A stretch of 52,819 nt of DNA from Promethearchaeota archaeon (GTDB taxonomy: Archaea > Asgardarchaeota > Lokiarchaeia > Sigyniarchaeales > SOKP01): contig JBHLPW010000037.1 in NCBI GenBank assembly GCA_048939015.1, forward strand, positions 1 to 52,819, given 5' to 3'. The notes under the pieces were generated by a model. The model had not been told where the DNA came from. It did not search any database and was given only the letters and a program-made list of their open reading frames with translations. The position numbers and the translations under genes were made by a program. This document shows, in pieces, positions 1 through 52,819 of the stretch; within the stretch, counting starts at the first letter, position 1; each line of letters begins with the position of its first letter.

Positions 1-1
1 A

Positions 2-544
2 TTCTCATGTCAAATGTGTGGTAAATGCTGTACGGGTTTCAATGAGGGAGAGGTCTATTTATATAAAGAAGATATCCTTAGACTAGCTAAATTTCTAAAC
101 ATTAAAGGAAAAAAAGGATTACAAGATTTCGCGAAAAAATATGCCAAAGTTATAGATGATAGTCTTTTCTGGAAAGAACCTGGAAAAGAAAGAGGTAGGA
201 CATACCGTTTTAAAACATTGGGTTTTAGATTCACGGGAGAAGATGAACATTGCCATTTTCTGAAAGATAATAAATGTAGTGTTCATGTCGCTCGACCATT
301 TCAATGCAGATCATTTCCTTTTTGGCAAATGATGGTGTCTAGTAAACAAAATTTTGTAAATTATACAAAAAAATGTAAAGGTTTACAGTTATTAAGAGGT
401 AAGTTCTATACAAAGGAAGAGATCTTAAATTGGGCAAAACAAGAGTATGAAATAGAAAAGAAATACTTTTTAGAAATGAAAAAGAATAATTTTAATATCT
501 TAAAAGTTCATCCCTACCTATCCAAAGAAATGCTTGAGGAATGA
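2..544 (+). CDS. YkgJ family (CxxCxxCC) putative Fe-S/zinc cluster protein, 5'-truncated by window edge
   Basis: Frame is open from position 2 (FSCQMCGKCC, giving CxxCxxCC). Later C-HFL-x4-C-SVH-x2-RPFQC-RSFPFW is typical of the family. Confidence 0.85.
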   Translation, partial: FSCQMCGKCCTGFNEGEVYLYKEDILRLAKFLNIKGKKGLQDFAKKYAKVIDDSLFWKEPGKERGRTYRFKTLGFRFTGEDEHCHFLKDNKCSVHVARPFQCRSFPFWQMMVSSKQNFVNYTKKCKGLQLLRGKFYTKEEILNWAKQEYEIEKKYFLEMKKNNFNILKVHPYLSKEMLEE

Positions 545-936
545 AAGGAAACATGCCAAATGGTCTTATTTTTATGAAGTATGATGAACGGAGTGGTATG
601 GAAATAAAAGCAAAATATCCAGAAGAAGTGAATATTTCAGATAGAACATTGATGCATATTTTAAATTTACATGAATTTAGTGAAGAAGCAGGGACAGTAA
701 GCCTAACTTTAGATAATGTTAATTTCGTTACTTATTATACGGGATCAACAAAAGACTATTTCATAATTTTAAAATTGAATATTCTCGAAGAACCTGAAGA
801 TTATGAAGTAATATTAGAAGAAATCTCTCAAACTCTTTTAAAAAATCTTGATAAAGACAAATATCTTGAAATGCTTCCTTCACTCTTTAATAGGATTAAG
901 GAATATCCTAAAAAGAAGAATGGTCTTATTGAGTAA
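541..936 (+). CDS. Longin/uDENN-like small domain protein (alternative start ATG 553)
   Basis: N-terminal GLIFMKYDERSGMEIKAKYP resembles the hydrophobic strand-FD-x2-GP-x-I-x3-YP start of longin/uDENN folds. Strand-helix pattern fits. ATGA overlap with the upstream stop. Confidence 0.55.
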   Translation: MKGNMPNGLIFMKYDERSGMEIKAKYPEEVNISDRTLMHILNLHEFSEEAGTVSLTLDNVNFVTYYTGSTKDYFIILKLNILEEPEDYEVILEEISQTLLKNLDKDKYLEMLPSLFNRIKEYPKKKNGLIE

Positions 937-1047
937 TTAGGAGTAAAAAATAATAATTTACATCTATTTTTAGAATGGATCTAAATTATTTTTTAAACAG
1001 AATTAATTTAGTAAAATAAAAAAAAAAAAATTTATTTATTTAGTTAT

Positions 1048-1752
1048 TTAGAAGGCTAATACGAGTAATAGAAACGAAATCAATAGCCATCGGCCACTCC
1101 AACCTACAATTGGTGCGGAATTTGTTAAAAATGCATTCGCTAGTGTGGCACTACCTGCTACCCAAGTAAAGAATACAAATCCAATTATTAAAAGAACCCA
1201 CCAATCCCAAGGGATTTTAATATCGACGAGATCAAATATGATTATTATTAAAACAATTGCTAATATTAGTCCAAAGACACCATTTAGAATCACAGGTGTA
1301 TTTGCTGGAGCTCCAATATTGCCAACACCCATGAAGATAATAATACAATCATAGATCGCAAAACCAGCTCCTACGAGTGCCATCATCTTTGAAGCTTTCC
1401 AACCTTGTTTCTCAGCAAGAAGATCAATTAAAGCAGCACTTGTTACAATTGCTCCCGCCCAGTAAGATATTGCAAGACCTACGAATCCGAATATAATAGT
1501 AACTACCCCAATTACAAGCAAAATCCACCAAGTAAACGGAAGTGAAATTGGCATTAGTTCCCAATAATTTAAACCCAGAAAAATCACTATGGCAAAGACA
1601 AGTTCTAATATACCAAAAAGCGCCCAGAGTTCGTTTCCAGGTACTGCTGCTGCAGAAAAATAGGTAAAAGCATCAAAACCTAAGAAAAGCATTCCTATAA
1701 AAGCAAGTAATTTTACTGCTGTGAGTTTTTCACCTTCACTCATAATGTTCAC
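1048..1752 (-). CDS. Hypothetical multi-pass membrane protein with internal duplication
   Basis: About 8 hydrophobic segments. Two similar halves (ISLPFTWWILLVIG / IKIPWDWWVLLIIG). Poly-T tract follows on the minus strand. Confidence 0.75.
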   Translation of the reverse strand: MNIMSEGEKLTAVKLLAFIGMLFLGFDAFTYFSAAAVPGNELWALFGILELVFAIVIFLGLNYWELMPISLPFTWWILLVIGVVTIIFGFVGLAISYWAGAIVTSAALIDLLAEKQGWKASKMMALVGAGFAIYDCIIIFMGVGNIGAPANTPVILNGVFGLILAIVLIIIIFDLVDIKIPWDWWVLLIIGFVFFTWVAGSATLANAFLTNSAPIVGWSGRWLLISFLLLVLAF

Positions 1753-2094
1753 TTTATTTTTTGTTATTAATTAATTCCTATTCGGAATTACAATTAGATT
1801 ATTTTAACCAGTTTAAAAGGTTTTAGATACATCTTATTATATGTTTAATAGTATAATCCTCTAGCAAATGATATTCGAATAATCATTCAAAACATATTCT
1901 TTTCTTGAATAAACTCCTTTAGTGTAAGTTACAAGTCTTAGATTGATAAGAAATTAAGAATATAAATTCATTATAAGGATTTCATTTTAAATATTAATCA
2001 ACTAATTTCTAAAAATAAACTCAATAGTTATTAGAAAATCATTTTTATATTAATTAAAGAATAATAAGATTTCTTATTGAGTAGAGGGATAATT

Positions 2095-4485
2095 ATGAAA
2101 ATTGGTCTATTTATTTGTGATTGTGGCAAAAATATTAGTGGTGTAATTGATAATGATAATTTAATTAAACATTTTGAGAAATATCCCAATTTAGTTGTCA
2201 TTGGAGATCAGTATTTATGTTCTGAATTAGGAGTAAATAAAATAATCGATGAAATAAAGGAAAAAAAAGTGGAACGTGTGGTAATTGCTGCTTGTTCATT
2301 TAAATTACATGGATTATTGTTTCGAAAAACTATTGAAAAAGCAGGAATCAACCGATTTTTAATATCCTTTGCTAACATTAGAGAACAGAACTCATGGGTT
2401 CACTATGATGATCCCTTTAAAGCAACAAGAAAAGCAATAGACCAAATAAATATGGCAATAGAGAGAGTTAAACTTTTGGAACCATTAGAAGTTCAACACT
2501 CAAAAATAACGCCATCAGTTTTAATTGTCGGAGGGGGAATTGCCGGAATTAAAGCTGCTTTAGTAATTGCTGATACAGGAAATAAAGTGTATTTAGTTGA
2601 GAAAGAACTTACAATTGGAGGTCAAATGGCTTTATTTGACAAAACATTTCCGACATTAGATTGTAGTATTTGCATCTTAGGACCGTTAATGACAGAAGTG
2701 AAGGATCATCCTAATATTGAATTATTGACCTACTCAACGATTGAAAATGTAGACGGTTATATTGGAAATTTTGAGGTAAGAGTTAGAAAAAATCCTCGCT
2801 TTATAAAAGAAGATGATTGTGTAGGATGTTTTGACATTTGTCGAGAGGTTTGTCCAATAGAAATAGAAAATACTTTTTTTCCAAGAAAAGCTATAGATGT
2901 ACCCTATCCTCAAGCAATACCTTTGTTTCCTAATATCATAGAAGAACATTGTATTGGGTGTAAAGCATGTGCTCAAGCTTGCGATAGAGACGCAATTGAT
3001 TTTAATCAAAAACCAGAAATTATAAATTTCACTGTAGGATCTATAATAGTCGCTACAGGTATAAAACCGTTTAATCCATCTATATTAGGAGAATTCAGCT
3101 ATGATTTATATCCAAATGTAATTACTACCATGCAAATGGAGAGATTACTTAACAATGATGGTCCAACTCATGGAAAAGTAGTAAAACCTTCGGATGGAAA
3201 AATACCTAAAAAAGTCTCTTTTATCTTATGTGTTGGTTCTAGGAATCAAAAAATACATCATGATTACTGTAGCCAAGTTTGTTGTAATGAAGCTATAAAG
3301 CAAGCAATACTTTTGAAAAAAGAGATCCCTGAAATAGAAGTCAATATCTATTATACAGATATTAGAGCAGTTGGGAAAAACTGTGAGGAATTTTACAATA
3401 GAGCCCGTGAAGCTTTTGGAGTACGTTTTATAAAAAGTAGTATCTCATCAGTTATAAAAAGTGACACATATGATGAACTCTTAGTTCGTGGTGAGGATAT
3501 AATTGAAGGAACTCTTTTTGAAAATAAAACAGATTTAGTTGTGTTAGCAGTTGGAATAGAACCCGCAGAGGGGACAGATGAGTTAAGTAAAATATTAAAT
3601 ATTTCTCAAGATCCATATGGTTTCTTATTAGAAAAGCATTTAAAGGTAAATCCATCGGAGACACTTGTTAATGGGATATTTATTGCAGGAGCAATTCAAG
3701 GTCCTAAAGATATACCTAGTAGTATCGCTCAAGCGGAAAGTGCTGCTTCTAAAGCAATATCTTTAATAACGCGTGGAAAAGTAGAATTAGATCCTCATAT
3801 TGTTTATTATAATAAAGAAAAATGTGACTTATGTAGACTTTGTGAAAATATATGTGAATTCAATGCTTTAAAAATTCAGAATAATCAACTAATAATTACT
3901 CAGGCTAATTGTTCTGGTTGTGGGGCCTGTGTCGCAATGTGTCCATATGATGCCCTCTATATTCCTGGTTTTCGAAAAGAACAACTTTCAGCTCAATTAA
4001 AATCAGTTCTTTCTGAAAAAAAAGAATTTCCTTTGATTATCACTTTTTTATGTAATTGGTGTTCTTATGTAGGAGCAGATCTTGCCGGAACAAGCAAAAT
4101 TAATTACCCAACAAATAGTAGAACTGTACATGTTATGTGTACGGCAATGTTAAATCCATCAATAGTTTTTGAGAGTTTTTTTTACGGAGCAGATGGAGTC
4201 TTGATTGCAGGGTGTCATCCGCAAGATTGTCATTACGAAAGTGGATTTACTAAAGCCCAAAATAGATATGAAAGTATAAAAGAAATGTTAGCTACAGCAA
4301 ATATAAACGAAAATAGGGTTAAAATTGTAAGTATCTCAGCTGGAGAAGGGGAGAAGTTTGCGAAGGTTATAAAAGAATTTAAAGATGAGTTGGAAAAAAT
4401 AGGTCTAATTCACCCTGGAGAATTTTTGAAGCCTCCTAAAATAAAAAGTCAAATAGAAGACAAGGCTAGGCTAAATGAGATTTAA
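2095..4485 (+). CDS. hdrA: Heterodisulfide reductase subunit A fused to C-terminal MvhD (FlpD) domain
   Basis: GLFICDCG N-terminus, NIREQ, GGGIAG FAD motif, DKTFPTLDCSICILGP, ferredoxin CxxCxxC motifs, CVGSR..CSQVCC, QGPKDIP. MvhD motifs FLCNWCSYVGADLAG and GCHPQDCHY. Confidence 0.95.
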   Translation: MKIGLFICDCGKNISGVIDNDNLIKHFEKYPNLVVIGDQYLCSELGVNKIIDEIKEKKVERVVIAACSFKLHGLLFRKTIEKAGINRFLISFANIREQNSWVHYDDPFKATRKAIDQINMAIERVKLLEPLEVQHSKITPSVLIVGGGIAGIKAALVIADTGNKVYLVEKELTIGGQMALFDKTFPTLDCSICILGPLMTEVKDHPNIELLTYSTIENVDGYIGNFEVRVRKNPRFIKEDDCVGCFDICREVCPIEIENTFFPRKAIDVPYPQAIPLFPNIIEEHCIGCKACAQACDRDAIDFNQKPEIINFTVGSIIVATGIKPFNPSILGEFSYDLYPNVITTMQMERLLNNDGPTHGKVVKPSDGKIPKKVSFILCVGSRNQKIHHDYCSQVCCNEAIKQAILLKKEIPEIEVNIYYTDIRAVGKNCEEFYNRAREAFGVRFIKSSISSVIKSDTYDELLVRGEDIIEGTLFENKTDLVVLAVGIEPAEGTDELSKILNISQDPYGFLLEKHLKVNPSETLVNGIFIAGAIQGPKDIPSSIAQAESAASKAISLITRGKVELDPHIVYYNKEKCDLCRLCENICEFNALKIQNNQLIITQANCSGCGACVAMCPYDALYIPGFRKEQLSAQLKSVLSEKKEFPLIITFLCNWCSYVGADLAGTSKINYPTNSRTVHVMCTAMLNPSIVFESFFYGADGVLIAGCHPQDCHYESGFTKAQNRYESIKEMLATANINENRVKIVSISAGEGEKFAKVIKEFKDELEKIGLIHPGEFLKPPKIKSQIEDKARLNEI

Positions 4486-4644
4486 AAATCTTTTTTAAAA
4501 AAATTGAAATAGTCATCATTCTCTTTGAGAATAAATGTTAATTTTTTATTACTAGCTCTCTTATAAACCTTATTAATAGAGTTTTTTTACACATACTATA
4601 AAACCTAATTTTAAATTTTAAAATTATAACTTAACAGGTTAAAT

Positions 4645-5931
4645 ATGAGAATTAGAGCGATCACACTGGGTCAAATCATACCTTTCCTCTTTAAGAATGA
4701 AACGATACTTTCTTTTTTACAGGATAAATTAAGTAGTTTCTCTTTCTTTGTCAATGAATTTAGCGATATTTTAAAGGATTTTGATATTGAAATTGATACT
4801 AAAAGAATCTGCTCACAACCACTGTTTTCATATGATAATAAACTATTCTATGAAAAAAACTTAAAAGAAACTCTAGTAGACATAAATGAACAATTAATTT
4901 TTTTAGAAGATGTATTCAAAGACTATGGAATTGATTATTTTGCCTGTGCTATGATGAGAGCGGACCATATTCAAGAATTAGGTATCTTTGAGAAGCTATT
5001 GCTAGATGAAATCCCTCAATTCATTCAAAATAAACGTAGCTTTTTTACGTCATTACCCGTTGCATCTACTGATACAGGTATTAATTTAGCTGCGTTAAAA
5101 GCAGGAGCCAAAGCAATCAAGAATTTATCGGATCCAGATCCATTTAATAATTTACAATTTTGCATATCTGCTAATGTTAAACCTAATACTCCATTCTTTC
5201 CAGCTGCATATCATTTATCAGAGAAAACTGGTTTTTCATTAGCATTAGAAATGGCAGATGAAGTAATTAATGCTATCGAAGCATCAAATTCATTAAAAGA
5301 TGCCCAACTTAATTTATTAGCAAAATTCAATGAAATATATGATAATTTAACAAAAATTTCAGAAAAAGTAGCACGAAACTTTGATATAGAATTCAAAGGA
5401 ATTGATTTTTCCCCAGCTCCTTATCCATTGGCTAATAGAAGTATTGGAACTGCGATTGAAAAATTAGGCATTGATTACTTTGGAGCTAATGGAACACTAA
5501 CCGCAGTAGCTCTAATAAAAAATTCTATTCCAATTAATAAAGAAAAAGTAATCGGTTTTTCAGGATTTATGCAACCTGTTTTAGAAGACTTTGTTTTATC
5601 AAAAAGATTATCGGAAAATAAATATAATTTAGATTCCCTCATATTATATTCTACTATGTGTGGAGCAGGTCTTGATGTTGTTCCACTTCCGGGTGATATT
5701 ACAGAGAAAGAATTATTTTATATTTTACTAGACATTTGTACGATTTCAGTAACTTTAAACAAACCGTTAACTTGTAGATTAATGCCAATACCCGGAAAAA
5801 AATCTGGGGATGATGTTGAGTTTGATTTTGAATATTTTGCACCTACGAAAATAATAGATTTTAAAAGAATTACAGGGGAAAACAAGAACGATTTATTTAA
5901 TCAAAATGAGAAAACTTTAAAATTTCTTTAA
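4645..5931 (+). CDS. DUF711/UPF0210 family protein
   Basis: MRIRAITLG start, PFFPAAYH, GIDFSPAP, GFSGFMQPVLED, CGAGLDVVPLPGD, KPLTCRLMPIPGK. Confidence 0.85.
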   Translation: MRIRAITLGQIIPFLFKNETILSFLQDKLSSFSFFVNEFSDILKDFDIEIDTKRICSQPLFSYDNKLFYEKNLKETLVDINEQLIFLEDVFKDYGIDYFACAMMRADHIQELGIFEKLLLDEIPQFIQNKRSFFTSLPVASTDTGINLAALKAGAKAIKNLSDPDPFNNLQFCISANVKPNTPFFPAAYHLSEKTGFSLALEMADEVINAIEASNSLKDAQLNLLAKFNEIYDNLTKISEKVARNFDIEFKGIDFSPAPYPLANRSIGTAIEKLGIDYFGANGTLTAVALIKNSIPINKEKVIGFSGFMQPVLEDFVLSKRLSENKYNLDSLILYSTMCGAGLDVVPLPGDITEKELFYILLDICTISVTLNKPLTCRLMPIPGKKSGDDVEFDFEYFAPTKIIDFKRITGENKNDLFNQNEKTLKFL

Positions 5932-6002
5932 AAAGATTTAATAAGAGAGATTACCTAGTTATTTTTTTGAAAACTTACAAAAATTATTCAAATAATAGGT
6001 TT

Positions 6003-6458
6003 ATGAATGGCAAAAAAGAAAACAACACTTTGAGATTCTTCAATGAAGCTGTTGAATATATCGATAAATTTGATTCTCAAGAAATATTTACGGGAGAAAA
6101 TAGAGTTCCATTGGAGACTAGAGATTACAATTCAAATTTTTTAAGAGATGAGATGATACATGAATTAAATAATCTAAGAGATCTCATTAAAAATAATCCT
6201 GACTTAAAGATTGAAAAATTAACAAAAGAAGAACGTGAAACTTTTTATCAATTTATTAACTGGGCCAGAATTTGTCCAATTTGTGGCAATTCTAATCATT
6301 TCTTTAATTTAAAACGACTATTTTTTGATGAAGACAAAAAATTCTTGATAAAAGAAATAATAAAATTAATGTCTTTAAATAATAATAAATTAAGGAAATA
6401 CAATTTACAATTAGGAATTCCATGTTGTAACTGTTTTAAGCAGTTCTTTGAGGAATAG
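6003..6458 (+). CDS. Hypothetical protein, probable zinc finger
   Basis: CPIC...PCCNC pairs. ORF track starts at TTG 5967; first ATG is at 6003. Confidence 0.65.
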   Translation: MNGKKENNTLRFFNEAVEYIDKFDSQEIFTGENRVPLETRDYNSNFLRDEMIHELNNLRDLIKNNPDLKIEKLTKEERETFYQFINWARICPICGNSNHFFNLKRLFFDEDKKFLIKEIIKLMSLNNNKLRKYNLQLGIPCCNCFKQFFEE

Positions 6459-6476
6459 ATTGGAAAAGGCCTAATT

Positions 6477-6815
6477 TTATTTTAAATAATCAACCACTTT
6501 TCCACTTTGAGTGATTTCATAATAAATCTCATCTGTATTTTCAACCTTTATAGATTGAATACAAAATGCTTTAATTAAAAAATCCATATTATAATTGAAC
6601 ACATACTCATCATGAAGTATTTTATTATCAGCAAGTTGTTTTATCAATTCAGTTTTAGAGATTCGTTTTGTGCCATTCACTATGTTAAGAATTTCGCGAC
6701 GTATTGGATGATTAACAGCCTTTAGATAAAGATCATGTAAATACCTTGTCCCTTCTACTGATTTACTATATTCTTCCATTGTCTTGTAGTTTTTGAAATC
6801 AAACTCATTTGGCAT
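6477..6815 (-). CDS. ArsR-like winged-helix protein
   Basis: KAVNHPIRREILNIV and YYEITQSG wing motif. Confidence 0.7.
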   Translation of the reverse strand: MPNEFDFKNYKTMEEYSKSVEGTRYLHDLYLKAVNHPIRREILNIVNGTKRISKTELIKQLADNKILHDEYVFNYNMDFLIKAFCIQSIKVENTDEIYYEITQSGKVVDYLK

Positions 6816-6954
6816 ACTTATGCAAAAGAATAAAGAAAGAAAAACCTTGGGTTTTTAGATAAAAATCGCCATATTTGTCGAAATAAAATAGCACTTTAAA
6901 TAAACAAATCAGAATTAAATTACAAATAATGTTAAAATAAAAAATACGATAATT

Positions 6955-7239
6955 ATGGAAAAAGTTAAGCTTTCCAATAATCCTAAAGTTGAATCAATTA
7001 GAAATAAGGAGAAGGTTGGACATAAAATAGAAAGTTTATGGGGCGAAAATTCACATTATGATAAAAATTCTAGCTATGAATCTAAAAAGCTAATGATAAA
7101 ACTTGAAACAAATGGTAAGGAGAAAAGAAAGATTACATTAAAAATGGAAAGCGGAAGTCCAAATGCTCATTCTAACAACTATTCTCTCATTTTTGATCTT
7201 TTAAAGGAGTTTTTTAATGGAACAAATAATTCTGGCTGA
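6955..7239 (+). CDS. Hypothetical protein
   Basis: 94-aa ATG ORF filling an intergenic gap. No motif recognised. Confidence 0.45.
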   Translation: MEKVKLSNNPKVESIRNKEKVGHKIESLWGENSHYDKNSSYESKKLMIKLETNGKEKRKITLKMESGSPNAHSNNYSLIFDLLKEFFNGTNNSG

Positions 7240-7364
7240 AAAGATAAGTGATTTTCTCCAAATCACCCTTGCTTAATAAATTTATTAGCAGAAATTAAAA
7301 GTAAAATATTTTATTTTAGGACTCCCTATTTCTTCATTAATTTTAATTTAAAAGTAAATTTGAA

Positions 7365-8435
7365 GTGGAAAAAATGAATTTTGAAGAAATAAAAGCTATA
7401 TTAGGTTCTGATGCTGATAGTTTATTAAATCATGTATGTACTGGAATTCCTAAAGAACAGATTCATCCTCCTGGCCCCGATTTTATAGAACGAGTTTTTG
7501 AACATTCAGATAGAAATAATATTGTATTAAATAATATGGAACGATTATTTACACAAATTGGTAGATTATCCGGGACAGGTTATCTCTCAGTATTACCTGT
7601 TGATCAAGGTATAGAACATACTGCTTCCGCTAGTTTTGCTGTTAATCCTTCATATTTTGATCCTGAAAATATTATCAAATTAGCGATAAATGGAGGTTGT
7701 AATGCTGTTGCTTCTACTCTTGGTGTTTTAGGGTCTGTTGCAAGAAGATATGCTCATAAAATTCCTTTTATAGTGAAGATTAATCATAATGAACTATTAA
7801 CAAAGCCTGAACTTTCAGACCAAACTCTATTTGCTAATGTAGAACAAGCTTTTGATATGGGTGCTGCTGCAGTAGGGGCTACAATTTACTTCGGTTCTCT
7901 TGAATCAAGACGCCAAATTCAAGAGATAAGTGAATCATTTAGATATGCTCATGAATTAGGATTAGTTTGTGTTCTTTGGTGCTATTTGAGAAATAAGAAA
8001 GAATTCATTAAAGATGGAAAAGATTATCATACTGCAAACGATTTAGAAAGTCAAGCTAATTATTTAGGGGTTACTATCGAGGCAGATATTATAAAACAAA
8101 AATTATCTACTCTTAATCGAGGATTTCTTGATTTAGGTTTCGGTAAAACAGATAAGTTAGTTTATGAAAAACTTGCTACAGATAATCCAATTGATTGGAA
8201 TAGATATCAAGTTGCTAACTGCTATATGGGAAGAATTGGACTAATTAATTCAGGTGGAGAGGCGGGTGGTAATGATCTTCAAGATGCTGTGACAGCTGCC
8301 GTTATAAATAAGCGATCTGGAGGGATGGGTTTAATTTTAGGACGAAAAGCTTTTAAAAGGCCTACTCCTGAAGGGATTAAAATTCTTAATGCCGTACAAG
8401 ACGTATATTTATGCCAAGATATTAATATTGCCTAA
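7365..8435 (+). CDS. fbaB: Class I fructose-bisphosphate aldolase (DhnA/FbaB type)
   Basis: [40 protein letters not shown] (Schiff-base Lys), GLINSGG, GRKAF. Confidence 0.95.
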
Positions 8436-8663
8436 TAATTTAATATTACTTCTATTTTTTTATAAATTAGAAAAACCAGTATTATACATTTGGCACCCAT
8501 AATTTTTAAATAAACGAATTTTTTTCTAAAATCACGGAAATAAATTACAAAAAATTATTAAATCTTACAAGAAATTCTTTCTATTATTAATAGTAATAAA
8601 TTAAAATTATAAACAAGAATAACAATATTCATAATTAATAATTAAGTATTTAATGAGATTATT

Positions 8664-9290
8664 ATGGGAAGAGATAGAAATTTTCGACCAGATCCAAATT
8701 ATAATCCATATAGAGTTAAACAGGGACCAGCTGTGCCCAAAACTACTTTTATTGATTTTAGTACTCGAAGGATTTGCCCAGCATGTGGACTAGACATTAA
8801 AATTAGTCATAATTTTTGTAAACGTTGTGGTGTTGATTTAAGTGCGATAGAACCGATAGGTAATGATGAAATTTCTAAACAATTAGCTATCACAGCCGTT
8901 ACTGATTCTGATCCGGAAGTCAGAAAAGAAGCAGTTGACACATTAGGAAGTTTTGGGGATAATAGAGTATTAGGCGTTCTAACTTATGTCTTATTAAACG
9001 ATCCTGATGAAAACGTAAGACGGGAAGCTGCAGACGAACTTGGAGATTTACACCATCCCTATAGTTTAGATGTATTTACTAAAGCTCTAAAAGATGAAAG
9101 TGCATTAGTAAGGAAAGAAGCTATAGAAGGGCTAAAGAAAATTAAAAAAAAGATCAAGCCAAAGGAATTAGAAGAGGGAAAACCAGAGAGTAGGGCAGTT
9201 ATAGAAGATAAACCAGAAGAAAATATCGAAGAAAATTCGGATATACCTTCAGAAGAAACTTCTAAAGAGAATGATAATGATATATTTTAA
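8664..9290 (+). CDS. Zinc-ribbon plus HEAT (PBS-lyase-like) repeat protein
   Basis: CPAC..CKRC, three D-x-D-x2-VR-x-EA-x3-LG repeats, acidic tail. Confidence 0.8.
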   Translation: MGRDRNFRPDPNYNPYRVKQGPAVPKTTFIDFSTRRICPACGLDIKISHNFCKRCGVDLSAIEPIGNDEISKQLAITAVTDSDPEVRKEAVDTLGSFGDNRVLGVLTYVLLNDPDENVRREAADELGDLHHPYSLDVFTKALKDESALVRKEAIEGLKKIKKKIKPKELEEGKPESRAVIEDKPEENIEENSDIPSEETSKENDNDIF

Positions 9291-9385
9291 AATTAATAAT
9301 TACTTTTTCCTTTAATTTAATCCATTTAACCTAAAATTATTGATAATTAGAACAATTCTAAAATTAAAATTGCTTAGTAATGATT

Positions 9386-10495
9386 TCAATCATCACTACT
9401 CGGAATTTTCGGTAATTGTCTTCTACTACTAGGTTTTTTTTTTTCTGAGTTTTCTAAAATTTCTACAATTTCTGCTTTTCTAGCATTAGCTGGTAATTCA
9501 ATCTTCTTTTCATCTGCATATGTTTTAAGATCCTTTACAGTCATAGAATTAAAATCTGTTTTTACAGGAGAGGGTTTCTTCATTGAGTTAGGTTTGGAAG
9601 GCATTGGAGATAATCCTGAAGAAGATTCTGCTTTCGGTACAAATCCATTCTTTTTTTCTAAAACTTCAATCGCTTCAACAATCCCGTTTTTTTCATCAAA
9701 ATATACTCTCAAAACGTGGTTATCTAATTCTATCATATCTTTTGGAACCTTTTTAACTGCTTCCCATTCAGTTTCTTCAACTTCTTGTCCAAAAACACTA
9801 GCTACTTTCGAGACTGCGGCATATAGTGTATGTCCTAGAATAAGATTTGATCTTTTCAATCCCTCAGAAACTTCAGTTTTCAGAATCTTATCTTTAATTT
9901 TTTTCACTTCTTCTTCTGATATTCCTACTCCTTTAGAAGTTCTGGTTGGTTTCATGGGTGCTGATGTTGGATATTCACTTCTAGGTTTGGAAGTACTAGG
10001 TGAAAAAGATGAGGTTACCACTTTGCTACTTGTATCTTGTAAAGCAGGCGAAAAATATTCTTCTTCTTTAGGTTTTGTAGTTTTTGGAGCAACATCTGTG
10101 ATAACAACTTCACCTATTCTTTCTTTTTCGATATTTCGGACATATCTCATATCAGCTAAGCGTTCAGTTACTTCCATTGATTCCAATCTGAATGCATTTA
10201 AAAATTCGGAGGGTTCATCTCCTGCATCTACAGAAACAATTTTACAACGATGATATCTTGCATCTTTCATTAATTCTTCTTGGAGTGCTGAAGCTACTCT
10301 TGAACTAATAAATCTTTTTCGAACAGGTGATTTTGGACCTTTCCAAATGAAAATCCTTCGTAAATCTTCTCTAATGATCACTAAAACTTGTTCTGGATGA
10401 AGATTTTCTTGAAGTTCCTCTTCAGAGAAGTTTAACTTTACTCTCTCTCCAGAATCATCTAATTCATATACCATAAATGTCTCGTATTCAGTCAT
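9386..10495 (-). CDS. Gelsolin-like domain protein with C-terminal SAP/HeH (Rho-N-like) domain
   Basis: LHPEQVLVI..IFIWKGPKS..KIVSVDAGDEPSEFLNAF matches the gelsolin repeat (L-x4-V-x-I, IFxWxG, QGxEpxeF). FNSMTVKDLKTYADEKKIEL..RKAEIVEIL is a helix-extension-helix. Confidence 0.75.
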   Translation of the reverse strand: MTEYETFMVYELDDSGERVKLNFSEEELQENLHPEQVLVIIREDLRRIFIWKGPKSPVRKRFISSRVASALQEELMKDARYHRCKIVSVDAGDEPSEFLNAFRLESMEVTERLADMRYVRNIEKERIGEVVITDVAPKTTKPKEEEYFSPALQDTSSKVVTSSFSPSTSKPRSEYPTSAPMKPTRTSKGVGISEEEVKKIKDKILKTEVSEGLKRSNLILGHTLYAAVSKVASVFGQEVEETEWEAVKKVPKDMIELDNHVLRVYFDEKNGIVEAIEVLEKKNGFVPKAESSSGLSPMPSKPNSMKKPSPVKTDFNSMTVKDLKTYADEKKIELPANARKAEIVEILENSEKKKPSSRRQLPKIPSSDD

Positions 10496-10708
10496 TTTCT
10501 TATATTAGGAACATTAAGCTATGTAGTTTCAAATTAAATGATAGTAATTAATATTTTAATAAAGAAATTTGAAATTTCTATTCAAACTTATTTATTTTAA
10601 AGAAAATATAAATTAAATCATTTTAAATCTTTTTTTTTGAAAAAAACTCAAGAGGATTATTTTACACAGTTTATTATTAATTGAAAATGAAAAAAAAAAT
10701 GGATTTAA

Positions 10709-11413
10709 TTATTGATCATGGAGAACATTATCAATTGAAAGTACAAATCCTACCAGAATTCTACGATCAGTTACATTATCAAGTATCCTTAACGCATAGG
10801 TATCTTTAAAATCTAAAAGCCCTCCAAGAAATACATCTCGCCATCTATCGGCTTTTTCTATCTCTGCAACAACATTTCCAGTAGTTACATCATAAACCTT
10901 AAAACTCCACCCCATGAACTTACCTTGAGCCCTAAACCATTGAACTCCGTTAGGATCTTCTAAATAAAATACTGGTCTGAAAAATGATAAGATTTTTTTC
11001 TTAATTCGGGCAATAAGATTTCCTTCAGGATCTTTTAAGTCTTGAGCTCCTCGTGCTGATACAATTTTCGCGTGAATTGTTGCCGCAATAGTACCATCAA
11101 CTTCTTGTAACTCAACTCTCCGCCTGATGCTTAAGATTACTCTTTTCATTCGACCGATAATTTGGTTATTTTCGTCTAAAATTTCACCGGAACCCCAGTC
11201 CCAATATTTCTCTTTGAGAATATAATAGCTCCGGTTAATATCAAACAATCCACCAGGTCGACTCGATGAAGGAACTCTCGATGCAGCTGGCACGGTTTGT
11301 GTAGGTGCAACTTGGCCTTGTTTAACACTATCTGGTATTGGTGAACCACATTTTTCACAGAAATTTTGATTTTGATCGGGAATTTTACTACCACATTCCT
11401 TGCAATATGGCAC
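10709..11413 (-). CDS. Zinc-ribbon plus LURP-one/scramblase/Tubby-C family protein
   Basis: CKEC..CEKC N-terminus, repeated beta-hairpins (I-x-D-x-N-x3-IG; KKILSF), C-terminal DTYALRI..LVGFVLSID. Confidence 0.8.
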   Translation of the reverse strand: MPYCKECGSKIPDQNQNFCEKCGSPIPDSVKQGQVAPTQTVPAASRVPSSSRPGGLFDINRSYYILKEKYWDWGSGEILDENNQIIGRMKRVILSIRRRVELQEVDGTIAATIHAKIVSARGAQDLKDPEGNLIARIKKKILSFFRPVFYLEDPNGVQWFRAQGKFMGWSFKVYDVTTGNVVAEIEKADRWRDVFLGGLLDFKDTYALRILDNVTDRRILVGFVLSIDNVLHDQ

Positions 11414-11569
11414 TTTTTTTTACCTTTAATTTTATAATTTTTTTAATCTATGAATAATCAAATATTCTAATAAAGTTTGGGTTAATTAGATATTCATTGT
11501 ATATTCATGAAAATGTTTTAATTAGATAAGGGTTAATTAATATTAATAAAAAATAAATGGAGAATTAGA

Positions 11570-12331
11570 ATGTCAAGCCAAAGTATTCCAAAATTATTGA
11601 AATTAAAAGATTATATTACACTTATTGGGACGTCTCTAGGAATTATTGCTTTGGTTTGTGCTTGTATAGGTCATCCAGCATTACTTTCCTTAGGATTCTT
11701 TTTGGTAACCGTGTCACTTGGTACTGATATGGTAGATGGCTATATTGCTCGAAAAACACAAACAGTAAATGAAATGGGTAAAGAAATGGACTCTTTGAGC
11801 GATTCTTTGACTTTTGGGATTGCACCTGCGATTTTAGTATACCAGTCATTTAAAACTAATACTGTTTTTGATATTGTAATTGTAATTGGATCTATATGCT
11901 TTGCTATTGGTGCAATACTAAGACTAGCACGTTATAACATCTCAGAAAATCCAGGTTATACTGGAGTTCCTACGCCTATAAGTGCCTTAGTGATTGTTAC
12001 TTTTTTTTATGCGAATTATTTCTTTTCATTCGCTTCAGGTGCTTTTTATGTATTTTCTCCTTATTTAATACCGGTTATTATGATCTTAGTAGGGTGGTTT
12101 AATATTACAACCTATATTCACTTTGGTGAGAAAGATAAAGCGACATACCTTCTCTTTATCATTCTTGCACCATTATGTCCTATTTTCGGAATAATAGGGC
12201 TAAGTTCTCCTAATGACATTGTATCGATTATCGTATCAATATTCTTTATATGTTCGTTCTTAAGTCTTATGATTGCTATTGTTAGAGGGTTTTTCCTTTA
12301 TTTTAGAGATAAGAACAGTAGACCTACTTAA
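11570..12331 (+). CDS. pssA: CDP-alcohol phosphatidyltransferase, archaetidylserine synthase-like
   Basis: DMVDGYIAR..GKEMDSLSDSLTFGIAPA signature, LRLARYN and YTGVPTP motifs. Confidence 0.85.
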   Translation: MSSQSIPKLLKLKDYITLIGTSLGIIALVCACIGHPALLSLGFFLVTVSLGTDMVDGYIARKTQTVNEMGKEMDSLSDSLTFGIAPAILVYQSFKTNTVFDIVIVIGSICFAIGAILRLARYNISENPGYTGVPTPISALVIVTFFYANYFFSFASGAFYVFSPYLIPVIMILVGWFNITTYIHFGEKDKATYLLFIILAPLCPIFGIIGLSSPNDIVSIIVSIFFICSFLSLMIAIVRGFFLYFRDKNSRPT

Positions 12332-12368
12332 TAAATATTTCCTTTTTTTAAAAAATATGATTATTCAT

Positions 12369-14369
12369 TTAGAAAAGCTTTTTTTTCCAGCTCTCGATAT
12401 CTTCTATGATTTCTTTTTTATCATTTTCGTTTAATAATGTGAGCATTTCTTTATATTTATTTATCGTACTTCTTAGCTTATGTAATGTTACTGAAAATCC
12501 CTTCTTTTCTAGGATTATATTAGCAATATCTTCGAGTTCTTTAGCAAAATCATCTCCTTTTAGATTTCCAAGCTTATCAATTAATCTGTTAAGTCTATAA
12601 TCTATCTCTAATGCTGCTTCATCATCTGCTTTAGGTTGTACCGCTGTTATAAATTCAAGTTTTTCTTGTAGTTTTTGTTTTAAGTCTTCAATTTTGGGCG
12701 AAGAAAAAGAAGTTGCCTGGGTTTCTGTGGGTGAGGATTCCATAGACCTTTGATCCTCTTTAGAAATTTCCTGAATTTGAGTTGGAATGGACACAGGAGA
12801 TACAGGTTCAGATTTTGGTATCTTTTTAATTACTTCTTGTGATTGAAATTTAGTTGGAATAATGGGTTTTGCTGTACTAAAGGATTTCATTGGTTTTGTC
12901 GCAGGACTTATTTGTGTTTTTGATACTTGAGTTGCATGAAATGAATCAGAATATGCTTCTTCCCATATATTTCTTATCAAAGGATCTAACAGTTTTGTTA
13001 ATGGCTCAAAAGAAGTCCTAATACCTATAAAATCTTCCAGAGGATTATCTGAATCTTGGATTACTCCAATTATAAATAAATCATTATCTGCTTTTATAAC
13101 AACGAAATTGTCATTTTGGTAGGTTTTATAAACAATATTCTTAATTTCTTTAAAACTTTTAACTGTACTATTTGTATGAGCTTCTGAAGCAGCTATTTTA
13201 ATTCTTAGATTTCCTGAAAGATTATCAAATTGGTCAACTGCTAAATGATTTTCGAGATGAGGAATTATTATTGTAAGGCTTTCTTTAGAATGCAAAATAA
13301 GATTTTGAATTATTTCATTAATTTTTGTTACACTACTTATTATCCAAACATTAGTAAAGAGTTGTTTATCAACTATACTTATCTTTTGTAAGTAATTATG
13401 CAACACTTTTTCAATAGGTTTATTTAAGTTGGCAATTTCATCAACTGAATGTTGTATAATTGCATCCAAATTTGCAGTAATACTAGTTTCAAACTTATTC
13501 ATAGCAGGTTGCAATCCTTCCTGATTTTCTTTAAGTAGTTCATGAATTCTATTCATTTTAGTCTCAAAGTTATTTAACATGCCAAGTAATAGCATTTTAA
13601 AATCATTTTGATATCGAAATGTCAATTCTATCGTACTTTCCATAGGTTCGGTTGTTTTATTAAACTCTTTTTCTATCAATTCGCGTAGATTATTAGTGAA
13701 CTCTCCTATCATATTTTCGAATTTTTCTTTAAAAGATTGCTCAATAAGCGAAATAATTTCTGGTTTATGACGTTTAAAATCCATAGAATTTATGTTATCT
13801 ATTATTTCAGTCTTAAGAGTGTTAACCGTTTTTATTAAATCAGCAAAATTAGTTTGAATAACACTCTTAATTTTTTGGTTAAGATCAGAAACCTTTTGCT
13901 TAATCTCTTTTAATTCTTCCATTCCTTCAACGAGATCTTCTACTTCTTGTTTTTGAATTATAGAATCTTCATTAATATCTTTTCTAATTTCTTGAAATTC
14001 CTCAATAATACTATCCAACTCAATGGTGGTATTATCTCTAAATAGTTCATTCACTGTATTTATTAGTAATTCCTGAATTGAATGTTTGATATCTTTCAAA
14101 TTTGAGTTAATATTATTATAATAGTTTAATATCGGGAGAATTGGAGGTAAAGTTGAATAGTGAATGATAGTTCCTTGTTTTTCTGAAGTGAGTTTGGCTA
14201 ATAAACCAGCATCTATAAGTTCATTTAAGCTTTTATTGAATTCCTCTGGATTTGCTTTTGGAACAATTGAAAATAATTCATAAAAAGAAAGTGGATATTT
14301 ACCTATTGTTTTAATATATATCTCTATTGCATACTCAGATAGTTTTATTTTTCTTAGAAAGTCATCCAT
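12369..14369 (-). CDS. TrmB-like HTH + long helical/coiled-coil + PLD-like domain protein
   Basis: LSEYAIEIY..LNELIDAGLL..YSTLPP TrmB-type wHTH, about 250 aa amphipathic helices, then WII..SKESLTIIIP effector-like domain and a Pro/Ser linker. Confidence 0.6.
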   Translation of the reverse strand: MDDFLRKIKLSEYAIEIYIKTIGKYPLSFYELFSIVPKANPEEFNKSLNELIDAGLLAKLTSEKQGTIIHYSTLPPILPILNYYNNINSNLKDIKHSIQELLINTVNELFRDNTTIELDSIIEEFQEIRKDINEDSIIQKQEVEDLVEGMEELKEIKQKVSDLNQKIKSVIQTNFADLIKTVNTLKTEIIDNINSMDFKRHKPEIISLIEQSFKEKFENMIGEFTNNLRELIEKEFNKTTEPMESTIELTFRYQNDFKMLLLGMLNNFETKMNRIHELLKENQEGLQPAMNKFETSITANLDAIIQHSVDEIANLNKPIEKVLHNYLQKISIVDKQLFTNVWIISSVTKINEIIQNLILHSKESLTIIIPHLENHLAVDQFDNLSGNLRIKIAASEAHTNSTVKSFKEIKNIVYKTYQNDNFVVIKADNDLFIIGVIQDSDNPLEDFIGIRTSFEPLTKLLDPLIRNIWEEAYSDSFHATQVSKTQISPATKPMKSFSTAKPIIPTKFQSQEVIKKIPKSEPVSPVSIPTQIQEISKEDQRSMESSPTETQATSFSSPKIEDLKQKLQEKLEFITAVQPKADDEAALEIDYRLNRLIDKLGNLKGDDFAKELEDIANIILEKKGFSVTLHKLRSTINKYKEMLTLLNENDKKEIIEDIESWKKKLF

Positions 14370-14430
14370 TCATTCTACACCCACTTAATTCACAGAACTT
14401 TCACTAATTGATATAAAGATATAAATTATG

Positions 14431-14462
14431 TTAATTAATAATATTTTTAATTAATAATATTT
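14431..14462. repeat. Perfect 16-bp direct tandem repeat (TTAATTAATAATATTT x2) in a divergent intergenic region
   Basis: Read directly from the sequence. Confidence 0.8.
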
Positions 14463-14492
14463 TTGATACTAATTGAAATAAAATAAATTAAT

Positions 14493-15818
14493 GTGAGAGA
14501 AATGGCGGAAGATATTTTTTTTTACTTGGATTTAACAAAAGAGATTTTAAAAAAGAAAGAAATCATTAAAACTATTAAATATTACATTGAGGAAAAAAAT
14601 AAAGTAAATACAAAAGCTAATTATTCACTACTTATATTCCAAGAAGAAGGAAACCCTATTTTTATAAACAATAAGAAAGACTCAATTGTCATTTCAAATT
14701 CAATAGAAGAAAATTGGGAGAGCCGTCCAAAAGCACAAAGTTTTTTTGAAAATGGATTATTCTACATTTTTTCATATATTGCAGAGACTGTGAGAAAAAA
14801 ATCCAAGTTTAATAGAATTATAGTGGTCACAGATACACCTTCTGATTTATCATCAGAATATCAAGATGCTTTATTTAATTTAGTGTCGAAGATCAAAAAC
14901 TTTCCAACATTTATAGATATTGTAAGGGTATCTAAAGAAGAACAACGATTTTTTAAAGACGATGTTAAATTAAACGTTTTAGCTTCAGACACCAAGGGAG
15001 GTATATTCTATATCCAAGATAAAAAAGGATTTACGGATGTAATTAAAAAATTAGTAAAAACTAAGCAATTCGTCACTACTTTCACAGATAAATCTGAACT
15101 TGTTAGGATTAGTCAAGAGGATTATGCCTTTTTTAATTATTTAGCAAAGCCGTTAACAAAATCTGGTGAAGAACCTTTAGTGTGTCATTTCTGCAATGAG
15201 TTGATTTGTCCTGTTTGCACCGATGTTCATGATGCTCCAATGATATGTGAAGATTGTAACACAGCGTTTCATCATTGTTGCGTGACAAATTATACTATTA
15301 ATAATAATATTGGTATTCCTAATATCTTTCGATGTCCTTCTTGTGATGTACTTCTAAAAATTGACGAAGATGAGATCATTGAACTACATGAAGAAATTGA
15401 AGGAGAATCCGTCAAAGAATATATGGAAAAAGAAGTGTTGCAAGATTTACCTGAAGAAATCGCCAAAAAGCCAGAAGTTATATTAGAAATTCCTCCTGAA
15501 CCGAAAGTTAAGGTTCCTGTAGAGATACCGGAAAAGGGTTTAAGAGGAGAACAACCAAAAACTATTAGGATTGGAGGTTTTTTTGGAAAAGTCTATAAAG
15601 TGAAAAAGGTAGGCGACAAGATAGTTTATGAAAGAGCTACGAAAACATTACAAGTTAAATCTAGGTCCCGAGAAGAAGATCTATTAATTCCTAAAGATAC
15701 AGTTTCGCTCTCACATGAAAAAGAAGCAAAAAAGCCGAGTTTCATAATTTGTTCTCAATGTGGAACTCAAAATAATGCACACCAAAGGTCATGTTCCAAT
15801 TGTGGGAGCAGATTATGA
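14493..15818 (+). CDS. vWA-like domain + PHD/RINGv-type zinc finger + C-terminal zinc ribbon (paralogue 1)
   Basis: FFYLDL..IIVVTD..IDIVRV..LASDTKGGIFY vWA pattern; CPVC-x9-CEDC-x4-H-x2-C-x17-CPSC; GGFFG; CSQC..CSNC. Confidence 0.65.
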   Translation: MREMAEDIFFYLDLTKEILKKKEIIKTIKYYIEEKNKVNTKANYSLLIFQEEGNPIFINNKKDSIVISNSIEENWESRPKAQSFFENGLFYIFSYIAETVRKKSKFNRIIVVTDTPSDLSSEYQDALFNLVSKIKNFPTFIDIVRVSKEEQRFFKDDVKLNVLASDTKGGIFYIQDKKGFTDVIKKLVKTKQFVTTFTDKSELVRISQEDYAFFNYLAKPLTKSGEEPLVCHFCNELICPVCTDVHDAPMICEDCNTAFHHCCVTNYTINNNIGIPNIFRCPSCDVLLKIDEDEIIELHEEIEGESVKEYMEKEVLQDLPEEIAKKPEVILEIPPEPKVKVPVEIPEKGLRGEQPKTIRIGGFFGKVYKVKKVGDKIVYERATKTLQVKSRSREEDLLIPKDTVSLSHEKEAKKPSFIICSQCGTQNNAHQRSCSNCGSRL

Positions 15819-15985
15819 TATTGCTTAGGATTCTAAGTTCTATAATATTTCTATAATATTATCTCTTATTAAAAACGAAGAAAATCACAAAATTGTTAAA
15901 AGAAAAATAAATGAATTTAGTTATACAATAAAAATAAATAAAACTTATGTTATTATTCTTTTAAAGTTCCACGATTGATGCTAAA

Positions 15986-17308
15986 ATGTTACCAAGATCT
16001 AATGCTGTGAATTCTGAAGAGTTTATTTTTTACATAGATTTAATTTCTGATTTCTTAAAGAAAAAATCCCTACAAAAGGCAATTAATGCTTTTATCAAAG
16101 AAAAAGATAAATACAATGCACTAACTTCTTATGGAATAGTATTATTTCAGAGAAATGAGAATCCTATAAATGTTTATGATTTAAAAGATGCTGATATGGT
16201 AATAAATACTATAGAAGATGCGTGGGAAACTCGGGAAAATGAAAGAAGTTATTTGGAAAATGGATTGTATGAAATTCTTGCATATATTTTTAGAAAAAGT
16301 CGTGAAAAAAGAAAAAATTATCGTGTAATAATTATTTCTGATACTCCAAGTAAGTTATCTGAGGATTATTATAATGCTTTATATGATTTATTGATTAAAG
16401 CGAAAAAATTTTCAACCTTTATTGATATAATCAGAGTAGGCGAAGAAAAATTCTACGAAGATGACGTAAAACTAAAAGTTATTTCGAGTGAAACTCATGG
16501 AGGTACCTTTTATTGCCCCAATGAGAAATTACTTCAAAATATTTTGGGATCTTTAACTCAAAACAAGAAAGAATTTAAAATTATTAAATCTGATGAAACT
16601 GAAGAAATTTTAAGCGAGGATCAGATTTTTTATGAGCGATTAGCGGTAGATCTCATTAGTCTTTCTTCTGAAGAACAAGAAATATGTGATATTTGTGAAC
16701 AAGAGCTGTGTCCTATTTGTGAAGCACACAGTGATGAGATACATAAGTGTTTTAATTGTAACGCAAAATATCATAGTTGTTGCGCCGCGAAATATTCTTT
16801 AGCAAAAAATATTGGCTTTCGACATATATTTAGATGTATTAACTGTCAAACACTTTTGAAATTAGATGAAGACTTTGTAAATATGATATATGAGGAGGAT
16901 CTAGAAGAAGAATTACCTGAAATAGAATTACGTGAACCAATTATAGAGCCAATAGAAGAAGAATTAAATGAAGAACCACTAATAGAGGAACCCGAGATTG
17001 AAGAAGAGGTCATAGAAGAAGAAAAGGAGGTGGCTGAGACACTAGAACCTGCACCGACAACCGAAATAAAGAAAGTAAAACTTGGAGGATTTTTTGGCCA
17101 AGAAATAACAATTTCAAAAAAAGGCGTAAAAAAAGATATTAAAGCAGATATTCCAGAAGTCATCGAAGCTTCTGAAGAACAAATTTCAATAACAACATTA
17201 AAACCACCCAAAAAAAGAGGAACGTCAACAATACGATTGTGCAAAATTTGTGGAGCGACCATAAAAAACACACCAATTTGTCCTAGTTGTGGTGCAAGGG
17301 TTTTGTAG
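15986..17308 (+). CDS. vWA-like domain + PHD/RINGv-type zinc finger + C-terminal zinc ribbon (paralogue 2)
   Basis: Colinear with the upstream gene (ENGL, SDTPS, DDVKL, GGFFG); CPIC-x9-CFNC-x4-H-x2-C-x17-CINC; acidic linker; CKIC..CPSC. Confidence 0.65.
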   Translation: MLPRSNAVNSEEFIFYIDLISDFLKKKSLQKAINAFIKEKDKYNALTSYGIVLFQRNENPINVYDLKDADMVINTIEDAWETRENERSYLENGLYEILAYIFRKSREKRKNYRVIIISDTPSKLSEDYYNALYDLLIKAKKFSTFIDIIRVGEEKFYEDDVKLKVISSETHGGTFYCPNEKLLQNILGSLTQNKKEFKIIKSDETEEILSEDQIFYERLAVDLISLSSEEQEICDICEQELCPICEAHSDEIHKCFNCNAKYHSCCAAKYSLAKNIGFRHIFRCINCQTLLKLDEDFVNMIYEEDLEEELPEIELREPIIEPIEEELNEEPLIEEPEIEEEVIEEEKEVAETLEPAPTTEIKKVKLGGFFGQEITISKKGVKKDIKADIPEVIEASEEQISITTLKPPKKRGTSTIRLCKICGATIKNTPICPSCGARVL

Positions 17309-17367
17309 AGACATTAGTTCCTCAAAATCTTGTAATAGATAATTGTTAAAATCTCAATCTAATCTTT

Positions 17368-17916
17368 TTACAATTTTAAATTCTCTACCAGAATTACTCC
17401 CGAAATGTTTGTCTCTTTCACAGCTATAAAATCTTTCTCCATTTGTTTGGCATAATGCTTTAATAGAAGCAAGATCTGGTCAATTTTTTCTTTATGAAAA
17501 TCTAACATACTTATATTGCATACTTTTTCCGAATCTTGGTTTATAAAATGAATATCGTATCTAACAAATGGCTTAAAATCAAGTTTTCTCATTCTAATTT
17601 CAATTCTATCTAACTCAGGCCATGTTATCATAAAAAGAGGGTGATTAGGTAATAGGAATTGAATTTCCTCTGTTGATATTGAGAATTTTCTGATCTTTCC
17701 AGGATTTTTTGTAAAAATATACGAATAATATACCAAAAAAACACCAATTATAATAAGGCTTATATACAAACTAACGTAAGATTCAGGAAATAAAAACATT
17801 AAAATTATATTAATAAACGCTACAATAAAGATTATAATCAAACTAACCGAACAAGGGATTGAAACTTTGTTTAATTTCTCTCCGGAAAAATCAATTACAC
17901 TGTCTTCAAAAGACAT
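17368..17916 (-). CDS. Hypothetical membrane protein (2 TM + soluble, possibly PH-like domain)
   Basis: Two N-terminal hydrophobic helices followed by a beta-rich domain (ITWPELDRIEI). Confidence 0.6.
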   Translation of the reverse strand: MSFEDSVIDFSGEKLNKVSIPCSVSLIIIFIVAFINIILMFLFPESYVSLYISLIIIGVFLVYYSYIFTKNPGKIRKFSISTEEIQFLLPNHPLFMITWPELDRIEIRMRKLDFKPFVRYDIHFINQDSEKVCNISMLDFHKEKIDQILLLLKHYAKQMEKDFIAVKETNISGVILVENLKL

Positions 17917-18058
17917 AAACTTTCATTAATTAATTTTACATATAAACTTTAACTAAAAATTAGGAATTAGTTTTGATATTGGAGAAATTCGGAATAACCT
18001 AAAAATTTTAATGTTTTAGTTGCTAATTAAAATTACATAATAACCTATATAGATTGAT

Positions 18059-19399
18059 ATGTTTATAAAAGAAGAAATAAGTACTTTTAAAAAAAATAGA
18101 CCAAAAACAAGAGATATTTGGGAAAAAGCTCTAAAATTTCTGCCAGGTGGGATTTCTCATAATATACGTACCTTTGGACTGCCAATAATTGGAGCTTTCC
18201 CTATTTTTATTAAATCTGCTCATGGTCCTCATCTAATAGATATTGATGATATCAAATATATAGATTGTTGGAATGGGCATTTTGCTATGATACTAGGACA
18301 TAATCCTCCCGAAGTGCAAGAAGTTATAAAAAATTATCTGAATTATGGATGGCATTTTGGTACAAATACAGAATATCAAGTTGAGTTAGCAGAAAACATT
18401 GTAAAAAGAAATCCAGGAATCGAAAAAATGCGTTTCTGCACAAGTGGGACAGAAGCTACAATGTATGCTACTAGGCTGGCACGAGCGTTTACTAAGAAAA
18501 GATTGATTGCTAAGGCAGGATTAGGATGGCATGGTGCTAATGATACACTTTATTATGCGGTTGGAAGCTTAAATAGTGAAACATTTTCTCCTGGACTTCA
18601 AACTCCAAGGGATGCTGGAATAATAACTTTCGAAATCAACGATGAAAAAATATATGATATAGTTAAAAAAAATAAAGATGAATTAGCAGCCATAATTTTA
18701 GAGCCGATTTTAGGAGGAGGAGGTGGATTTCCAGTCGAAAAACAGTTCTTAAAAAAATTAAGAGAAGAAACTGAACGGTACAATATTCTGCTAATATTTG
18801 ATGAAGTAATTACTGGATATCGCTTTACTAATGCTTTATTTCAGAATGAAATAGATGTATTACCCGATTTAACCACGATGGGGAAAATTATAGGTGGAGG
18901 TATGCCAATAGGTGCTGTTGGAGGAAAAAGAGAAATTATTGAACAATCTAGTCCTGATGCAGAGAATCAAGTTTTAATAGGAGGGGGAACATTTTCAGGA
19001 TATCCATTGAGTATGATTGCAGGATTGAAAACATTAGAAATACTGAATGGGCGGCAAGAAGACTACATTCGAATAAATCAAGAAGGTGACAAATTATTAA
19101 ATAATCTTAACCAATTATTCAGCGAGGAAAAATTACCATTTATGGCCATTGGACATAAATCTATGATTATGCTTCATGCACTTTCAAAATGGATTGAAAA
19201 CCCTTCAATGAGACAAATTATTGAATTTAAAGATAAAAAACGAGAAGCACTTATTCAATTAGCACTCTTTAATAGAAATAATTCAGGTTTACATGGTTTG
19301 GGTTCTATTTCAATGGCTCATACTCATGATCACGTACGAAAAATTCAAGAAGTTATCAGAGAGATTGCAATTCCCGTCGCTCAATCCAAATTTGATTGA
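18059..19399 (+). CDS. Class III PLP aminotransferase, glutamate-1-semialdehyde aminomutase-like
   Basis: LPGGISH, ILGHN, RFCTSGTEATM, LIFDEVITGYR, TTMGKIIGGGMP (PLP Lys), GTFSG. Confidence 0.9.
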   Translation: MFIKEEISTFKKNRPKTRDIWEKALKFLPGGISHNIRTFGLPIIGAFPIFIKSAHGPHLIDIDDIKYIDCWNGHFAMILGHNPPEVQEVIKNYLNYGWHFGTNTEYQVELAENIVKRNPGIEKMRFCTSGTEATMYATRLARAFTKKRLIAKAGLGWHGANDTLYYAVGSLNSETFSPGLQTPRDAGIITFEINDEKIYDIVKKNKDELAAIILEPILGGGGGFPVEKQFLKKLREETERYNILLIFDEVITGYRFTNALFQNEIDVLPDLTTMGKIIGGGMPIGAVGGKREIIEQSSPDAENQVLIGGGTFSGYPLSMIAGLKTLEILNGRQEDYIRINQEGDKLLNNLNQLFSEEKLPFMAIGHKSMIMLHALSKWIENPSMRQIIEFKDKKREALIQLALFNRNNSGLHGLGSISMAHTHDHVRKIQEVIREIAIPVAQSKFD

Positions 19400-19466
19400 A
19401 ATTTTCATAAAAAATAAAGGAAATTTACAATTTTTGAAAAATATCAGTATTACTATTATTTGAAAA

Positions 19467-20501
19467 GTGAGTTTTTTGAGAAAGAAGTTTAATGTTATAC
19501 AAGTGGGATTAGGTCCTATGGGGATAATAATATCAAACCTTCTAGTTAAACGTGAAAATGTTCGGTTAATCGGTGCCGTAGATATTAATCCAAAGCTTGT
19601 AAATAAAAATTTAAGTGAATTCATTGAAATAAAAGATAAATCTGATGTTGTCATTCAGTCCACGTTAGAAAATGTCTATTCTGAAGAGAAAGTCGACGTT
19701 ATAATTATTGCTACATCATCTTCGCTAGAAAAAGTTGCTCCATTAATTAAACAAGCAGTTAAATCTGGAAGCAGTGTTATTTCTATTTGTGAGGAATTAT
19801 CATACCCTTTTCAACATTATCCAGAACTTTCTAAAGAACTAGATGAATTAGCAAAATCTTATAATGTATCTATAGTTGGAACTGGGATTAATCCAGGTTA
19901 TCTTATGGATTTATTACCAATTGTTGTCACAGCAGCTTGTCAGGAAGTAAGTTCACTTAAAGTAACGAGAATGATGAATTCAGCAAAAAGAAGAGAACCT
20001 TTTCAACGTAAAATAGGTACAGGGTTGACTACTGAAGAATTTCATAAAAAAATAAGTCAAAAGGAAATCACGGGTCATGTTGGTCTAACACAATCAATCC
20101 AAATGATTGTAGCAGCATTAGGTCTTGAATATGATGAGATTATAGAATTCCCCCCTAAAGAAATAATTACTGATAAAGAATTTACTACCTCTTATGGGGA
20201 GCAAATTCCAAAAGGATATGTCTGTGGTTTACAAAGTATAGCTATAGCTAAAAAGAGAGAAAAAGATATAATTTTCTTAGATTTTACAGCCTATGCTGGA
20301 AAACATGAAGAATTTGATAGTGTAGAAATAGAAGGCATTCCCAACATACACCAAAAAATTATTGGTGGAGTTCACGGGGATATCGGAACAGCTGCAATGG
20401 TGGTTAATTTGATTCCTAAACTAATAGAAGCTAAACCAGGTTTACTAACAATGAAAGATCTTCCCGTAGCATGTTATACGGAATATATATGGAAAACCTA
20501 A
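19467..20501 (+). CDS. 2,4-diaminopentanoate dehydrogenase (Ord)-like NAD(P)-dependent amine dehydrogenase (DapB-like N-terminus)
   Basis: QVGLGPMG Rossmann motif, VISICEELSYP, GTGINPGYLMD, GHVGL, GDIGTAA..KPGLLTM. Confidence 0.8.
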   Translation: MSFLRKKFNVIQVGLGPMGIIISNLLVKRENVRLIGAVDINPKLVNKNLSEFIEIKDKSDVVIQSTLENVYSEEKVDVIIIATSSSLEKVAPLIKQAVKSGSSVISICEELSYPFQHYPELSKELDELAKSYNVSIVGTGINPGYLMDLLPIVVTAACQEVSSLKVTRMMNSAKRREPFQRKIGTGLTTEEFHKKISQKEITGHVGLTQSIQMIVAALGLEYDEIIEFPPKEIITDKEFTTSYGEQIPKGYVCGLQSIAIAKKREKDIIFLDFTAYAGKHEEFDSVEIEGIPNIHQKIIGGVHGDIGTAAMVVNLIPKLIEAKPGLLTMKDLPVACYTEYIWKT

Positions 20502-20844
20502 CCTTATCTCTTTGGTACAGTCTATTAAACATTATAAGTGAAATTATATCTCTTCTATTCTTGTTATTAATGACATTTTTGTTAATTTAAATTTAACGAA
20601 AGTGTTAAATATACTTTTAGAACATTTATACTTAATTGTCGGAATGCCATAAAAAAGTATCAAAGAATATTGAATTTTATTATTAATGGAACGATTTAAA
20701 GGGAGATTTATAACTTATATTTAAGATTCAATTAACACAATATCATTAAATTAATTTTTGACTAATAACATTCATTATTCTTAGTTCAAAATTAAATTTT
20801 TGCTTGAAAATATATATATTACCAAAAATCTATGGGATGATAAT

Positions 20845-23800
20845 ATGAACTCACATTTAAAGAATAATAATAGAAAAAATAAGAAAAAATGTTATCCATT
20901 TGGAATTTTACATAATCTTAAGAAATCACGAATAAGATTACTTGTTTTATTCGCCATATTCTTGTTTTCAATAATTTTCATTATAGATTCACCAATAAAT
21001 TTTAACAGTAAACCCGAAGATTCACAGACTCCGACTGAAAAAAATCTGGAATTAAGTAATGAAGGAGACAACATATTCAAATTCAAATTAGCGATTAGTA
21101 ATAATCCCGTCACTATCGATCCTCATAATGTTTGGGATGTAAACTCTGGGTGTGTAATTGATCAAGTATGTGAGGGATTATACATGTATAATATATCTGA
21201 TCCAAATTACCCGATTATCCCAAATCTAGCAATAGCTAATGGTTCATGGTCAGTAGATAATTTAAATTATACAGTACCCTTGAGAACGGGAGTCACTTTT
21301 CATGATGGCTTTGGATTTAAGGCTATAGATGTTAAGCAATCTTTTAATAGATTACAGTATTTTATAAATGCCTCTGGTAATCTACCTTCAAATACTAGTA
21401 TTGCAGTAATGGAATCTTTGTATAAATTCCTTGATGGAACTCCTATTATAAATAGAACTGAAGTTATAAGTGATTATTCCGTTAGATTCGTATTAAATAG
21501 ACCATATGGCCCATTCCAAGCATTGTTGTGCTATTATAGTTCATATATTATTTCAACTAACTCAACGCCTAAATATAGTTATATTTCTCCATCTACAGGA
21601 GATCTTGTTGGAACAGGACCATTTGTTTATGATGGAGGCACAGCAGGAGAAGAAATAAGGTTCCACGCTTTTGATAATTATTGGAATGGTAAACCAGATA
21701 TAGAATTATTATATTTTAAAATAATGGGCTATGATAGGAACGATGCAATATTGAATGGGTCAATTGACTATATAACTAGTTTTGATATATCAATGCTTTC
21801 TGATTTCAATGCTAACCCTGATGTAAAAGTGGTTGACAATGACAACGATTTGGCAATATATTATTTATGTATGAATAACCAAAAAATAAATAAGACCTTC
21901 AGACAAGTAATCTCTTATTCAATAAATTATTCTTATATTACGGATAATGCACAGCAAGGATTTGCTGAGAGAGCAAAGTCTCCAGTTCCTCCTGGTATTT
22001 CATATTCTAATTGGTCCAATAATTATGCTATTTATAATGTGACTAAAGCGAGAGAGATTATGCAAAGTATGGGATTTGGTATTGGATGGGACACAACCTT
22101 TCCCGGCACTAGTGAGGCGAATTGGGCAAGTGCAAACTTTGTTTCATATAATTTCTCCTATTGGACAGGTAGTTCATTTCACACGGATTTATATACCCTA
22201 TTAAATGATAATTTAGAAAAAGTAGGGGTTGATGTTATTGATGGTGGTACCAGCTATGAATGGTATTTAACAATTTTTTATGGCACTAATCCCGGAGGAT
22301 ATAATGATATTGATCTTATGTATACAGGTTGGGGTCCTGATTTTAATGATCCAAGTAACATGATTAATCCTTTATTTTCAAATAATTCTGCTGCTAACAG
22401 GGGATTAACTAATGATCCATATTTACAAACTCTAATGGAACAGGGATTAAATGAGACTGAACCTTCTTTGCGTAAAGTAATCTATAATGAAATTCAAAAA
22501 TATTTAGTGGAGGATCTGATGCCAGTAGCATTTCTTTATGTTCAACGGAACTTTGATGTGTATCGCAATTATATCTTAGGATACCAATCGAACAAATGGG
22601 AAAAAATCTGGCTTCATGGAGTTACTCAAAATAGCTCTTTAGCTCCTCAAAAAATAAATATAAATGGGAATCAAGAATGGACGTATTTTAAAAACGCCGG
22701 GAAATGTACTGGTTCTGGTACTTATTCTGATCCTTATGTTATAGCAGATTTATTAATCGATGCGAATGGTTTTAGCAATGGGATCTTAATTAAAAACACT
22801 ACCGTATTCTTTAGAATAGAAAATTGTACGGTCTACAATTCTGGAAATGGAACGGATGACGCTGGTATTAAACTACAGCTAGTTAGTAATGGAAGATTAA
22901 TCAATAATAATGCTTCATATAATCACAGATTTGGGATATTGTTATATTATAATTATAACACCACAGTTTCGGGAAACTCCGCAAATAATAACGATGATAC
23001 AGGGATATATCTCCAAAATAGTAATAATAACACGGTTTCGGGAAACTCCGCAAATAATAATATTCTTAATGGAATTTATTTAATCTTTAGTAATAATACA
23101 AAAGTGGTTGGAAACTTATTAAACGGTAATGGTGTGTATAGCTATTTCGATTCTGATGGGAGTAATAATGTTTTTACTTGGAATGTTATTAATGGATTTG
23201 CTTATCCTTTTAATATTGATGATACTGGTGGGGGAGATTTCACCTGGGCTCAAGCTATTGATCAGTTAGCGTGGGTTACTGGCTCTGGTACATATTCTGA
23301 TCCTTATATTATAAAAGATTTAATAATTGGTGGGGCAAATTCTAGTAGTTGTATCTTCATTGAAAACTCCAATGTACATTCCAAGATTGAGAATTGTAGA
23401 GTATTCGATTCAAGTGCGACGTGGCCATATGCAGGAATCCAATTATTTAATGTAAGCAACTGTCAAATAGTTGATAATAACTGTTCTAATAATAATGGTC
23501 GCGGTATAACATTAGCAAATTGTAATAATAATACAGTAAATGGAAACACATTATACCTAAATGGTGATCATGGTATAGGACTATATTCCTCGAATAACAC
23601 TGTTATCTCAGGTAACACAGCATATTATAATAATTATGATGGAATCTCCATATATCTAAGTACCATGAATACTCTTTCCGGAAACAATGCATATGATAAC
23701 AATTATGACGGAATCAGAATATGGAAGAGTAATAATAGCTCAATTTCAACTAATACCATCTATTCTAACACTCAAAACGGGATATCTCTATGGAAGAGTA

Positions 23801-26217
23801 ATAGTTCAACAATCTCGGGTAATACTATATATGATAATACTTATAGAGGTATAAGATTAGAACATTCAAATAATATTGATGTAACAGGTAACAATGTATA
23901 CAGCAATGATGAAGATGGAATATTATCTTATTGGTGTGATAATATTGAGATTTCAGGAAACACCGCAAATAACAACAATTGGCATGGGATAATTTTAGAC
24001 AATACGGATGGTAATGTAGTAATGAGAAATACTTTCAATAACAACAATGAACGTGGGATTTGGATAGAAAATTGCGCTAATACGGAGGTCATTGGGAATA
24101 TTTTAAATGGTAATTCTGGGGGTACTTATTATGAAAGTGGTTCAAACAATGAATTTTTAGCAAATCTAGCTAACGGTTATATAAATCCTATTGTTTTTGA
24201 TGATAGCGGAGGAGGAGATTTTACTTGGACAGAAGCTACTAGTCAAATAGCTTGGTTCAGTGGTTCAGGTACTGGTGCTGATCCTTATATTATTGAAAAT
24301 ATAATTATCAATGCTCAAGGTTCTGGTAGTTGCATTGAGATAATAGGCTCTAATGATTATCTTATTATAAGAAACAGTAAATTTACCAATTCTGGGAGTG
24401 GAACTCTACCACATGATGCAGGAATTAGAATGGAATCTGTTACTGGTATAACCGAATTAAATAATGTGAATTGTTCAAATAATGGAGCTGATGGAATATA
24501 TCTACTATCCTGTTCTAGTATTACTATAAAGGATAGTACAATAAATAACAATGATTTAAATGGGATTGCGTTATACAATAGTGGTTATAATTATATTGAA
24601 GATAATGATAATACTATTAATTATAATGAGGCTAGTGGGATTTACTTAAGCGCAGCGCATAATAATGAGATTGATGGAAATACGATAAATTATAATGGAT
24701 ACGGTATTTTTGTTGATGGTTCCATGTACAATAATATAGATAACAACGATTTAAGATATAATATCGGTGGAGGATATAAAGAAATTGGTGATAGTTCTGG
24801 TAATATCTTTGGTCCAGGTAATATCCTTGATCCTGTATCAGATAATATGTTTTGGATAATCATTATAATCATAGCATGCATAATTGCTTTAGTAGCAATC
24901 ACTATTGTGGTAGTTTTAAAGAAAAGATCAGCTGTTCCTAAGAAGGTAAAGGAAAAGAAACCTGAGATTTCATTAGAAGAAAGGACAGCGATGACAATTT
25001 TAAAAGAAGAGAAGCGAAAAGAAAAACAAAAACTAAAAATGGAAGAAAAGGGAAGAAAAGTAGAGGCTGAACTCCTAAAAAGAATGTCAACTGTTGATTT
25101 TCTAATAAAGGAAGATAAATTTGAAATCGCACTTAAAAGTTTAGTTAGAATAAAAGAAGAAGCGCAAACTCATAGAATCGCAGACATTACAACTAAAGCT
25201 GAAGAACGTATAGATTTATGTAAAAAATTAGGGGAGGAAAGGAAAGAACAAGAAAGAATAATAGAAGAAGAAAGATTACGAGAGGAAAAACAAAAAGAAG
25301 AGGAGAAATTAGAAAAAGAAAGATTAAAAGAAGAAGAACGAAGAAAGAAGGAAAAACTAAAAGAAGAGGAGAGATTGAAGGAAGAAAGGCAACGAACCTT
25401 AGAAAAAGAAGCGAAAATTAAGGAAGAATTTGAAAAGAGAATAGCAAATGTAGAATACTTTATTAAAGAAAATAAAACAGAAATGGCTATTAAAGTATTA
25501 CTTAAGATTCAAGAAGAGGCTCAAGCTCAAGGCTTTGAAGATATTGTGAATAGTGCAGAAGAAAAATTAATTGAATACAAAAAATTACAACTAGAAACTG
25601 TTAATCGAATTAAGCAGACAATTTTAACCTTAGGGGCGAAATTTACTCGTCTACAGCTCCTTGATATAAGTGAGAAAAGCGGTATTCAAGATGAAGCTCT
25701 GATTGAGAACATTATTCATGAGATGATCAGAAATAAAGAAATTTCTGGCGAATATTTTGAGAGTTCGAAAGCGCTTGCGTTGGAAGCAGCAGCACCTGTG
25801 AAAATAGAGGAAAGCGTAGGGAAACATAATGTCTTTATTAGTTATTCTACTTTAGATACAGATTACTTTCAGGTCTCAAAAATTGTACGTCGATTAGAAC
25901 TATATCCCGAAATAAATCAAGTTTTGTTCTGGGAAGTCGATAGTAAACAAAATATTGTAGAATTTATGGAAGAGACTCTTAGAAAGACTAACGCGTTTAT
26001 ATTATTTTGTTCTGAACATTCTATAAAGTCCCAAGCCGTAAAAGGTGAATGGATGTCAGCTTATCAAATGCTTAAAAAAGGATTGATGAAAATCATTCCT
26101 GTATATGAAGATGAAGACCATATTCCTAGATTGTTATGGCAAATGCTAAATGTAAAATATACGAAAGATGACTTCGAAGGATTTATCCAAAAACTTTATG
26201 AAGAAATCATAAGATAA
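20845..26217 (+). CDS. Predicted membrane receptor: signal/TM - SBP family 5 - NosD-like beta-helix modules - TM - helical/coiled-coil - PCI-like wH - TIR
   Basis: IDP..VCEGL..PNLA, LRTGVTFHDG, VGTGPF, GWGPDFNDP (SBP5). GSGTxxDPY-capped PbH1 repeats. TM MFWIIIIIIACIIALVAITIVVVL-KKR. HNVFISYS..FILFCS..AVKGEW TIR. ORF track start is TTG 20800. Confidence 0.85.
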   Translation: MNSHLKNNNRKNKKKCYPFGILHNLKKSRIRLLVLFAIFLFSIIFIIDSPINFNSKPEDSQTPTEKNLELSNEGDNIFKFKLAISNNPVTIDPHNVWDVNSGCVIDQVCEGLYMYNISDPNYPIIPNLAIANGSWSVDNLNYTVPLRTGVTFHDGFGFKAIDVKQSFNRLQYFINASGNLPSNTSIAVMESLYKFLDGTPIINRTEVISDYSVRFVLNRPYGPFQALLCYYSSYIISTNSTPKYSYISPSTGDLVGTGPFVYDGGTAGEEIRFHAFDNYWNGKPDIELLYFKIMGYDRNDAILNGSIDYITSFDISMLSDFNANPDVKVVDNDNDLAIYYLCMNNQKINKTFRQVISYSINYSYITDNAQQGFAERAKSPVPPGISYSNWSNNYAIYNVTKAREIMQSMGFGIGWDTTFPGTSEANWASANFVSYNFSYWTGSSFHTDLYTLLNDNLEKVGVDVIDGGTSYEWYLTIFYGTNPGGYNDIDLMYTGWGPDFNDPSNMINPLFSNNSAANRGLTNDPYLQTLMEQGLNETEPSLRKVIYNEIQKYLVEDLMPVAFLYVQRNFDVYRNYILGYQSNKWEKIWLHGVTQNSSLAPQKININGNQEWTYFKNAGKCTGSGTYSDPYVIADLLIDANGFSNGILIKNTTVFFRIENCTVYNSGNGTDDAGIKLQLVSNGRLINNNASYNHRFGILLYYNYNTTVSGNSANNNDDTGIYLQNSNNNTVSGNSANNNILNGIYLIFSNNTKVVGNLLNGNGVYSYFDSDGSNNVFTWNVINGFAYPFNIDDTGGGDFTWAQAIDQLAWVTGSGTYSDPYIIKDLIIGGANSSSCIFIENSNVHSKIENCRVFDSSATWPYAGIQLFNVSNCQIVDNNCSNNNGRGITLANCNNNTVNGNTLYLNGDHGIGLYSSNNTVISGNTAYYNNYDGISIYLSTMNTLSGNNAYDNNYDGIRIWKSNNSSISTNTIYSNTQNGISLWKSNSSTISGNTIYDNTYRGIRLEHSNNIDVTGNNVYSNDEDGILSYWCDNIEISGNTANNNNWHGIILDNTDGNVVMRNTFNNNNERGIWIENCANTEVIGNILNGNSGGTYYESGSNNEFLANLANGYINPIVFDDSGGGDFTWTEATSQIAWFSGSGTGADPYIIENIIINAQGSGSCIEIIGSNDYLIIRNSKFTNSGSGTLPHDAGIRMESVTGITELNNVNCSNNGADGIYLLSCSSITIKDSTINNNDLNGIALYNSGYNYIEDNDNTINYNEASGIYLSAAHNNEIDGNTINYNGYGIFVDGSMYNNIDNNDLRYNIGGGYKEIGDSSGNIFGPGNILDPVSDNMFWIIIIIIACIIALVAITIVVVLKKRSAVPKKVKEKKPEISLEERTAMTILKEEKRKEKQKLKMEEKGRKVEAELLKRMSTVDFLIKEDKFEIALKSLVRIKEEAQTHRIADITTKAEERIDLCKKLGEERKEQERIIEEERLREEKQKEEEKLEKERLKEEERRKKEKLKEEERLKEERQRTLEKEAKIKEEFEKRIANVEYFIKENKTEMAIKVLLKIQEEAQAQGFEDIVNSAEEKLIEYKKLQLETVNRIKQTILTLGAKFTRLQLLDISEKSGIQDEALIENIIHEMIRNKEISGEYFESSKALALEAAAPVKIEESVGKHNVFISYSTLDTDYFQVSKIVRRLELYPEINQVLFWEVDSKQNIVEFMEETLRKTNAFILFCSEHSIKSQAVKGEWMSAYQMLKKGLMKIIPVYEDEDHIPRLLWQMLNVKYTKDDFEGFIQKLYEEIIR

Positions 26218-26286
26218 AAAATCTACGAAATTCAACTTTTTTTTTTATAAATAACAAGAATGTTCAATAAGGAGGAGTTAATAAAT

Positions 26287-28440
26287 TTAAAAATCCATTT
26301 TCTTTTTAACAACTTTAAAGTTTATCCAATTTACTAATTCTTCAACCCCGTTTGTAATTGCATTTGATGCGAATTCACCTAAAGTAATTTTAGTGATTGA
26401 TTTTACAAATTTTAACCATTTTGGGGGTTTAAATAACTTATAATAGTTAAGAGTATCCATAACAATTTTAGCCCATTTATCTTTTTCTTCATCTGTCCAA
26501 TCTGGATTTTTAATAACTTTATAAATAACTCTATTCAACTCTTTAGGTTTTTCAATTATTATGCTTAATGTTTCTCTAATCTTAGACTCGTCTAAATAAT
26601 AAATGACATCTTGAACTTTTTGAGTATCACTTTTTATAGACTCAAGTTTGATACTGATATCTTTCATAAGATCAGTTGTCTTTTCAATCTTATCACTTAA
26701 AGTCTGTATTTCTACCTCTGATCCTCCCTCAAATTGTCTCATAGCTACTGATACAGCCACATCTTGCTTATCATAAAGACCTTGAGCTAAACCTTCTAAT
26801 CTCCTAAATCCACTTTCTTGAGCCTCCTTGATTTCCTGAAGAAGAGCAAAATTACATTCCTCAATATTTTTCTTCACAATTGTCTCTATTTCCAATGGAT
26901 TTAAACTACTATCGATTTTCATTGTTCTGCCTTGCATATTTTCCACTTTTCTCTTGAATTCTTCTCTGGAAATCAACTTAGGTACAAGTAAGTTACAAAC
27001 ATAACAGATCTCAAAAGGCTCAATCTTTACAGTATGTATTTTACCAAAATGATCAGTATAATTGACATTTCCTTTAATTTCACTACCAACACAATTATCA
27101 GTAGCATATAACTTATATGCAGGAGAAACCTCATCATAGGGATTTAACTTTAAAAACTCAATTAATTTATCCATTCGTAATTCTAATCCAGGAGGTATAT
27201 CACCGAAAATTACTTGTATATTAGAGATAACATATTGGGATAAATTTTGAATTTTTACTTTGTAATGAAATACACTCTGATTTCCTTCTATTTTCCAATC
27301 TCCCCCTCTTAACAGTTTTATGTTTTTACTTCTATAATCACCTATGTTTAACGGTATCGGTGGTACCTTTATAGGTTTAGAGAATGTCTCTACCTCTTCT
27401 CTTTTGAATACTACTTTTTGACTCTTAATTTGAGCATTAATTTCTTTGTTAAGAATCATTTCTTCGATGATTGGTTCTAATTCTTCTACATTAAGCCCTG
27501 TCTTTTCTGCGACTTTTTCAATCGTAATTTCACTGTATATAGAAGGCAACTTCTTGAGATAGTTAATGGTATGTAGTTTTTCTCGTTCCTTCATTTCTTT
27601 TTGGACTTTTTGCTGACAATATTCAACAAATTTCTGAGGTGTATTTGCTTCACCTCTTTGATTTAGGCCTCCTAATTTTTCAATTAATTTATTGGAAATT
27701 TGACTACCTTTAAGATTTAGAAATTTTAAATTAGTCAAAGTTTCTAAACCTTTAATTTCTCTTATTAAATTATTACTTAAGTTTAGGACTCTCAATTTAA
27801 TGAGTCTATTTAATCCTTGAATCTCGGAAATTTGATTATCAGCAATATTTAATTCCCTTAAATTAGTAAGATTTTCCAAACCACTTATTTCTGCTATTTT
27901 ATTTTTATTGAGAGTTAGTCTTTCTAAATTAATAAGAAGATCTATACCTTCAATTTGAACAATTTGATTATTTTTTAAGTCTATTTCTTGTAGATTAGAA
28001 CATTTTTCTAATCCTTTTATTCTTATAATTTTATTATTACTAATATTTAACTCTTGCAGATTGGTTAAAGATTCTAAACCTTTAATCTCATTAATTTCGT
28101 TTTGATGCAGATTTAGTATTTTTAAATTAGTGAGAGAATTTAACTTTTCTATGTTAACAATTTTATTGTGTCTTAAATTTAGCCATTGTAAATTATTTAG
28201 GTCTCTCAATCCTTCAATTTGAGTGATTGAGTTACTACTAAGTTCTAATACTTTCAAATTTTTTAGCCCTTCTAGGCCTTCAATCTTACCAATGTTATTT
28301 CTATCAAGATATAATACTTGTAAATCAGTATATTTCTTTAAGCCTTGTATTTCAGTAATATCAGTAATATTTTTTGAATGCAGATCTAATTTACCACTTT
28401 TGATTTCGTGTTTCTCCTCATCTAATATAACATATACCAT
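26287..28440 (-). CDS. SDS22-like LRR + PCI-like winged helix + coat appendage-like (Ig + platform) protein
   Basis: About 10 LxxLxLxxNxIxxIxGL repeats. YSEITIEKVAEKTGL..IIEEMILNKEINAQI (PCI). YKVKIQN..IKGNVNYTD..LLVPKLISREEF (appendage/platform-like). Confidence 0.8.
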   Translation of the reverse strand: MVYVILDEEKHEIKSGKLDLHSKNITDITEIQGLKKYTDLQVLYLDRNNIGKIEGLEGLKNLKVLELSSNSITQIEGLRDLNNLQWLNLRHNKIVNIEKLNSLTNLKILNLHQNEINEIKGLESLTNLQELNISNNKIIRIKGLEKCSNLQEIDLKNNQIVQIEGIDLLINLERLTLNKNKIAEISGLENLTNLRELNIADNQISEIQGLNRLIKLRVLNLSNNLIREIKGLETLTNLKFLNLKGSQISNKLIEKLGGLNQRGEANTPQKFVEYCQQKVQKEMKEREKLHTINYLKKLPSIYSEITIEKVAEKTGLNVEELEPIIEEMILNKEINAQIKSQKVVFKREEVETFSKPIKVPPIPLNIGDYRSKNIKLLRGGDWKIEGNQSVFHYKVKIQNLSQYVISNIQVIFGDIPPGLELRMDKLIEFLKLNPYDEVSPAYKLYATDNCVGSEIKGNVNYTDHFGKIHTVKIEPFEICYVCNLLVPKLISREEFKRKVENMQGRTMKIDSSLNPLEIETIVKKNIEECNFALLQEIKEAQESGFRRLEGLAQGLYDKQDVAVSVAMRQFEGGSEVEIQTLSDKIEKTTDLMKDISIKLESIKSDTQKVQDVIYYLDESKIRETLSIIIEKPKELNRVIYKVIKNPDWTDEEKDKWAKIVMDTLNYYKLFKPPKWLKFVKSITKITLGEFASNAITNGVEELVNWINFKVVKKKMDF

Positions 28441-28618
28441 TGCAATTACCTTGTACTATTTAGAATATATTTATTGAATTAAGGAATTATTTTCTGATCA
28501 AATAGATAATTAAATTTATGAAATTCAATTACTTATATTTTTGTCAATAAATAAGATAGACTTTTCAGTAAATAATAAAAGAAATCCTTGTATATTTATT
28601 AGTTATTAGATAAATCGA

Positions 28619-31600
28619 ATGTTTATCACCTTATTGGATGGCGAAAAAATGAAAAGTAAAAAATTAACTTTTATAATCTTATTAATTTTAATCCTATTTC
28701 AATCTATAATAGGATTAATTAATTTTAATTTAAATAGTGGGCAAAAAAGTGAAGTTGAGAAAGTCGTTCCAGAAATTTCTGACATTATTGTTGGGAATTA
28801 CACATTTCCAGGATATTCAGGCTCGGTTGATTTAAATAACTCGATTAGAATTGGGTTACTTCACGATAAGAATAATGTTTTAGGTGATCATAATTGGAAA
28901 GGAGCATTTTTGGCAGCTAAAGAGATTAATGAAGCTGGAGGTATTATTATTAACAGCACAGCATTCAAAGTAGGACTTGTAGCTGAAGATACAAATGAAA
29001 ATAATGAAACATTAGACGTATCTAAAGGGCTTGACGCTGCAAATAGAGTAATATCTTATGATCCTCATTGCATTATAGGGGGATATAGAAATGAATCATT
29101 ATCAGCTTATCTAGAGCTAATAATGAACGCAAAAATCCCTTTTTTAAGTACAGGAGTCGCACAAGATGAATTTTGTCAAAATGTTTTAAATAATTATGCT
29201 AAATACAAGTATTTCTTTCGAGTTATGCCATACAATTCAACTAATATTGGTATAGAAACGATTAATCATTATCTTTGGCAGATATTTGTTTTGAATAATA
29301 GTTATTCTGGTTGGCTTAAAAATGTCACAATTCTTAGGGAAAATCTAACTTGGTCTGTAGGCTTGAGTAATGCTCTTCAGCAAATTTTACCTATTTATGC
29401 AAATTTCCTTAATCCTATCACAGAAATTAATATTTCAACTTCAATAACATATTCAGAAATGGAGGATATCTGGGAACAAATCAATGCATCAAAAGCTCAG
29501 TTAGTAATTCCAATATTCTCTTCAAATGCCTCAATAAATGTATCAAAAGCTTATGCGGCTGTTCAACCAAAATGTCTAATGATGGGTATAGATATCAAGT
29601 CTCAGATCAATGATTTTTGGGACAATACTGAGGGGACATGCCAATATGAGGCGGTATTTCAGGCTGTTTACAATATTTCTAAAACATCTAAAACTATGCC
29701 TTTTTGGAATAATTTTGTCAATGAATATAATATAGAACCCTATTATACAGGAATTGGTGCTTATGAAGCAGTTTATATGTTAGCAAATGTGAGTAAAACT
29801 TCTCAATCTTTAAAACCTAATGATATAATCTCTGGATTAGAGGGATTTGATAAGGATAATCCTTTTATTGGTCCTTCCAATAGAAAAGCTTTTTGGGGAT
29901 CACACGATTTAGTTTATGGTTATCCTTATGCTTATGGTCTATGGTGCCAATGGCAATTAGACGGAAAAAAAGTGGTTATTCATTCCGATAATAACTATCC
30001 TGGTTCAATACCAACAGGTAGCTTATCTTTACCATATTGGGGAATTCATGATCTGACCGTGGCTCAAGATATTCCAGAACCCTTTACATTATCTAGTAAT
30101 GCTGGCAAGCCAGATTCAGATGGATCATTTGATCTGACTTGGACAAACTCAAATGGGGCAGATAGTTATTCTGTTTATATGTATAATAAAAATATTTCAT
30201 ATGTAAGTAAAAGATTCGCTTTAAAATCTTATAAAGACGTAAGTTCTCCATTTCCCATATCTGGATTAAGGACTGGAGACTATTACTTTATAGTCGCGGC
30301 ATACAATGGAACAGGTGAGAGACTATCTAACAATATCTACGCTGAAGTAGACAATAGACCTGGAATTTTCACACTTAGTAAAGATGCAGATTTTCCCGTA
30401 GATACTAACGGGAGCTTTAACTTAACTTGGTCTGATTCGGATGGTGCAGATAATTATTCTATTTATAGATATAATAGATCTATTACAGAGATAAATGAAA
30501 GTCTGACTATCGAAGCAGATCAAACAGCAACTTCTCCTTTTCCTATCACGGGTTTATTAGACGGGAAGTACTATTTCGTAGCTGTAGCATATAATGGAAC
30601 TGGAGAAAGACTATCCAATATTGTCAATGTAACAGTAGATCGACCTGGACCGGGCAGTTTCACGTTAGATACTGATGCTGATGCTCCCGATAAAGATGGA
30701 ACATTCAACTTAAACTGGACTGCATCTAAAAATGCAGACAATTATTCTATTTATAGATATAATAGATTTATTACAGAGATAAATGGAAGTCTGACTATCG
30801 AAGCAAATCAAACAGCAACTTCCCCATTTCCAATCACAGGTTTATCTACTGGAAATTACTATTTCGTAGTCGTAGCATATAATGAAACTGGTGAAACATT
30901 ATCCAATAATGTTAATGTTACAGTAGGAATACCTCCTGGACAATTTACTTTATCTTCAGATGCAGTTACTCCTTTTGATATAGATGGTATTTTCAACTTA
31001 AACTGGACAGAATCAGCTGGGGCTGATAATTATTCAATTTATCAGTTTTCAAGCTATATTACTCATATAAACGATAGTCTCATTCCACTCATGATTGCAA
31101 CAACTAATAAGTCATTCCAAATTACGGATTTACCGACTGGATTTTATTATTTTATTGTTGTTGCTAACAATAGTTTTGGTTATCGGCTTTCGAATTGTAT
31201 TAACGTTTCTGTTCAAATTTATAACAATTTAACTGGATATTGGATAATAAACCCCTTGCTGATTGATAATACAGGTACTGGAGATTACACATGGCAAGAA
31301 GTTGTGATTTTTCCCTGGTGTTCAGGTTCTGGAACATTAGTTGATCCATATGTAGTCGCGTTCATTAATATTAATGGTTTGAATTTGAATAATTGCTTAA
31401 CAATTAGAAATTCTAATGTATATTTTAGAGTTATAAATTGTATATTTTATAATTCAAGTGATAATGTTAATGATGGTGGAATTAAATTAATCTCCACTTC
31501 AAATGGAGATTTAATCCAAAATAATTGTTCCTTTAATAACGCAAATGGAATAGTCGTAGATTCTTGTAATAATATATTGATAAGAGACAGTTCCATTAAT

Positions 31601-32710
31601 CACAATGAAATATCTGGGATAGTATTAATTGATAGTACTAATATCCATATCATTTTTAATACAGAAACAATAAATTCTAATGAGCTTTATGGTATTCATC
31701 TATTTAATAGTCATTATAATAATATTACAGGTAATACGATAAACTATAATGAAATAGGAATATTCCTTGAATCATCTAACTACAATTTAGTTGACTTGAA
31801 TAATTTATTATATAATGGTCAATCACATTTAGATAATGGTATTGGAAACGATATTACACTTAATAATATTTTTCCAGAGATCTCTGGGAGATTTCCTTTT
31901 GATCTTTTAATTATTATTCTAATAATCTGTTTAGTAGTTGCGGGAGTAGTAGGTGCAGTTATAATAGTCAAGAAGAGAACATCTACATCTGGAATGAAGA
32001 AAAAGGAAATAAGTGATAAGAAAAGGCAAAAAGTAAGAAGAAAACTCGAAGCTAAATTAATTTTTGTTGATGAACTTATAGAAGAAAGAAATATCAAATC
32101 AGCTTATAAATATTTAGGTAAAATACAAGATACTGCAGATATGCATGACTTTTTTGATATCTTTAATTCTGCAACAAAAAAAATTGAAGATTGTAAGAAT
32201 ATTCAACAAGGAATTTATGAAGAAGTTAAAAGAGCATCAATAATTACTCCCGTAGTACCAAAAACCTTAGAAGAAGAACAGATTACCGCTATATCTGAAA
32301 CAGCAGAAACACCAAAACACAATATATTTATCAGTTATTCTACTATAGATTCAGAACATTTTCAAATAAATAAAATTGTAAAAAAACTTAAAAAATACTC
32401 TGATATTGATAAAGTCCTATATTGGGAAAAAGACAGTAAAGAAAATATCGTTGAATTTATGGATAGAACTCTGCAAGAAAGTGATGTTTTTATTTTATTT
32501 TGCAGTGAAAGATCAATTCAATCTGCAGCTGTAAGTGATGAATGGCAGGCAGCATTTCAACGTAGAAAAAAAGGGTTAATTAAAATGATTCCAGTTTATG
32601 AAGATGAAAAACATATTCCTCCCATTCTTGGGCATTTATTAAATGTAAAATACACAAAATTCGATTTCGATACCTTTATTGAAAAACTTCATAGAGAAAT
32701 TTTAAGGTGA
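28619..32710 (+). CDS. Predicted membrane receptor: signal/TM - type I PBP (Venus flytrap) - 4 FN3-like repeats - beta-helix - TM - helical - TIR
   Basis: IRIGLL..GAFLAAKEINEAGGI..YFFRVMP..AYEAVYML (LIV-BP family). Four F-x-L-x-W..ADxYSxY..G-x-YYF-x-V-x-A-x-N repeats. TM LLIIILIICLVVAGVVGAVIIV-KKR. TIR HNIFISYS..AVSDEW. Alternative start ATG 28649. Confidence 0.85.
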   Translation: MFITLLDGEKMKSKKLTFIILLILILFQSIIGLINFNLNSGQKSEVEKVVPEISDIIVGNYTFPGYSGSVDLNNSIRIGLLHDKNNVLGDHNWKGAFLAAKEINEAGGIIINSTAFKVGLVAEDTNENNETLDVSKGLDAANRVISYDPHCIIGGYRNESLSAYLELIMNAKIPFLSTGVAQDEFCQNVLNNYAKYKYFFRVMPYNSTNIGIETINHYLWQIFVLNNSYSGWLKNVTILRENLTWSVGLSNALQQILPIYANFLNPITEINISTSITYSEMEDIWEQINASKAQLVIPIFSSNASINVSKAYAAVQPKCLMMGIDIKSQINDFWDNTEGTCQYEAVFQAVYNISKTSKTMPFWNNFVNEYNIEPYYTGIGAYEAVYMLANVSKTSQSLKPNDIISGLEGFDKDNPFIGPSNRKAFWGSHDLVYGYPYAYGLWCQWQLDGKKVVIHSDNNYPGSIPTGSLSLPYWGIHDLTVAQDIPEPFTLSSNAGKPDSDGSFDLTWTNSNGADSYSVYMYNKNISYVSKRFALKSYKDVSSPFPISGLRTGDYYFIVAAYNGTGERLSNNIYAEVDNRPGIFTLSKDADFPVDTNGSFNLTWSDSDGADNYSIYRYNRSITEINESLTIEADQTATSPFPITGLLDGKYYFVAVAYNGTGERLSNIVNVTVDRPGPGSFTLDTDADAPDKDGTFNLNWTASKNADNYSIYRYNRFITEINGSLTIEANQTATSPFPITGLSTGNYYFVVVAYNETGETLSNNVNVTVGIPPGQFTLSSDAVTPFDIDGIFNLNWTESAGADNYSIYQFSSYITHINDSLIPLMIATTNKSFQITDLPTGFYYFIVVANNSFGYRLSNCINVSVQIYNNLTGYWIINPLLIDNTGTGDYTWQEVVIFPWCSGSGTLVDPYVVAFININGLNLNNCLTIRNSNVYFRVINCIFYNSSDNVNDGGIKLISTSNGDLIQNNCSFNNANGIVVDSCNNILIRDSSINHNEISGIVLIDSTNIHIIFNTETINSNELYGIHLFNSHYNNITGNTINYNEIGIFLESSNYNLVDLNNLLYNGQSHLDNGIGNDITLNNIFPEISGRFPFDLLIIILIICLVVAGVVGAVIIVKKRTSTSGMKKKEISDKKRQKVRRKLEAKLIFVDELIEERNIKSAYKYLGKIQDTADMHDFFDIFNSATKKIEDCKNIQQGIYEEVKRASIITPVVPKTLEEEQITAISETAETPKHNIFISYSTIDSEHFQINKIVKKLKKYSDIDKVLYWEKDSKENIVEFMDRTLQESDVFILFCSERSIQSAAVSDEWQAAFQRRKKGLIKMIPVYEDEKHIPPILGHLLNVKYTKFDFDTFIEKLHREILR
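30070..31220 (+). repeat. Four tandem FN3-like coding repeats of about 290 bp
   Basis: Near-identical DNA at 30452 and 30740 (period 288 nt). Confidence 0.8.
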
Positions 32711-32786
32711 TTTTTATTTTTTTTTTTTTTGTTAAAAGAAGATTTCTTTAAAATATATAGTTTAATCTAATTATGAAAAAGATATT

Positions 32787-33773
32787 TTAAAAAGCAGCAC
32801 TAACTGGAAAATATAGAATAATTGCAAAGATGGCAGATATTGGGAATGTTAATAGCCAAATTGCCACTATTTTCCATAATCCTTTTTCCATTGGAGTATT
32901 ACTAGCTTTTGACAATCCTACTAATGATGCTACTAGCAAATGAGAACCAGAAAGAGGAATTTTTTGAATAGTTCCAAGTAGCATAACCGTAGCAGTTGGT
33001 ACTTGCACTGCAAAAGCAGTACTTGGACGTAATTCAGTCATTTTCCCTAAATTTTTAATAACTATTCTCCCTAAAACCACAATTCCCGCAGCTAGACTAA
33101 AGCCCGTCATGACGAGTAATGCAGTTATATTAATTTCATCTCCGACTCCAACAACTATTCCTACTGCATTAGAACAATCATTTCCTGATCTAGAAAAGGC
33201 AGTAACACATATTACAATTAAAATAATATATGTGTAAATATTCTCCGTTCTTTCGTAATCCTGAAACCCATTTAAACGCCTAAATTTGTATTTATAGAGC
33301 ATTTTTGCAACGAAATAAGTTCCAAAAAAACCTACTACAGGAGACATCAACCACCAAATACTCATTCCTAATATTGTATTCCAATTTACACCCCCTATAT
33401 TACCTAACATCATGCCCAAGCCCATTATACCACCTATTGTGGAATGAGTTGAAGAAATTGGAAGTCCTAAAGCACTGGATAATATTAACCAAATAGCCGT
33501 CGATATCAGAATTGTCATAACGACAGCATTCTGGCTAATACCTGTAGTTTCATAATCAATTAATAATATTTTGTCGCCTACTGATTTTGCAACACCTTCT
33601 CCTAAAAAGATAGCACCTGTAATGGCAAATATTGTTGCTAAAACTAGAATTTGTTTCATATTAAGAATTCTAGAACCGTATAAAGGGGCCATAGTCTCGT
33701 CATTAGCTCCAATGCCAATTGCGATGATGATAGCCACTATTAGAAATAAAGTTATTATAATAGAAGGGTCCAT
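32787..33773 (-). CDS. pit: PiT family inorganic phosphate transporter
   Basis: GANDE signature, PISSTH, SGNDCSNA, PLSGSH. Confidence 0.9.
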   Translation of the reverse strand: MDPSIIITLFLIVAIIIAIGIGANDETMAPLYGSRILNMKQILVLATIFAITGAIFLGEGVAKSVGDKILLIDYETTGISQNAVVMTILISTAIWLILSSALGLPISSTHSTIGGIMGLGMMLGNIGGVNWNTILGMSIWWLMSPVVGFFGTYFVAKMLYKYKFRRLNGFQDYERTENIYTYIILIVICVTAFSRSGNDCSNAVGIVVGVGDEINITALLVMTGFSLAAGIVVLGRIVIKNLGKMTELRPSTAFAVQVPTATVMLLGTIQKIPLSGSHLLVASLVGLSKASNTPMEKGLWKIVAIWLLTFPISAIFAIILYFPVSAAF

Positions 33774-33791
33774 TGTTATTCTTCTCTTTTT

Positions 33792-34448
33792 TTATTTGCT
33801 TGGATATTTAACAATCAGACTTCTTAAGAAATCACTAATTTCTTCAGCTCTTTTTATCATATCAAAAATTTTAATACAAATTTTTGAAGTTAAGTAAACT
33901 TGAAGCGATTTTGATTCAGATTTCTGATATACAACGCCAAGCATTTTATATTTGGCTTCACGAGCACTTCTTTTAAGTTTTTCAATTTCAAAGGATTTTT
34001 TGTATGCAGTTTGAAAGTCAGTCTCCATCAAGGTTATCATCTCGATTAATATTTCTATAGTTTGTTCGTATGTATCATTTATAGATTGCATTTCATTTTT
34101 AATATCATCATATAATTCAAAAGGAAATACCTTCAAGCCACGAGCTAATTCTTCTGAATCATCTGAAACAACATCTAAATATTTAATTAACCTGTAGCGA
34201 TCCTCGACTAAGAAAGGAAGTGCTCTCTTGTCGTGGTATAGAACATTAATATATTCCTCCTTTGCAATGTCAGCATTATGCTCGCATTCTACAACCTTAT
34301 CTAATTTTGAACTATCTAATTTTCCCTTGATAAGATCATTAATACATTCATGAAGTAAATCCGCTCCTTTTAAAACTTCAGAATGGAATTTTTCTGCCGC
34401 TTCAAGCAATTTCTTTTTTTTATCTTGTATTAATTTCATTAAATTCAC
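33792..34448 (-). CDS. DUF47 (PhoU-like) phosphate transport regulator
   Basis: EHNAD..PFLVEDR..LDVVSD motif; canonical position upstream of pit. Confidence 0.85.
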   Translation of the reverse strand: MNLMKLIQDKKKKLLEAAEKFHSEVLKGADLLHECINDLIKGKLDSSKLDKVVECEHNADIAKEEYINVLYHDKRALPFLVEDRYRLIKYLDVVSDDSEELARGLKVFPFELYDDIKNEMQSINDTYEQTIEILIEMITLMETDFQTAYKKSFEIEKLKRSAREAKYKMLGVVYQKSESKSLQVYLTSKICIKIFDMIKRAEEISDFLRSLIVKYPSK

Positions 34449-34623
34449 ATCAAGATTTAATTCTCAATTGATTATTTCTGATGATCAATTGTATTATTTG
34501 TTTATTAAAAAAAATTCCCTTTTTTCTATACCTATTAAATGGATGAGGAATTAAATTAAAATGGAAGGCAGATTTTTAATAATTAGAATTTTTACATCAT
34601 AGAATAAATAATTAGTATATCTT

Positions 34624-35184
34624 TTGCCTTTTCTAGAAATAAAATCAGTAGATATAATTTTTGATCCAAAAGTACAAACTTATTGTATAAATCCTAATTT
34701 TAGATGTCCTAGCTATGGGCATTCATGGGCATGCCCACCTGAAGCGCCCTATTTAGAAAAGGAGGTATCATCATATAATAAATTTTTCCTTATATATGTT
34801 AAATATGATTTGAGTAGATATATTAATGAAGAGAAAACAAAAAATCCTAAAAGAAGTGTAAACAAGATACGTAATACTTTTTTCATGAAAAATATTTTAC
34901 GAGACAATTTAGAACAAGAAATTTTAAATTTTTTTAAAGAATCTCAATTCATATATGAAGAAAAACTAATTTTATGGGATGGATTTTGCAGATTATGCTC
35001 TAATGAAGTAGATAATGGTTGTACTTATGATGCAGGTAGTCCTTGTCGATATCCAGATAAAAAAAGGTATTCTATGGAAGCTGTTGGAATTAATGTAACC
35101 CAAACTGTAAAAAATTTAGGTTTCAATATCGAATGGCCTCCTAATGAATTTGTCTATCGTTTTGGTTTAATATGTTTAAAATGA
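34624..35184 (+). CDS. DUF2284 family metal-binding protein
   Basis: CPSYGHSWACPP, GFCRLC..PCRYP..YSMEAVGINV. Confidence 0.85.
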   Translation: MPFLEIKSVDIIFDPKVQTYCINPNFRCPSYGHSWACPPEAPYLEKEVSSYNKFFLIYVKYDLSRYINEEKTKNPKRSVNKIRNTFFMKNILRDNLEQEILNFFKESQFIYEEKLILWDGFCRLCSNEVDNGCTYDAGSPCRYPDKKRYSMEAVGINVTQTVKNLGFNIEWPPNEFVYRFGLICLK

Positions 35185-35207
35185 TTAAAATATACAATCA
35201 GAAAATC

Positions 35208-36515
35208 TTAAAAATCTATTTCTTCTATTACTATAGTTTCTCTTCTATCTGGTCCAATGGAAACCATAGCGATATCAATTTCAAGAATTTCTTTAATAGA
35301 CTGAATATATCTTTTCATAGATTCTGGTAGGGCTTCAAATCCTTTTCTAGCAAGATTCAACCAATCTTCTCTAGATCTTTCTTCCCATCCTTCAAAATTT
35401 TTATAAATTGGTTTACAATTTTCAATTATTTCTGATTGGATCGGCCAACTCTCAAGAACTTCACCATTCAATTCATAACTATAACAAATTTTAATTGGGT
35501 TTATTCCTTGAAGAGCATCTAGAAGTGTAAGTACAATTTTATCAACACCATTAATCATTATTCCATATCTAATATTAAAAAGGTCTAACCATCCAACTCT
35601 ACGGGGTCTTCCAGTTACTGTACCATATTCTTGACCTTGTTCTCTTATTTTATCAGCGGTTTCATTAAATAATTCTGTTGGAAATTTACCCTCACCAACA
35701 CGAGAAGTATACGCTTTTACTATACCAATTATTTTATCAATTTTTTTTGGTGGAATTCCAGTTCCTGTCGAAATACCTAAAGCATTTGCATTTGATGATG
35801 TCCCATAAGGATAATAACCATGATCTAACCCAAGTAAACTTCCTTGTGCTGCTTCAAGAAGAATGTTTTTTCCCGCATCAACAGCTTTATTCAAATAATA
35901 TGCCGTATCAATGACATAAGGTTTTAATTGTTCACCATACTTTTTGTATTCTTCATAGATGGTCTCTAAATTTATATCCCAGCTTGGATCGTAAATATTT
36001 ATGAGTTCTTTTTTAATTTTAAACAGTTTTTCCAATTTAGGTTTTAAAATCTCTGGATTTATTAAATCATAGATTCTTAAACCCCATCGAGCTGCTTTAT
36101 CAGAATATGTCGGACCAATTCCTCTTTTAGTGGTTCCTGCAGCATAATTCCCCTTTGTTTTTTCTTCTAGTCCATCCAAAATACGATGAAAAGGAAAAAT
36201 TACATGTGCAGTCGAACTCAATTTTAGGTTAATTGGTTTATTTAGATTCTTTAGATTTTCAATTTCTTCGAGTAGTACCTTTGGATCGACAACGCAACCG
36301 TTAGCTATTACGCATTCCTTTTCTAAAGGGGCACCAGAGGGCATCAACTTGAATTTATACTTAATTCCATCAGCAACTATTGTATGTCCTGCGTTATTTC
36401 CTCCATTATATCTCACAACAATATCTGCTTTTTGGGCAATGTAATCAACAAATTTGCCCTTTCCCTCGTCACCCCACGATAAACCTATAACAGCAATTGT
36501 ATTATTCATAACCAA
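35208..36515 (-). CDS. purA: Adenylosuccinate synthetase
   Basis: WGDEGKGK, GGNNAGHT, GTTKRGIGP, EYGTVTGRPRRVGW. Confidence 0.97.
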   Translation of the reverse strand: MVMNNTIAVIGLSWGDEGKGKFVDYIAQKADIVVRYNGGNNAGHTIVADGIKYKFKLMPSGAPLEKECVIANGCVVDPKVLLEEIENLKNLNKPINLKLSSTAHVIFPFHRILDGLEEKTKGNYAAGTTKRGIGPTYSDKAARWGLRIYDLINPEILKPKLEKLFKIKKELINIYDPSWDINLETIYEEYKKYGEQLKPYVIDTAYYLNKAVDAGKNILLEAAQGSLLGLDHGYYPYGTSSNANALGISTGTGIPPKKIDKIIGIVKAYTSRVGEGKFPTELFNETADKIREQGQEYGTVTGRPRRVGWLDLFNIRYGIMINGVDKIVLTLLDALQGINPIKICYSYELNGEVLESWPIQSEIIENCKPIYKNFEGWEERSREDWLNLARKGFEALPESMKRYIQSIKEILEIDIAMVSIGPDRRETIVIEEIDF

Positions 36516-36563
36516 TTTCCATTTGACATTTTTTTACATTTACTTCACGAAAAAATATTCCAA

Positions 36564-36586
36564 TAAACTGTATTATATACAGTTTA
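36564..36586. promoter_or_regulatory. Inverted repeat TAAACTGTAT-N3-ATACAGTTTA, candidate operator
   Basis: Perfect 10-bp arms in the divergent region upstream of purA. Confidence 0.45.
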
Positions 36587-36738
36587 AAAAATTTTTGGTA
36601 GGCGAGAACGTAATTAAAAACGATAAGGAATGATTTTTATATGCGAATTTTCTTGTAAGTCATAAACCTAATTTATTGAATATTTAAAAAATAATAATCC
36701 CCCTTTTAAAACCAGTTATTATCTCTTTCACTTGAGAT

Positions 36739-37656
36739 TTGAGAACAATGCTTAAAAAAACTATCCTTTTTGATCTTACTCATAATGAAATGTTAAACGT
36801 TGACGAGGAAGAATTTAAAGATTTCATTAATCTTTTAAAGCAACTAGATTTAAAGATTAAAAAGAATGAGAATGGAGATTTAACAAAACAAACATTAGAA
36901 GATATTGATCTAGTGGTTATTGGTAATCCAATTGATGATTTCTTTTCTAGTTTAGAAATAAAGCAAATTGTTGACCATGTAAGAAGTGGAGGAGGACTCA
37001 TAATTTTAAGTGAATATGGGGCAGATTTTCTCCAAAAAACTAATTTAAATGATCTAACTGGAAAATTTGGTATTTTTTTTGATAAAAATTTAATTAAAGA
37101 AAAAAATAAATCAAACCAAAATTGCACAAGCATTCTGCATATTCAAGACTTTTCAAAACATCAAATGACAAAGAATCTAAGAGAAATGAAAATTGGTGGG
37201 GCATGTTCTTTAAACCTGAGTAAAGACGCAAAAATCTTACTACATTCAAATGAGCATTCAGTTTGGTCTGAAGTTTATAATAACACTACTGAAGAATGGA
37301 TGAAACAAGAGGAGAAAGAACATATTATCGCAGCGTACACAGAATTTGGGCAAGGAAAAGTCGTAGCAATGGGTGATATTGATATTTTTACTTCAAATTC
37401 TAAATTTGGGATCAATGCTCTAGATAATAGAAAATTTATTCAAAATCTGATTAATTGGGTAATAAATCCTGTTAAAGAATCTAAGGTAATTTCATTTTTA
37501 CTTAATCAAATTGGTGATCTTCATTATGAAATTAGAGAAACCAACAAGGTGTTGAACAATATTATAGAAACTTTAACAATTTTAGAAAAAAGGATTACAT
37601 ACTTAGAAAAAGACTCAAAATTATATTTAGAAGCATTAGATCAAGAAGAACATTAA
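36739..37656 (+). CDS. GIFT (GldG/IFT52-like, DUF4350) domain + C-terminal coiled coil
   Basis: ILFDLTHNE, DLVVIGNP..FSSLEIKQI..GGGLIIL, GQGKVVAMGDIDIF..DNRKFIQNLINW; heptad C-terminus. Confidence 0.7.
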   Translation: MRTMLKKTILFDLTHNEMLNVDEEEFKDFINLLKQLDLKIKKNENGDLTKQTLEDIDLVVIGNPIDDFFSSLEIKQIVDHVRSGGGLIILSEYGADFLQKTNLNDLTGKFGIFFDKNLIKEKNKSNQNCTSILHIQDFSKHQMTKNLREMKIGGACSLNLSKDAKILLHSNEHSVWSEVYNNTTEEWMKQEEKEHIIAAYTEFGQGKVVAMGDIDIFTSNSKFGINALDNRKFIQNLINWVINPVKESKVISFLLNQIGDLHYEIRETNKVLNNIIETLTILEKRITYLEKDSKLYLEALDQEEH

Positions 37657-37702
37657 GAAAATATAATTTAATATCTTTTTATTTTTAGAACTTAGCAAAA
37701 AG

Positions 37703-38923
37703 TTATTTCGAATCAATTTCAACTTCAATTAAATTATAGTCTCTTATTCCTAAACCAATTTCTTCAGCCAATATTAATTGTTGTTCCCAATGTTTCGATT
37801 CTTTCCCACTAAAGTCCATTTCTCCATTGTCAGGATTAAAGCGAGGTATGTGCGAAAACCACTCATGGGGTCCTTGGGTTGGAATACCTTCCACATCAGA
37901 AAGAACGGAATGAGGACTAATTGATGATTTATGGATAAGGTCTATTGTAGCTTGGTCTAAAGCAACAGGATCAGATGAAGCTAAAACCCCAATGTCAGGA
38001 ACAAATGGTATATCTGATCCACCAGTACAGTCACACTGATAGGTGATATCTATCGCATAATTAATATAAAAGATTTTATCTTTTCCAAAAAAATCTACCA
38101 CTCCCTTGGCATTATCAACCATCTGGGTTACAAAATCCTCACGAGCAACATTCCCTAGATTAATTATTTTGTCTTTACAAACCGAAGCACACATATAACA
38201 AAATTTACATTGATCTTCATTAAATTTCAACTTTTTTTTATCATCTTTAGATAAAGCATTTGTGGGGCAAATATTAATACAATTCATGCAATTAGGATCA
38301 CAGTTATCAAAATCAAATTCAAAAGTTATTCCAGTGTGTGCTTCAACCTTTCCTCCTTTACTCACGCATCCAATTCCAAGATTCTTTATAGCTCCTCCAA
38401 AACCGGTTGATGCATGGCCTTTAAAATGAGACGCTATGACCATATAGTCAAATTCTCTTAAACGTCCTGCTACTAAAACTTCATTGAATATCTTTCCATT
38501 GATTTTTTGAATTTCAATATCTGTTCCAACTTTTCCATCCAACATTAATATTGGTGTGCCCATAGTCTTTTCTGTAAATCCATGTTGTAGAGCAGTTTCT
38601 AAATATTCTTCTTCAGTTGCTCTACCAGAATATTCTGTATGAGTCCCTGAAACACTTTCAGGAATACCCCATCCACAGGATTCTGCTACTGAAGGAATCC
38701 CGCCTAATTCTTTAATATAGTCACATAAAAATCGTATGTAGCTTGGACGTAAATATCTTGTATTCTCTAATGCACCAAAATGTGTTTTAATTACTATTTT
38801 ATCACCTTTTTTAACTTTTTGTTCAATCCCTATTTTCTCCAAGGCTAAAGCTCCTTTATATTTACTCATACTTTGCTTATGAACATGTGTTCGAGCCGTA
38901 AAATAAAATACGTCTGATTTCAT
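37703..38923 (-). CDS. DUF362 family 4Fe-4S protein
   Basis: IKTHFG, SHFKGH..FGGAIKNLGIGC, two ferredoxin motifs, CDC, ASSDPVALD. Confidence 0.88.
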   Translation of the reverse strand: MKSDVFYFTARTHVHKQSMSKYKGALALEKIGIEQKVKKGDKIVIKTHFGALENTRYLRPSYIRFLCDYIKELGGIPSVAESCGWGIPESVSGTHTEYSGRATEEEYLETALQHGFTEKTMGTPILMLDGKVGTDIEIQKINGKIFNEVLVAGRLREFDYMVIASHFKGHASTGFGGAIKNLGIGCVSKGGKVEAHTGITFEFDFDNCDPNCMNCINICPTNALSKDDKKKLKFNEDQCKFCYMCASVCKDKIINLGNVAREDFVTQMVDNAKGVVDFFGKDKIFYINYAIDITYQCDCTGGSDIPFVPDIGVLASSDPVALDQATIDLIHKSSISPHSVLSDVEGIPTQGPHEWFSHIPRFNPDNGEMDFSGKESKHWEQQLILAEEIGLGIRDYNLIEVEIDSK

Positions 38924-39074
38924 TGCTAATTACCTATAAAAAGTTCCATTTAATTCATAATAATAATCAGAATTTATAAGATGAGTCAAAAAATATTTTA
39001 ACACTAATTAATTCTATTAATATAATATATAAGTAAAATAATAGCTCAAAGAAGCAAAGAAAAAAGAATAATAA

Positions 39075-39347
39075 ATGGTATTGTCATGGCTCGCTGCCCA
39101 GAAAGTATGCGGCTATTGCCTAAACCTGAAATGCGGAGGCTTTATGAAATACCATTCTGCCATAAAACAAGTTGTGTGTCAATCATGTGGACTTTCGCTG
39201 ACTAGACATGAGTTAGATAGATATTGGCAAAAAGTAAGAAGTGAAAACATAACAGAGGATGATGATATGCAACAAAAAAAGAATAAACGAAAAGAATGGC
39301 TAGATTGGTATTCATCAAGTAAAGAATCCAAAGAAAAAGACTATTAG
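39075..39347 (+). CDS. Small zinc-ribbon protein
   Basis: YC-x4-CGG..CQSCG followed by a charged helix with EWLDWY. Confidence 0.65.
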   Translation: MVLSWLAAQKVCGYCLNLKCGGFMKYHSAIKQVVCQSCGLSLTRHELDRYWQKVRSENITEDDDMQQKKNKRKEWLDWYSSSKESKEKDY

Positions 39348-39436
39348 AATTAATATTTAAGAAATTCTAAAAGATAAGAGAATTTTATATAGAATAAAAT
39401 TAAGAAAGAGTTATATTATTAAAAAAAGGCGAGCTT

Positions 39437-40630
39437 TTAATTACCAAACTTTCTTTCTAAAATATCTTCCAATAATTCAACTAGTTTGATTGAAGGAATA
39501 TCCAATAGTGTTATTTCTAAATGTCTTCCTCGAGTAGCTTCTTCAATACGTACAGTCTTGGAAGCTATAATCTTTAAAGTAGTAAGTTGGCGAACATATT
39601 TCCTAAAACTCATCTTAACATGAGGTTCAATAGAATAATTCTCACAAATTGCATTATATTCTTCAAATGCATCATCTACTAAAGTAAAAGGTTCTTCAGT
39701 ATTAATTAAGGATCGAGTTATCCCGTATAACGCTAAAAGCTCTTGATCTTTTAATTGATCAACAATATCATTTCTGAAAGTAGGATACACGTCATTTGAT
39801 GCTTCTCTAATAATATCTGCTGTAATTCGATCGAGACCTTCTTTATCGCAGAATGAGCCACTTTTTCTTAAGATTTCAATACCATGTCTCATGTTTTTAT
39901 GCTCAGTTACGATTTGCGATACCATTGTTAGAAGTTCTTCATTTACAACGTTTTCTTTAAATGCCAAATCACTTCTATATTCTAAGATTTTCATCGATTC
40001 ATCAAAATCATAAGGTTTAAGTTTAATTTTTTCATTTATTCTGCTTAATATTCTTTCATTTTCAATTTTCATCCAATCTTTACTTCTAGAAATTAACAGT
40101 AAGGATAATTTTGCATTTTGATGCCCAAATGTTTCAGCAATGTCTAAAAACGCAAGTACATCATCTTGTTTTAAAAGATGAATTTCATCAATAATTAAAA
40201 GCATGTAACCTTTTTCCCGAATTAATTGTGAAAGAATTAACTTTAAAGCTTCATCATCTGAGAAACCACGACCGCTACCATGTTGGTATTTAGCCAATAA
40301 CTCTCTAATAATCTTGCTTTTGGATCGGAAATTAATACAATTAAAATACTCTAAAAATAATTTGATATCTTTTTCAATCGCTATAGTTCTAAAATTTTTC
40401 CCAAAATACCGTGCTGTACATGTTTTTCCAACACCTCCTTTCCCTAGGACTAAACAATTAACAGACGGTTGTTCTTTTTCATCAACAATTCTTCTAAAAT
40501 TAAAAATTAACGTTTTTAAAGCATCATCACGGCAATATAACTTTTCAGGTACGTAACTTAAATCTAGAGAACTCGCTTGTCTAAAAACTGATTTTTTCAT
40601 GAATTGTTTTCTGAATTCATCTTCGTCCAT
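39437..40630 (-). CDS. cdc6: Orc1/Cdc6 replication initiator
   Basis: LSYVPEKL..R, Walker A GKGGVGKT, YFNC, Walker B IIDEIH, PY..IL..R, C-terminal winged helix. Confidence 0.92.
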   Translation of the reverse strand: MDEDEFRKQFMKKSVFRQASSLDLSYVPEKLYCRDDALKTLIFNFRRIVDEKEQPSVNCLVLGKGGVGKTCTARYFGKNFRTIAIEKDIKLFLEYFNCINFRSKSKIIRELLAKYQHGSGRGFSDDEALKLILSQLIREKGYMLLIIDEIHLLKQDDVLAFLDIAETFGHQNAKLSLLLISRSKDWMKIENERILSRINEKIKLKPYDFDESMKILEYRSDLAFKENVVNEELLTMVSQIVTEHKNMRHGIEILRKSGSFCDKEGLDRITADIIREASNDVYPTFRNDIVDQLKDQELLALYGITRSLINTEEPFTLVDDAFEEYNAICENYSIEPHVKMSFRKYVRQLTTLKIIASKTVRIEEATRGRHLEITLLDIPSIKLVELLEDILERKFGN

Positions 40631-40996
40631 GGCAAATCGATAAATTCTGATTTAAAATTTTGAATAATATGTATTAAAAGATCAATCTAAGTATAAATTT
40701 TCTTATACTACCTAAATCATATTTCTTCTATAAAAAATTTTTTAGTCAAAAAATTAATTTACGACAAAAATTTGTTCAGATTATTGAGACGTTGCATCAT
40801 TAAACAAAAAAGCTTTAACATAAATACACAATGTTTTATAAGAAATTATCAAATTAAGGATTTATACAAAAGAAAACAAGATTTATCTTTGTTTATAATT
40901 AATCGTGATATTTATACAAATATTAATCTTCTTAACAGATTTTTATATAATTTGAATACTATCTTATTCTGAAATACTAAATAGGAAATTCTAATT

Positions 40997-41134
40997 ATGA
41001 TGAAATTTATTCGTAAGAAATTAAATCGAAAATACAAAAAAGAAGAATTAATTAAACGATATGAAGAACAGAAATTAGCGCTTGATAATGGTATCAAAAG
41101 AAATCAATCTGTTTGTGGCGGTTTAGGTCATTAG
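40997..41134 (+). CDS. Possible 45-aa small protein (MMKFIRKKLNRK..VCGGLGH)
   Basis: ATG..TAG ORF translated by hand, below the ORF-track cutoff; AGGA about 10 nt upstream. Confidence 0.3.
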   Translation: MMKFIRKKLNRKYKKEELIKRYEEQKLALDNGIKRNQSVCGGLGH

Positions 41135-41163
41135 AGATTACTTATTAAAAGAATATATTTTAT

Positions 41164-42087
41164 TTACAACTTTTCTAAATTATTTAAGGGATGCATCTGA
41201 GAATAGGACTCTTTTAACTTAGTTATATCATTTTTGGCATAAATACGGGTAGTATTTGGGCTTGAATGTCCTAAAATATCTTGTAATTCACTAATATCCA
41301 TGCCAGAGCGTCTTAGATGAGTTGCTCCAGTGTGTCTGAACACATGCGGGGTAATTACCTTAGAAGTAGCAAACCCACATTTTTCTTTAATTGTTTTAAT
41401 GTCTGTCTGTACAACTCGGGGACTTAATTGTTGGTTCCTAGTATTAACTAACAAAAAATCTTCAGAATCATAAATTATCCTATTTTTAAGATTTTCTTCA
41501 AAAATTTCTAATGTTTTCTGATCCACAGGTACAATTCTCTCTTTATTTCCTTTTCCTCGAAGTCTGATATAACCTCTCTCAAAATCTATATCTCTAATTT
41601 TTATGTTACATAATTCACTTACTCTGGCCATAGTAGAATACAATAATCTGATAATTAAATAATATCTACTGCTTCTACGAGAGTTGAACAATTTCCGGTC
41701 TTTCAATTTTTTAAAAATTTCTTCCATATCGGAGATTCTTAGAAATTTCGGTAAACTTTCTTCAAGTTTAATTTTAGGAGTTTTAATTGTACTCATAGGA
41801 TCTTTTTCCATAAACTCATTTAAAGTTAAAAATTTAAAATATGAACGAAGAGAAGCGATTTTTCTCCCAATCCCCTTTTTAGTATAATCTAAATCATTTA
41901 ATTTCTTTAAAAATAAACGTATTTTTTGGCGTAGTAGGGGAGAATTAATTTGTAAGTCCCCTACAAGCTCGATAAATTTCTGAAGATCATAATGGTATGC
42001 CTTAATAGTGGAGGAAGCACATCCTTCTTCAACTTCTTTCGCAATCAAAAAATCCTCAATAAAATCGGAAATTTTGTAGTTTTCCAT
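41164..42087 (-). CDS. xerA: XerA/XerC-type tyrosine recombinase
   Basis: SAM-like N-terminus (TIKAY..DL), ARVSEL, GKGNKER, TPHVFRH, LGHSSPNTTRIY. Confidence 0.9.
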   Translation of the reverse strand: MENYKISDFIEDFLIAKEVEEGCASSTIKAYHYDLQKFIELVGDLQINSPLLRQKIRLFLKKLNDLDYTKKGIGRKIASLRSYFKFLTLNEFMEKDPMSTIKTPKIKLEESLPKFLRISDMEEIFKKLKDRKLFNSRRSSRYYLIIRLLYSTMARVSELCNIKIRDIDFERGYIRLRGKGNKERIVPVDQKTLEIFEENLKNRIIYDSEDFLLVNTRNQQLSPRVVQTDIKTIKEKCGFATSKVITPHVFRHTGATHLRRSGMDISELQDILGHSSPNTTRIYAKNDITKLKESYSQMHPLNNLEKL

Positions 42088-42219
42088 GTTATATGGAAAT
42101 TATCGTGATAATACAAAATATAGTGTGATATGCTGGTATCATGTCAGTTCTTCTCTGCTAATTTTATAACAAAGAGAGTTTATTGTCATGAAATTGAAGA
42201 CTTTTTTAAAAAGATAATA

Positions 42220-43011
42220 TCAGAGTAAAAACTCAAGAAGTGTTTTGGTAAATAATTCAGATTCCTCGGCAAAAATATTATGTGCGCTTTTTTCAAACAA
42301 CACAACTTTCGCATCTGGAATTAAGTTAGCTAAAACCTCAGCATTTTCCGGGACTACAAGAATATCTTTTTTTCCATGCATAATCAAGGTTTTAGCCTTG
42401 ATATTCTTAAGTCGTTTACATGAAAGCAAGGTCAATCCTGCTTTCATTCGACGCTTGAGAGTTTCTTCTGAAATTGGATTTTTAAGAATTTTCTTGATAA
42501 AGTTATCAATCTCTACTGGGTTATTTTTGATATACTCCTCTGTTAGCACATATGGAATGATTTCTCTAATCTGCTCTTCAGAATTAAATGCTAGATTAGT
42601 CCTCCCAGTCATTTTTATAACGTCGGGTGAGGGAAAAAAAGCCTTTCTACCCATACATTGAGTGGAGCAAAGAACAATTTTTTCGACTCTTTCTGGATAA
42701 GTAAGTGCTATTTCCATCACAATACCCCCAAAACCTGAAATGCCATAAAAATGCGCTCGTTCTATATTTAAGGCTTCCAATAAACCAATAGCATCATCAG
42801 CTAAGGTTTTATTTGTATAATCCAAATCTGTATCATCAGTTCTTCCAACACCTCTACAATCATAAATAACTACTGTGAAATGTTTTGAGAGTACATCTAT
42901 TAAGTTTGGATCCCACCAATCAATATTATAACCAATATTCATTAAAAGTGGAAATCCACTTCCATGCTTCTCGTAATAAATATTAATATCATTTACTTTA
43001 ATTTGAGGCAT
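42220..43011 (-). CDS. Alpha/beta hydrolase (enol-lactonase-like)
   Basis: YYEKHGSG, DCRGVGRT, GISGFGG, HGKKD, SAH. Confidence 0.85.
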   Translation of the reverse strand: MPQIKVNDINIYYEKHGSGFPLLMNIGYNIDWWDPNLIDVLSKHFTVVIYDCRGVGRTDDTDLDYTNKTLADDAIGLLEALNIERAHFYGISGFGGIVMEIALTYPERVEKIVLCSTQCMGRKAFFPSPDVIKMTGRTNLAFNSEEQIREIIPYVLTEEYIKNNPVEIDNFIKKILKNPISEETLKRRMKAGLTLLSCKRLKNIKAKTLIMHGKKDILVVPENAEVLANLIPDAKVVLFEKSAHNIFAEESELFTKTLLEFLL

Positions 43012-43149
43012 TTTGATATTGAATTGGATATTATTGAATGTAATATAGTTAATATTATTATCAAATTAATATCAGTTTTGATCACATTTGGATTATAAAA
43101 CTAAAGACAGTTAGAGTATTTAGAAAAGAAGGAGAAGTCCAGAAGGACA

Positions 43150-43296
43150 CTAAAACCTTTTTTGATTACCATACCACCCTTGATTAATGAACAAATAGGC
43201 ATTCATCGCGGCTGTGGTCGCTTCACCAGTAGCAGTGGTTACCTGTCGTATTCCACCAGTGACATCTCCTGCTACGTATATACCTGTGAAATTAGT
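43150..43296 (-). pseudogene. Diverged duplicate of the trxB 3' end (48 codons + TAG)
   Basis: Translates to TNFTGIYVAGDVTGGIRQVTTATGEATTAAMNAYLFINQGWYGNQKRF; 39/43 aa identical to the trxB C-terminus. No start codon at its 5' end. Confidence 0.85.
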
Positions 43297-44241
43297 TTAT
43301 TTTTGTAACCCTTCTCCATACCACCCTTGTTTGATGAAAAGATAAGCATTCATAGCAGCTGTTGTTGCTTCACCAGTAGCAGTGCTTACTTGTCTTATTC
43401 CCCCAGTCACATCCCCAGCGGCATATATTCCTGGAAAATTGGTTTGTTGATTTCTATCAACTTTGATATTATTATCTTCATCAAGTTCTATCCCCGCTTT
43501 CTTCGCCAATTCGCTCTGTGACTCAACTCCTATAGCAATGAATAAAGCTTTTACATTTACATTAGTTATTTCACCAGTTTCAACATTTTTAACTTTTAGT
43601 TCTGCTAATTTATTATCTTTAGGTATTGCTTCCTCAATAACACAATTATACATTGGTTCGACATTGGGTAAAGAGTCGACTTCGTCTACGATACATGCTT
43701 CTGCTCGTAAACAATGTCGTCTATGAATAAGATAGACTTTTTTAGCTACACCTGATAGATAAATTACTTCTAAACCCGCAGTATTACTGCCACCGACAGT
43801 GGCTACTGTTTGATCTCGAAATAATGGTCCATCACATGTAGCACAGTAAGAAATTCCATGACCTACTAAATCAAATTCATTTGGTATTCCAAGTGATAAA
43901 TGTTTAGATCCTGTTGCAATTATTATTGCCTTGGCTTTTATGTCACCACCATAGGAACTAACAGTCATTTCATTTGGATTGATATTAGTAACTTCTTCAA
44001 AAAAGAAATTAGTACCATATTTTTCAGCTTGAGCTCTCATTTTTTCTGTTAACTCAAGACCATTTATACTTTCGAACCCAGGATAATTTTCAATCTTTGG
44101 AGCGGTTCCAGCTAAACCACCAAATCCTTTGTTTTCGTAGAGAGCCGTCTTTAATCCCATTCTTCCCCCATAAATAGCGGCTGTCAATCCAGCGGGTCCA
44201 CCGCCAATAATTACGAGGTCAAATTCATTTGAATTAGGCAT
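43297..44241 (-). CDS. trxB: Thioredoxin reductase
   Basis: GGGPAGL, IENYPG, SYCATCDG, VGGSNTA, HRR, AAGD. Confidence 0.93.
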   Translation of the reverse strand: MPNSNEFDLVIIGGGPAGLTAAIYGGRMGLKTALYENKGFGGLAGTAPKIENYPGFESINGLELTEKMRAQAEKYGTNFFFEEVTNINPNEMTVSSYGGDIKAKAIIIATGSKHLSLGIPNEFDLVGHGISYCATCDGPLFRDQTVATVGGSNTAGLEVIYLSGVAKKVYLIHRRHCLRAEACIVDEVDSLPNVEPMYNCVIEEAIPKDNKLAELKVKNVETGEITNVNVKALFIAIGVESQSELAKKAGIELDEDNNIKVDRNQQTNFPGIYAAGDVTGGIRQVSTATGEATTAAMNAYLFIKQGWYGEGLQK

Positions 44242-44318
44242 TTTAAAACCTATTAGATTAGAGTTTTAATCTATTATACTCAATATAATTTTAATAATTG
44301 TATAAATTTTTGTGTAAT

Positions 44319-45263
44319 TTAATCCTTCTTTAATTGGCGTAGATATTTACATGCACTTATTCCTGCTTTTGCTCCTTCTGCAGTTGCAAAAACTACTTGA
44401 AAGATTCCACCTGTACAATCTCCAGCAGCATAGATTCCATCAATATTCGTTTTTTGCTCTTCATTTACTTTAATATTTCCCTTATCATCTAATTCTACTC
44501 CTGCCTTTTTATAAATTGAATTAGAGGAGATGTGAGACAAAATAAATAGACAACTTAATTCGAATTCGCTTTTTTCTTCAGTATCTTCTATTTTTGGTCC
44601 GGTAACCTTACAGATTATTTTTTCAATTATCCCTTCTGAATTAGGAACTGCTTCGATTACTTCCATATTTTCAATAATTTTAATTCCTGCTTCTTTTACT
44701 TGATAAATCATATCTGGTAAATTATCAATTCCTACATCTGTTATTATTCTTACAATACATCCCATTTGTTGAAGTGCTAATGCATCTTCTAAAGTTTCTT
44801 CATCTTTACCATATAAATAAACAATTTTATCTTTGTAAGATGGACCATCACTTAACGCACTATAGGAAACTCCAAAACCTAATAAATTATCCTCTCCTTT
44901 TATTATTTCTTTTCGAGTTCCTCTACCAGACGCAATAATAACTACATCAGATGTTATATTAGCAGTTCTGGTTGATGTACTATTTACCCCCATACCAAGC
45001 ATAAGTGAAATAACATCATCTTTGATAATTCGGATGTTTTCTGAATAACTTTCAGCATGAGCTCTAATTTTGCCTAATAGATGCTTCCCCTTAATATCAA
45101 TTTCTCCTGGCCAATTTTGTATCTCTTTTGCCCTTAATAAAGAAGAATTCTCTTTTCCCTCTAGTATTATTACATCCCTATTTGCCCGTGCGCAATAAAT
45201 GCCAGCACTCAACCCTGCTGGTCCACTACCTATAATTAATACCTCACATTTAAATTCATCCAT
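44319..45263 (-). CDS. Thioredoxin-reductase-like flavoprotein lacking the CxxC active site
   Basis: GSGPAGL and AAGD FAD motifs kept; SYSALSDG replaces SYCATCDG; NADPH motif degenerate (YGKDEET). Confidence 0.85.
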   Translation of the reverse strand: MDEFKCEVLIIGSGPAGLSAGIYCARANRDVIILEGKENSSLLRAKEIQNWPGEIDIKGKHLLGKIRAHAESYSENIRIIKDDVISLMLGMGVNSTSTRTANITSDVVIIASGRGTRKEIIKGEDNLLGFGVSYSALSDGPSYKDKIVYLYGKDEETLEDALALQQMGCIVRIITDVGIDNLPDMIYQVKEAGIKIIENMEVIEAVPNSEGIIEKIICKVTGPKIEDTEEKSEFELSCLFILSHISSNSIYKKAGVELDDKGNIKVNEEQKTNIDGIYAAGDCTGGIFQVVFATAEGAKAGISACKYLRQLKKD

Positions 45264-45419
45264 TTTAATAGCCTTTCTTTGGAGTATACTATTATTATTG
45301 AAAAAAGGAATAATTCAAGATTCCTGTTATTTTCTAATTTTAATTATATTTATTATGTGTCTAAATTTAATTTTTTTTACTTTTAAATTTTAATTTAACA
45401 TTTAGATTTTTATAATTTC

Positions 45420-46352
45420 TTATGTTATGAAGAAAAATATTAATGAAATTAATCCTAAAAAAATCATAGTTGTTCCCATTCCTCTTCCCATAGCTTTAGC
45501 TGAAAGTTTTTGAATAAAGTTAGAGGTAATAAATCCTGTTATAAACGAACCAATGCCCAGATATACTATAAATTCGAAATTAAAATAAAATTGACCTTTA
45601 AATGCATATCCTAATATTTGATATGTAGAAAATGTAAAAACACACATGATTATGCTTAAGATCAATGCTGTTCCTACACTTTTTTTAAGTGGATATCCAT
45701 ATAATATGATTAAAACTAAGGTAATAATTAAACCTGAATTTGCTCCAAACATACCCGAATTAAGCCCTACAAATATTCCCAATAAAATTGCTAATATATA
45801 AAATAACTTCGAATAGGGTTTAATTACAGTTTCTATTTGATTACTATTTTTTATGGCTAAATCTTCAACTGCATTAGATTTATTCTCTGTTTTTTTTAAT
45901 TTTGAAGTTTCCTTTCTATGACTTAAAATTCTTTGAGATATTTTATTAACCATCTCTCTTAAACTCTCAGATGTAGGAAATCCTTTAGAAAGGATAGTTG
46001 TTCCCAAGAAAATAATAAAAGCAGGTAAGAACCAACCAAAAATAGAACTCAGAGGTGTAGTAATAAGAATTAAAACACCTAAAAAGGAAACAATTAAAGA
46101 AATTAATATCAAAATCAGGATATTTTTACTAAAATAATACTGCTTTTTTCTGACATAATTAATTGCAACTGAGGAGGCAGCTATAAAATCATTAATAACA
46201 TTAATAGCTATTGCTAATAATACATCTCCAGTGATTAAAAGAATTAGAGGAACCACCACTCCTTGACCCGTCTGACCCACAAAGCTCATGCTAATTCCTA
46301 CAAGTGCACCAATAATAATAAGAAGAGAAATTTGAAATATTTCTAAAACCAA
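45420..46352 (-). CDS. TauE/SafE (TSUP) family permease
   Basis: GQTGQGVVVPL and SGMFGANSG duplicated motifs; KKSVGTAL; multiple TMs. Confidence 0.8.
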   Translation of the reverse strand: MVLEIFQISLLIIIGALVGISMSFVGQTGQGVVVPLILLITGDVLLAIAINVINDFIAASSVAINYVRKKQYYFSKNILILILISLIVSFLGVLILITTPLSSIFGWFLPAFIIFLGTTILSKGFPTSESLREMVNKISQRILSHRKETSKLKKTENKSNAVEDLAIKNSNQIETVIKPYSKLFYILAILLGIFVGLNSGMFGANSGLIITLVLIILYGYPLKKSVGTALILSIIMCVFTFSTYQILGYAFKGQFYFNFEFIVYLGIGSFITGFITSNFIQKLSAKAMGRGMGTTMIFLGLISLIFFFIT

Positions 46353-46519
46353 AATGCATCAATATTTCTTTTTTAAATTTCTAATTAATTATTCGTATTT
46401 AAAATATTAAACAGTTTAAAATTCAAAATATTTTAATGATTTAAGAAATTTTGTTTGATATCATTACACTTTTGTGTTATAAAAAATTTAACAAAAAAAT
46501 CAAAAAAAAGTGAAAAGTT

Positions 46520-48670
46520 ATGTGGACGGATATACCGCCAATTTTATGGCTTGCTTTAATTGCAGGTATATTTTCGATTGGGATGGCACTATATTTTGCT
46601 AAATTAGTACTGAAAGAAGATCCAGGAAATGAGAGAATGATCGAGGTATCTGGTTATATTGAAAAGGGGGCAAAAACCTTCCTTAAAGTTCAATATAAAG
46701 TATTAGGTATTTTTGTAATAGTACTAGCAGTAGCATTACTATTTTTACCTTCTCCATTCGAAGCTAGCCTTACTTATAATAGACTAATACCTGGTGCTTT
46801 AAATTGGGAACAAATGATAGCATATGTTATAGGCTCTATTGGATCAATGATGGCTGGCTATTTAGGAATGATGACTGGTGTGAAGACAAATACACGTTCT
46901 GCTCAAGGTTGTGTTATAAGTACCAAGAAGGGATTTGATATTGCTTTTTTTGGTGGTTCAGTAATGGGACTCGCGGTGGTTGGCGTAGCTCTAATCGGCA
47001 TTTCTGTTTTATATTTTATTATCCCAGATCCTATGATAGTTTTAGGTTTCAGTTTTGGTGCGAGTAGCGTAGCACTTTTTATGAAAGCAGGAGGTGGTAT
47101 CTATACTAAAACAGCGGATGTAGGTGCTGATCTTGTTGGAAAAGCTGAATATGATTTACCTGAGGATGATCCAAGAAACCCCGCAACGATAGCAGACAAT
47201 GTAGGTGATAATGTAGGTGATATTGCTGGGATGGGATCTGATCTCTTTGATTCTTATGTTGCTTCTATTGTAGCTGCTATGATATTAGCGGCAACCCTAG
47301 CTGCCGCTGCTCCAGCATTTTCCCAAATATGGGGACCAATGTCTGAAACCATTAGATATACTTTTGTAATATTCCCTGTTGTCTTAAGCGGTGTTGGACT
47401 AGTTGCTTCTCTGATTTGTATTTACTTAATTAAAATTAAAAAGGGAGAAGATCCTGGAAAGTTATTAAATTTGGGAACATATTTGGCTACAATTGTTTTT
47501 GGAGGTCTAGCTGCAATAATTACAGCAATTATGACAATGGGATTAAGTGGTGCCGAGATGATTTTCCTATGGAAACTTTATGCTTCAGTAGTAATTGGAT
47601 TACTTAGTGGCCTTATAATAGGATTTACAAGTGATTACTTTACTAATGACAAAAAGAAACCAACAAGATCTATTGCAAACGCAGCCAAAGAAGGTGATGC
47701 CGTTGTGATTCTTAGTGGATTTTCTTATGGATTATTAAGTGTTGTTCCTCCTGCTATTGGTATAGTAATTGCTATGGCTGCAACTTATATTCTAGGCGGC
47801 TTATTTGGCGTAGCAATGGCGGCAGTAGGTATGCTTGCAATTGTGGGAACTATTGTCTCTAACGATGCTTATGGTCCAATTGTAGATAATGCTAGAGGGA
47901 TTGCCGAACAAGGTGATTTAGGTGAAGATGTTATTCGAACTGCAGATAGATTAGATTCAGCGGGAAATACAGCAAAAGCTATAACAAAAGGTTTTGCTAT
48001 TGGTGCGGCGAATTTAACTGTGCTTGCTTTAATGTTCTCTTATGCAACTGAGGCAAATGATATTCAACCAGGTACGATAAATGTAGTGGATTTACTTAGA
48101 GTAGAAGTCTTAATTGGAGCATTTATTGGAGTAGTTGTACCTGCATTATACTCTGCTTTATTAGTTCTCGCAGTTCAGAGAAATGCAGCTAAAATGGTTG
48201 ATGAAATTAGAAGACAATTTGAAGAGAATCCAAAAATTTTAAAAGGTGAGGTAGCAGCAGACTTTAACAAATGTATCTCGATCGCGACTAGAGGCGCTTT
48301 AAAAGAGCTTATACTACCTAGTATAATTGCAATCGCTATACCATTAGCAGTTGGAATCTTATTTGGTGTGGCAGGATTAGGTGCATTCTTAGCTGGTGCG
48401 ATTTTATCGGGTTTTGTCTTCGCAATTTTTATGTCAAACGCGGGTGGTTCATGGGACAATGCTAAAAAATGGATTGAGGACGGTAATCTTGGAGGAAAAG
48501 GTACCGATGTACATAAAGCGTCAATTACAGGAGACACTGTTGGAGATCCATTTAAAGATACTGCGGGACCAAGTATAAATACCTTATTAGTTGTTATGTC
48601 ATTAACAGCATCAATCTTTCTTGGATTTCTAATGCTTCTTGGCAATGGAGCCGGACTATTGATATTCTAA
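46520..48670 (+). CDS. hppA: Membrane-bound pyrophosphatase, probably K+-independent H+-pumping
   Basis: GGIYTKTADVGADLVGK, EDDPRN, DNVGDNVGD, GNTAKA (Lys at the K+-dependence position), WDNAKK, GDTVGDPFKD. Confidence 0.96.
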   Translation: MWTDIPPILWLALIAGIFSIGMALYFAKLVLKEDPGNERMIEVSGYIEKGAKTFLKVQYKVLGIFVIVLAVALLFLPSPFEASLTYNRLIPGALNWEQMIAYVIGSIGSMMAGYLGMMTGVKTNTRSAQGCVISTKKGFDIAFFGGSVMGLAVVGVALIGISVLYFIIPDPMIVLGFSFGASSVALFMKAGGGIYTKTADVGADLVGKAEYDLPEDDPRNPATIADNVGDNVGDIAGMGSDLFDSYVASIVAAMILAATLAAAAPAFSQIWGPMSETIRYTFVIFPVVLSGVGLVASLICIYLIKIKKGEDPGKLLNLGTYLATIVFGGLAAIITAIMTMGLSGAEMIFLWKLYASVVIGLLSGLIIGFTSDYFTNDKKKPTRSIANAAKEGDAVVILSGFSYGLLSVVPPAIGIVIAMAATYILGGLFGVAMAAVGMLAIVGTIVSNDAYGPIVDNARGIAEQGDLGEDVIRTADRLDSAGNTAKAITKGFAIGAANLTVLALMFSYATEANDIQPGTINVVDLLRVEVLIGAFIGVVVPALYSALLVLAVQRNAAKMVDEIRRQFEENPKILKGEVAADFNKCISIATRGALKELILPSIIAIAIPLAVGILFGVAGLGAFLAGAILSGFVFAIFMSNAGGSWDNAKKWIEDGNLGGKGTDVHKASITGDTVGDPFKDTAGPSINTLLVVMSLTASIFLGFLMLLGNGAGLLIF

Positions 48671-48847
48671 TTAATCAAAAAATACTTTATTTTTTCTTTT
48701 TTATTTGTATTTTCTTATGGTGTGATTTTAAGAACAAGTTAAATTTTTTAAGTTATTTTTGATAAAATTAAATAATTTTTCTAAATTTCTCAATTATAAT
48801 TTTCCTATTTAAAGAATTTAAGATTAAAAGTCTAAAAATGATATAAA

Positions 48848-49861
48848 ATGTTTGATAAAACTAATTGTGCTAGCTGTGAAAATATTGATTGTCTAACTCG
48901 CTGTCAATGGATAGATATTGATAAGGAGTCAGCAAGAATCGAAATGGAAAAAATGATTAAGGGGGATGATTCATTTGTTTTAAAGGAATGCGTTACATGC
49001 TTCGCTTGTGACGAATATTGCCCCTATAAATCTCATCCTTTTGATTTGATTACCGAATTACAAGAAAAATATAGTAGTCTAAACATTGACCTCGACACAC
49101 AAAAAACCACAATTGATCGGTTTAAACCTCCTGATGAATTACTAATGAAAGAAATCGATCCCGATAAACCAGTTTTCAATAAATGTACTTTTTCAAGAAT
49201 GAATGAAAATGAAATGAAAGGACAGCTATTTGAAGATTTACAATATTTAAGTGGGCGTGCATTTTTCTGTAATTTGCAATATCATCACATGGCTAAGGAT
49301 TCAGTAATTAGAGAAAGGCTCCCAATTGTAATGGATAATTTTAAGAAACATGGTGTAAAAGAATTAATTTGTTGGCATGATGAATGCTATGGATTATGGA
49401 CATCTTATTGTCAAAGAAACAATATAGAAGTGCCTTTTAAGCCAATTCATCTCTTTGAATATGTATATAATTTTTTGAAGGAACATGAATCAGAATTAAC
49501 TAAACTTAATATGAAAATTGCTTATCAAAGAAATTGCTCTAATAGATTTATACCTGAAACTGATAAATGGGTTGATATGATTTGCGAGTTAATAGGAGTT
49601 GAAAGAGTTGCGCGAGAATATGATAGAGAAAATGCTTTATGTTGTGCAGGAGCATTTGGTTGGATAGGTAAAAGTAATTTGGTTAGACCTACTCAAAATA
49701 AAAATGTTAAAGATATGGTTGAATATGGGGCTGAAGCTTGTGTATATAATTGTCCTATGTGTAAACAAGTGTTAGGCGCGAAAGTAGAGAGAAAGGGATT
49801 AAAAAATTATTTGTTAAGTGATTTAGCTCGGATGGCATTAGGAGAAAAGTTAAATTATTAA
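48848..49861 (+). CDS. Fe-S oxidoreductase with CCG domain (HdrD/GlcF-like)
   Basis: CASC..CLTRC, CVTCFACDEYCP, ALCCAG, CPMC. Confidence 0.8.
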   Translation: MFDKTNCASCENIDCLTRCQWIDIDKESARIEMEKMIKGDDSFVLKECVTCFACDEYCPYKSHPFDLITELQEKYSSLNIDLDTQKTTIDRFKPPDELLMKEIDPDKPVFNKCTFSRMNENEMKGQLFEDLQYLSGRAFFCNLQYHHMAKDSVIRERLPIVMDNFKKHGVKELICWHDECYGLWTSYCQRNNIEVPFKPIHLFEYVYNFLKEHESELTKLNMKIAYQRNCSNRFIPETDKWVDMICELIGVERVAREYDRENALCCAGAFGWIGKSNLVRPTQNKNVKDMVEYGAEACVYNCPMCKQVLGAKVERKGLKNYLLSDLARMALGEKLNY

Positions 49862-49879
49862 AAATATTAAAATTCTTTT

Positions 49880-51052
49880 TTATTTTAGAGCGTTTACATC
49901 AAGTTTGTCTAATATTTCAACTAGATCTAATACTTCAAACCCCATATTATATTTTTTATTGGCGTCTGATAGGTTTGTGCGACAAAAGGGACAAATTGAA
50001 GATAATACAGTCGCCCCTGTTTCTTTAGCTTCTTCTAATCTTTCTTTTGAAACTTCTACAGACCAATCTGGATATCCGATCTTCACACCACCACCTGCTC
50101 CACAGCACCAAGCGTTTTCTCTGTTTCTTTGCATCTCAACAAATTCAAGTCCTGGAATTTTTTTATAGACTTCTCTTGGTATATCATACATACCCATATG
50201 ACGTCCTAAATGGCAAGGATCATGATAAGTAACTTTTTTTTGATATTCTGAATTAATTGAAATTCGCTCTTCATCTAATAATTGCTTAATCAATTCGACA
50301 GTATGATAAAGTTTAAAACCGTAGGCAGCATCTAATTTTAACCAATCTTTTTTTATAGTTCGATAGCAACCAGCACATGAAGTTATTACTTTCTTAGCAC
50401 CAGTTCTGTTAATCTGATCAATATTATAGTTTATAAAATCTTTTACGGGATTTGTTTGTCCTGTTCGAAGTATTGGACTACAGCAACAATGTTCATCGAT
50501 AAGAGTAAAATCAATATCTGCTTTCTTAAGGAATCTTATAGTAGCATCTCTGAGCTCTTTTTGTCGATAATTCGAAGTACATCCTACAAAATAAACCCAT
50601 TCTGCTTCATCTGGTAAATCATATTTCTCTTTTAATTGGGAATTATCTGAGTTTTGTTCTCCATAGGGATTGAACATACTAGGATTTTCCGTTCTTTCTA
50701 ATAAAGCTTTTTGTTTTTCTGGACAAAAACCGTTTTCAACGGCTAATGCTCGACCAGCTTCAATAAAATCAACTAAAAAATCTTTAAATTTATCAAATCT
50801 ACAATTTTCAGTACAATTGCCACAAGTAGGACATGCATATATAGCGTTAACAATGCTTTCATTCCAATCTATCTCACCACTTAAAATACCATAAATTAGC
50901 CATAATCTGCCACCTGTACTGTACGTTTCAAATCTAAATTTCTTATAACTTGGGCAATTAAAATCACTAAAATCTTCTGTAAATTTACAATAGCCGCATC
51001 TAAAACATCGATGAACAATATCTTTCCAATCTAGTTTCTTTTCTAATGTCAT
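49880..51052 (-). CDS. HdrD/GlcF-like Fe-S oxidoreductase (two CCG domains)
   Basis: CFRCGYC, CPTCGNC..C, YFVGC, EHCCC, YHDPCHLGR, CCGAGGG, CPFC. Confidence 0.88.
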   Translation of the reverse strand: MTLEKKLDWKDIVHRCFRCGYCKFTEDFSDFNCPSYKKFRFETYSTGGRLWLIYGILSGEIDWNESIVNAIYACPTCGNCTENCRFDKFKDFLVDFIEAGRALAVENGFCPEKQKALLERTENPSMFNPYGEQNSDNSQLKEKYDLPDEAEWVYFVGCTSNYRQKELRDATIRFLKKADIDFTLIDEHCCCSPILRTGQTNPVKDFINYNIDQINRTGAKKVITSCAGCYRTIKKDWLKLDAAYGFKLYHTVELIKQLLDEERISINSEYQKKVTYHDPCHLGRHMGMYDIPREVYKKIPGLEFVEMQRNRENAWCCGAGGGVKIGYPDWSVEVSKERLEEAKETGATVLSSICPFCRTNLSDANKKYNMGFEVLDLVEILDKLDVNALK

Positions 51053-51054
51053 TC

Positions 51055-52425
51055 TTATTTCACCTCCCAATTTCCTGGATTCATTATCCCATTAGGATCT
51101 AAGGTGTCTTTAAACGTTTTCAATAACTTTTTATAATTTGGATCTATTTTTTCAAGAACTAGTTGTTGTCCCGCTAATTCTACTTTCCACGGAATTCCAC
51201 CTAATTCTAAAGCAAGTTTATTCGTTTCATAAAGCGCATTTCTAGCATTTTCCATATCTTTTGGGTCTGCTCGATTAAATGAATAAGAAACGAACAATAT
51301 AATTGTATGTGTTCCACTCATCAATCTTGATCCTATTGTCGGAGGAATTCCATATTTTTTTGAGATTTCAGCAGCTTTTAAATATGCTTCTGGAATTTTT
51401 TCAAGCGGCATAAAAGCCCCAACATATTCGAATCCACCTCCTTTTCGATAATCTGCTGCACCTGCTGCGAATATAGGCTTTTGCATGTAAATTTCATGCA
51501 TTTTATCAGGAGCATTCATGAACCTAGCATTGTTTTTTCTATATATTTTCTTCAATATCTTAGTATGCTGGTCTATTTCTTCTTGAGTTTCTCCAGTAAT
51601 ATATGTCATTACAAAAATGTAACCTTTCATCCAATCTGGTTTATCTTGCATTCCTAAAAGCAGATCCTCTGTAAATCGTTGTGTAGTTACGCTTAAGAGA
51701 AGATTTGGCAGGTCTTTTGGATCCTTTAACATACCAAAAATTATATCTCGGAATTTTGGTTTAGGATATAATTTTAAAGAAAGTTTTGTTATAATTCCCA
51801 TGATACCAAAGGAACTGATAAACATACCTATAAAGTCTGGAATTGGGCCTCTACTAAACCAATAATCCGAAGTTGCGCAAGAACCTAATTTACAAATATC
51901 TCCATTTGGAAGTACAACTTCTAAGCCATTAATCATCGCCCCATGATCTCCATGCCTTTGAGAAAGATATCCAGAACCATGAATTAATACATTTCCTGCT
52001 ACTGTAGCTGAAGGAGGCGCATCAGGTATAGGTGGTTGTAGATTAGGATATTGTTTATTCAAATGCGATAATAACTGACCTGTAGTAACTCCTGCCTCTA
52101 TCAGAGCATAGCGGCTAAATTCGTTTATTTCTATTATTTTATTCATCCGTTTCATATCCATAACTATTCCTCCTTTAACAGGAATGATTAAACCACTTAA
52201 AGTTAATCCACCACCCATAGGAACTATTGGAATTTGTTCTTCATTTGCTAATTCTACAATTTTCTGAACTTCTTTAACACTTTCTGGCATTACCACAAAA
52301 TTAACCGATCTAGGTTCAGAAGCACCAGGATCTTGAGAATAAATGTAAAGATCTTCTTCCTTATTTGAAGCAAAATCTTTACTAACAATATCTTCCAGTT
52401 TTGTCAAAATCTTTTCTAGATTCAT
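51055..52425 (-). CDS. FAD-binding oxidoreductase, GlcD/D-lactate dehydrogenase family
   Basis: VVMPES..EVQ, PMGGG, IEAGVT, GLEVVLPNG, GIITK, DPNGIMNPG. Confidence 0.9.
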   Translation of the reverse strand: MNLEKILTKLEDIVSKDFASNKEEDLYIYSQDPGASEPRSVNFVVMPESVKEVQKIVELANEEQIPIVPMGGGLTLSGLIIPVKGGIVMDMKRMNKIIEINEFSRYALIEAGVTTGQLLSHLNKQYPNLQPPIPDAPPSATVAGNVLIHGSGYLSQRHGDHGAMINGLEVVLPNGDICKLGSCATSDYWFSRGPIPDFIGMFISSFGIMGIITKLSLKLYPKPKFRDIIFGMLKDPKDLPNLLLSVTTQRFTEDLLLGMQDKPDWMKGYIFVMTYITGETQEEIDQHTKILKKIYRKNNARFMNAPDKMHEIYMQKPIFAAGAADYRKGGGFEYVGAFMPLEKIPEAYLKAAEISKKYGIPPTIGSRLMSGTHTIILFVSYSFNRADPKDMENARNALYETNKLALELGGIPWKVELAGQQLVLEKIDPNYKKLLKTFKDTLDPNGIMNPGNWEVK

Positions 52426-52575
52426 ATTAAAATCTCCTAAATTGAGTTCATAATAATAAGATTGTTCATCTTTTGAAAATATATAATTAATTACTAAATG
52501 GTTTCGAATTAATAATTTATTAATTAAAGGAGATTAACATATCTATTAAAATCAATGAATTGAAGTAAATTGAAA

Positions 52576-52819
52576 ATGAACATTGGAAGTATAGAAAGTG
52601 GAAATATAGTAATAAAAGTAATAACATCTAATAGGACAAGTATGACTTTACAAGGTGACGAGAAATTCCAAGGAAAGGTTATCCAACCAAGGCATGATTC
52701 TTTTGCTACTCTTGGTGAACATGGAATTGCAATGAGTATTAAAATATTGGAAGGAAAATCAACCCATTTTATTTTGTTTGACACAGCAGGTTATATGCAA
52801 ACGGTTCTTAATAATCTTA
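52576..52819 (+). CDS. MBL-fold metallo-hydrolase, N-terminal part (runs off the window)
   Basis: Hand translation MNIGSIESGNIVIKVITSN..LGEHGIAMSI..ILFDTAG..VLNNL matches the EHG...ILFDTG N-terminus of this family. Absent from the ORF track because no stop lies in the window. Confidence 0.75.
   Translation, partial: MNIGSIESGNIVIKVITSNRTSMTLQGDEKFQGKVIQPRHDSFATLGEHGIAMSIKILEGKSTHFILFDTAGYMQTVLNNL

Follow-up and report, generated by a model that had tools for sequence, protein, structure and literature searches.

Two giant proteins encoded by a Loki-type Asgard archaeon are predicted to be surface receptors with intracellular TIR tails, and by alignment these tails keep the pocket residues of NADase TIRs (the glutamate, a serine at Glu-6 and an S-Y-S-T-x-D loop past strand A) and lack the aromatic residue at Glu-4 that is the hallmark of ADPR-cyclase TIRs. 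Enzyme-type signalling by the tails is thus plausible. Bacteria and plants are known to use TIR domains in soluble immune enzymes, animals as receptor tails, and the Asgard archaea are the closest prokaryotic relatives of eukaryotes. A large archaeal family uniting a membrane receptor with an enzyme-type TIR would, if the reading holds, be relevant to the organisation of TIR signalling before animals arose, and these receptors would be a tractable case for asking whether receptor clustering can switch on TIR chemistry.

Both genes lie in the window, as we call the whole stretch of 52,819 nucleotides that was analysed (Table 1). Receptor 1 carries, from its N- to its C-terminus, an SBP_bac_5 head (195 bits in Pfam), a beta-helix/NosD stalk (Beta_helix, 252 bits), one transmembrane helix, a coiled coil, a PCI-like winged helix (PCI match of 16.7 bits, under the Pfam cut-off of 22) and the TIR domain. 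In AbTir a coiled coil is likewise found ahead of the TIR domain. Receptor 2 has a Peripla_BP_6 head, FN3-like repeats, a NosD/beta-helix region, one transmembrane helix and the TIR domain. Kyte-Doolittle analysis picked out two hydrophobic segments in each protein (receptor 1, aa 43 and 1345; receptor 2, aa 13 and 1088), a hydropathy profile consistent with both being one-pass (type I) membrane proteins having a cytoplasmic C-terminal TIR domain.

Table 1. Positions of the receptor genes, their predicted elements and the gene between them, in window coordinates.
Feature	Position	Strand	Details and basis
Receptor 1 gene	20800..26217	+	1805 aa; ORF list, translation, Pfam
Receptor 1 putative membrane-spanning segment	24832..24888	+	19-aa window from aa 1345, then KK; Kyte-Doolittle
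TIR_2 domain, receptor 1	25831..26196	+	Pfam; 58 bits in genome scan
SQAVKGEW, receptor 1	26029..26052	+	aa 1744-1751, one occurrence; E1750 codon GAA 26047-26049
LRR + PCI-like winged-helix gene	26287..28440	-	717 aa, convergent, between both receptors; Pfam
Receptor 2 gene	28619..32710	+	1363 aa; ORF list, translation, Pfam
Receptor 2 putative membrane-spanning segment	31880..31936	+	19-aa window from aa 1088, then KKR; Kyte-Doolittle
TIR_2 domain, receptor 2	32324..32689	+	Pfam; 63 bits in genome scan
SAAVSDEW, receptor 2	32522..32545	+	aa 1302-1309, one occurrence; E1308 codon 32540-32542

The last 131 residues of receptor 1, running from KHNVFISYS to EEIIR and the stop codon, are encoded by positions 25822-26217. 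With a curated Pfam cut-off of 28 bits, TIR_2 (PF13676) matched aa 1678-1798 of receptor 1 at 52.3 bits in the whole protein and 57.9 bits in the excised tail, and aa 1236-1356 of receptor 2 at 58.1 and 63.0 bits, respectively, both tails spanning profile positions 1-121 of 122. The two TIR domains are identical at 81 of 133 positions in an ungapped comparison. A preliminary description of this DNA had held that both retain the catalytic glutamate, within SQAVKGEW and, at about 32520-32545, SAAVSDEW. Each motif was found, the second at exactly 32522-32545, with S1744, A1746 (Glu-4), E1750 and W1751 of receptor 1 aligning to S1302, A1304 (Glu-4), E1308 and W1309 of receptor 2 in both of the profile alignments that we built.

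These were alignment A1, made from 18 of 150 family representatives and 8 stretches from the window and other loci, and the more mixed alignment A2, made from 4 of the 150 and 7 such stretches, the representatives in each case being picked for shortness. A single-sequence search gave only marginal matches in the PDB (E-values of 0.52 for 9m0n and 1.3 for Cat1). The A1 family profile matched 9m0n at 1.2e-06 and Cat1 at 4.5e-04, and the mixed A2 profile gave Cat1 at 5.7e-11, 7uxr at 1.5e-10, PdTIR (3h16) at 1.8e-07 and AbTir (7uwg) at 3e-07, the last two being reached with A2 only; TLR chains were weak matches to A2 (1e-05 to 3e-02). Among the nearest solved relatives by sequence is 9m0n, a TIR-TPR protein of which we found no mention in the literature searched.

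In the A2 alignment the family glutamate is matched with E74 of Cat1 and with the glutamate of the AbTir WTNYE motif (E208), which agrees with the alpha-C catalytic position assigned to it earlier; the serine at Glu-6 falls on Cat1 S68, and S-Y-S-T on Cat1 S7-H8-N9-N10. According to PMC12162218, the NADase site of Cat1 is lined by S7, H8, N9, N10, D33, S68 and E74, and mutating either of the last two to Ala (S68A, E74A) abolishes function in vivo; the Manik preprint likewise describes AbTir E208A as inactive. With the A2 profile Cat1 (CRISPR-associated TIR 1; PDB 9mud/9mue/9muo) is the best solved sequence relative, the glutamate, the serine and the loop after strand A all matching its mutation-tested pocket, and its active site arises between stacked TIRs upon ligand-driven assembly. 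Cat1 is, however, soluble, serves type III CRISPR as a CARF-TIR effector and carries Trp at Glu-4 (KSDWCWDE), whereas the receptors are membrane proteins with Ala there. The AbTir/PdTIR/BtpA-type NADase TIRs (WxxxE) belong to the same Pfam TIR_2 family.

Conservation was assessed in a family alignment of 158 rows, comprising the query and 157 phmmer stretches, after removal of 4 of 161 stretches whose coverage of the query was below 100 positions. S1744 is kept in 157 copies, D1686 in 156, and S1681 and E1750 in 154 each; among the 11 divergent TIRs of A2, three columns are invariant (S9, E78 and A82). Being an invariant column in A2 and present in 154 of 158 copies, the glutamate is no chance residue. 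By itself, though, it is weak evidence of enzyme activity. In a 2026 preprint, 154 eukaryotic TIRs with the Glu were expressed in E. coli and no more than 25 of them yielded a cyclic product. Hurieva et al. class a TIR as catalytic when, with the structures superposed, the C-alpha of the glutamate comes within 3 A of ThsB E85.

Two other features differ from AbTir. Receptor 1 A1746 aligns to AbTir W204, and the family has Ala (94 copies), Ser (45), Pro (9) or other non-aromatic residues (10) at this position, with an aromatic in 0 of 158. Other TIRs of the host genome do carry one, namely Trp in L032 and L034 and Phe in L037. The BB-loop Gly174 of AbTir, mutation of which abolishes activity according to the Manik preprint, aligns to Lys in both window receptors; of the 158 copies, 67 have Gly and 46 have Lys there, an uncertain alignment because between strand B and the BB loop the family is 4 residues shorter than Cat1, AbTir, PdTIR and 7uxr. 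The BB region of the family reads W-E-x-D-S-K-x-N-I, without Pro-Gly. We also considered W1751 (Glu+1) as a shifted Trp of the WxxxE motif and rejected it, since with such a shift the catalytic position would hold Phe/Tyr in place of Glu; W1751 may nevertheless compensate for the missing Trp in three dimensions.

The absence of a Glu-4 aromatic bears directly upon the product. In the Manik preprint, an aromatic stands at Glu-4 in every known cyclase TIR, W204 of AbTir is required for cyclisation, and the Glu-4 Trp of SARM1, L6, ROQ1 and AbTir helps to bind NAD+ and contributes to activity; it is also essential in a type II ThsB. With Ala at Glu-4 in both receptors, cADPR isomers, a product raised in the preliminary description, are therefore disfavoured. 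Non-cyclic ADPR, or absence of catalysis, appears likelier from the aligned residues, and if the tails are active, ADPR or an ADPR adduct would be the more likely product, giving a concrete prediction of ADPR over cADPR isomers.

The host genome has 8 paralogues of this TIR family, with tails 59-87% identical, or 33% for the most divergent (L011/L037), all in separate large or membrane ORFs; no soluble protein with the receptors' TIR subtype was found in it. In other metagenomes, 8 of 150 representatives are soluble and carry the family TIR in 2-4 tandem copies. Gene number ranges from 0 to 11 per genome, and the family can be present or absent inside one genus. The best reading of these data is that of a multi-copy, Asgard-restricted TIR subfamily joined to interchangeable ectodomains as a common cytoplasmic output. 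We found no description of the receptor family in the literature on Asgard or Lokiarchaeota TIR proteins outside subscription journals, PMC11249213 and 10.1101/2024.10.26.620412 included; PMC11291487 has TIR only within the names of two DefenseFinder systems.

Between the two receptors lies the convergent LRR-PCI gene, which by synteny adjoins a TIR receptor in three related loci as well (L012, L013 and L014). As an obligate partner it was rejected as a general rule, its C-terminal half being single-copy in the host genome, against 8 TIR paralogues, and away from the six of these outside the window pair, and the receptor of L015 having no LRR-PCI gene. The genes around the receptors are otherwise of a housekeeping kind (aminotransferase, DAP dehydrogenase, PHO4, PhoU-like and adenylosuccinate synthetase). 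A scan of the neighbouring genes at 12369-20498 and 26287-48667 of the window showed no ThsA-type effector (SIR2-SLOG or TM-Macro). The excised tails gave weak matches to Pfam ThsB_TIR (22.0 and 23.6 bits, with a cut-off of 21.2), neither matched a PADLOC defence-TIR model, ThsB included, at E <= 0.01, and NCBIfam returned nothing meaningful for them. Genome-wide, SIR2_2 occurred in six large ORFs and Macro in two small ORFs, none close to the window, while scans for STALD (PF18185) and for LSDAT_euk gave 0 matches, as did their controls anywhere.

The earlier statement that no Thoeris-like effector is visible nearby thus stands for the window neighbours scanned. On a separate contig (C21), however, and unlinked to the window receptors, a paralogous TIR gene has the gene of a candidate SLOG reader as its neighbour. 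The only match in the host genome to LSDAT_prok, a TRPM-type SLOG domain, is at C21:33294-33755, in a protein of 856 aa that combines RelA_SpoT (36.5 bits), TPR and LSDAT_prok (29 bits). Its gene is 567 bp downstream, on the same strand, of a membrane TIR gene (L033) whose TIR domain is 67% identical to that of receptor 1. Close orthologues occur in 10 other genomes, with a family TIR gene within 1 kb in 7 of them and at 2.5 kb in 1, and with the contig ending on the TIR side in the other 2, these counts being non-independent because related genomes are kin. Many genomes with the TIR family have no SLOG protein by the C21-type query; in one genus (g4), 19 of 27 genomes gave the TIR family and 6 of 41 the SLOG protein by that query. 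The arrangement resembles Thoeris (a ThsB TIR with a ThsA SLOG/Macro reader) in that a TIR gene is paired with a SLOG gene in the host and related genomes and that several TIR genes could feed one reader. It differs in having the TIR as a membrane receptor tail and in its TRPM-type SLOG domain, whose fusion partners are RelA/SpoT-like and TPR parts, not SIR2 or Macro.

Taken together, the explanation we put first, tentatively and with slightly less than even confidence, is that the receptor TIR is an NAD+ glycohydrolase-type enzyme activated by clustering, making a non-cyclic product, with the SLOG protein as its likeliest reader. Receptor clustering would form the TIR active site, the clustered TIR would cleave NAD+ to non-cyclic ADPR or an ADPR adduct, and the RelA/SpoT-TPR-SLOG protein, the most likely reader in the host genome, would act in trans on the signal from the two window receptors. 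An entire outside-in pathway, in which varied heads would act through a shared enzymatic TIR and a non-cyclic ADPR-type signal upon the SLOG-RelA/SpoT reader, and this would raise an alarmone-like second wave, we hold to be unlikely; if true, a prokaryote would have a TIR pathway coupled to receptors, with an ADPR-SLOG pairing as in animal TRPM2.

A possible, if somewhat doubtful, alternative is that the tails are scaffolds without catalysis, TIR-TIR contacts, perhaps with those of the winged helix, clustering the receptors or recruiting, for example, the LRR-PCI protein, like TLR/IL-1R tails. The box-1-like FISYS and the alpha-C glutamate are kept in non-enzymatic or weakly enzymatic TLR TIRs too, the Glu-4 aromatic and the BB-loop Gly are not retained here, eight paralogues with similar tails in one genome would permit mixed arrays, and soluble tandem-TIR proteins exist elsewhere. 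The LRR-PCI gene next to several receptors and the PCI-like winged helix before the receptor 1 TIR would also fit. Yet the most conserved polar positions coincide with Cat1 pocket positions, a SLOG nucleotide-sensor protein closely accompanies one orthologous group, the host has no soluble protein of the same TIR subtype and the LRR-PCI C-terminal half is single-copy and not next to the other six paralogues, all of which speak against a scaffold.

It is improbable, in our judgement, that the receptors are defence effectors that would detect viruses or foreign cells from the cell surface, the TIR then draining NAD+ to arrest the cell as in Cat1, SPARTA and TIR-STING. The nearest solved relatives by sequence (Cat1 and 9m0n), the variable ectodomains, the patchy gene number and a non-cyclase TIR suited to plain NAD+ hydrolysis would agree with this, but the window neighbours are housekeeping genes, no PADLOC model matched, the ectodomains are nutrient-type solute-binding domains and eight suicide switches on solute binders would be costly. 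Most improbable is an enzymatic TIR with another substrate, removing nicotinamide from NAD-capped RNA or forming 2',3'-cNMP from nucleic acid: PMC10937652 reports NAD-RNA decapping for bacterial TIRs and one archaeal TIR, and a contact of the L7 TIR Trp with 2',3'-cAMP (Manik preprint) implies that TIR chemistry is broader than NAD+ hydrolysis, but neither the locus nor the family gives any hint of RNA or DNA, and since the same Glu is used for NAD+ or other substrates, sequence cannot separate this from the clustering-activated NAD+ hydrolysis preferred above.

The receptors finally share with animal Toll-like and IL-1 receptors the order of ectodomain, one membrane helix and cytoplasmic TIR, but the animal ectodomains are LRR or Ig and those found here are solute-binding (SBP_bac_5/Peripla_BP_6), fn3-like and beta-helix; the Asgard tails also lack the Pro-Gly BB loop (box 2) and the Trp-x-Cys ahead of the glutamate. 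The preliminary description had set NADase TIRs, by virtue of this glutamate, against animal TLR TIRs as scaffolds. That contrast is weaker than stated, as a WxxxE motif with the alpha-C Glu is conserved in TLR1, 2, 4, 6 and 10 (PMC6974880) and the human TLR4 TIR was reported to make cADPR (2026 preprint). With the family confined to Asgard lineages, the TLR-like layout most likely arose independently.

Both receptor genes of the window (G+C 30%; contig C6 of a 4.86-Mb genome in 125 contigs, 94.9% complete) end in a TIR domain. Positions 25822–26217 make up the final 131 codons of the receptor 1 ORF and receptor 2 ends alike, the excised tails matching TIR_2 at 57.9 and 63.0 bits, respectively (cut-off 28), over profile positions 1–121 of 122. 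The two domains are identical at 81 of 133 residues in an ungapped alignment, and the closest public relatives of the tail are found in MAGs labelled Promethearchaeota, Thorarchaeota and Hermodarchaeota, which points to a Loki-type Asgard archaeon; the gene content is archaeal as well (Orc1/Cdc6, for example). Each receptor has one N-terminal and one internal hydrophobic segment, the latter (at aa 1345 and 1088, respectively) followed by KK/KKR, and both TIR domains are therefore predicted, from hydropathy only, to be cytoplasmic. The two Glu-bearing motifs were found exactly where the preliminary description had placed them.

Features of the window and of other contigs of the same genome (C-numbers)
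Feature	Position	Strand	Remarks
Receptor 1	20800-26217	+	1805 aa; SBP_bac_5, beta-helix/NosD repeats, TIR_2 (Pfam)
SQAVKGEW, receptor 1	26029-26052	+	E1750 codon 26047-26049
LRR + PCI-like winged-helix protein	26287-28440	-	between receptors, convergent with receptor 1
Receptor 2	28619-32710	+	1363 aa; Peripla_BP_6, fn3-like repeats, NosD, TIR_2 (Pfam)
SAAVSDEW, receptor 2	32522-32545	+	E1308 codon 32540-32542
Orc1/Cdc6 gene adjoining phage-type integrase (XerC/D-like)	39437-42087	-	farther from receptors
Soluble TIR-AbiTii protein (L032)	C43:2334-3308	-	W-x-x-x-E; PADLOC PDC-S66 match
Soluble TIR protein (L034)	C116:12296-13783	+	W-x-x-x-E; PADLOC PDC-S66 match
RelA_SpoT + TPR + LSDAT_prok protein	C21:32709-35276 (L047:2710-5277)	-	856 aa; RelA_SpoT 36.5 bits, cut-off 27

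The placement of the Glu was judged by sequence-profile alignment against PDB sequences. A profile of 26 sequences from the receptor-TIR family alone matched the TIR-TPR protein 9m0n_A (1.2e-06) and Cat1 (4.5e-04), and a second profile of 11 sequences, combining the family with divergent TIRs from the same genome and one Methanobrevibacter TIR, matched 65 distinct sequences at E <= 1, the best being Cat1 (5.7e-11), 7uxr (1.5e-10), 9m0n (1e-08), PdTIR 3h16 (1.8e-07) and AbTir 7uwg (3e-07). With the second profile, in which just two other columns are as invariant as that of the Glu, the Glu aligned with Cat1 E74 and with the Glu of WTNYE in AbTir, the invariant family Ser (S1744) aligned with Cat1 S68, and S-Y-S-T after strand A aligned with Cat1 S7-H8-N9-N10. 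The Cat1 NADase site is reported to be lined by S7, H8, N9, N10, D33, S68 and E74, with N10A, D33A, S68A and E74A mutants being defective (PMC12162218), and AbTir is given with residues W204, T205, Y207 and E208, its E208A mutant being inactive (Manik et al. preprint). Since these four residues fit WTNYE, we infer that its Glu is E208, to which the family Glu thus maps. The alignments thereby support the proposal that the Glu would occupy the alpha-C catalytic position.

A search of 1.84 billion representatives gave 675 proteins at E <= 0.001, of which 439 passed a limit of 1e-10 and 122 one of 1e-30, and the query was aligned with 157 domain copies from the best 150 of these 675, leaving out four short stretches. 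Among the resulting 158 rows, S1744 was kept in 157, D1686 in 156, S1681 in 154, Y1682 in 153 and W1751 in 150. As E1750 was kept in 154, with V, V, Q and D in the four exceptions, the Glu ranks, like the other Cat1-pocket equivalents, with the positions under the strongest constraint. Of the best 150 representatives, 135 have a TIR that ends no more than 12 residues before the C-terminus, 84 have one or more strongly hydrophobic segments ahead of the TIR (many of the others being fragments), and eight have two to four TIRs in tandem. These tandem proteins are soluble and metagenomic (P0003, P0007, P0012, P0017 with four copies, P0094, P0097, P0108, where the Glu is gone from the second copy, and P0135), and might serve as adaptors or provide active sites that are already assembled. 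The subtype occurred in 43 of 301 sampled genomes of the phylum (E <= 1e-15), 36 of them among the 68 from the family to which this archaeon belongs; a genome has as many as 11 copies, and presence varies inside one genus. Two matches in a related genome are broken by stop codons (G276:C15:38651-38959, two TAA; G276:C41:11765-11980, one TAG) and are probably decaying, consistent with gene turnover. No description of the receptor-TIR family was found in the searchable literature, and it appears to be undescribed.

The observation made in the preliminary description is hence confirmed, and its interpretation is supported in part. Judged from sequence, the TIR tails may be NAD+-cleaving, non-cyclase signal generators, a tentative reading to which we would give slightly less than an even chance. 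The contrast drawn earlier with animal TLR TIRs as scaffolds is no longer a clean one: the WxxxE motif is described with its Glu conserved in TLR1, 2, 4, 6 and 10 (PMC6974880; PMC10641520), and although TLR/IL-1R TIRs mostly lack the Glu, some TLR TIRs having it, including that of human TLR4, are reported to make cADPR (2026 preprint, Sorek laboratory). The same preprint gives a cyclic product in E. coli from 25 (12 + 4 + 9) of 154 Glu-bearing eukaryotic TIRs. This count and the conservation in TLRs mean that the Glu proves less than had been implied; it is necessary and raises the odds of catalysis, being far from sufficient. A purely scaffolding role seems less likely than this reading, though not by far.

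For NAD+-cleaving tails, the product may be judged from the residue four positions before the Glu (Glu-4), which the preliminary description had not considered. AbTir, SARM1 and plant TIRs have the motif WxxxE. In the Manik et al. preprint, W204A lowers 2'cADPR from 93% to 24% of the AbTir product, and W, Y or F is found at Glu-4 in 12 of 12 cyclic-product TIRs of a functional set, points on the aromatic residue that PMC11374754 repeats; the Trp is also essential in a type II ThsB2 (2026 preprint). Both receptors have Ala here (A1746 and A1304), and the 158 family copies have A (94), S (45), P (9) or another non-aromatic residue (10), with an aromatic in none. A non-aromatic Glu-4 characterises the receptor subfamily rather than the organism, for in the same genome W is found in the soluble L032 and L034 and F in L037, the most divergent paralogue (Y in Methanobrevibacter). 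The receptors differ from characterised NADase TIRs in two further ways: the residue aligned with AbTir G174, where G174A is inactive (Manik et al. preprint), is Lys in both (family: G in 67 and K in 46 of 158), and strand B is followed by a stretch that lacks 4 residues relative to Cat1, AbTir, PdTIR and 7uxr. Taken together, these features disfavour a cADPR isomer as product, and ADPR plus nicotinamide, or an adduct, would be the better guess if the domain is active.

The receptors are flanked by housekeeping genes, including aminotransferase, DAP-dehydrogenase-like, PHO4, PhoU-like and adenylosuccinate synthetase genes, and the Orc1/Cdc6-integrase region might be an origin region or else mark where an integrated element ends. 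The LRR-PCI gene, with a C-terminal half that is single-copy in the genome, also stands beside the receptor at three loci of related MAGs (L012, L013 and L014) and is absent from a fourth (L015), where PHO4 directly follows the receptor. As claimed before, no Thoeris-like effector was found in the window. The genome has 11 TIR_2 matches, eight of them in large or membrane proteins that end in this subtype, with the seven paralogues 61, 87, 65, 63, 60, 59 and 33% identical to the receptor 1 TIR. A 30-kb stretch of contig C21 (C21:35843-65607) encodes three paralogous membrane proteins with TIR tails, of 686, about 1231 and 2187 aa, and together with the two window receptors this suggests local duplication, with ectodomain swapping on one conserved tail. 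The three other TIR proteins match PADLOC defence models (PDC-S66, AbiTii, Aga_TIR, ThsB); L032 and L034, both matching PDC-S66, have the look of common defence TIRs and stand apart from the receptor subtype. Neither receptor tail matched a PADLOC model at E <= 0.01, and NAD+-depleting defence is improbable for them. Action on another substrate has a slimmer chance still. In Methanobrevibacter MAGs (L026–L028), 292-aa proteins start with a TIR (Y-x-x-x-E; 33% identity with the window TIR across some 80 residues) and have hydrophobic segments at the C-terminal end, a topology opposite to that of the Asgard receptors.

A candidate nucleotide reader for signal-generating tails is encoded on contig C21, where the sole LSDAT_prok (TRPM-type SLOG) match of the genome (C21:33294-33755, 32.9 bits, cut-off 25.4) lies in the RelA_SpoT + TPR ORF, 567 bp downstream, on the same strand, of the paralogous membrane TIR gene L033 (C21:35843-37900; TIR 67% identical to that of receptor 1, Glu-4 Ala). 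Ten other sampled genomes encode a close orthologue, with identity of 48% or more across 570 residues or more. In seven of them, a TIR gene of the family lies less than 1 kb away (G189, G279, G276, G177, G071, G147, convergent in the latter, and G330) and 2.5 kb away in G207, and the contig ends on the TIR side in G255 and G219; the pairing thus recurs in 7–8 of these 10 related genomes, with no counter-example among them, all being kin. More distant 671-aa homologues (36–39% identity) had no linked TIR gene in G246 and G258, and in G171 lie 8–18 kb from four TIR genes on one contig. Many TIR-bearing genomes had no SLOG protein by this query (genus g4: TIR in 19 of 27, SLOG in 6 of 41). [quoted passage not shown] The genome also encodes six large SIR2_2 ORFs of 714–1836 aa (C77:47296-47646, C24:5218-5571, C113:5750-6136, C12:150184-150567, C21:131188-131571 and C43:88395-88757), and a small ORF with a Macro domain (C24:9027-9362) is some 3.5 kb away from the one on C24.

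Follow-up and report, generated by a model that had tools for sequence, protein, structure and literature searches.

Does a single archaeal gene encode a surface receptor in which a Venus flytrap and fibronectin type III (FN3) repeats outside the cell are wired to a TIR domain inside it, and if so, does its resemblance to eukaryotic receptors reflect kinship? The gene lies at positions 28619–32710, on the forward strand like every feature given with coordinates below, of the window (the whole 52,819-nt stretch of DNA analyzed), and it is real: its single open frame is unbroken over 1363 aa. A public gene call (P0002, 1353 aa) starts 10 codons downstream, at 28649. From N- to C-terminus the product comprises a signal anchor, a LivJ-type head, four FN3-like repeats, a beta-helix, a transmembrane (TM) helix, a three-helix bundle, and a TIR_2 domain. 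An earlier note had proposed an ectodomain of flytrap head plus FN3 stalk, joined through a TM helix to an internal TIR domain, a layout borne out by Pfam, AlphaFold2 (AF2), and hydropathy. In a hydropathy scan, the N-terminal hydrophobic segment, a signal peptide or signal anchor, spans aa 16–38 (28664–28732), and the TM helix spans aa 1096–1118 (31904–31972) and is followed by KKR. The description "single-pass" holds for the one TM helix but would fail if the N-terminal segment stayed uncleaved, which would anchor the protein at both ends. All 40 N-x-S/T sequons fall within aa 40–1095, where composition predicts 19 (Poisson p = 2e-5), and the 241-aa C-terminal tail has none. The spread of sequons, together with KKR after the TM helix, supports a predicted topology with the ectodomain outside and the tail inside. 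We find the gene product to be an intact membrane protein with a large, sequon-rich extracellular portion. Between the FN3 repeats and the TM helix, inside the span that the earlier note covered and overlooked there, sits a right-handed beta-helix of the NosD type, whose N-terminus bears a cap motif (W..GSGT..DPY), at aa ~871–1090 (31229–31888), identified by Pfam NosD (E 1.1e-13), Pfam Beta_helix, and NCBIfam para_beta_helix.

The head (aa ~76–480; 28844–30058) belongs to the type I periplasmic-binding-protein (PBP) class according to Pfam, AF2, Foldseek, and VIA. It matches Pfam Peripla_BP_6 (PF13458) over aa 76–421 at 50.8 bits, above the gathering cutoff of 31.7. Because a PDB sequence search with the head returned weak LivJ-type matches (E 0.002 with the single sequence, 7e-9 with a profile), a comparison of folds was needed. 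The AF2 model of aa 40–494 has a mean pLDDT of 90.3 and superposes on LivJ-type binding proteins with Z 30–36; VIA matches it to 3h5l (Z 35.8, rmsd 2.9 over 370 residues) and 4gnr (Z 35.2), and the solved chains that it matches in structure are only 11–19% identical to it. The Pfam match, the model, and the structural matches support a predicted LivJ-type two-lobe alpha/beta fold. In an alignment of ~15% identity, none of the nine LivJ ligand-contact residues is identical in the head, with Y18, S79, A100, T102, Y150, Y202, and E226 replaced by L, N, G, A, W, S, and D; some changes are conservative (Tyr150 to Trp, Glu226 to Asp) and others are not (for example, Ser79 to Asn, Thr102 to Ala, and Tyr202 to Ser). 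Five of the nine positions in this alignment form a family-wide conserved set (G, W, S, N/D, T) that the receptor retains. The Ser79-equivalent, which is Thr or Ser in 90 of 96 stand-alone relatives, is Asn158 here and forms part of an N-E-S sequon. Conservation in the TIR clade is about the same at the pocket positions (0.73) as on average over the domain (0.72).

The stalk (aa 487–870; 30077–31228) consists of four 96-aa repeats in tandem, one every 288 nt, at aa 487–582, 583–677, 680–774, and 775–870, delimited by Pfam, repeat comparison, and a profile. Their pairwise gapless amino acid identity is 37–65%, each matches a profile built from those very four repeats, and repeat 3 scores 38.9 bits against Pfam fn3 (PF00041), above the cutoff of 25; by this score and their tandem arrangement we class the repeats as FN3-like. 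The WSxWS motif of cytokine receptors is absent from the whole protein. Copies 2 and 3 had been called nearly identical in DNA, the product of a recent expansion. They are in fact 82% identical over 238 nt, with a longest exact run of 28 nt, and their duplication is not recent, since the closest relative shares it and it thus predates the split between the two. What stands of that claim is the plasticity of the stalk, which is supported by varying repeat number (1–5 among TIR forms, 2 in a same-genus positional orthologue). A collapsed or misjoined assembly is unlikely because the copies are no more alike than this and because the same four-repeat layout recurs in independent assemblies, in two complete homologues (1363 and 1358 aa, on 45- and 63-kb contigs); a third homologue, with its N-terminus missing on a 4.3-kb contig, also has four FN3-like repeats. 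Even GC content and conserved synteny likewise argue against an assembly fault. All named homologues come from Promethearchaeota, Thorarchaeota, or Hodarchaeota MAGs, which confirms the archaeal host.

The cytoplasmic tail begins with a juxtamembrane three-helix bundle in the AF2 model (aa 1133–1196; 32015–32206), then a low-confidence linker (aa 1202–1228), and ends in the TIR_2 domain (aa 1234–1362; 32318–32704), which was delimited by Pfam (aa 1236–1356, E 1.6e-15) and alignment and whose fold is confirmed by the AF2 tail model and Foldseek. Glu1308 (32540–32542) is invariant across all 11 TIR_2 paralogues of the genome and aligns with the Glu of the AbTIR DWTNYEL motif and of Cat1 DWCWDEL. 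A conserved Glu alone is no proof of NADase activity, as some animal scaffold TIRs keep it too. The Trp of the WxxxE motif is Ala in all receptor-type TIR paralogues and is retained in two soluble ones. In a PDB profile search, bacterial enzymatic TIRs score best (E about 1e-11, against about 1e-4 for TLRs), and Foldseek with the tail model places the TIR of Hydra TRR-2 on top, tied with SPARTA, SARM1, and AbTIR. The chassis of beta-helix, TM helix, bundle, and TIR is common to 7 of the 11 TIR_2 genes, the other chassis members bearing an SBP_bac_5 head, a beta-propeller, or no head.

Where did this head come from? Relatives with E ≤ 0.001 number only 745 among 1.84 billion representatives. 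In a tree confined to Asgard solute-binding proteins and the bacterial relatives on which it is rooted, the head nests within the Asgard proteins; by sequence, it belongs to a narrow Asgard radiation. It falls in an all-TIR clade of 15 heads (support 97) that adjoins anchor-only clades, and the tree requires at least four switches between TIR and anchor forms. The nearest non-TIR kin are surface proteins made of a head, FN3 repeats, and a Loki-type C-terminal anchor. We conclude that the head and FN3 repeats are the module of Lokiarchaeial C-terminally anchored surface solute-binding proteins, that the FN3 stalk is the ordinary tether of those proteins with a PGY-TM-basic anchor, and that fusion of this head with the beta-helix-TM-TIR chassis took place on at least three to four occasions. 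Identities estimated per domain are mosaic among relatives: against P0003 they are 90% for the head, 56% for the helix, and 89% for the TIR, and against P0007 and P0008 they are 50% for the head, 74% for the juxtamembrane part, and 88–90% for the TIR. The gene evolves fast (53–59% identity, against 63–86% for flanking genes), and its presence is patchy even inside the genus, the family being absent from many same-genus genomes searched. Patchy presence and fast evolution would also fit a conflict system.

The window contains no LivHMGF-type permease genes, no effector or reader with a signal-reading domain (SLOG, Macro, or SIR2), and no match to tRNA or Rfam families. The genome's only BPD_transp_2 (LivH/LivM) pair is on contig 12, beside another, stand-alone binding protein that is 40% identical to the head. 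In a same-genus genome (G017), an aminotransferase and a 2,4-diaminopentanoate dehydrogenase upstream and five genes downstream, in the same order, are the immediate neighbors of the orthologue; in the window, the upstream pair is separated from the receptor gene by an SBP5-TIR gene and an LRR-PCI gene. The LRR-PCI gene is transcribed divergently from the receptor gene, and we rejected it as a conserved adaptor, as it is absent at the syntenic G017 locus and lacks a full-length orthologue in the 18 same-genus genomes searched.

The function that we favor, while rating it somewhat short of an even chance, is that of an outside-in solute sensor with a TIR output. A small solute would close the flytrap head; an amino-acid-like nutrient or related small polar compound is likely, in keeping with the amino acids and peptides on which these archaea feed and with the peptide-binding heads found on sister receptors. 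Closure would alter receptor pairing or clustering so that the cytoplasmic TIR domains associate, and the associated TIRs would either cleave NAD+ into a signaling nucleotide or build a scaffold, serving a partner encoded elsewhere in the genome. A broader proposal, which we put forward as plausible but doubtful, is that Lokiarchaeia run an outside-in TIR pathway in which modular surface receptors would report extracellular solutes or contacts through ligand-driven assembly of their TIR, itself an enzyme, whose nucleotide product a SLOG-type protein encoded elsewhere would read. The genome's single SLOG (LSDAT_prok) gene, on contig 21 and adjoining another TIR family member, is a candidate reader of the TIR product. 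Several observations count against solute sensing: Asn158 at the Ser79-equivalent, pocket conservation no higher than the domain average, the loss of the WxxxE Trp, the lack of an effector or reader in the window and of a PADLOC match, the patchy and fast-evolving gene, and an LRR-PCI neighbor that is not conserved.

A rival reading, which we consider unlikely, makes the receptor a surface guard or decoy in antiviral defense. The head would mimic the abundant anchored binding proteins on which viruses likely dock, and virus contact would cluster the receptor so that the TIR depletes NAD+ or makes an alarm nucleotide, much as in abortive infection. The head is closely paralogous to anchor-only surface binding proteins; it belongs to a multi-copy family whose mosaic members evolve fast and occur patchily; the nearest relatives of the TIR are enzymatic TIRs of bacterial defense; and one pocket position has drifted, with no preferential conservation of the pocket. 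However, no PADLOC defense model matched, there is no adjacent effector, the gene is flanked by housekeeping genes whose synteny is conserved and not by a defense island, and the five family-wide pocket residues are retained. Another rival reading makes the protein a tethered substrate-binding protein feeding the single LivHM-type ABC importer, with the TIR tail as a secondary regulatory or clustering add-on. Its closest relatives carry the annotation of ABC substrate-binding proteins and resemble them in build, the cognate binding protein of the one LivHM pair is akin to the head, and in a cultured relative the cell surface is dominated by glycosylated binding proteins tethered to the membrane (PMC11284389). 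Yet the gene is not near any permease, a ~600-aa stalk of four FN3 repeats and a beta-helix would keep the head far from one, and the TIR and three-helix bundle are 52–90% conserved among relatives, which speaks for the tail as the protein's main purpose; we judge this feeding role improbable. An equally poor candidate is an envelope protein with a structural or adhesive role in contact between cells or with a partner, its TIR serving only as an intracellular oligomerization scaffold. Modules such as the beta-helix and FN3 typify surface and adhesion proteins, sequons are dense, and in the cultured relative an S-layer protein went undetected (PMC11284389), but adhesion would not need a complete, predictedly well-folded flytrap with a conserved pocket framework, and the family is missing from many of the same-genus genomes searched.

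The remaining alternative answers the question of kinship in the affirmative: the protein would be a direct relative or forerunner of eukaryotic flytrap receptors (class C GPCRs, iGluRs, natriuretic-peptide receptors) or of receptors of the cytokine or Toll type. In its favor are the common fold class, the presence of GABA-B, mGlu, and iGluR domains among the structural matches, and an Asgard archaeon as host. The ranking of those matches points elsewhere, as the best 46 are prokaryotic LivJ-type binding proteins (Z 35.8–30.1) and the first eukaryotic domain, the amino-terminal GluK3 ATD, comes at rank 47 (Z 29.9). The Pfam ANF_receptor (PF01094) match, at 22.4 bits, is below the gathering cutoff of 25.4, WSxWS is lacking, the head has few relatives, the tree puts it inside a radiation specific to Asgard archaea with bacterial sequences as outgroup, the profile of the TIR favors those of bacteria, and the architecture arose repeatedly through shuffling within one archaeal family. 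We regard such descent as highly improbable. The resemblance to eukaryotic receptors that had been proposed thus holds for layout and not for specific kinship: the head has no specific relation to eukaryotic receptor domains and is closer to prokaryotic binding proteins, and convergence, not ancestry, accounts for its likeness to the flytrap and cytokine receptors of eukaryotes.

To our knowledge, prokaryotic TIR systems all sense intracellular events, and only animals are known to connect TIR domains to ligand-binding domains outside the cell; the literature searched, with subscription journals outside its coverage, contained no description of Asgard membrane TIR receptors. An archaeal family of membrane proteins with transporter-type binding heads and a conserved TIR tail, if so coupled, would show that animals did not invent the receptor-style use of TIR and that Asgard archaea build surface receptors through the shuffling of head, stalk, and chassis. 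The receptor offers a concrete test object, with a soluble head for ligands and a 245-aa tail for NAD+ chemistry.

Set beside known systems, the receptor is closest to the anchored surface solute-binding proteins of Lokiarchaeia, its sister clades in the head tree, which have a type I PBP head, 2–5 FN3-like repeats, and a PGY-TM-basic ("Loki-CTERM") anchor. They share with it the head and stalk (45–50% identity) and the N-terminal signal anchor but end in a short sorting or anchor tail, whereas the receptor continues into the beta-helix, TM helix, three-helix bundle, and TIR. LivJ/LivK-type (cluster B, Peripla_BP_6) binding proteins of ABC importers for branched-chain amino acids have the two-lobe fold in common with the head, which here is fused to a stalk, TM helix, and TIR and encoded outside any permease operon. 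Enzymatic prokaryotic TIRs (AbTIR, Cat1, Thoeris ThsB, SPARTA TIR-APAZ) share the TIR_2 family and catalytic Glu; unlike them, the receptor is membrane-anchored with a large ectodomain, has Ala for the WxxxE Trp, and has no adjacent effector. Class C GPCRs, iGluR ATDs (Z about 30 against the head), and natriuretic-peptide receptors also use the type I PBP fold as an outer module, but their output is a 7TM domain, channel, or cyclase rather than a TIR. Animal Toll-like and IL-1 receptors, including Hydra TRR-2, likewise combine an ectodomain, one TM helix, and a cytoplasmic TIR, but their ectodomains are LRR or Ig rather than PBP, FN3, and beta-helix, the receptor's TIR is by sequence profile nearer to bacterial enzymatic TIRs than to animal TLRs, and no MyD88-like adaptor was found. 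We take the architecture to have been assembled independently within Lokiarchaeia and not to share descent with those receptors. Binding-protein folds serve as input in the bacterial sensors BvgS (a flytrap kinase) and AmiC (an amide sensor, also among the structural matches of the head), so that a transporter-type binding domain is re-used for sensing there as in the receptor; the output in those bacteria is a histidine kinase or antiterminator, and in this archaeal host it is a TIR.

The receptor is encoded by a single open frame of 1363 aa (window 28619-32710, + strand); a public gene call places the start methionine ten codons further 3', giving 1353 aa. Pfam detects Peripla_BP_6 at aa 76-421 (50.8 bits, cut-off 31.7), fn3 (38.9 bits, cut-off 25), NosD/Beta_helix at aa ~929-1084 (E 1e-13) and TIR_2 at aa 1236-1356 (E 1.6e-15). 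The beta-helix, which occupies aa ~871-1090, lies within the region described in the earlier note and was overlooked there. Two segments are hydrophobic, one at aa 16-38 and another, with KKR after it, at aa 1096-1118. The stretch between them contains all 40 N-x-S/T sequons of the protein, against 19 expected from composition (p = 2e-5), and the 241-aa tail has none. The large part between the segments is therefore extracellular and the TIR domain intracellular. AlphaFold2 models the tail as a bundle of three helices (aa 1133-1196) that a low-confidence linker (aa 1202-1228) joins to a TIR fold (aa 1234-1362).

The FN3 region of the stalk is a tandem array of four units that repeat every 288 nt. 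Copies 2 and 3, which the earlier note took to be nearly identical in DNA and a sign of recent stalk expansion, share just 82% identity over 238 nt with no exact run longer than 28 nt, and this divergence makes short-read collapse of the repeats unlikely. In a tree of the repeats, each of the two pairs with the same-numbered copy of P0003, the closest relative of the receptor, so their duplication is older than the split between the two proteins and the expansion is not recent. Across the TIR forms the number of FN3 repeats ranges from 1 to 5; the first and last repeats cluster by position, and middle repeats have been duplicated independently in several proteins.

In a head tree rooted on bacterial relatives, the binding-domain head of the receptor falls inside a clade of 15 heads, all of them TIR-linked (support 97), which adjoins clades of head plus 2-5 FN3 repeats ending in a PGY-hydrophobic-basic tail, one such anchor-tailed protein being named by NCBI a Loki-CTERM sorting domain protein. 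Two additional TIR-linked groups arise separately, and the tree requires a minimum of four changes from TIR to anchor form or back. From these sequence relationships, the head and FN3 module originated in anchored surface binding proteins and was fused repeatedly to the chassis of beta-helix, TM helix, bundle and TIR. Besides a stand-alone binding protein, the host genome (4.86 Mb, 125 contigs) encodes one more head paralogue, in which the head is followed by two FN3 repeats, a TM helix and a short tail that lacks TIR. Binding domains also occur in other combinations: P0050 (a Promethearchaeota MAG protein of 1426 aa) carries three tandem copies of the head's subfamily, P0036 and P0038 carry two each, and P0032 and P0043-P0047 have both SBP_bac_5 and Peripla_BP_6 heads.

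A search restricted to the tail (aa 1119-1363) returned Asgard proteins only, nearly all with beta-helix and TIR_2, and their heads were Peripla_BP_6, SBP_bac_5, beta-propeller repeats or none. The beta-helix-TM-TIR chassis is present in seven of the 11 TIR_2 genes of the host genome; among the seven, three bear binding-protein heads. P0003 is 90% identical to the receptor in the head (85-92% through FN3-3), 63% in FN3-4, 56% in the beta-helix, 53% in the TM and juxtamembrane segment and 89% in the TIR domain, and the corresponding values for two further homologous TIR receptors, P0007 and P0008, are 50-51% (head), 73-76% (FN3-4), 55-65%, 74% and 88-90%. Because these per-domain identities are mosaic, they argue for recombination between family members. 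All named homologues come from MAGs of Promethearchaeota (Lokiarchaeia), Thorarchaeota or Hodarchaeota; among 251 genomes sampled across the phylum, 30 have the tail module, most of them in the family to which the host belongs (25 of 54), and its distribution inside the genus is patchy. Family sequences are present in public databases under generic names, and a literature search outside subscription journals found no account of membrane TIR receptors in Asgard archaea.

The modelled TIR domain is about equally similar to TIRs from every kingdom (Hydra TRR-2, SPARTA, SARM1, AbTIR, RPS4, MyD88). A profile built from the 11 TIR domains of the genome matches bacterial enzymatic TIRs best (7uxr 3.6e-11, Cat1 6e-11, AbTIR 4e-8), with TLR TIRs near 1e-4. 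Glu1308 is invariant in all 11 paralogues and aligns with the catalytic glutamate of the AbTIR and Cat1 motifs; the tryptophan four residues before this position is alanine in all receptor-type paralogues, and Glu1308 on its own is no proof of TIR activity. PADLOC gave no match, and the window contains no SLOG, Macro or SIR2 gene. The sole LSDAT_prok (SLOG) gene of the genome, an 881-aa frame on contig 21 (33294-33755, locus L037), lies ~2 kb from a TIR family gene (C21:35840-37900), and the same contig has two further TIR receptors nearby; the SLOG protein might conceivably act in trans.

G017, a genome of the same genus, has a positional orthologue of the receptor (contig 49, L031:9200-12804) with two FN3 repeats against four here, in the gene order aminotransferase, 2,4-diaminopentanoate dehydrogenase, receptor, PHO4, PhoU-like, DUF2284, PurA and a GIFT-domain gene. 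Flanking genes are 63-86% identical to those of the window, whereas the receptor reaches just 53-59% in every domain. The reading frame of the orthologue is broken within the signal-anchor region, and its longest ORF begins near the start of the binding domain; this copy is a pseudogene unless the assembly is wrong there. Missing from this otherwise syntenic locus is a ~7.7-kb block (window 20800-28440) comprising a second TIR receptor (20800-26217), in which an SBP_bac_5 head and five beta-helix stretches precede the TM and TIR_2, and an LRR-PCI gene transcribed divergently from it (26287-28440). This absence, and the lack of a full-length LRR-PCI orthologue among the 18 same-genus genomes searched, rule out the LRR-PCI protein as a conserved receptor partner. 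Upstream, the class III aminotransferase and the 2,4-diaminopentanoate dehydrogenase (ornithine/lysine fermentation type; 18059-20501) adjoin the receptor block, and the same pair directly flanks the G017 orthologue; amino-acid catabolism genes beside an amino-acid-type sensor may be coincidence.

The window also bears Cdc6/Orc1 and further archaeal genes. At 39437-42087 (- strand) the Cdc6/Orc1 gene adjoins a Xer-type tyrosine recombinase gene, which may mark the neighbourhood of a replication origin. Four domain matches have a eukaryotic flavour: HeH/LEM, just under cut-off (9386-10495, -), HEAT repeats (8664-9290, +), a LURP-one-related domain with zinc ribbon (10709-11413, -) and an IFT52 GIFT-like domain (36739-37656, +). 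A 666-aa ORF (12369-14369, -) and two tandem ~440-aa paralogues (14493-17308, +) have practically no Pfam match, a terminal zinc ribbon in one of them being the only one.

The topology, folds, modular descent and conserved tail of the receptor are established; its likeliest role is a proposed one in outside-in signalling, in which solute-induced closure of the flytrap would alter receptor pairing or clustering, bringing together the three-helix bundles and TIR domains; the TIR might then cleave NAD+ into a signal or nucleate a scaffold. Cultured relatives feed on amino acids and peptides and have a glycosylated binding protein as their dominant surface protein (PMC11284389), and sister receptors bear peptide-type heads, which makes a nutrient-type ligand plausible.

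The main rival explanation is that the receptor is a defence guard or decoy copying abundant surface proteins. Its fast, mosaic and patchy evolution would fit such a role, but its synteny with housekeeping genes and its retained cleft framework speak against it. Tethered transport and a purely structural role are less likely still.

When the head family was aligned with E. coli LivJ and LivK (annotated K-12 record), the receptor shared no identical residue with LivJ at the nine contact positions, the changes at Tyr150 (to Trp) and Glu226 (to Asp) being conservative; a subfamily-wide conserved set (G, W, S, N/D, T) at five of the nine positions is retained, and the predicted cleft framework thus appears to be kept. 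Within the TIR-linked clade, the contact positions are conserved no better than the domain average. The LivJ Ser79 equivalent, Thr or Ser in 90 of 96 stand-alone proteins, is Asn158 in the receptor, inside an N-E-S sequon (window 29090-29098), and Asn in 8 of the 15 clade heads; a glycan there, if present, could sit in the binding cleft. A stand-alone binding protein 40% identical to the head is encoded immediately upstream of the sole LivH/LivM permease pair of the genome.

The head subfamily is narrow (745 matches at E <= 0.001 among 1.84 billion representatives), its nearest stand-alone relatives being from Promethearchaeota and the next being Desulfobacterota binding proteins. The flytrap and FN3 ectodomain on a TIR protein, which the earlier note likened to eukaryotic receptor design, stands as an architecture, but a direct line of descent to eukaryotic receptors finds no support. 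ANF_receptor scores 22.4 bits, under its 25.4 cut-off, and PDB sequence searches with the head gave weak matches to branched-chain-type binding proteins only. The head model (aa 40-494, AlphaFold2) is confident (mean pLDDT 90.3, pTM 0.89), and its best structural matches (Foldseek, VIA-align) are prokaryotic LivJ-type binding proteins (3h5l, Z 35.8; 4gnr, Z 35.2), followed by 44 further prokaryotic entries with Z of 30.1 or more; eukaryotic matches begin at rank 47 with the amino-terminal domain of GluK3 (Z 29.9), and GABA-B and mGlu flytraps match in the same lower range.
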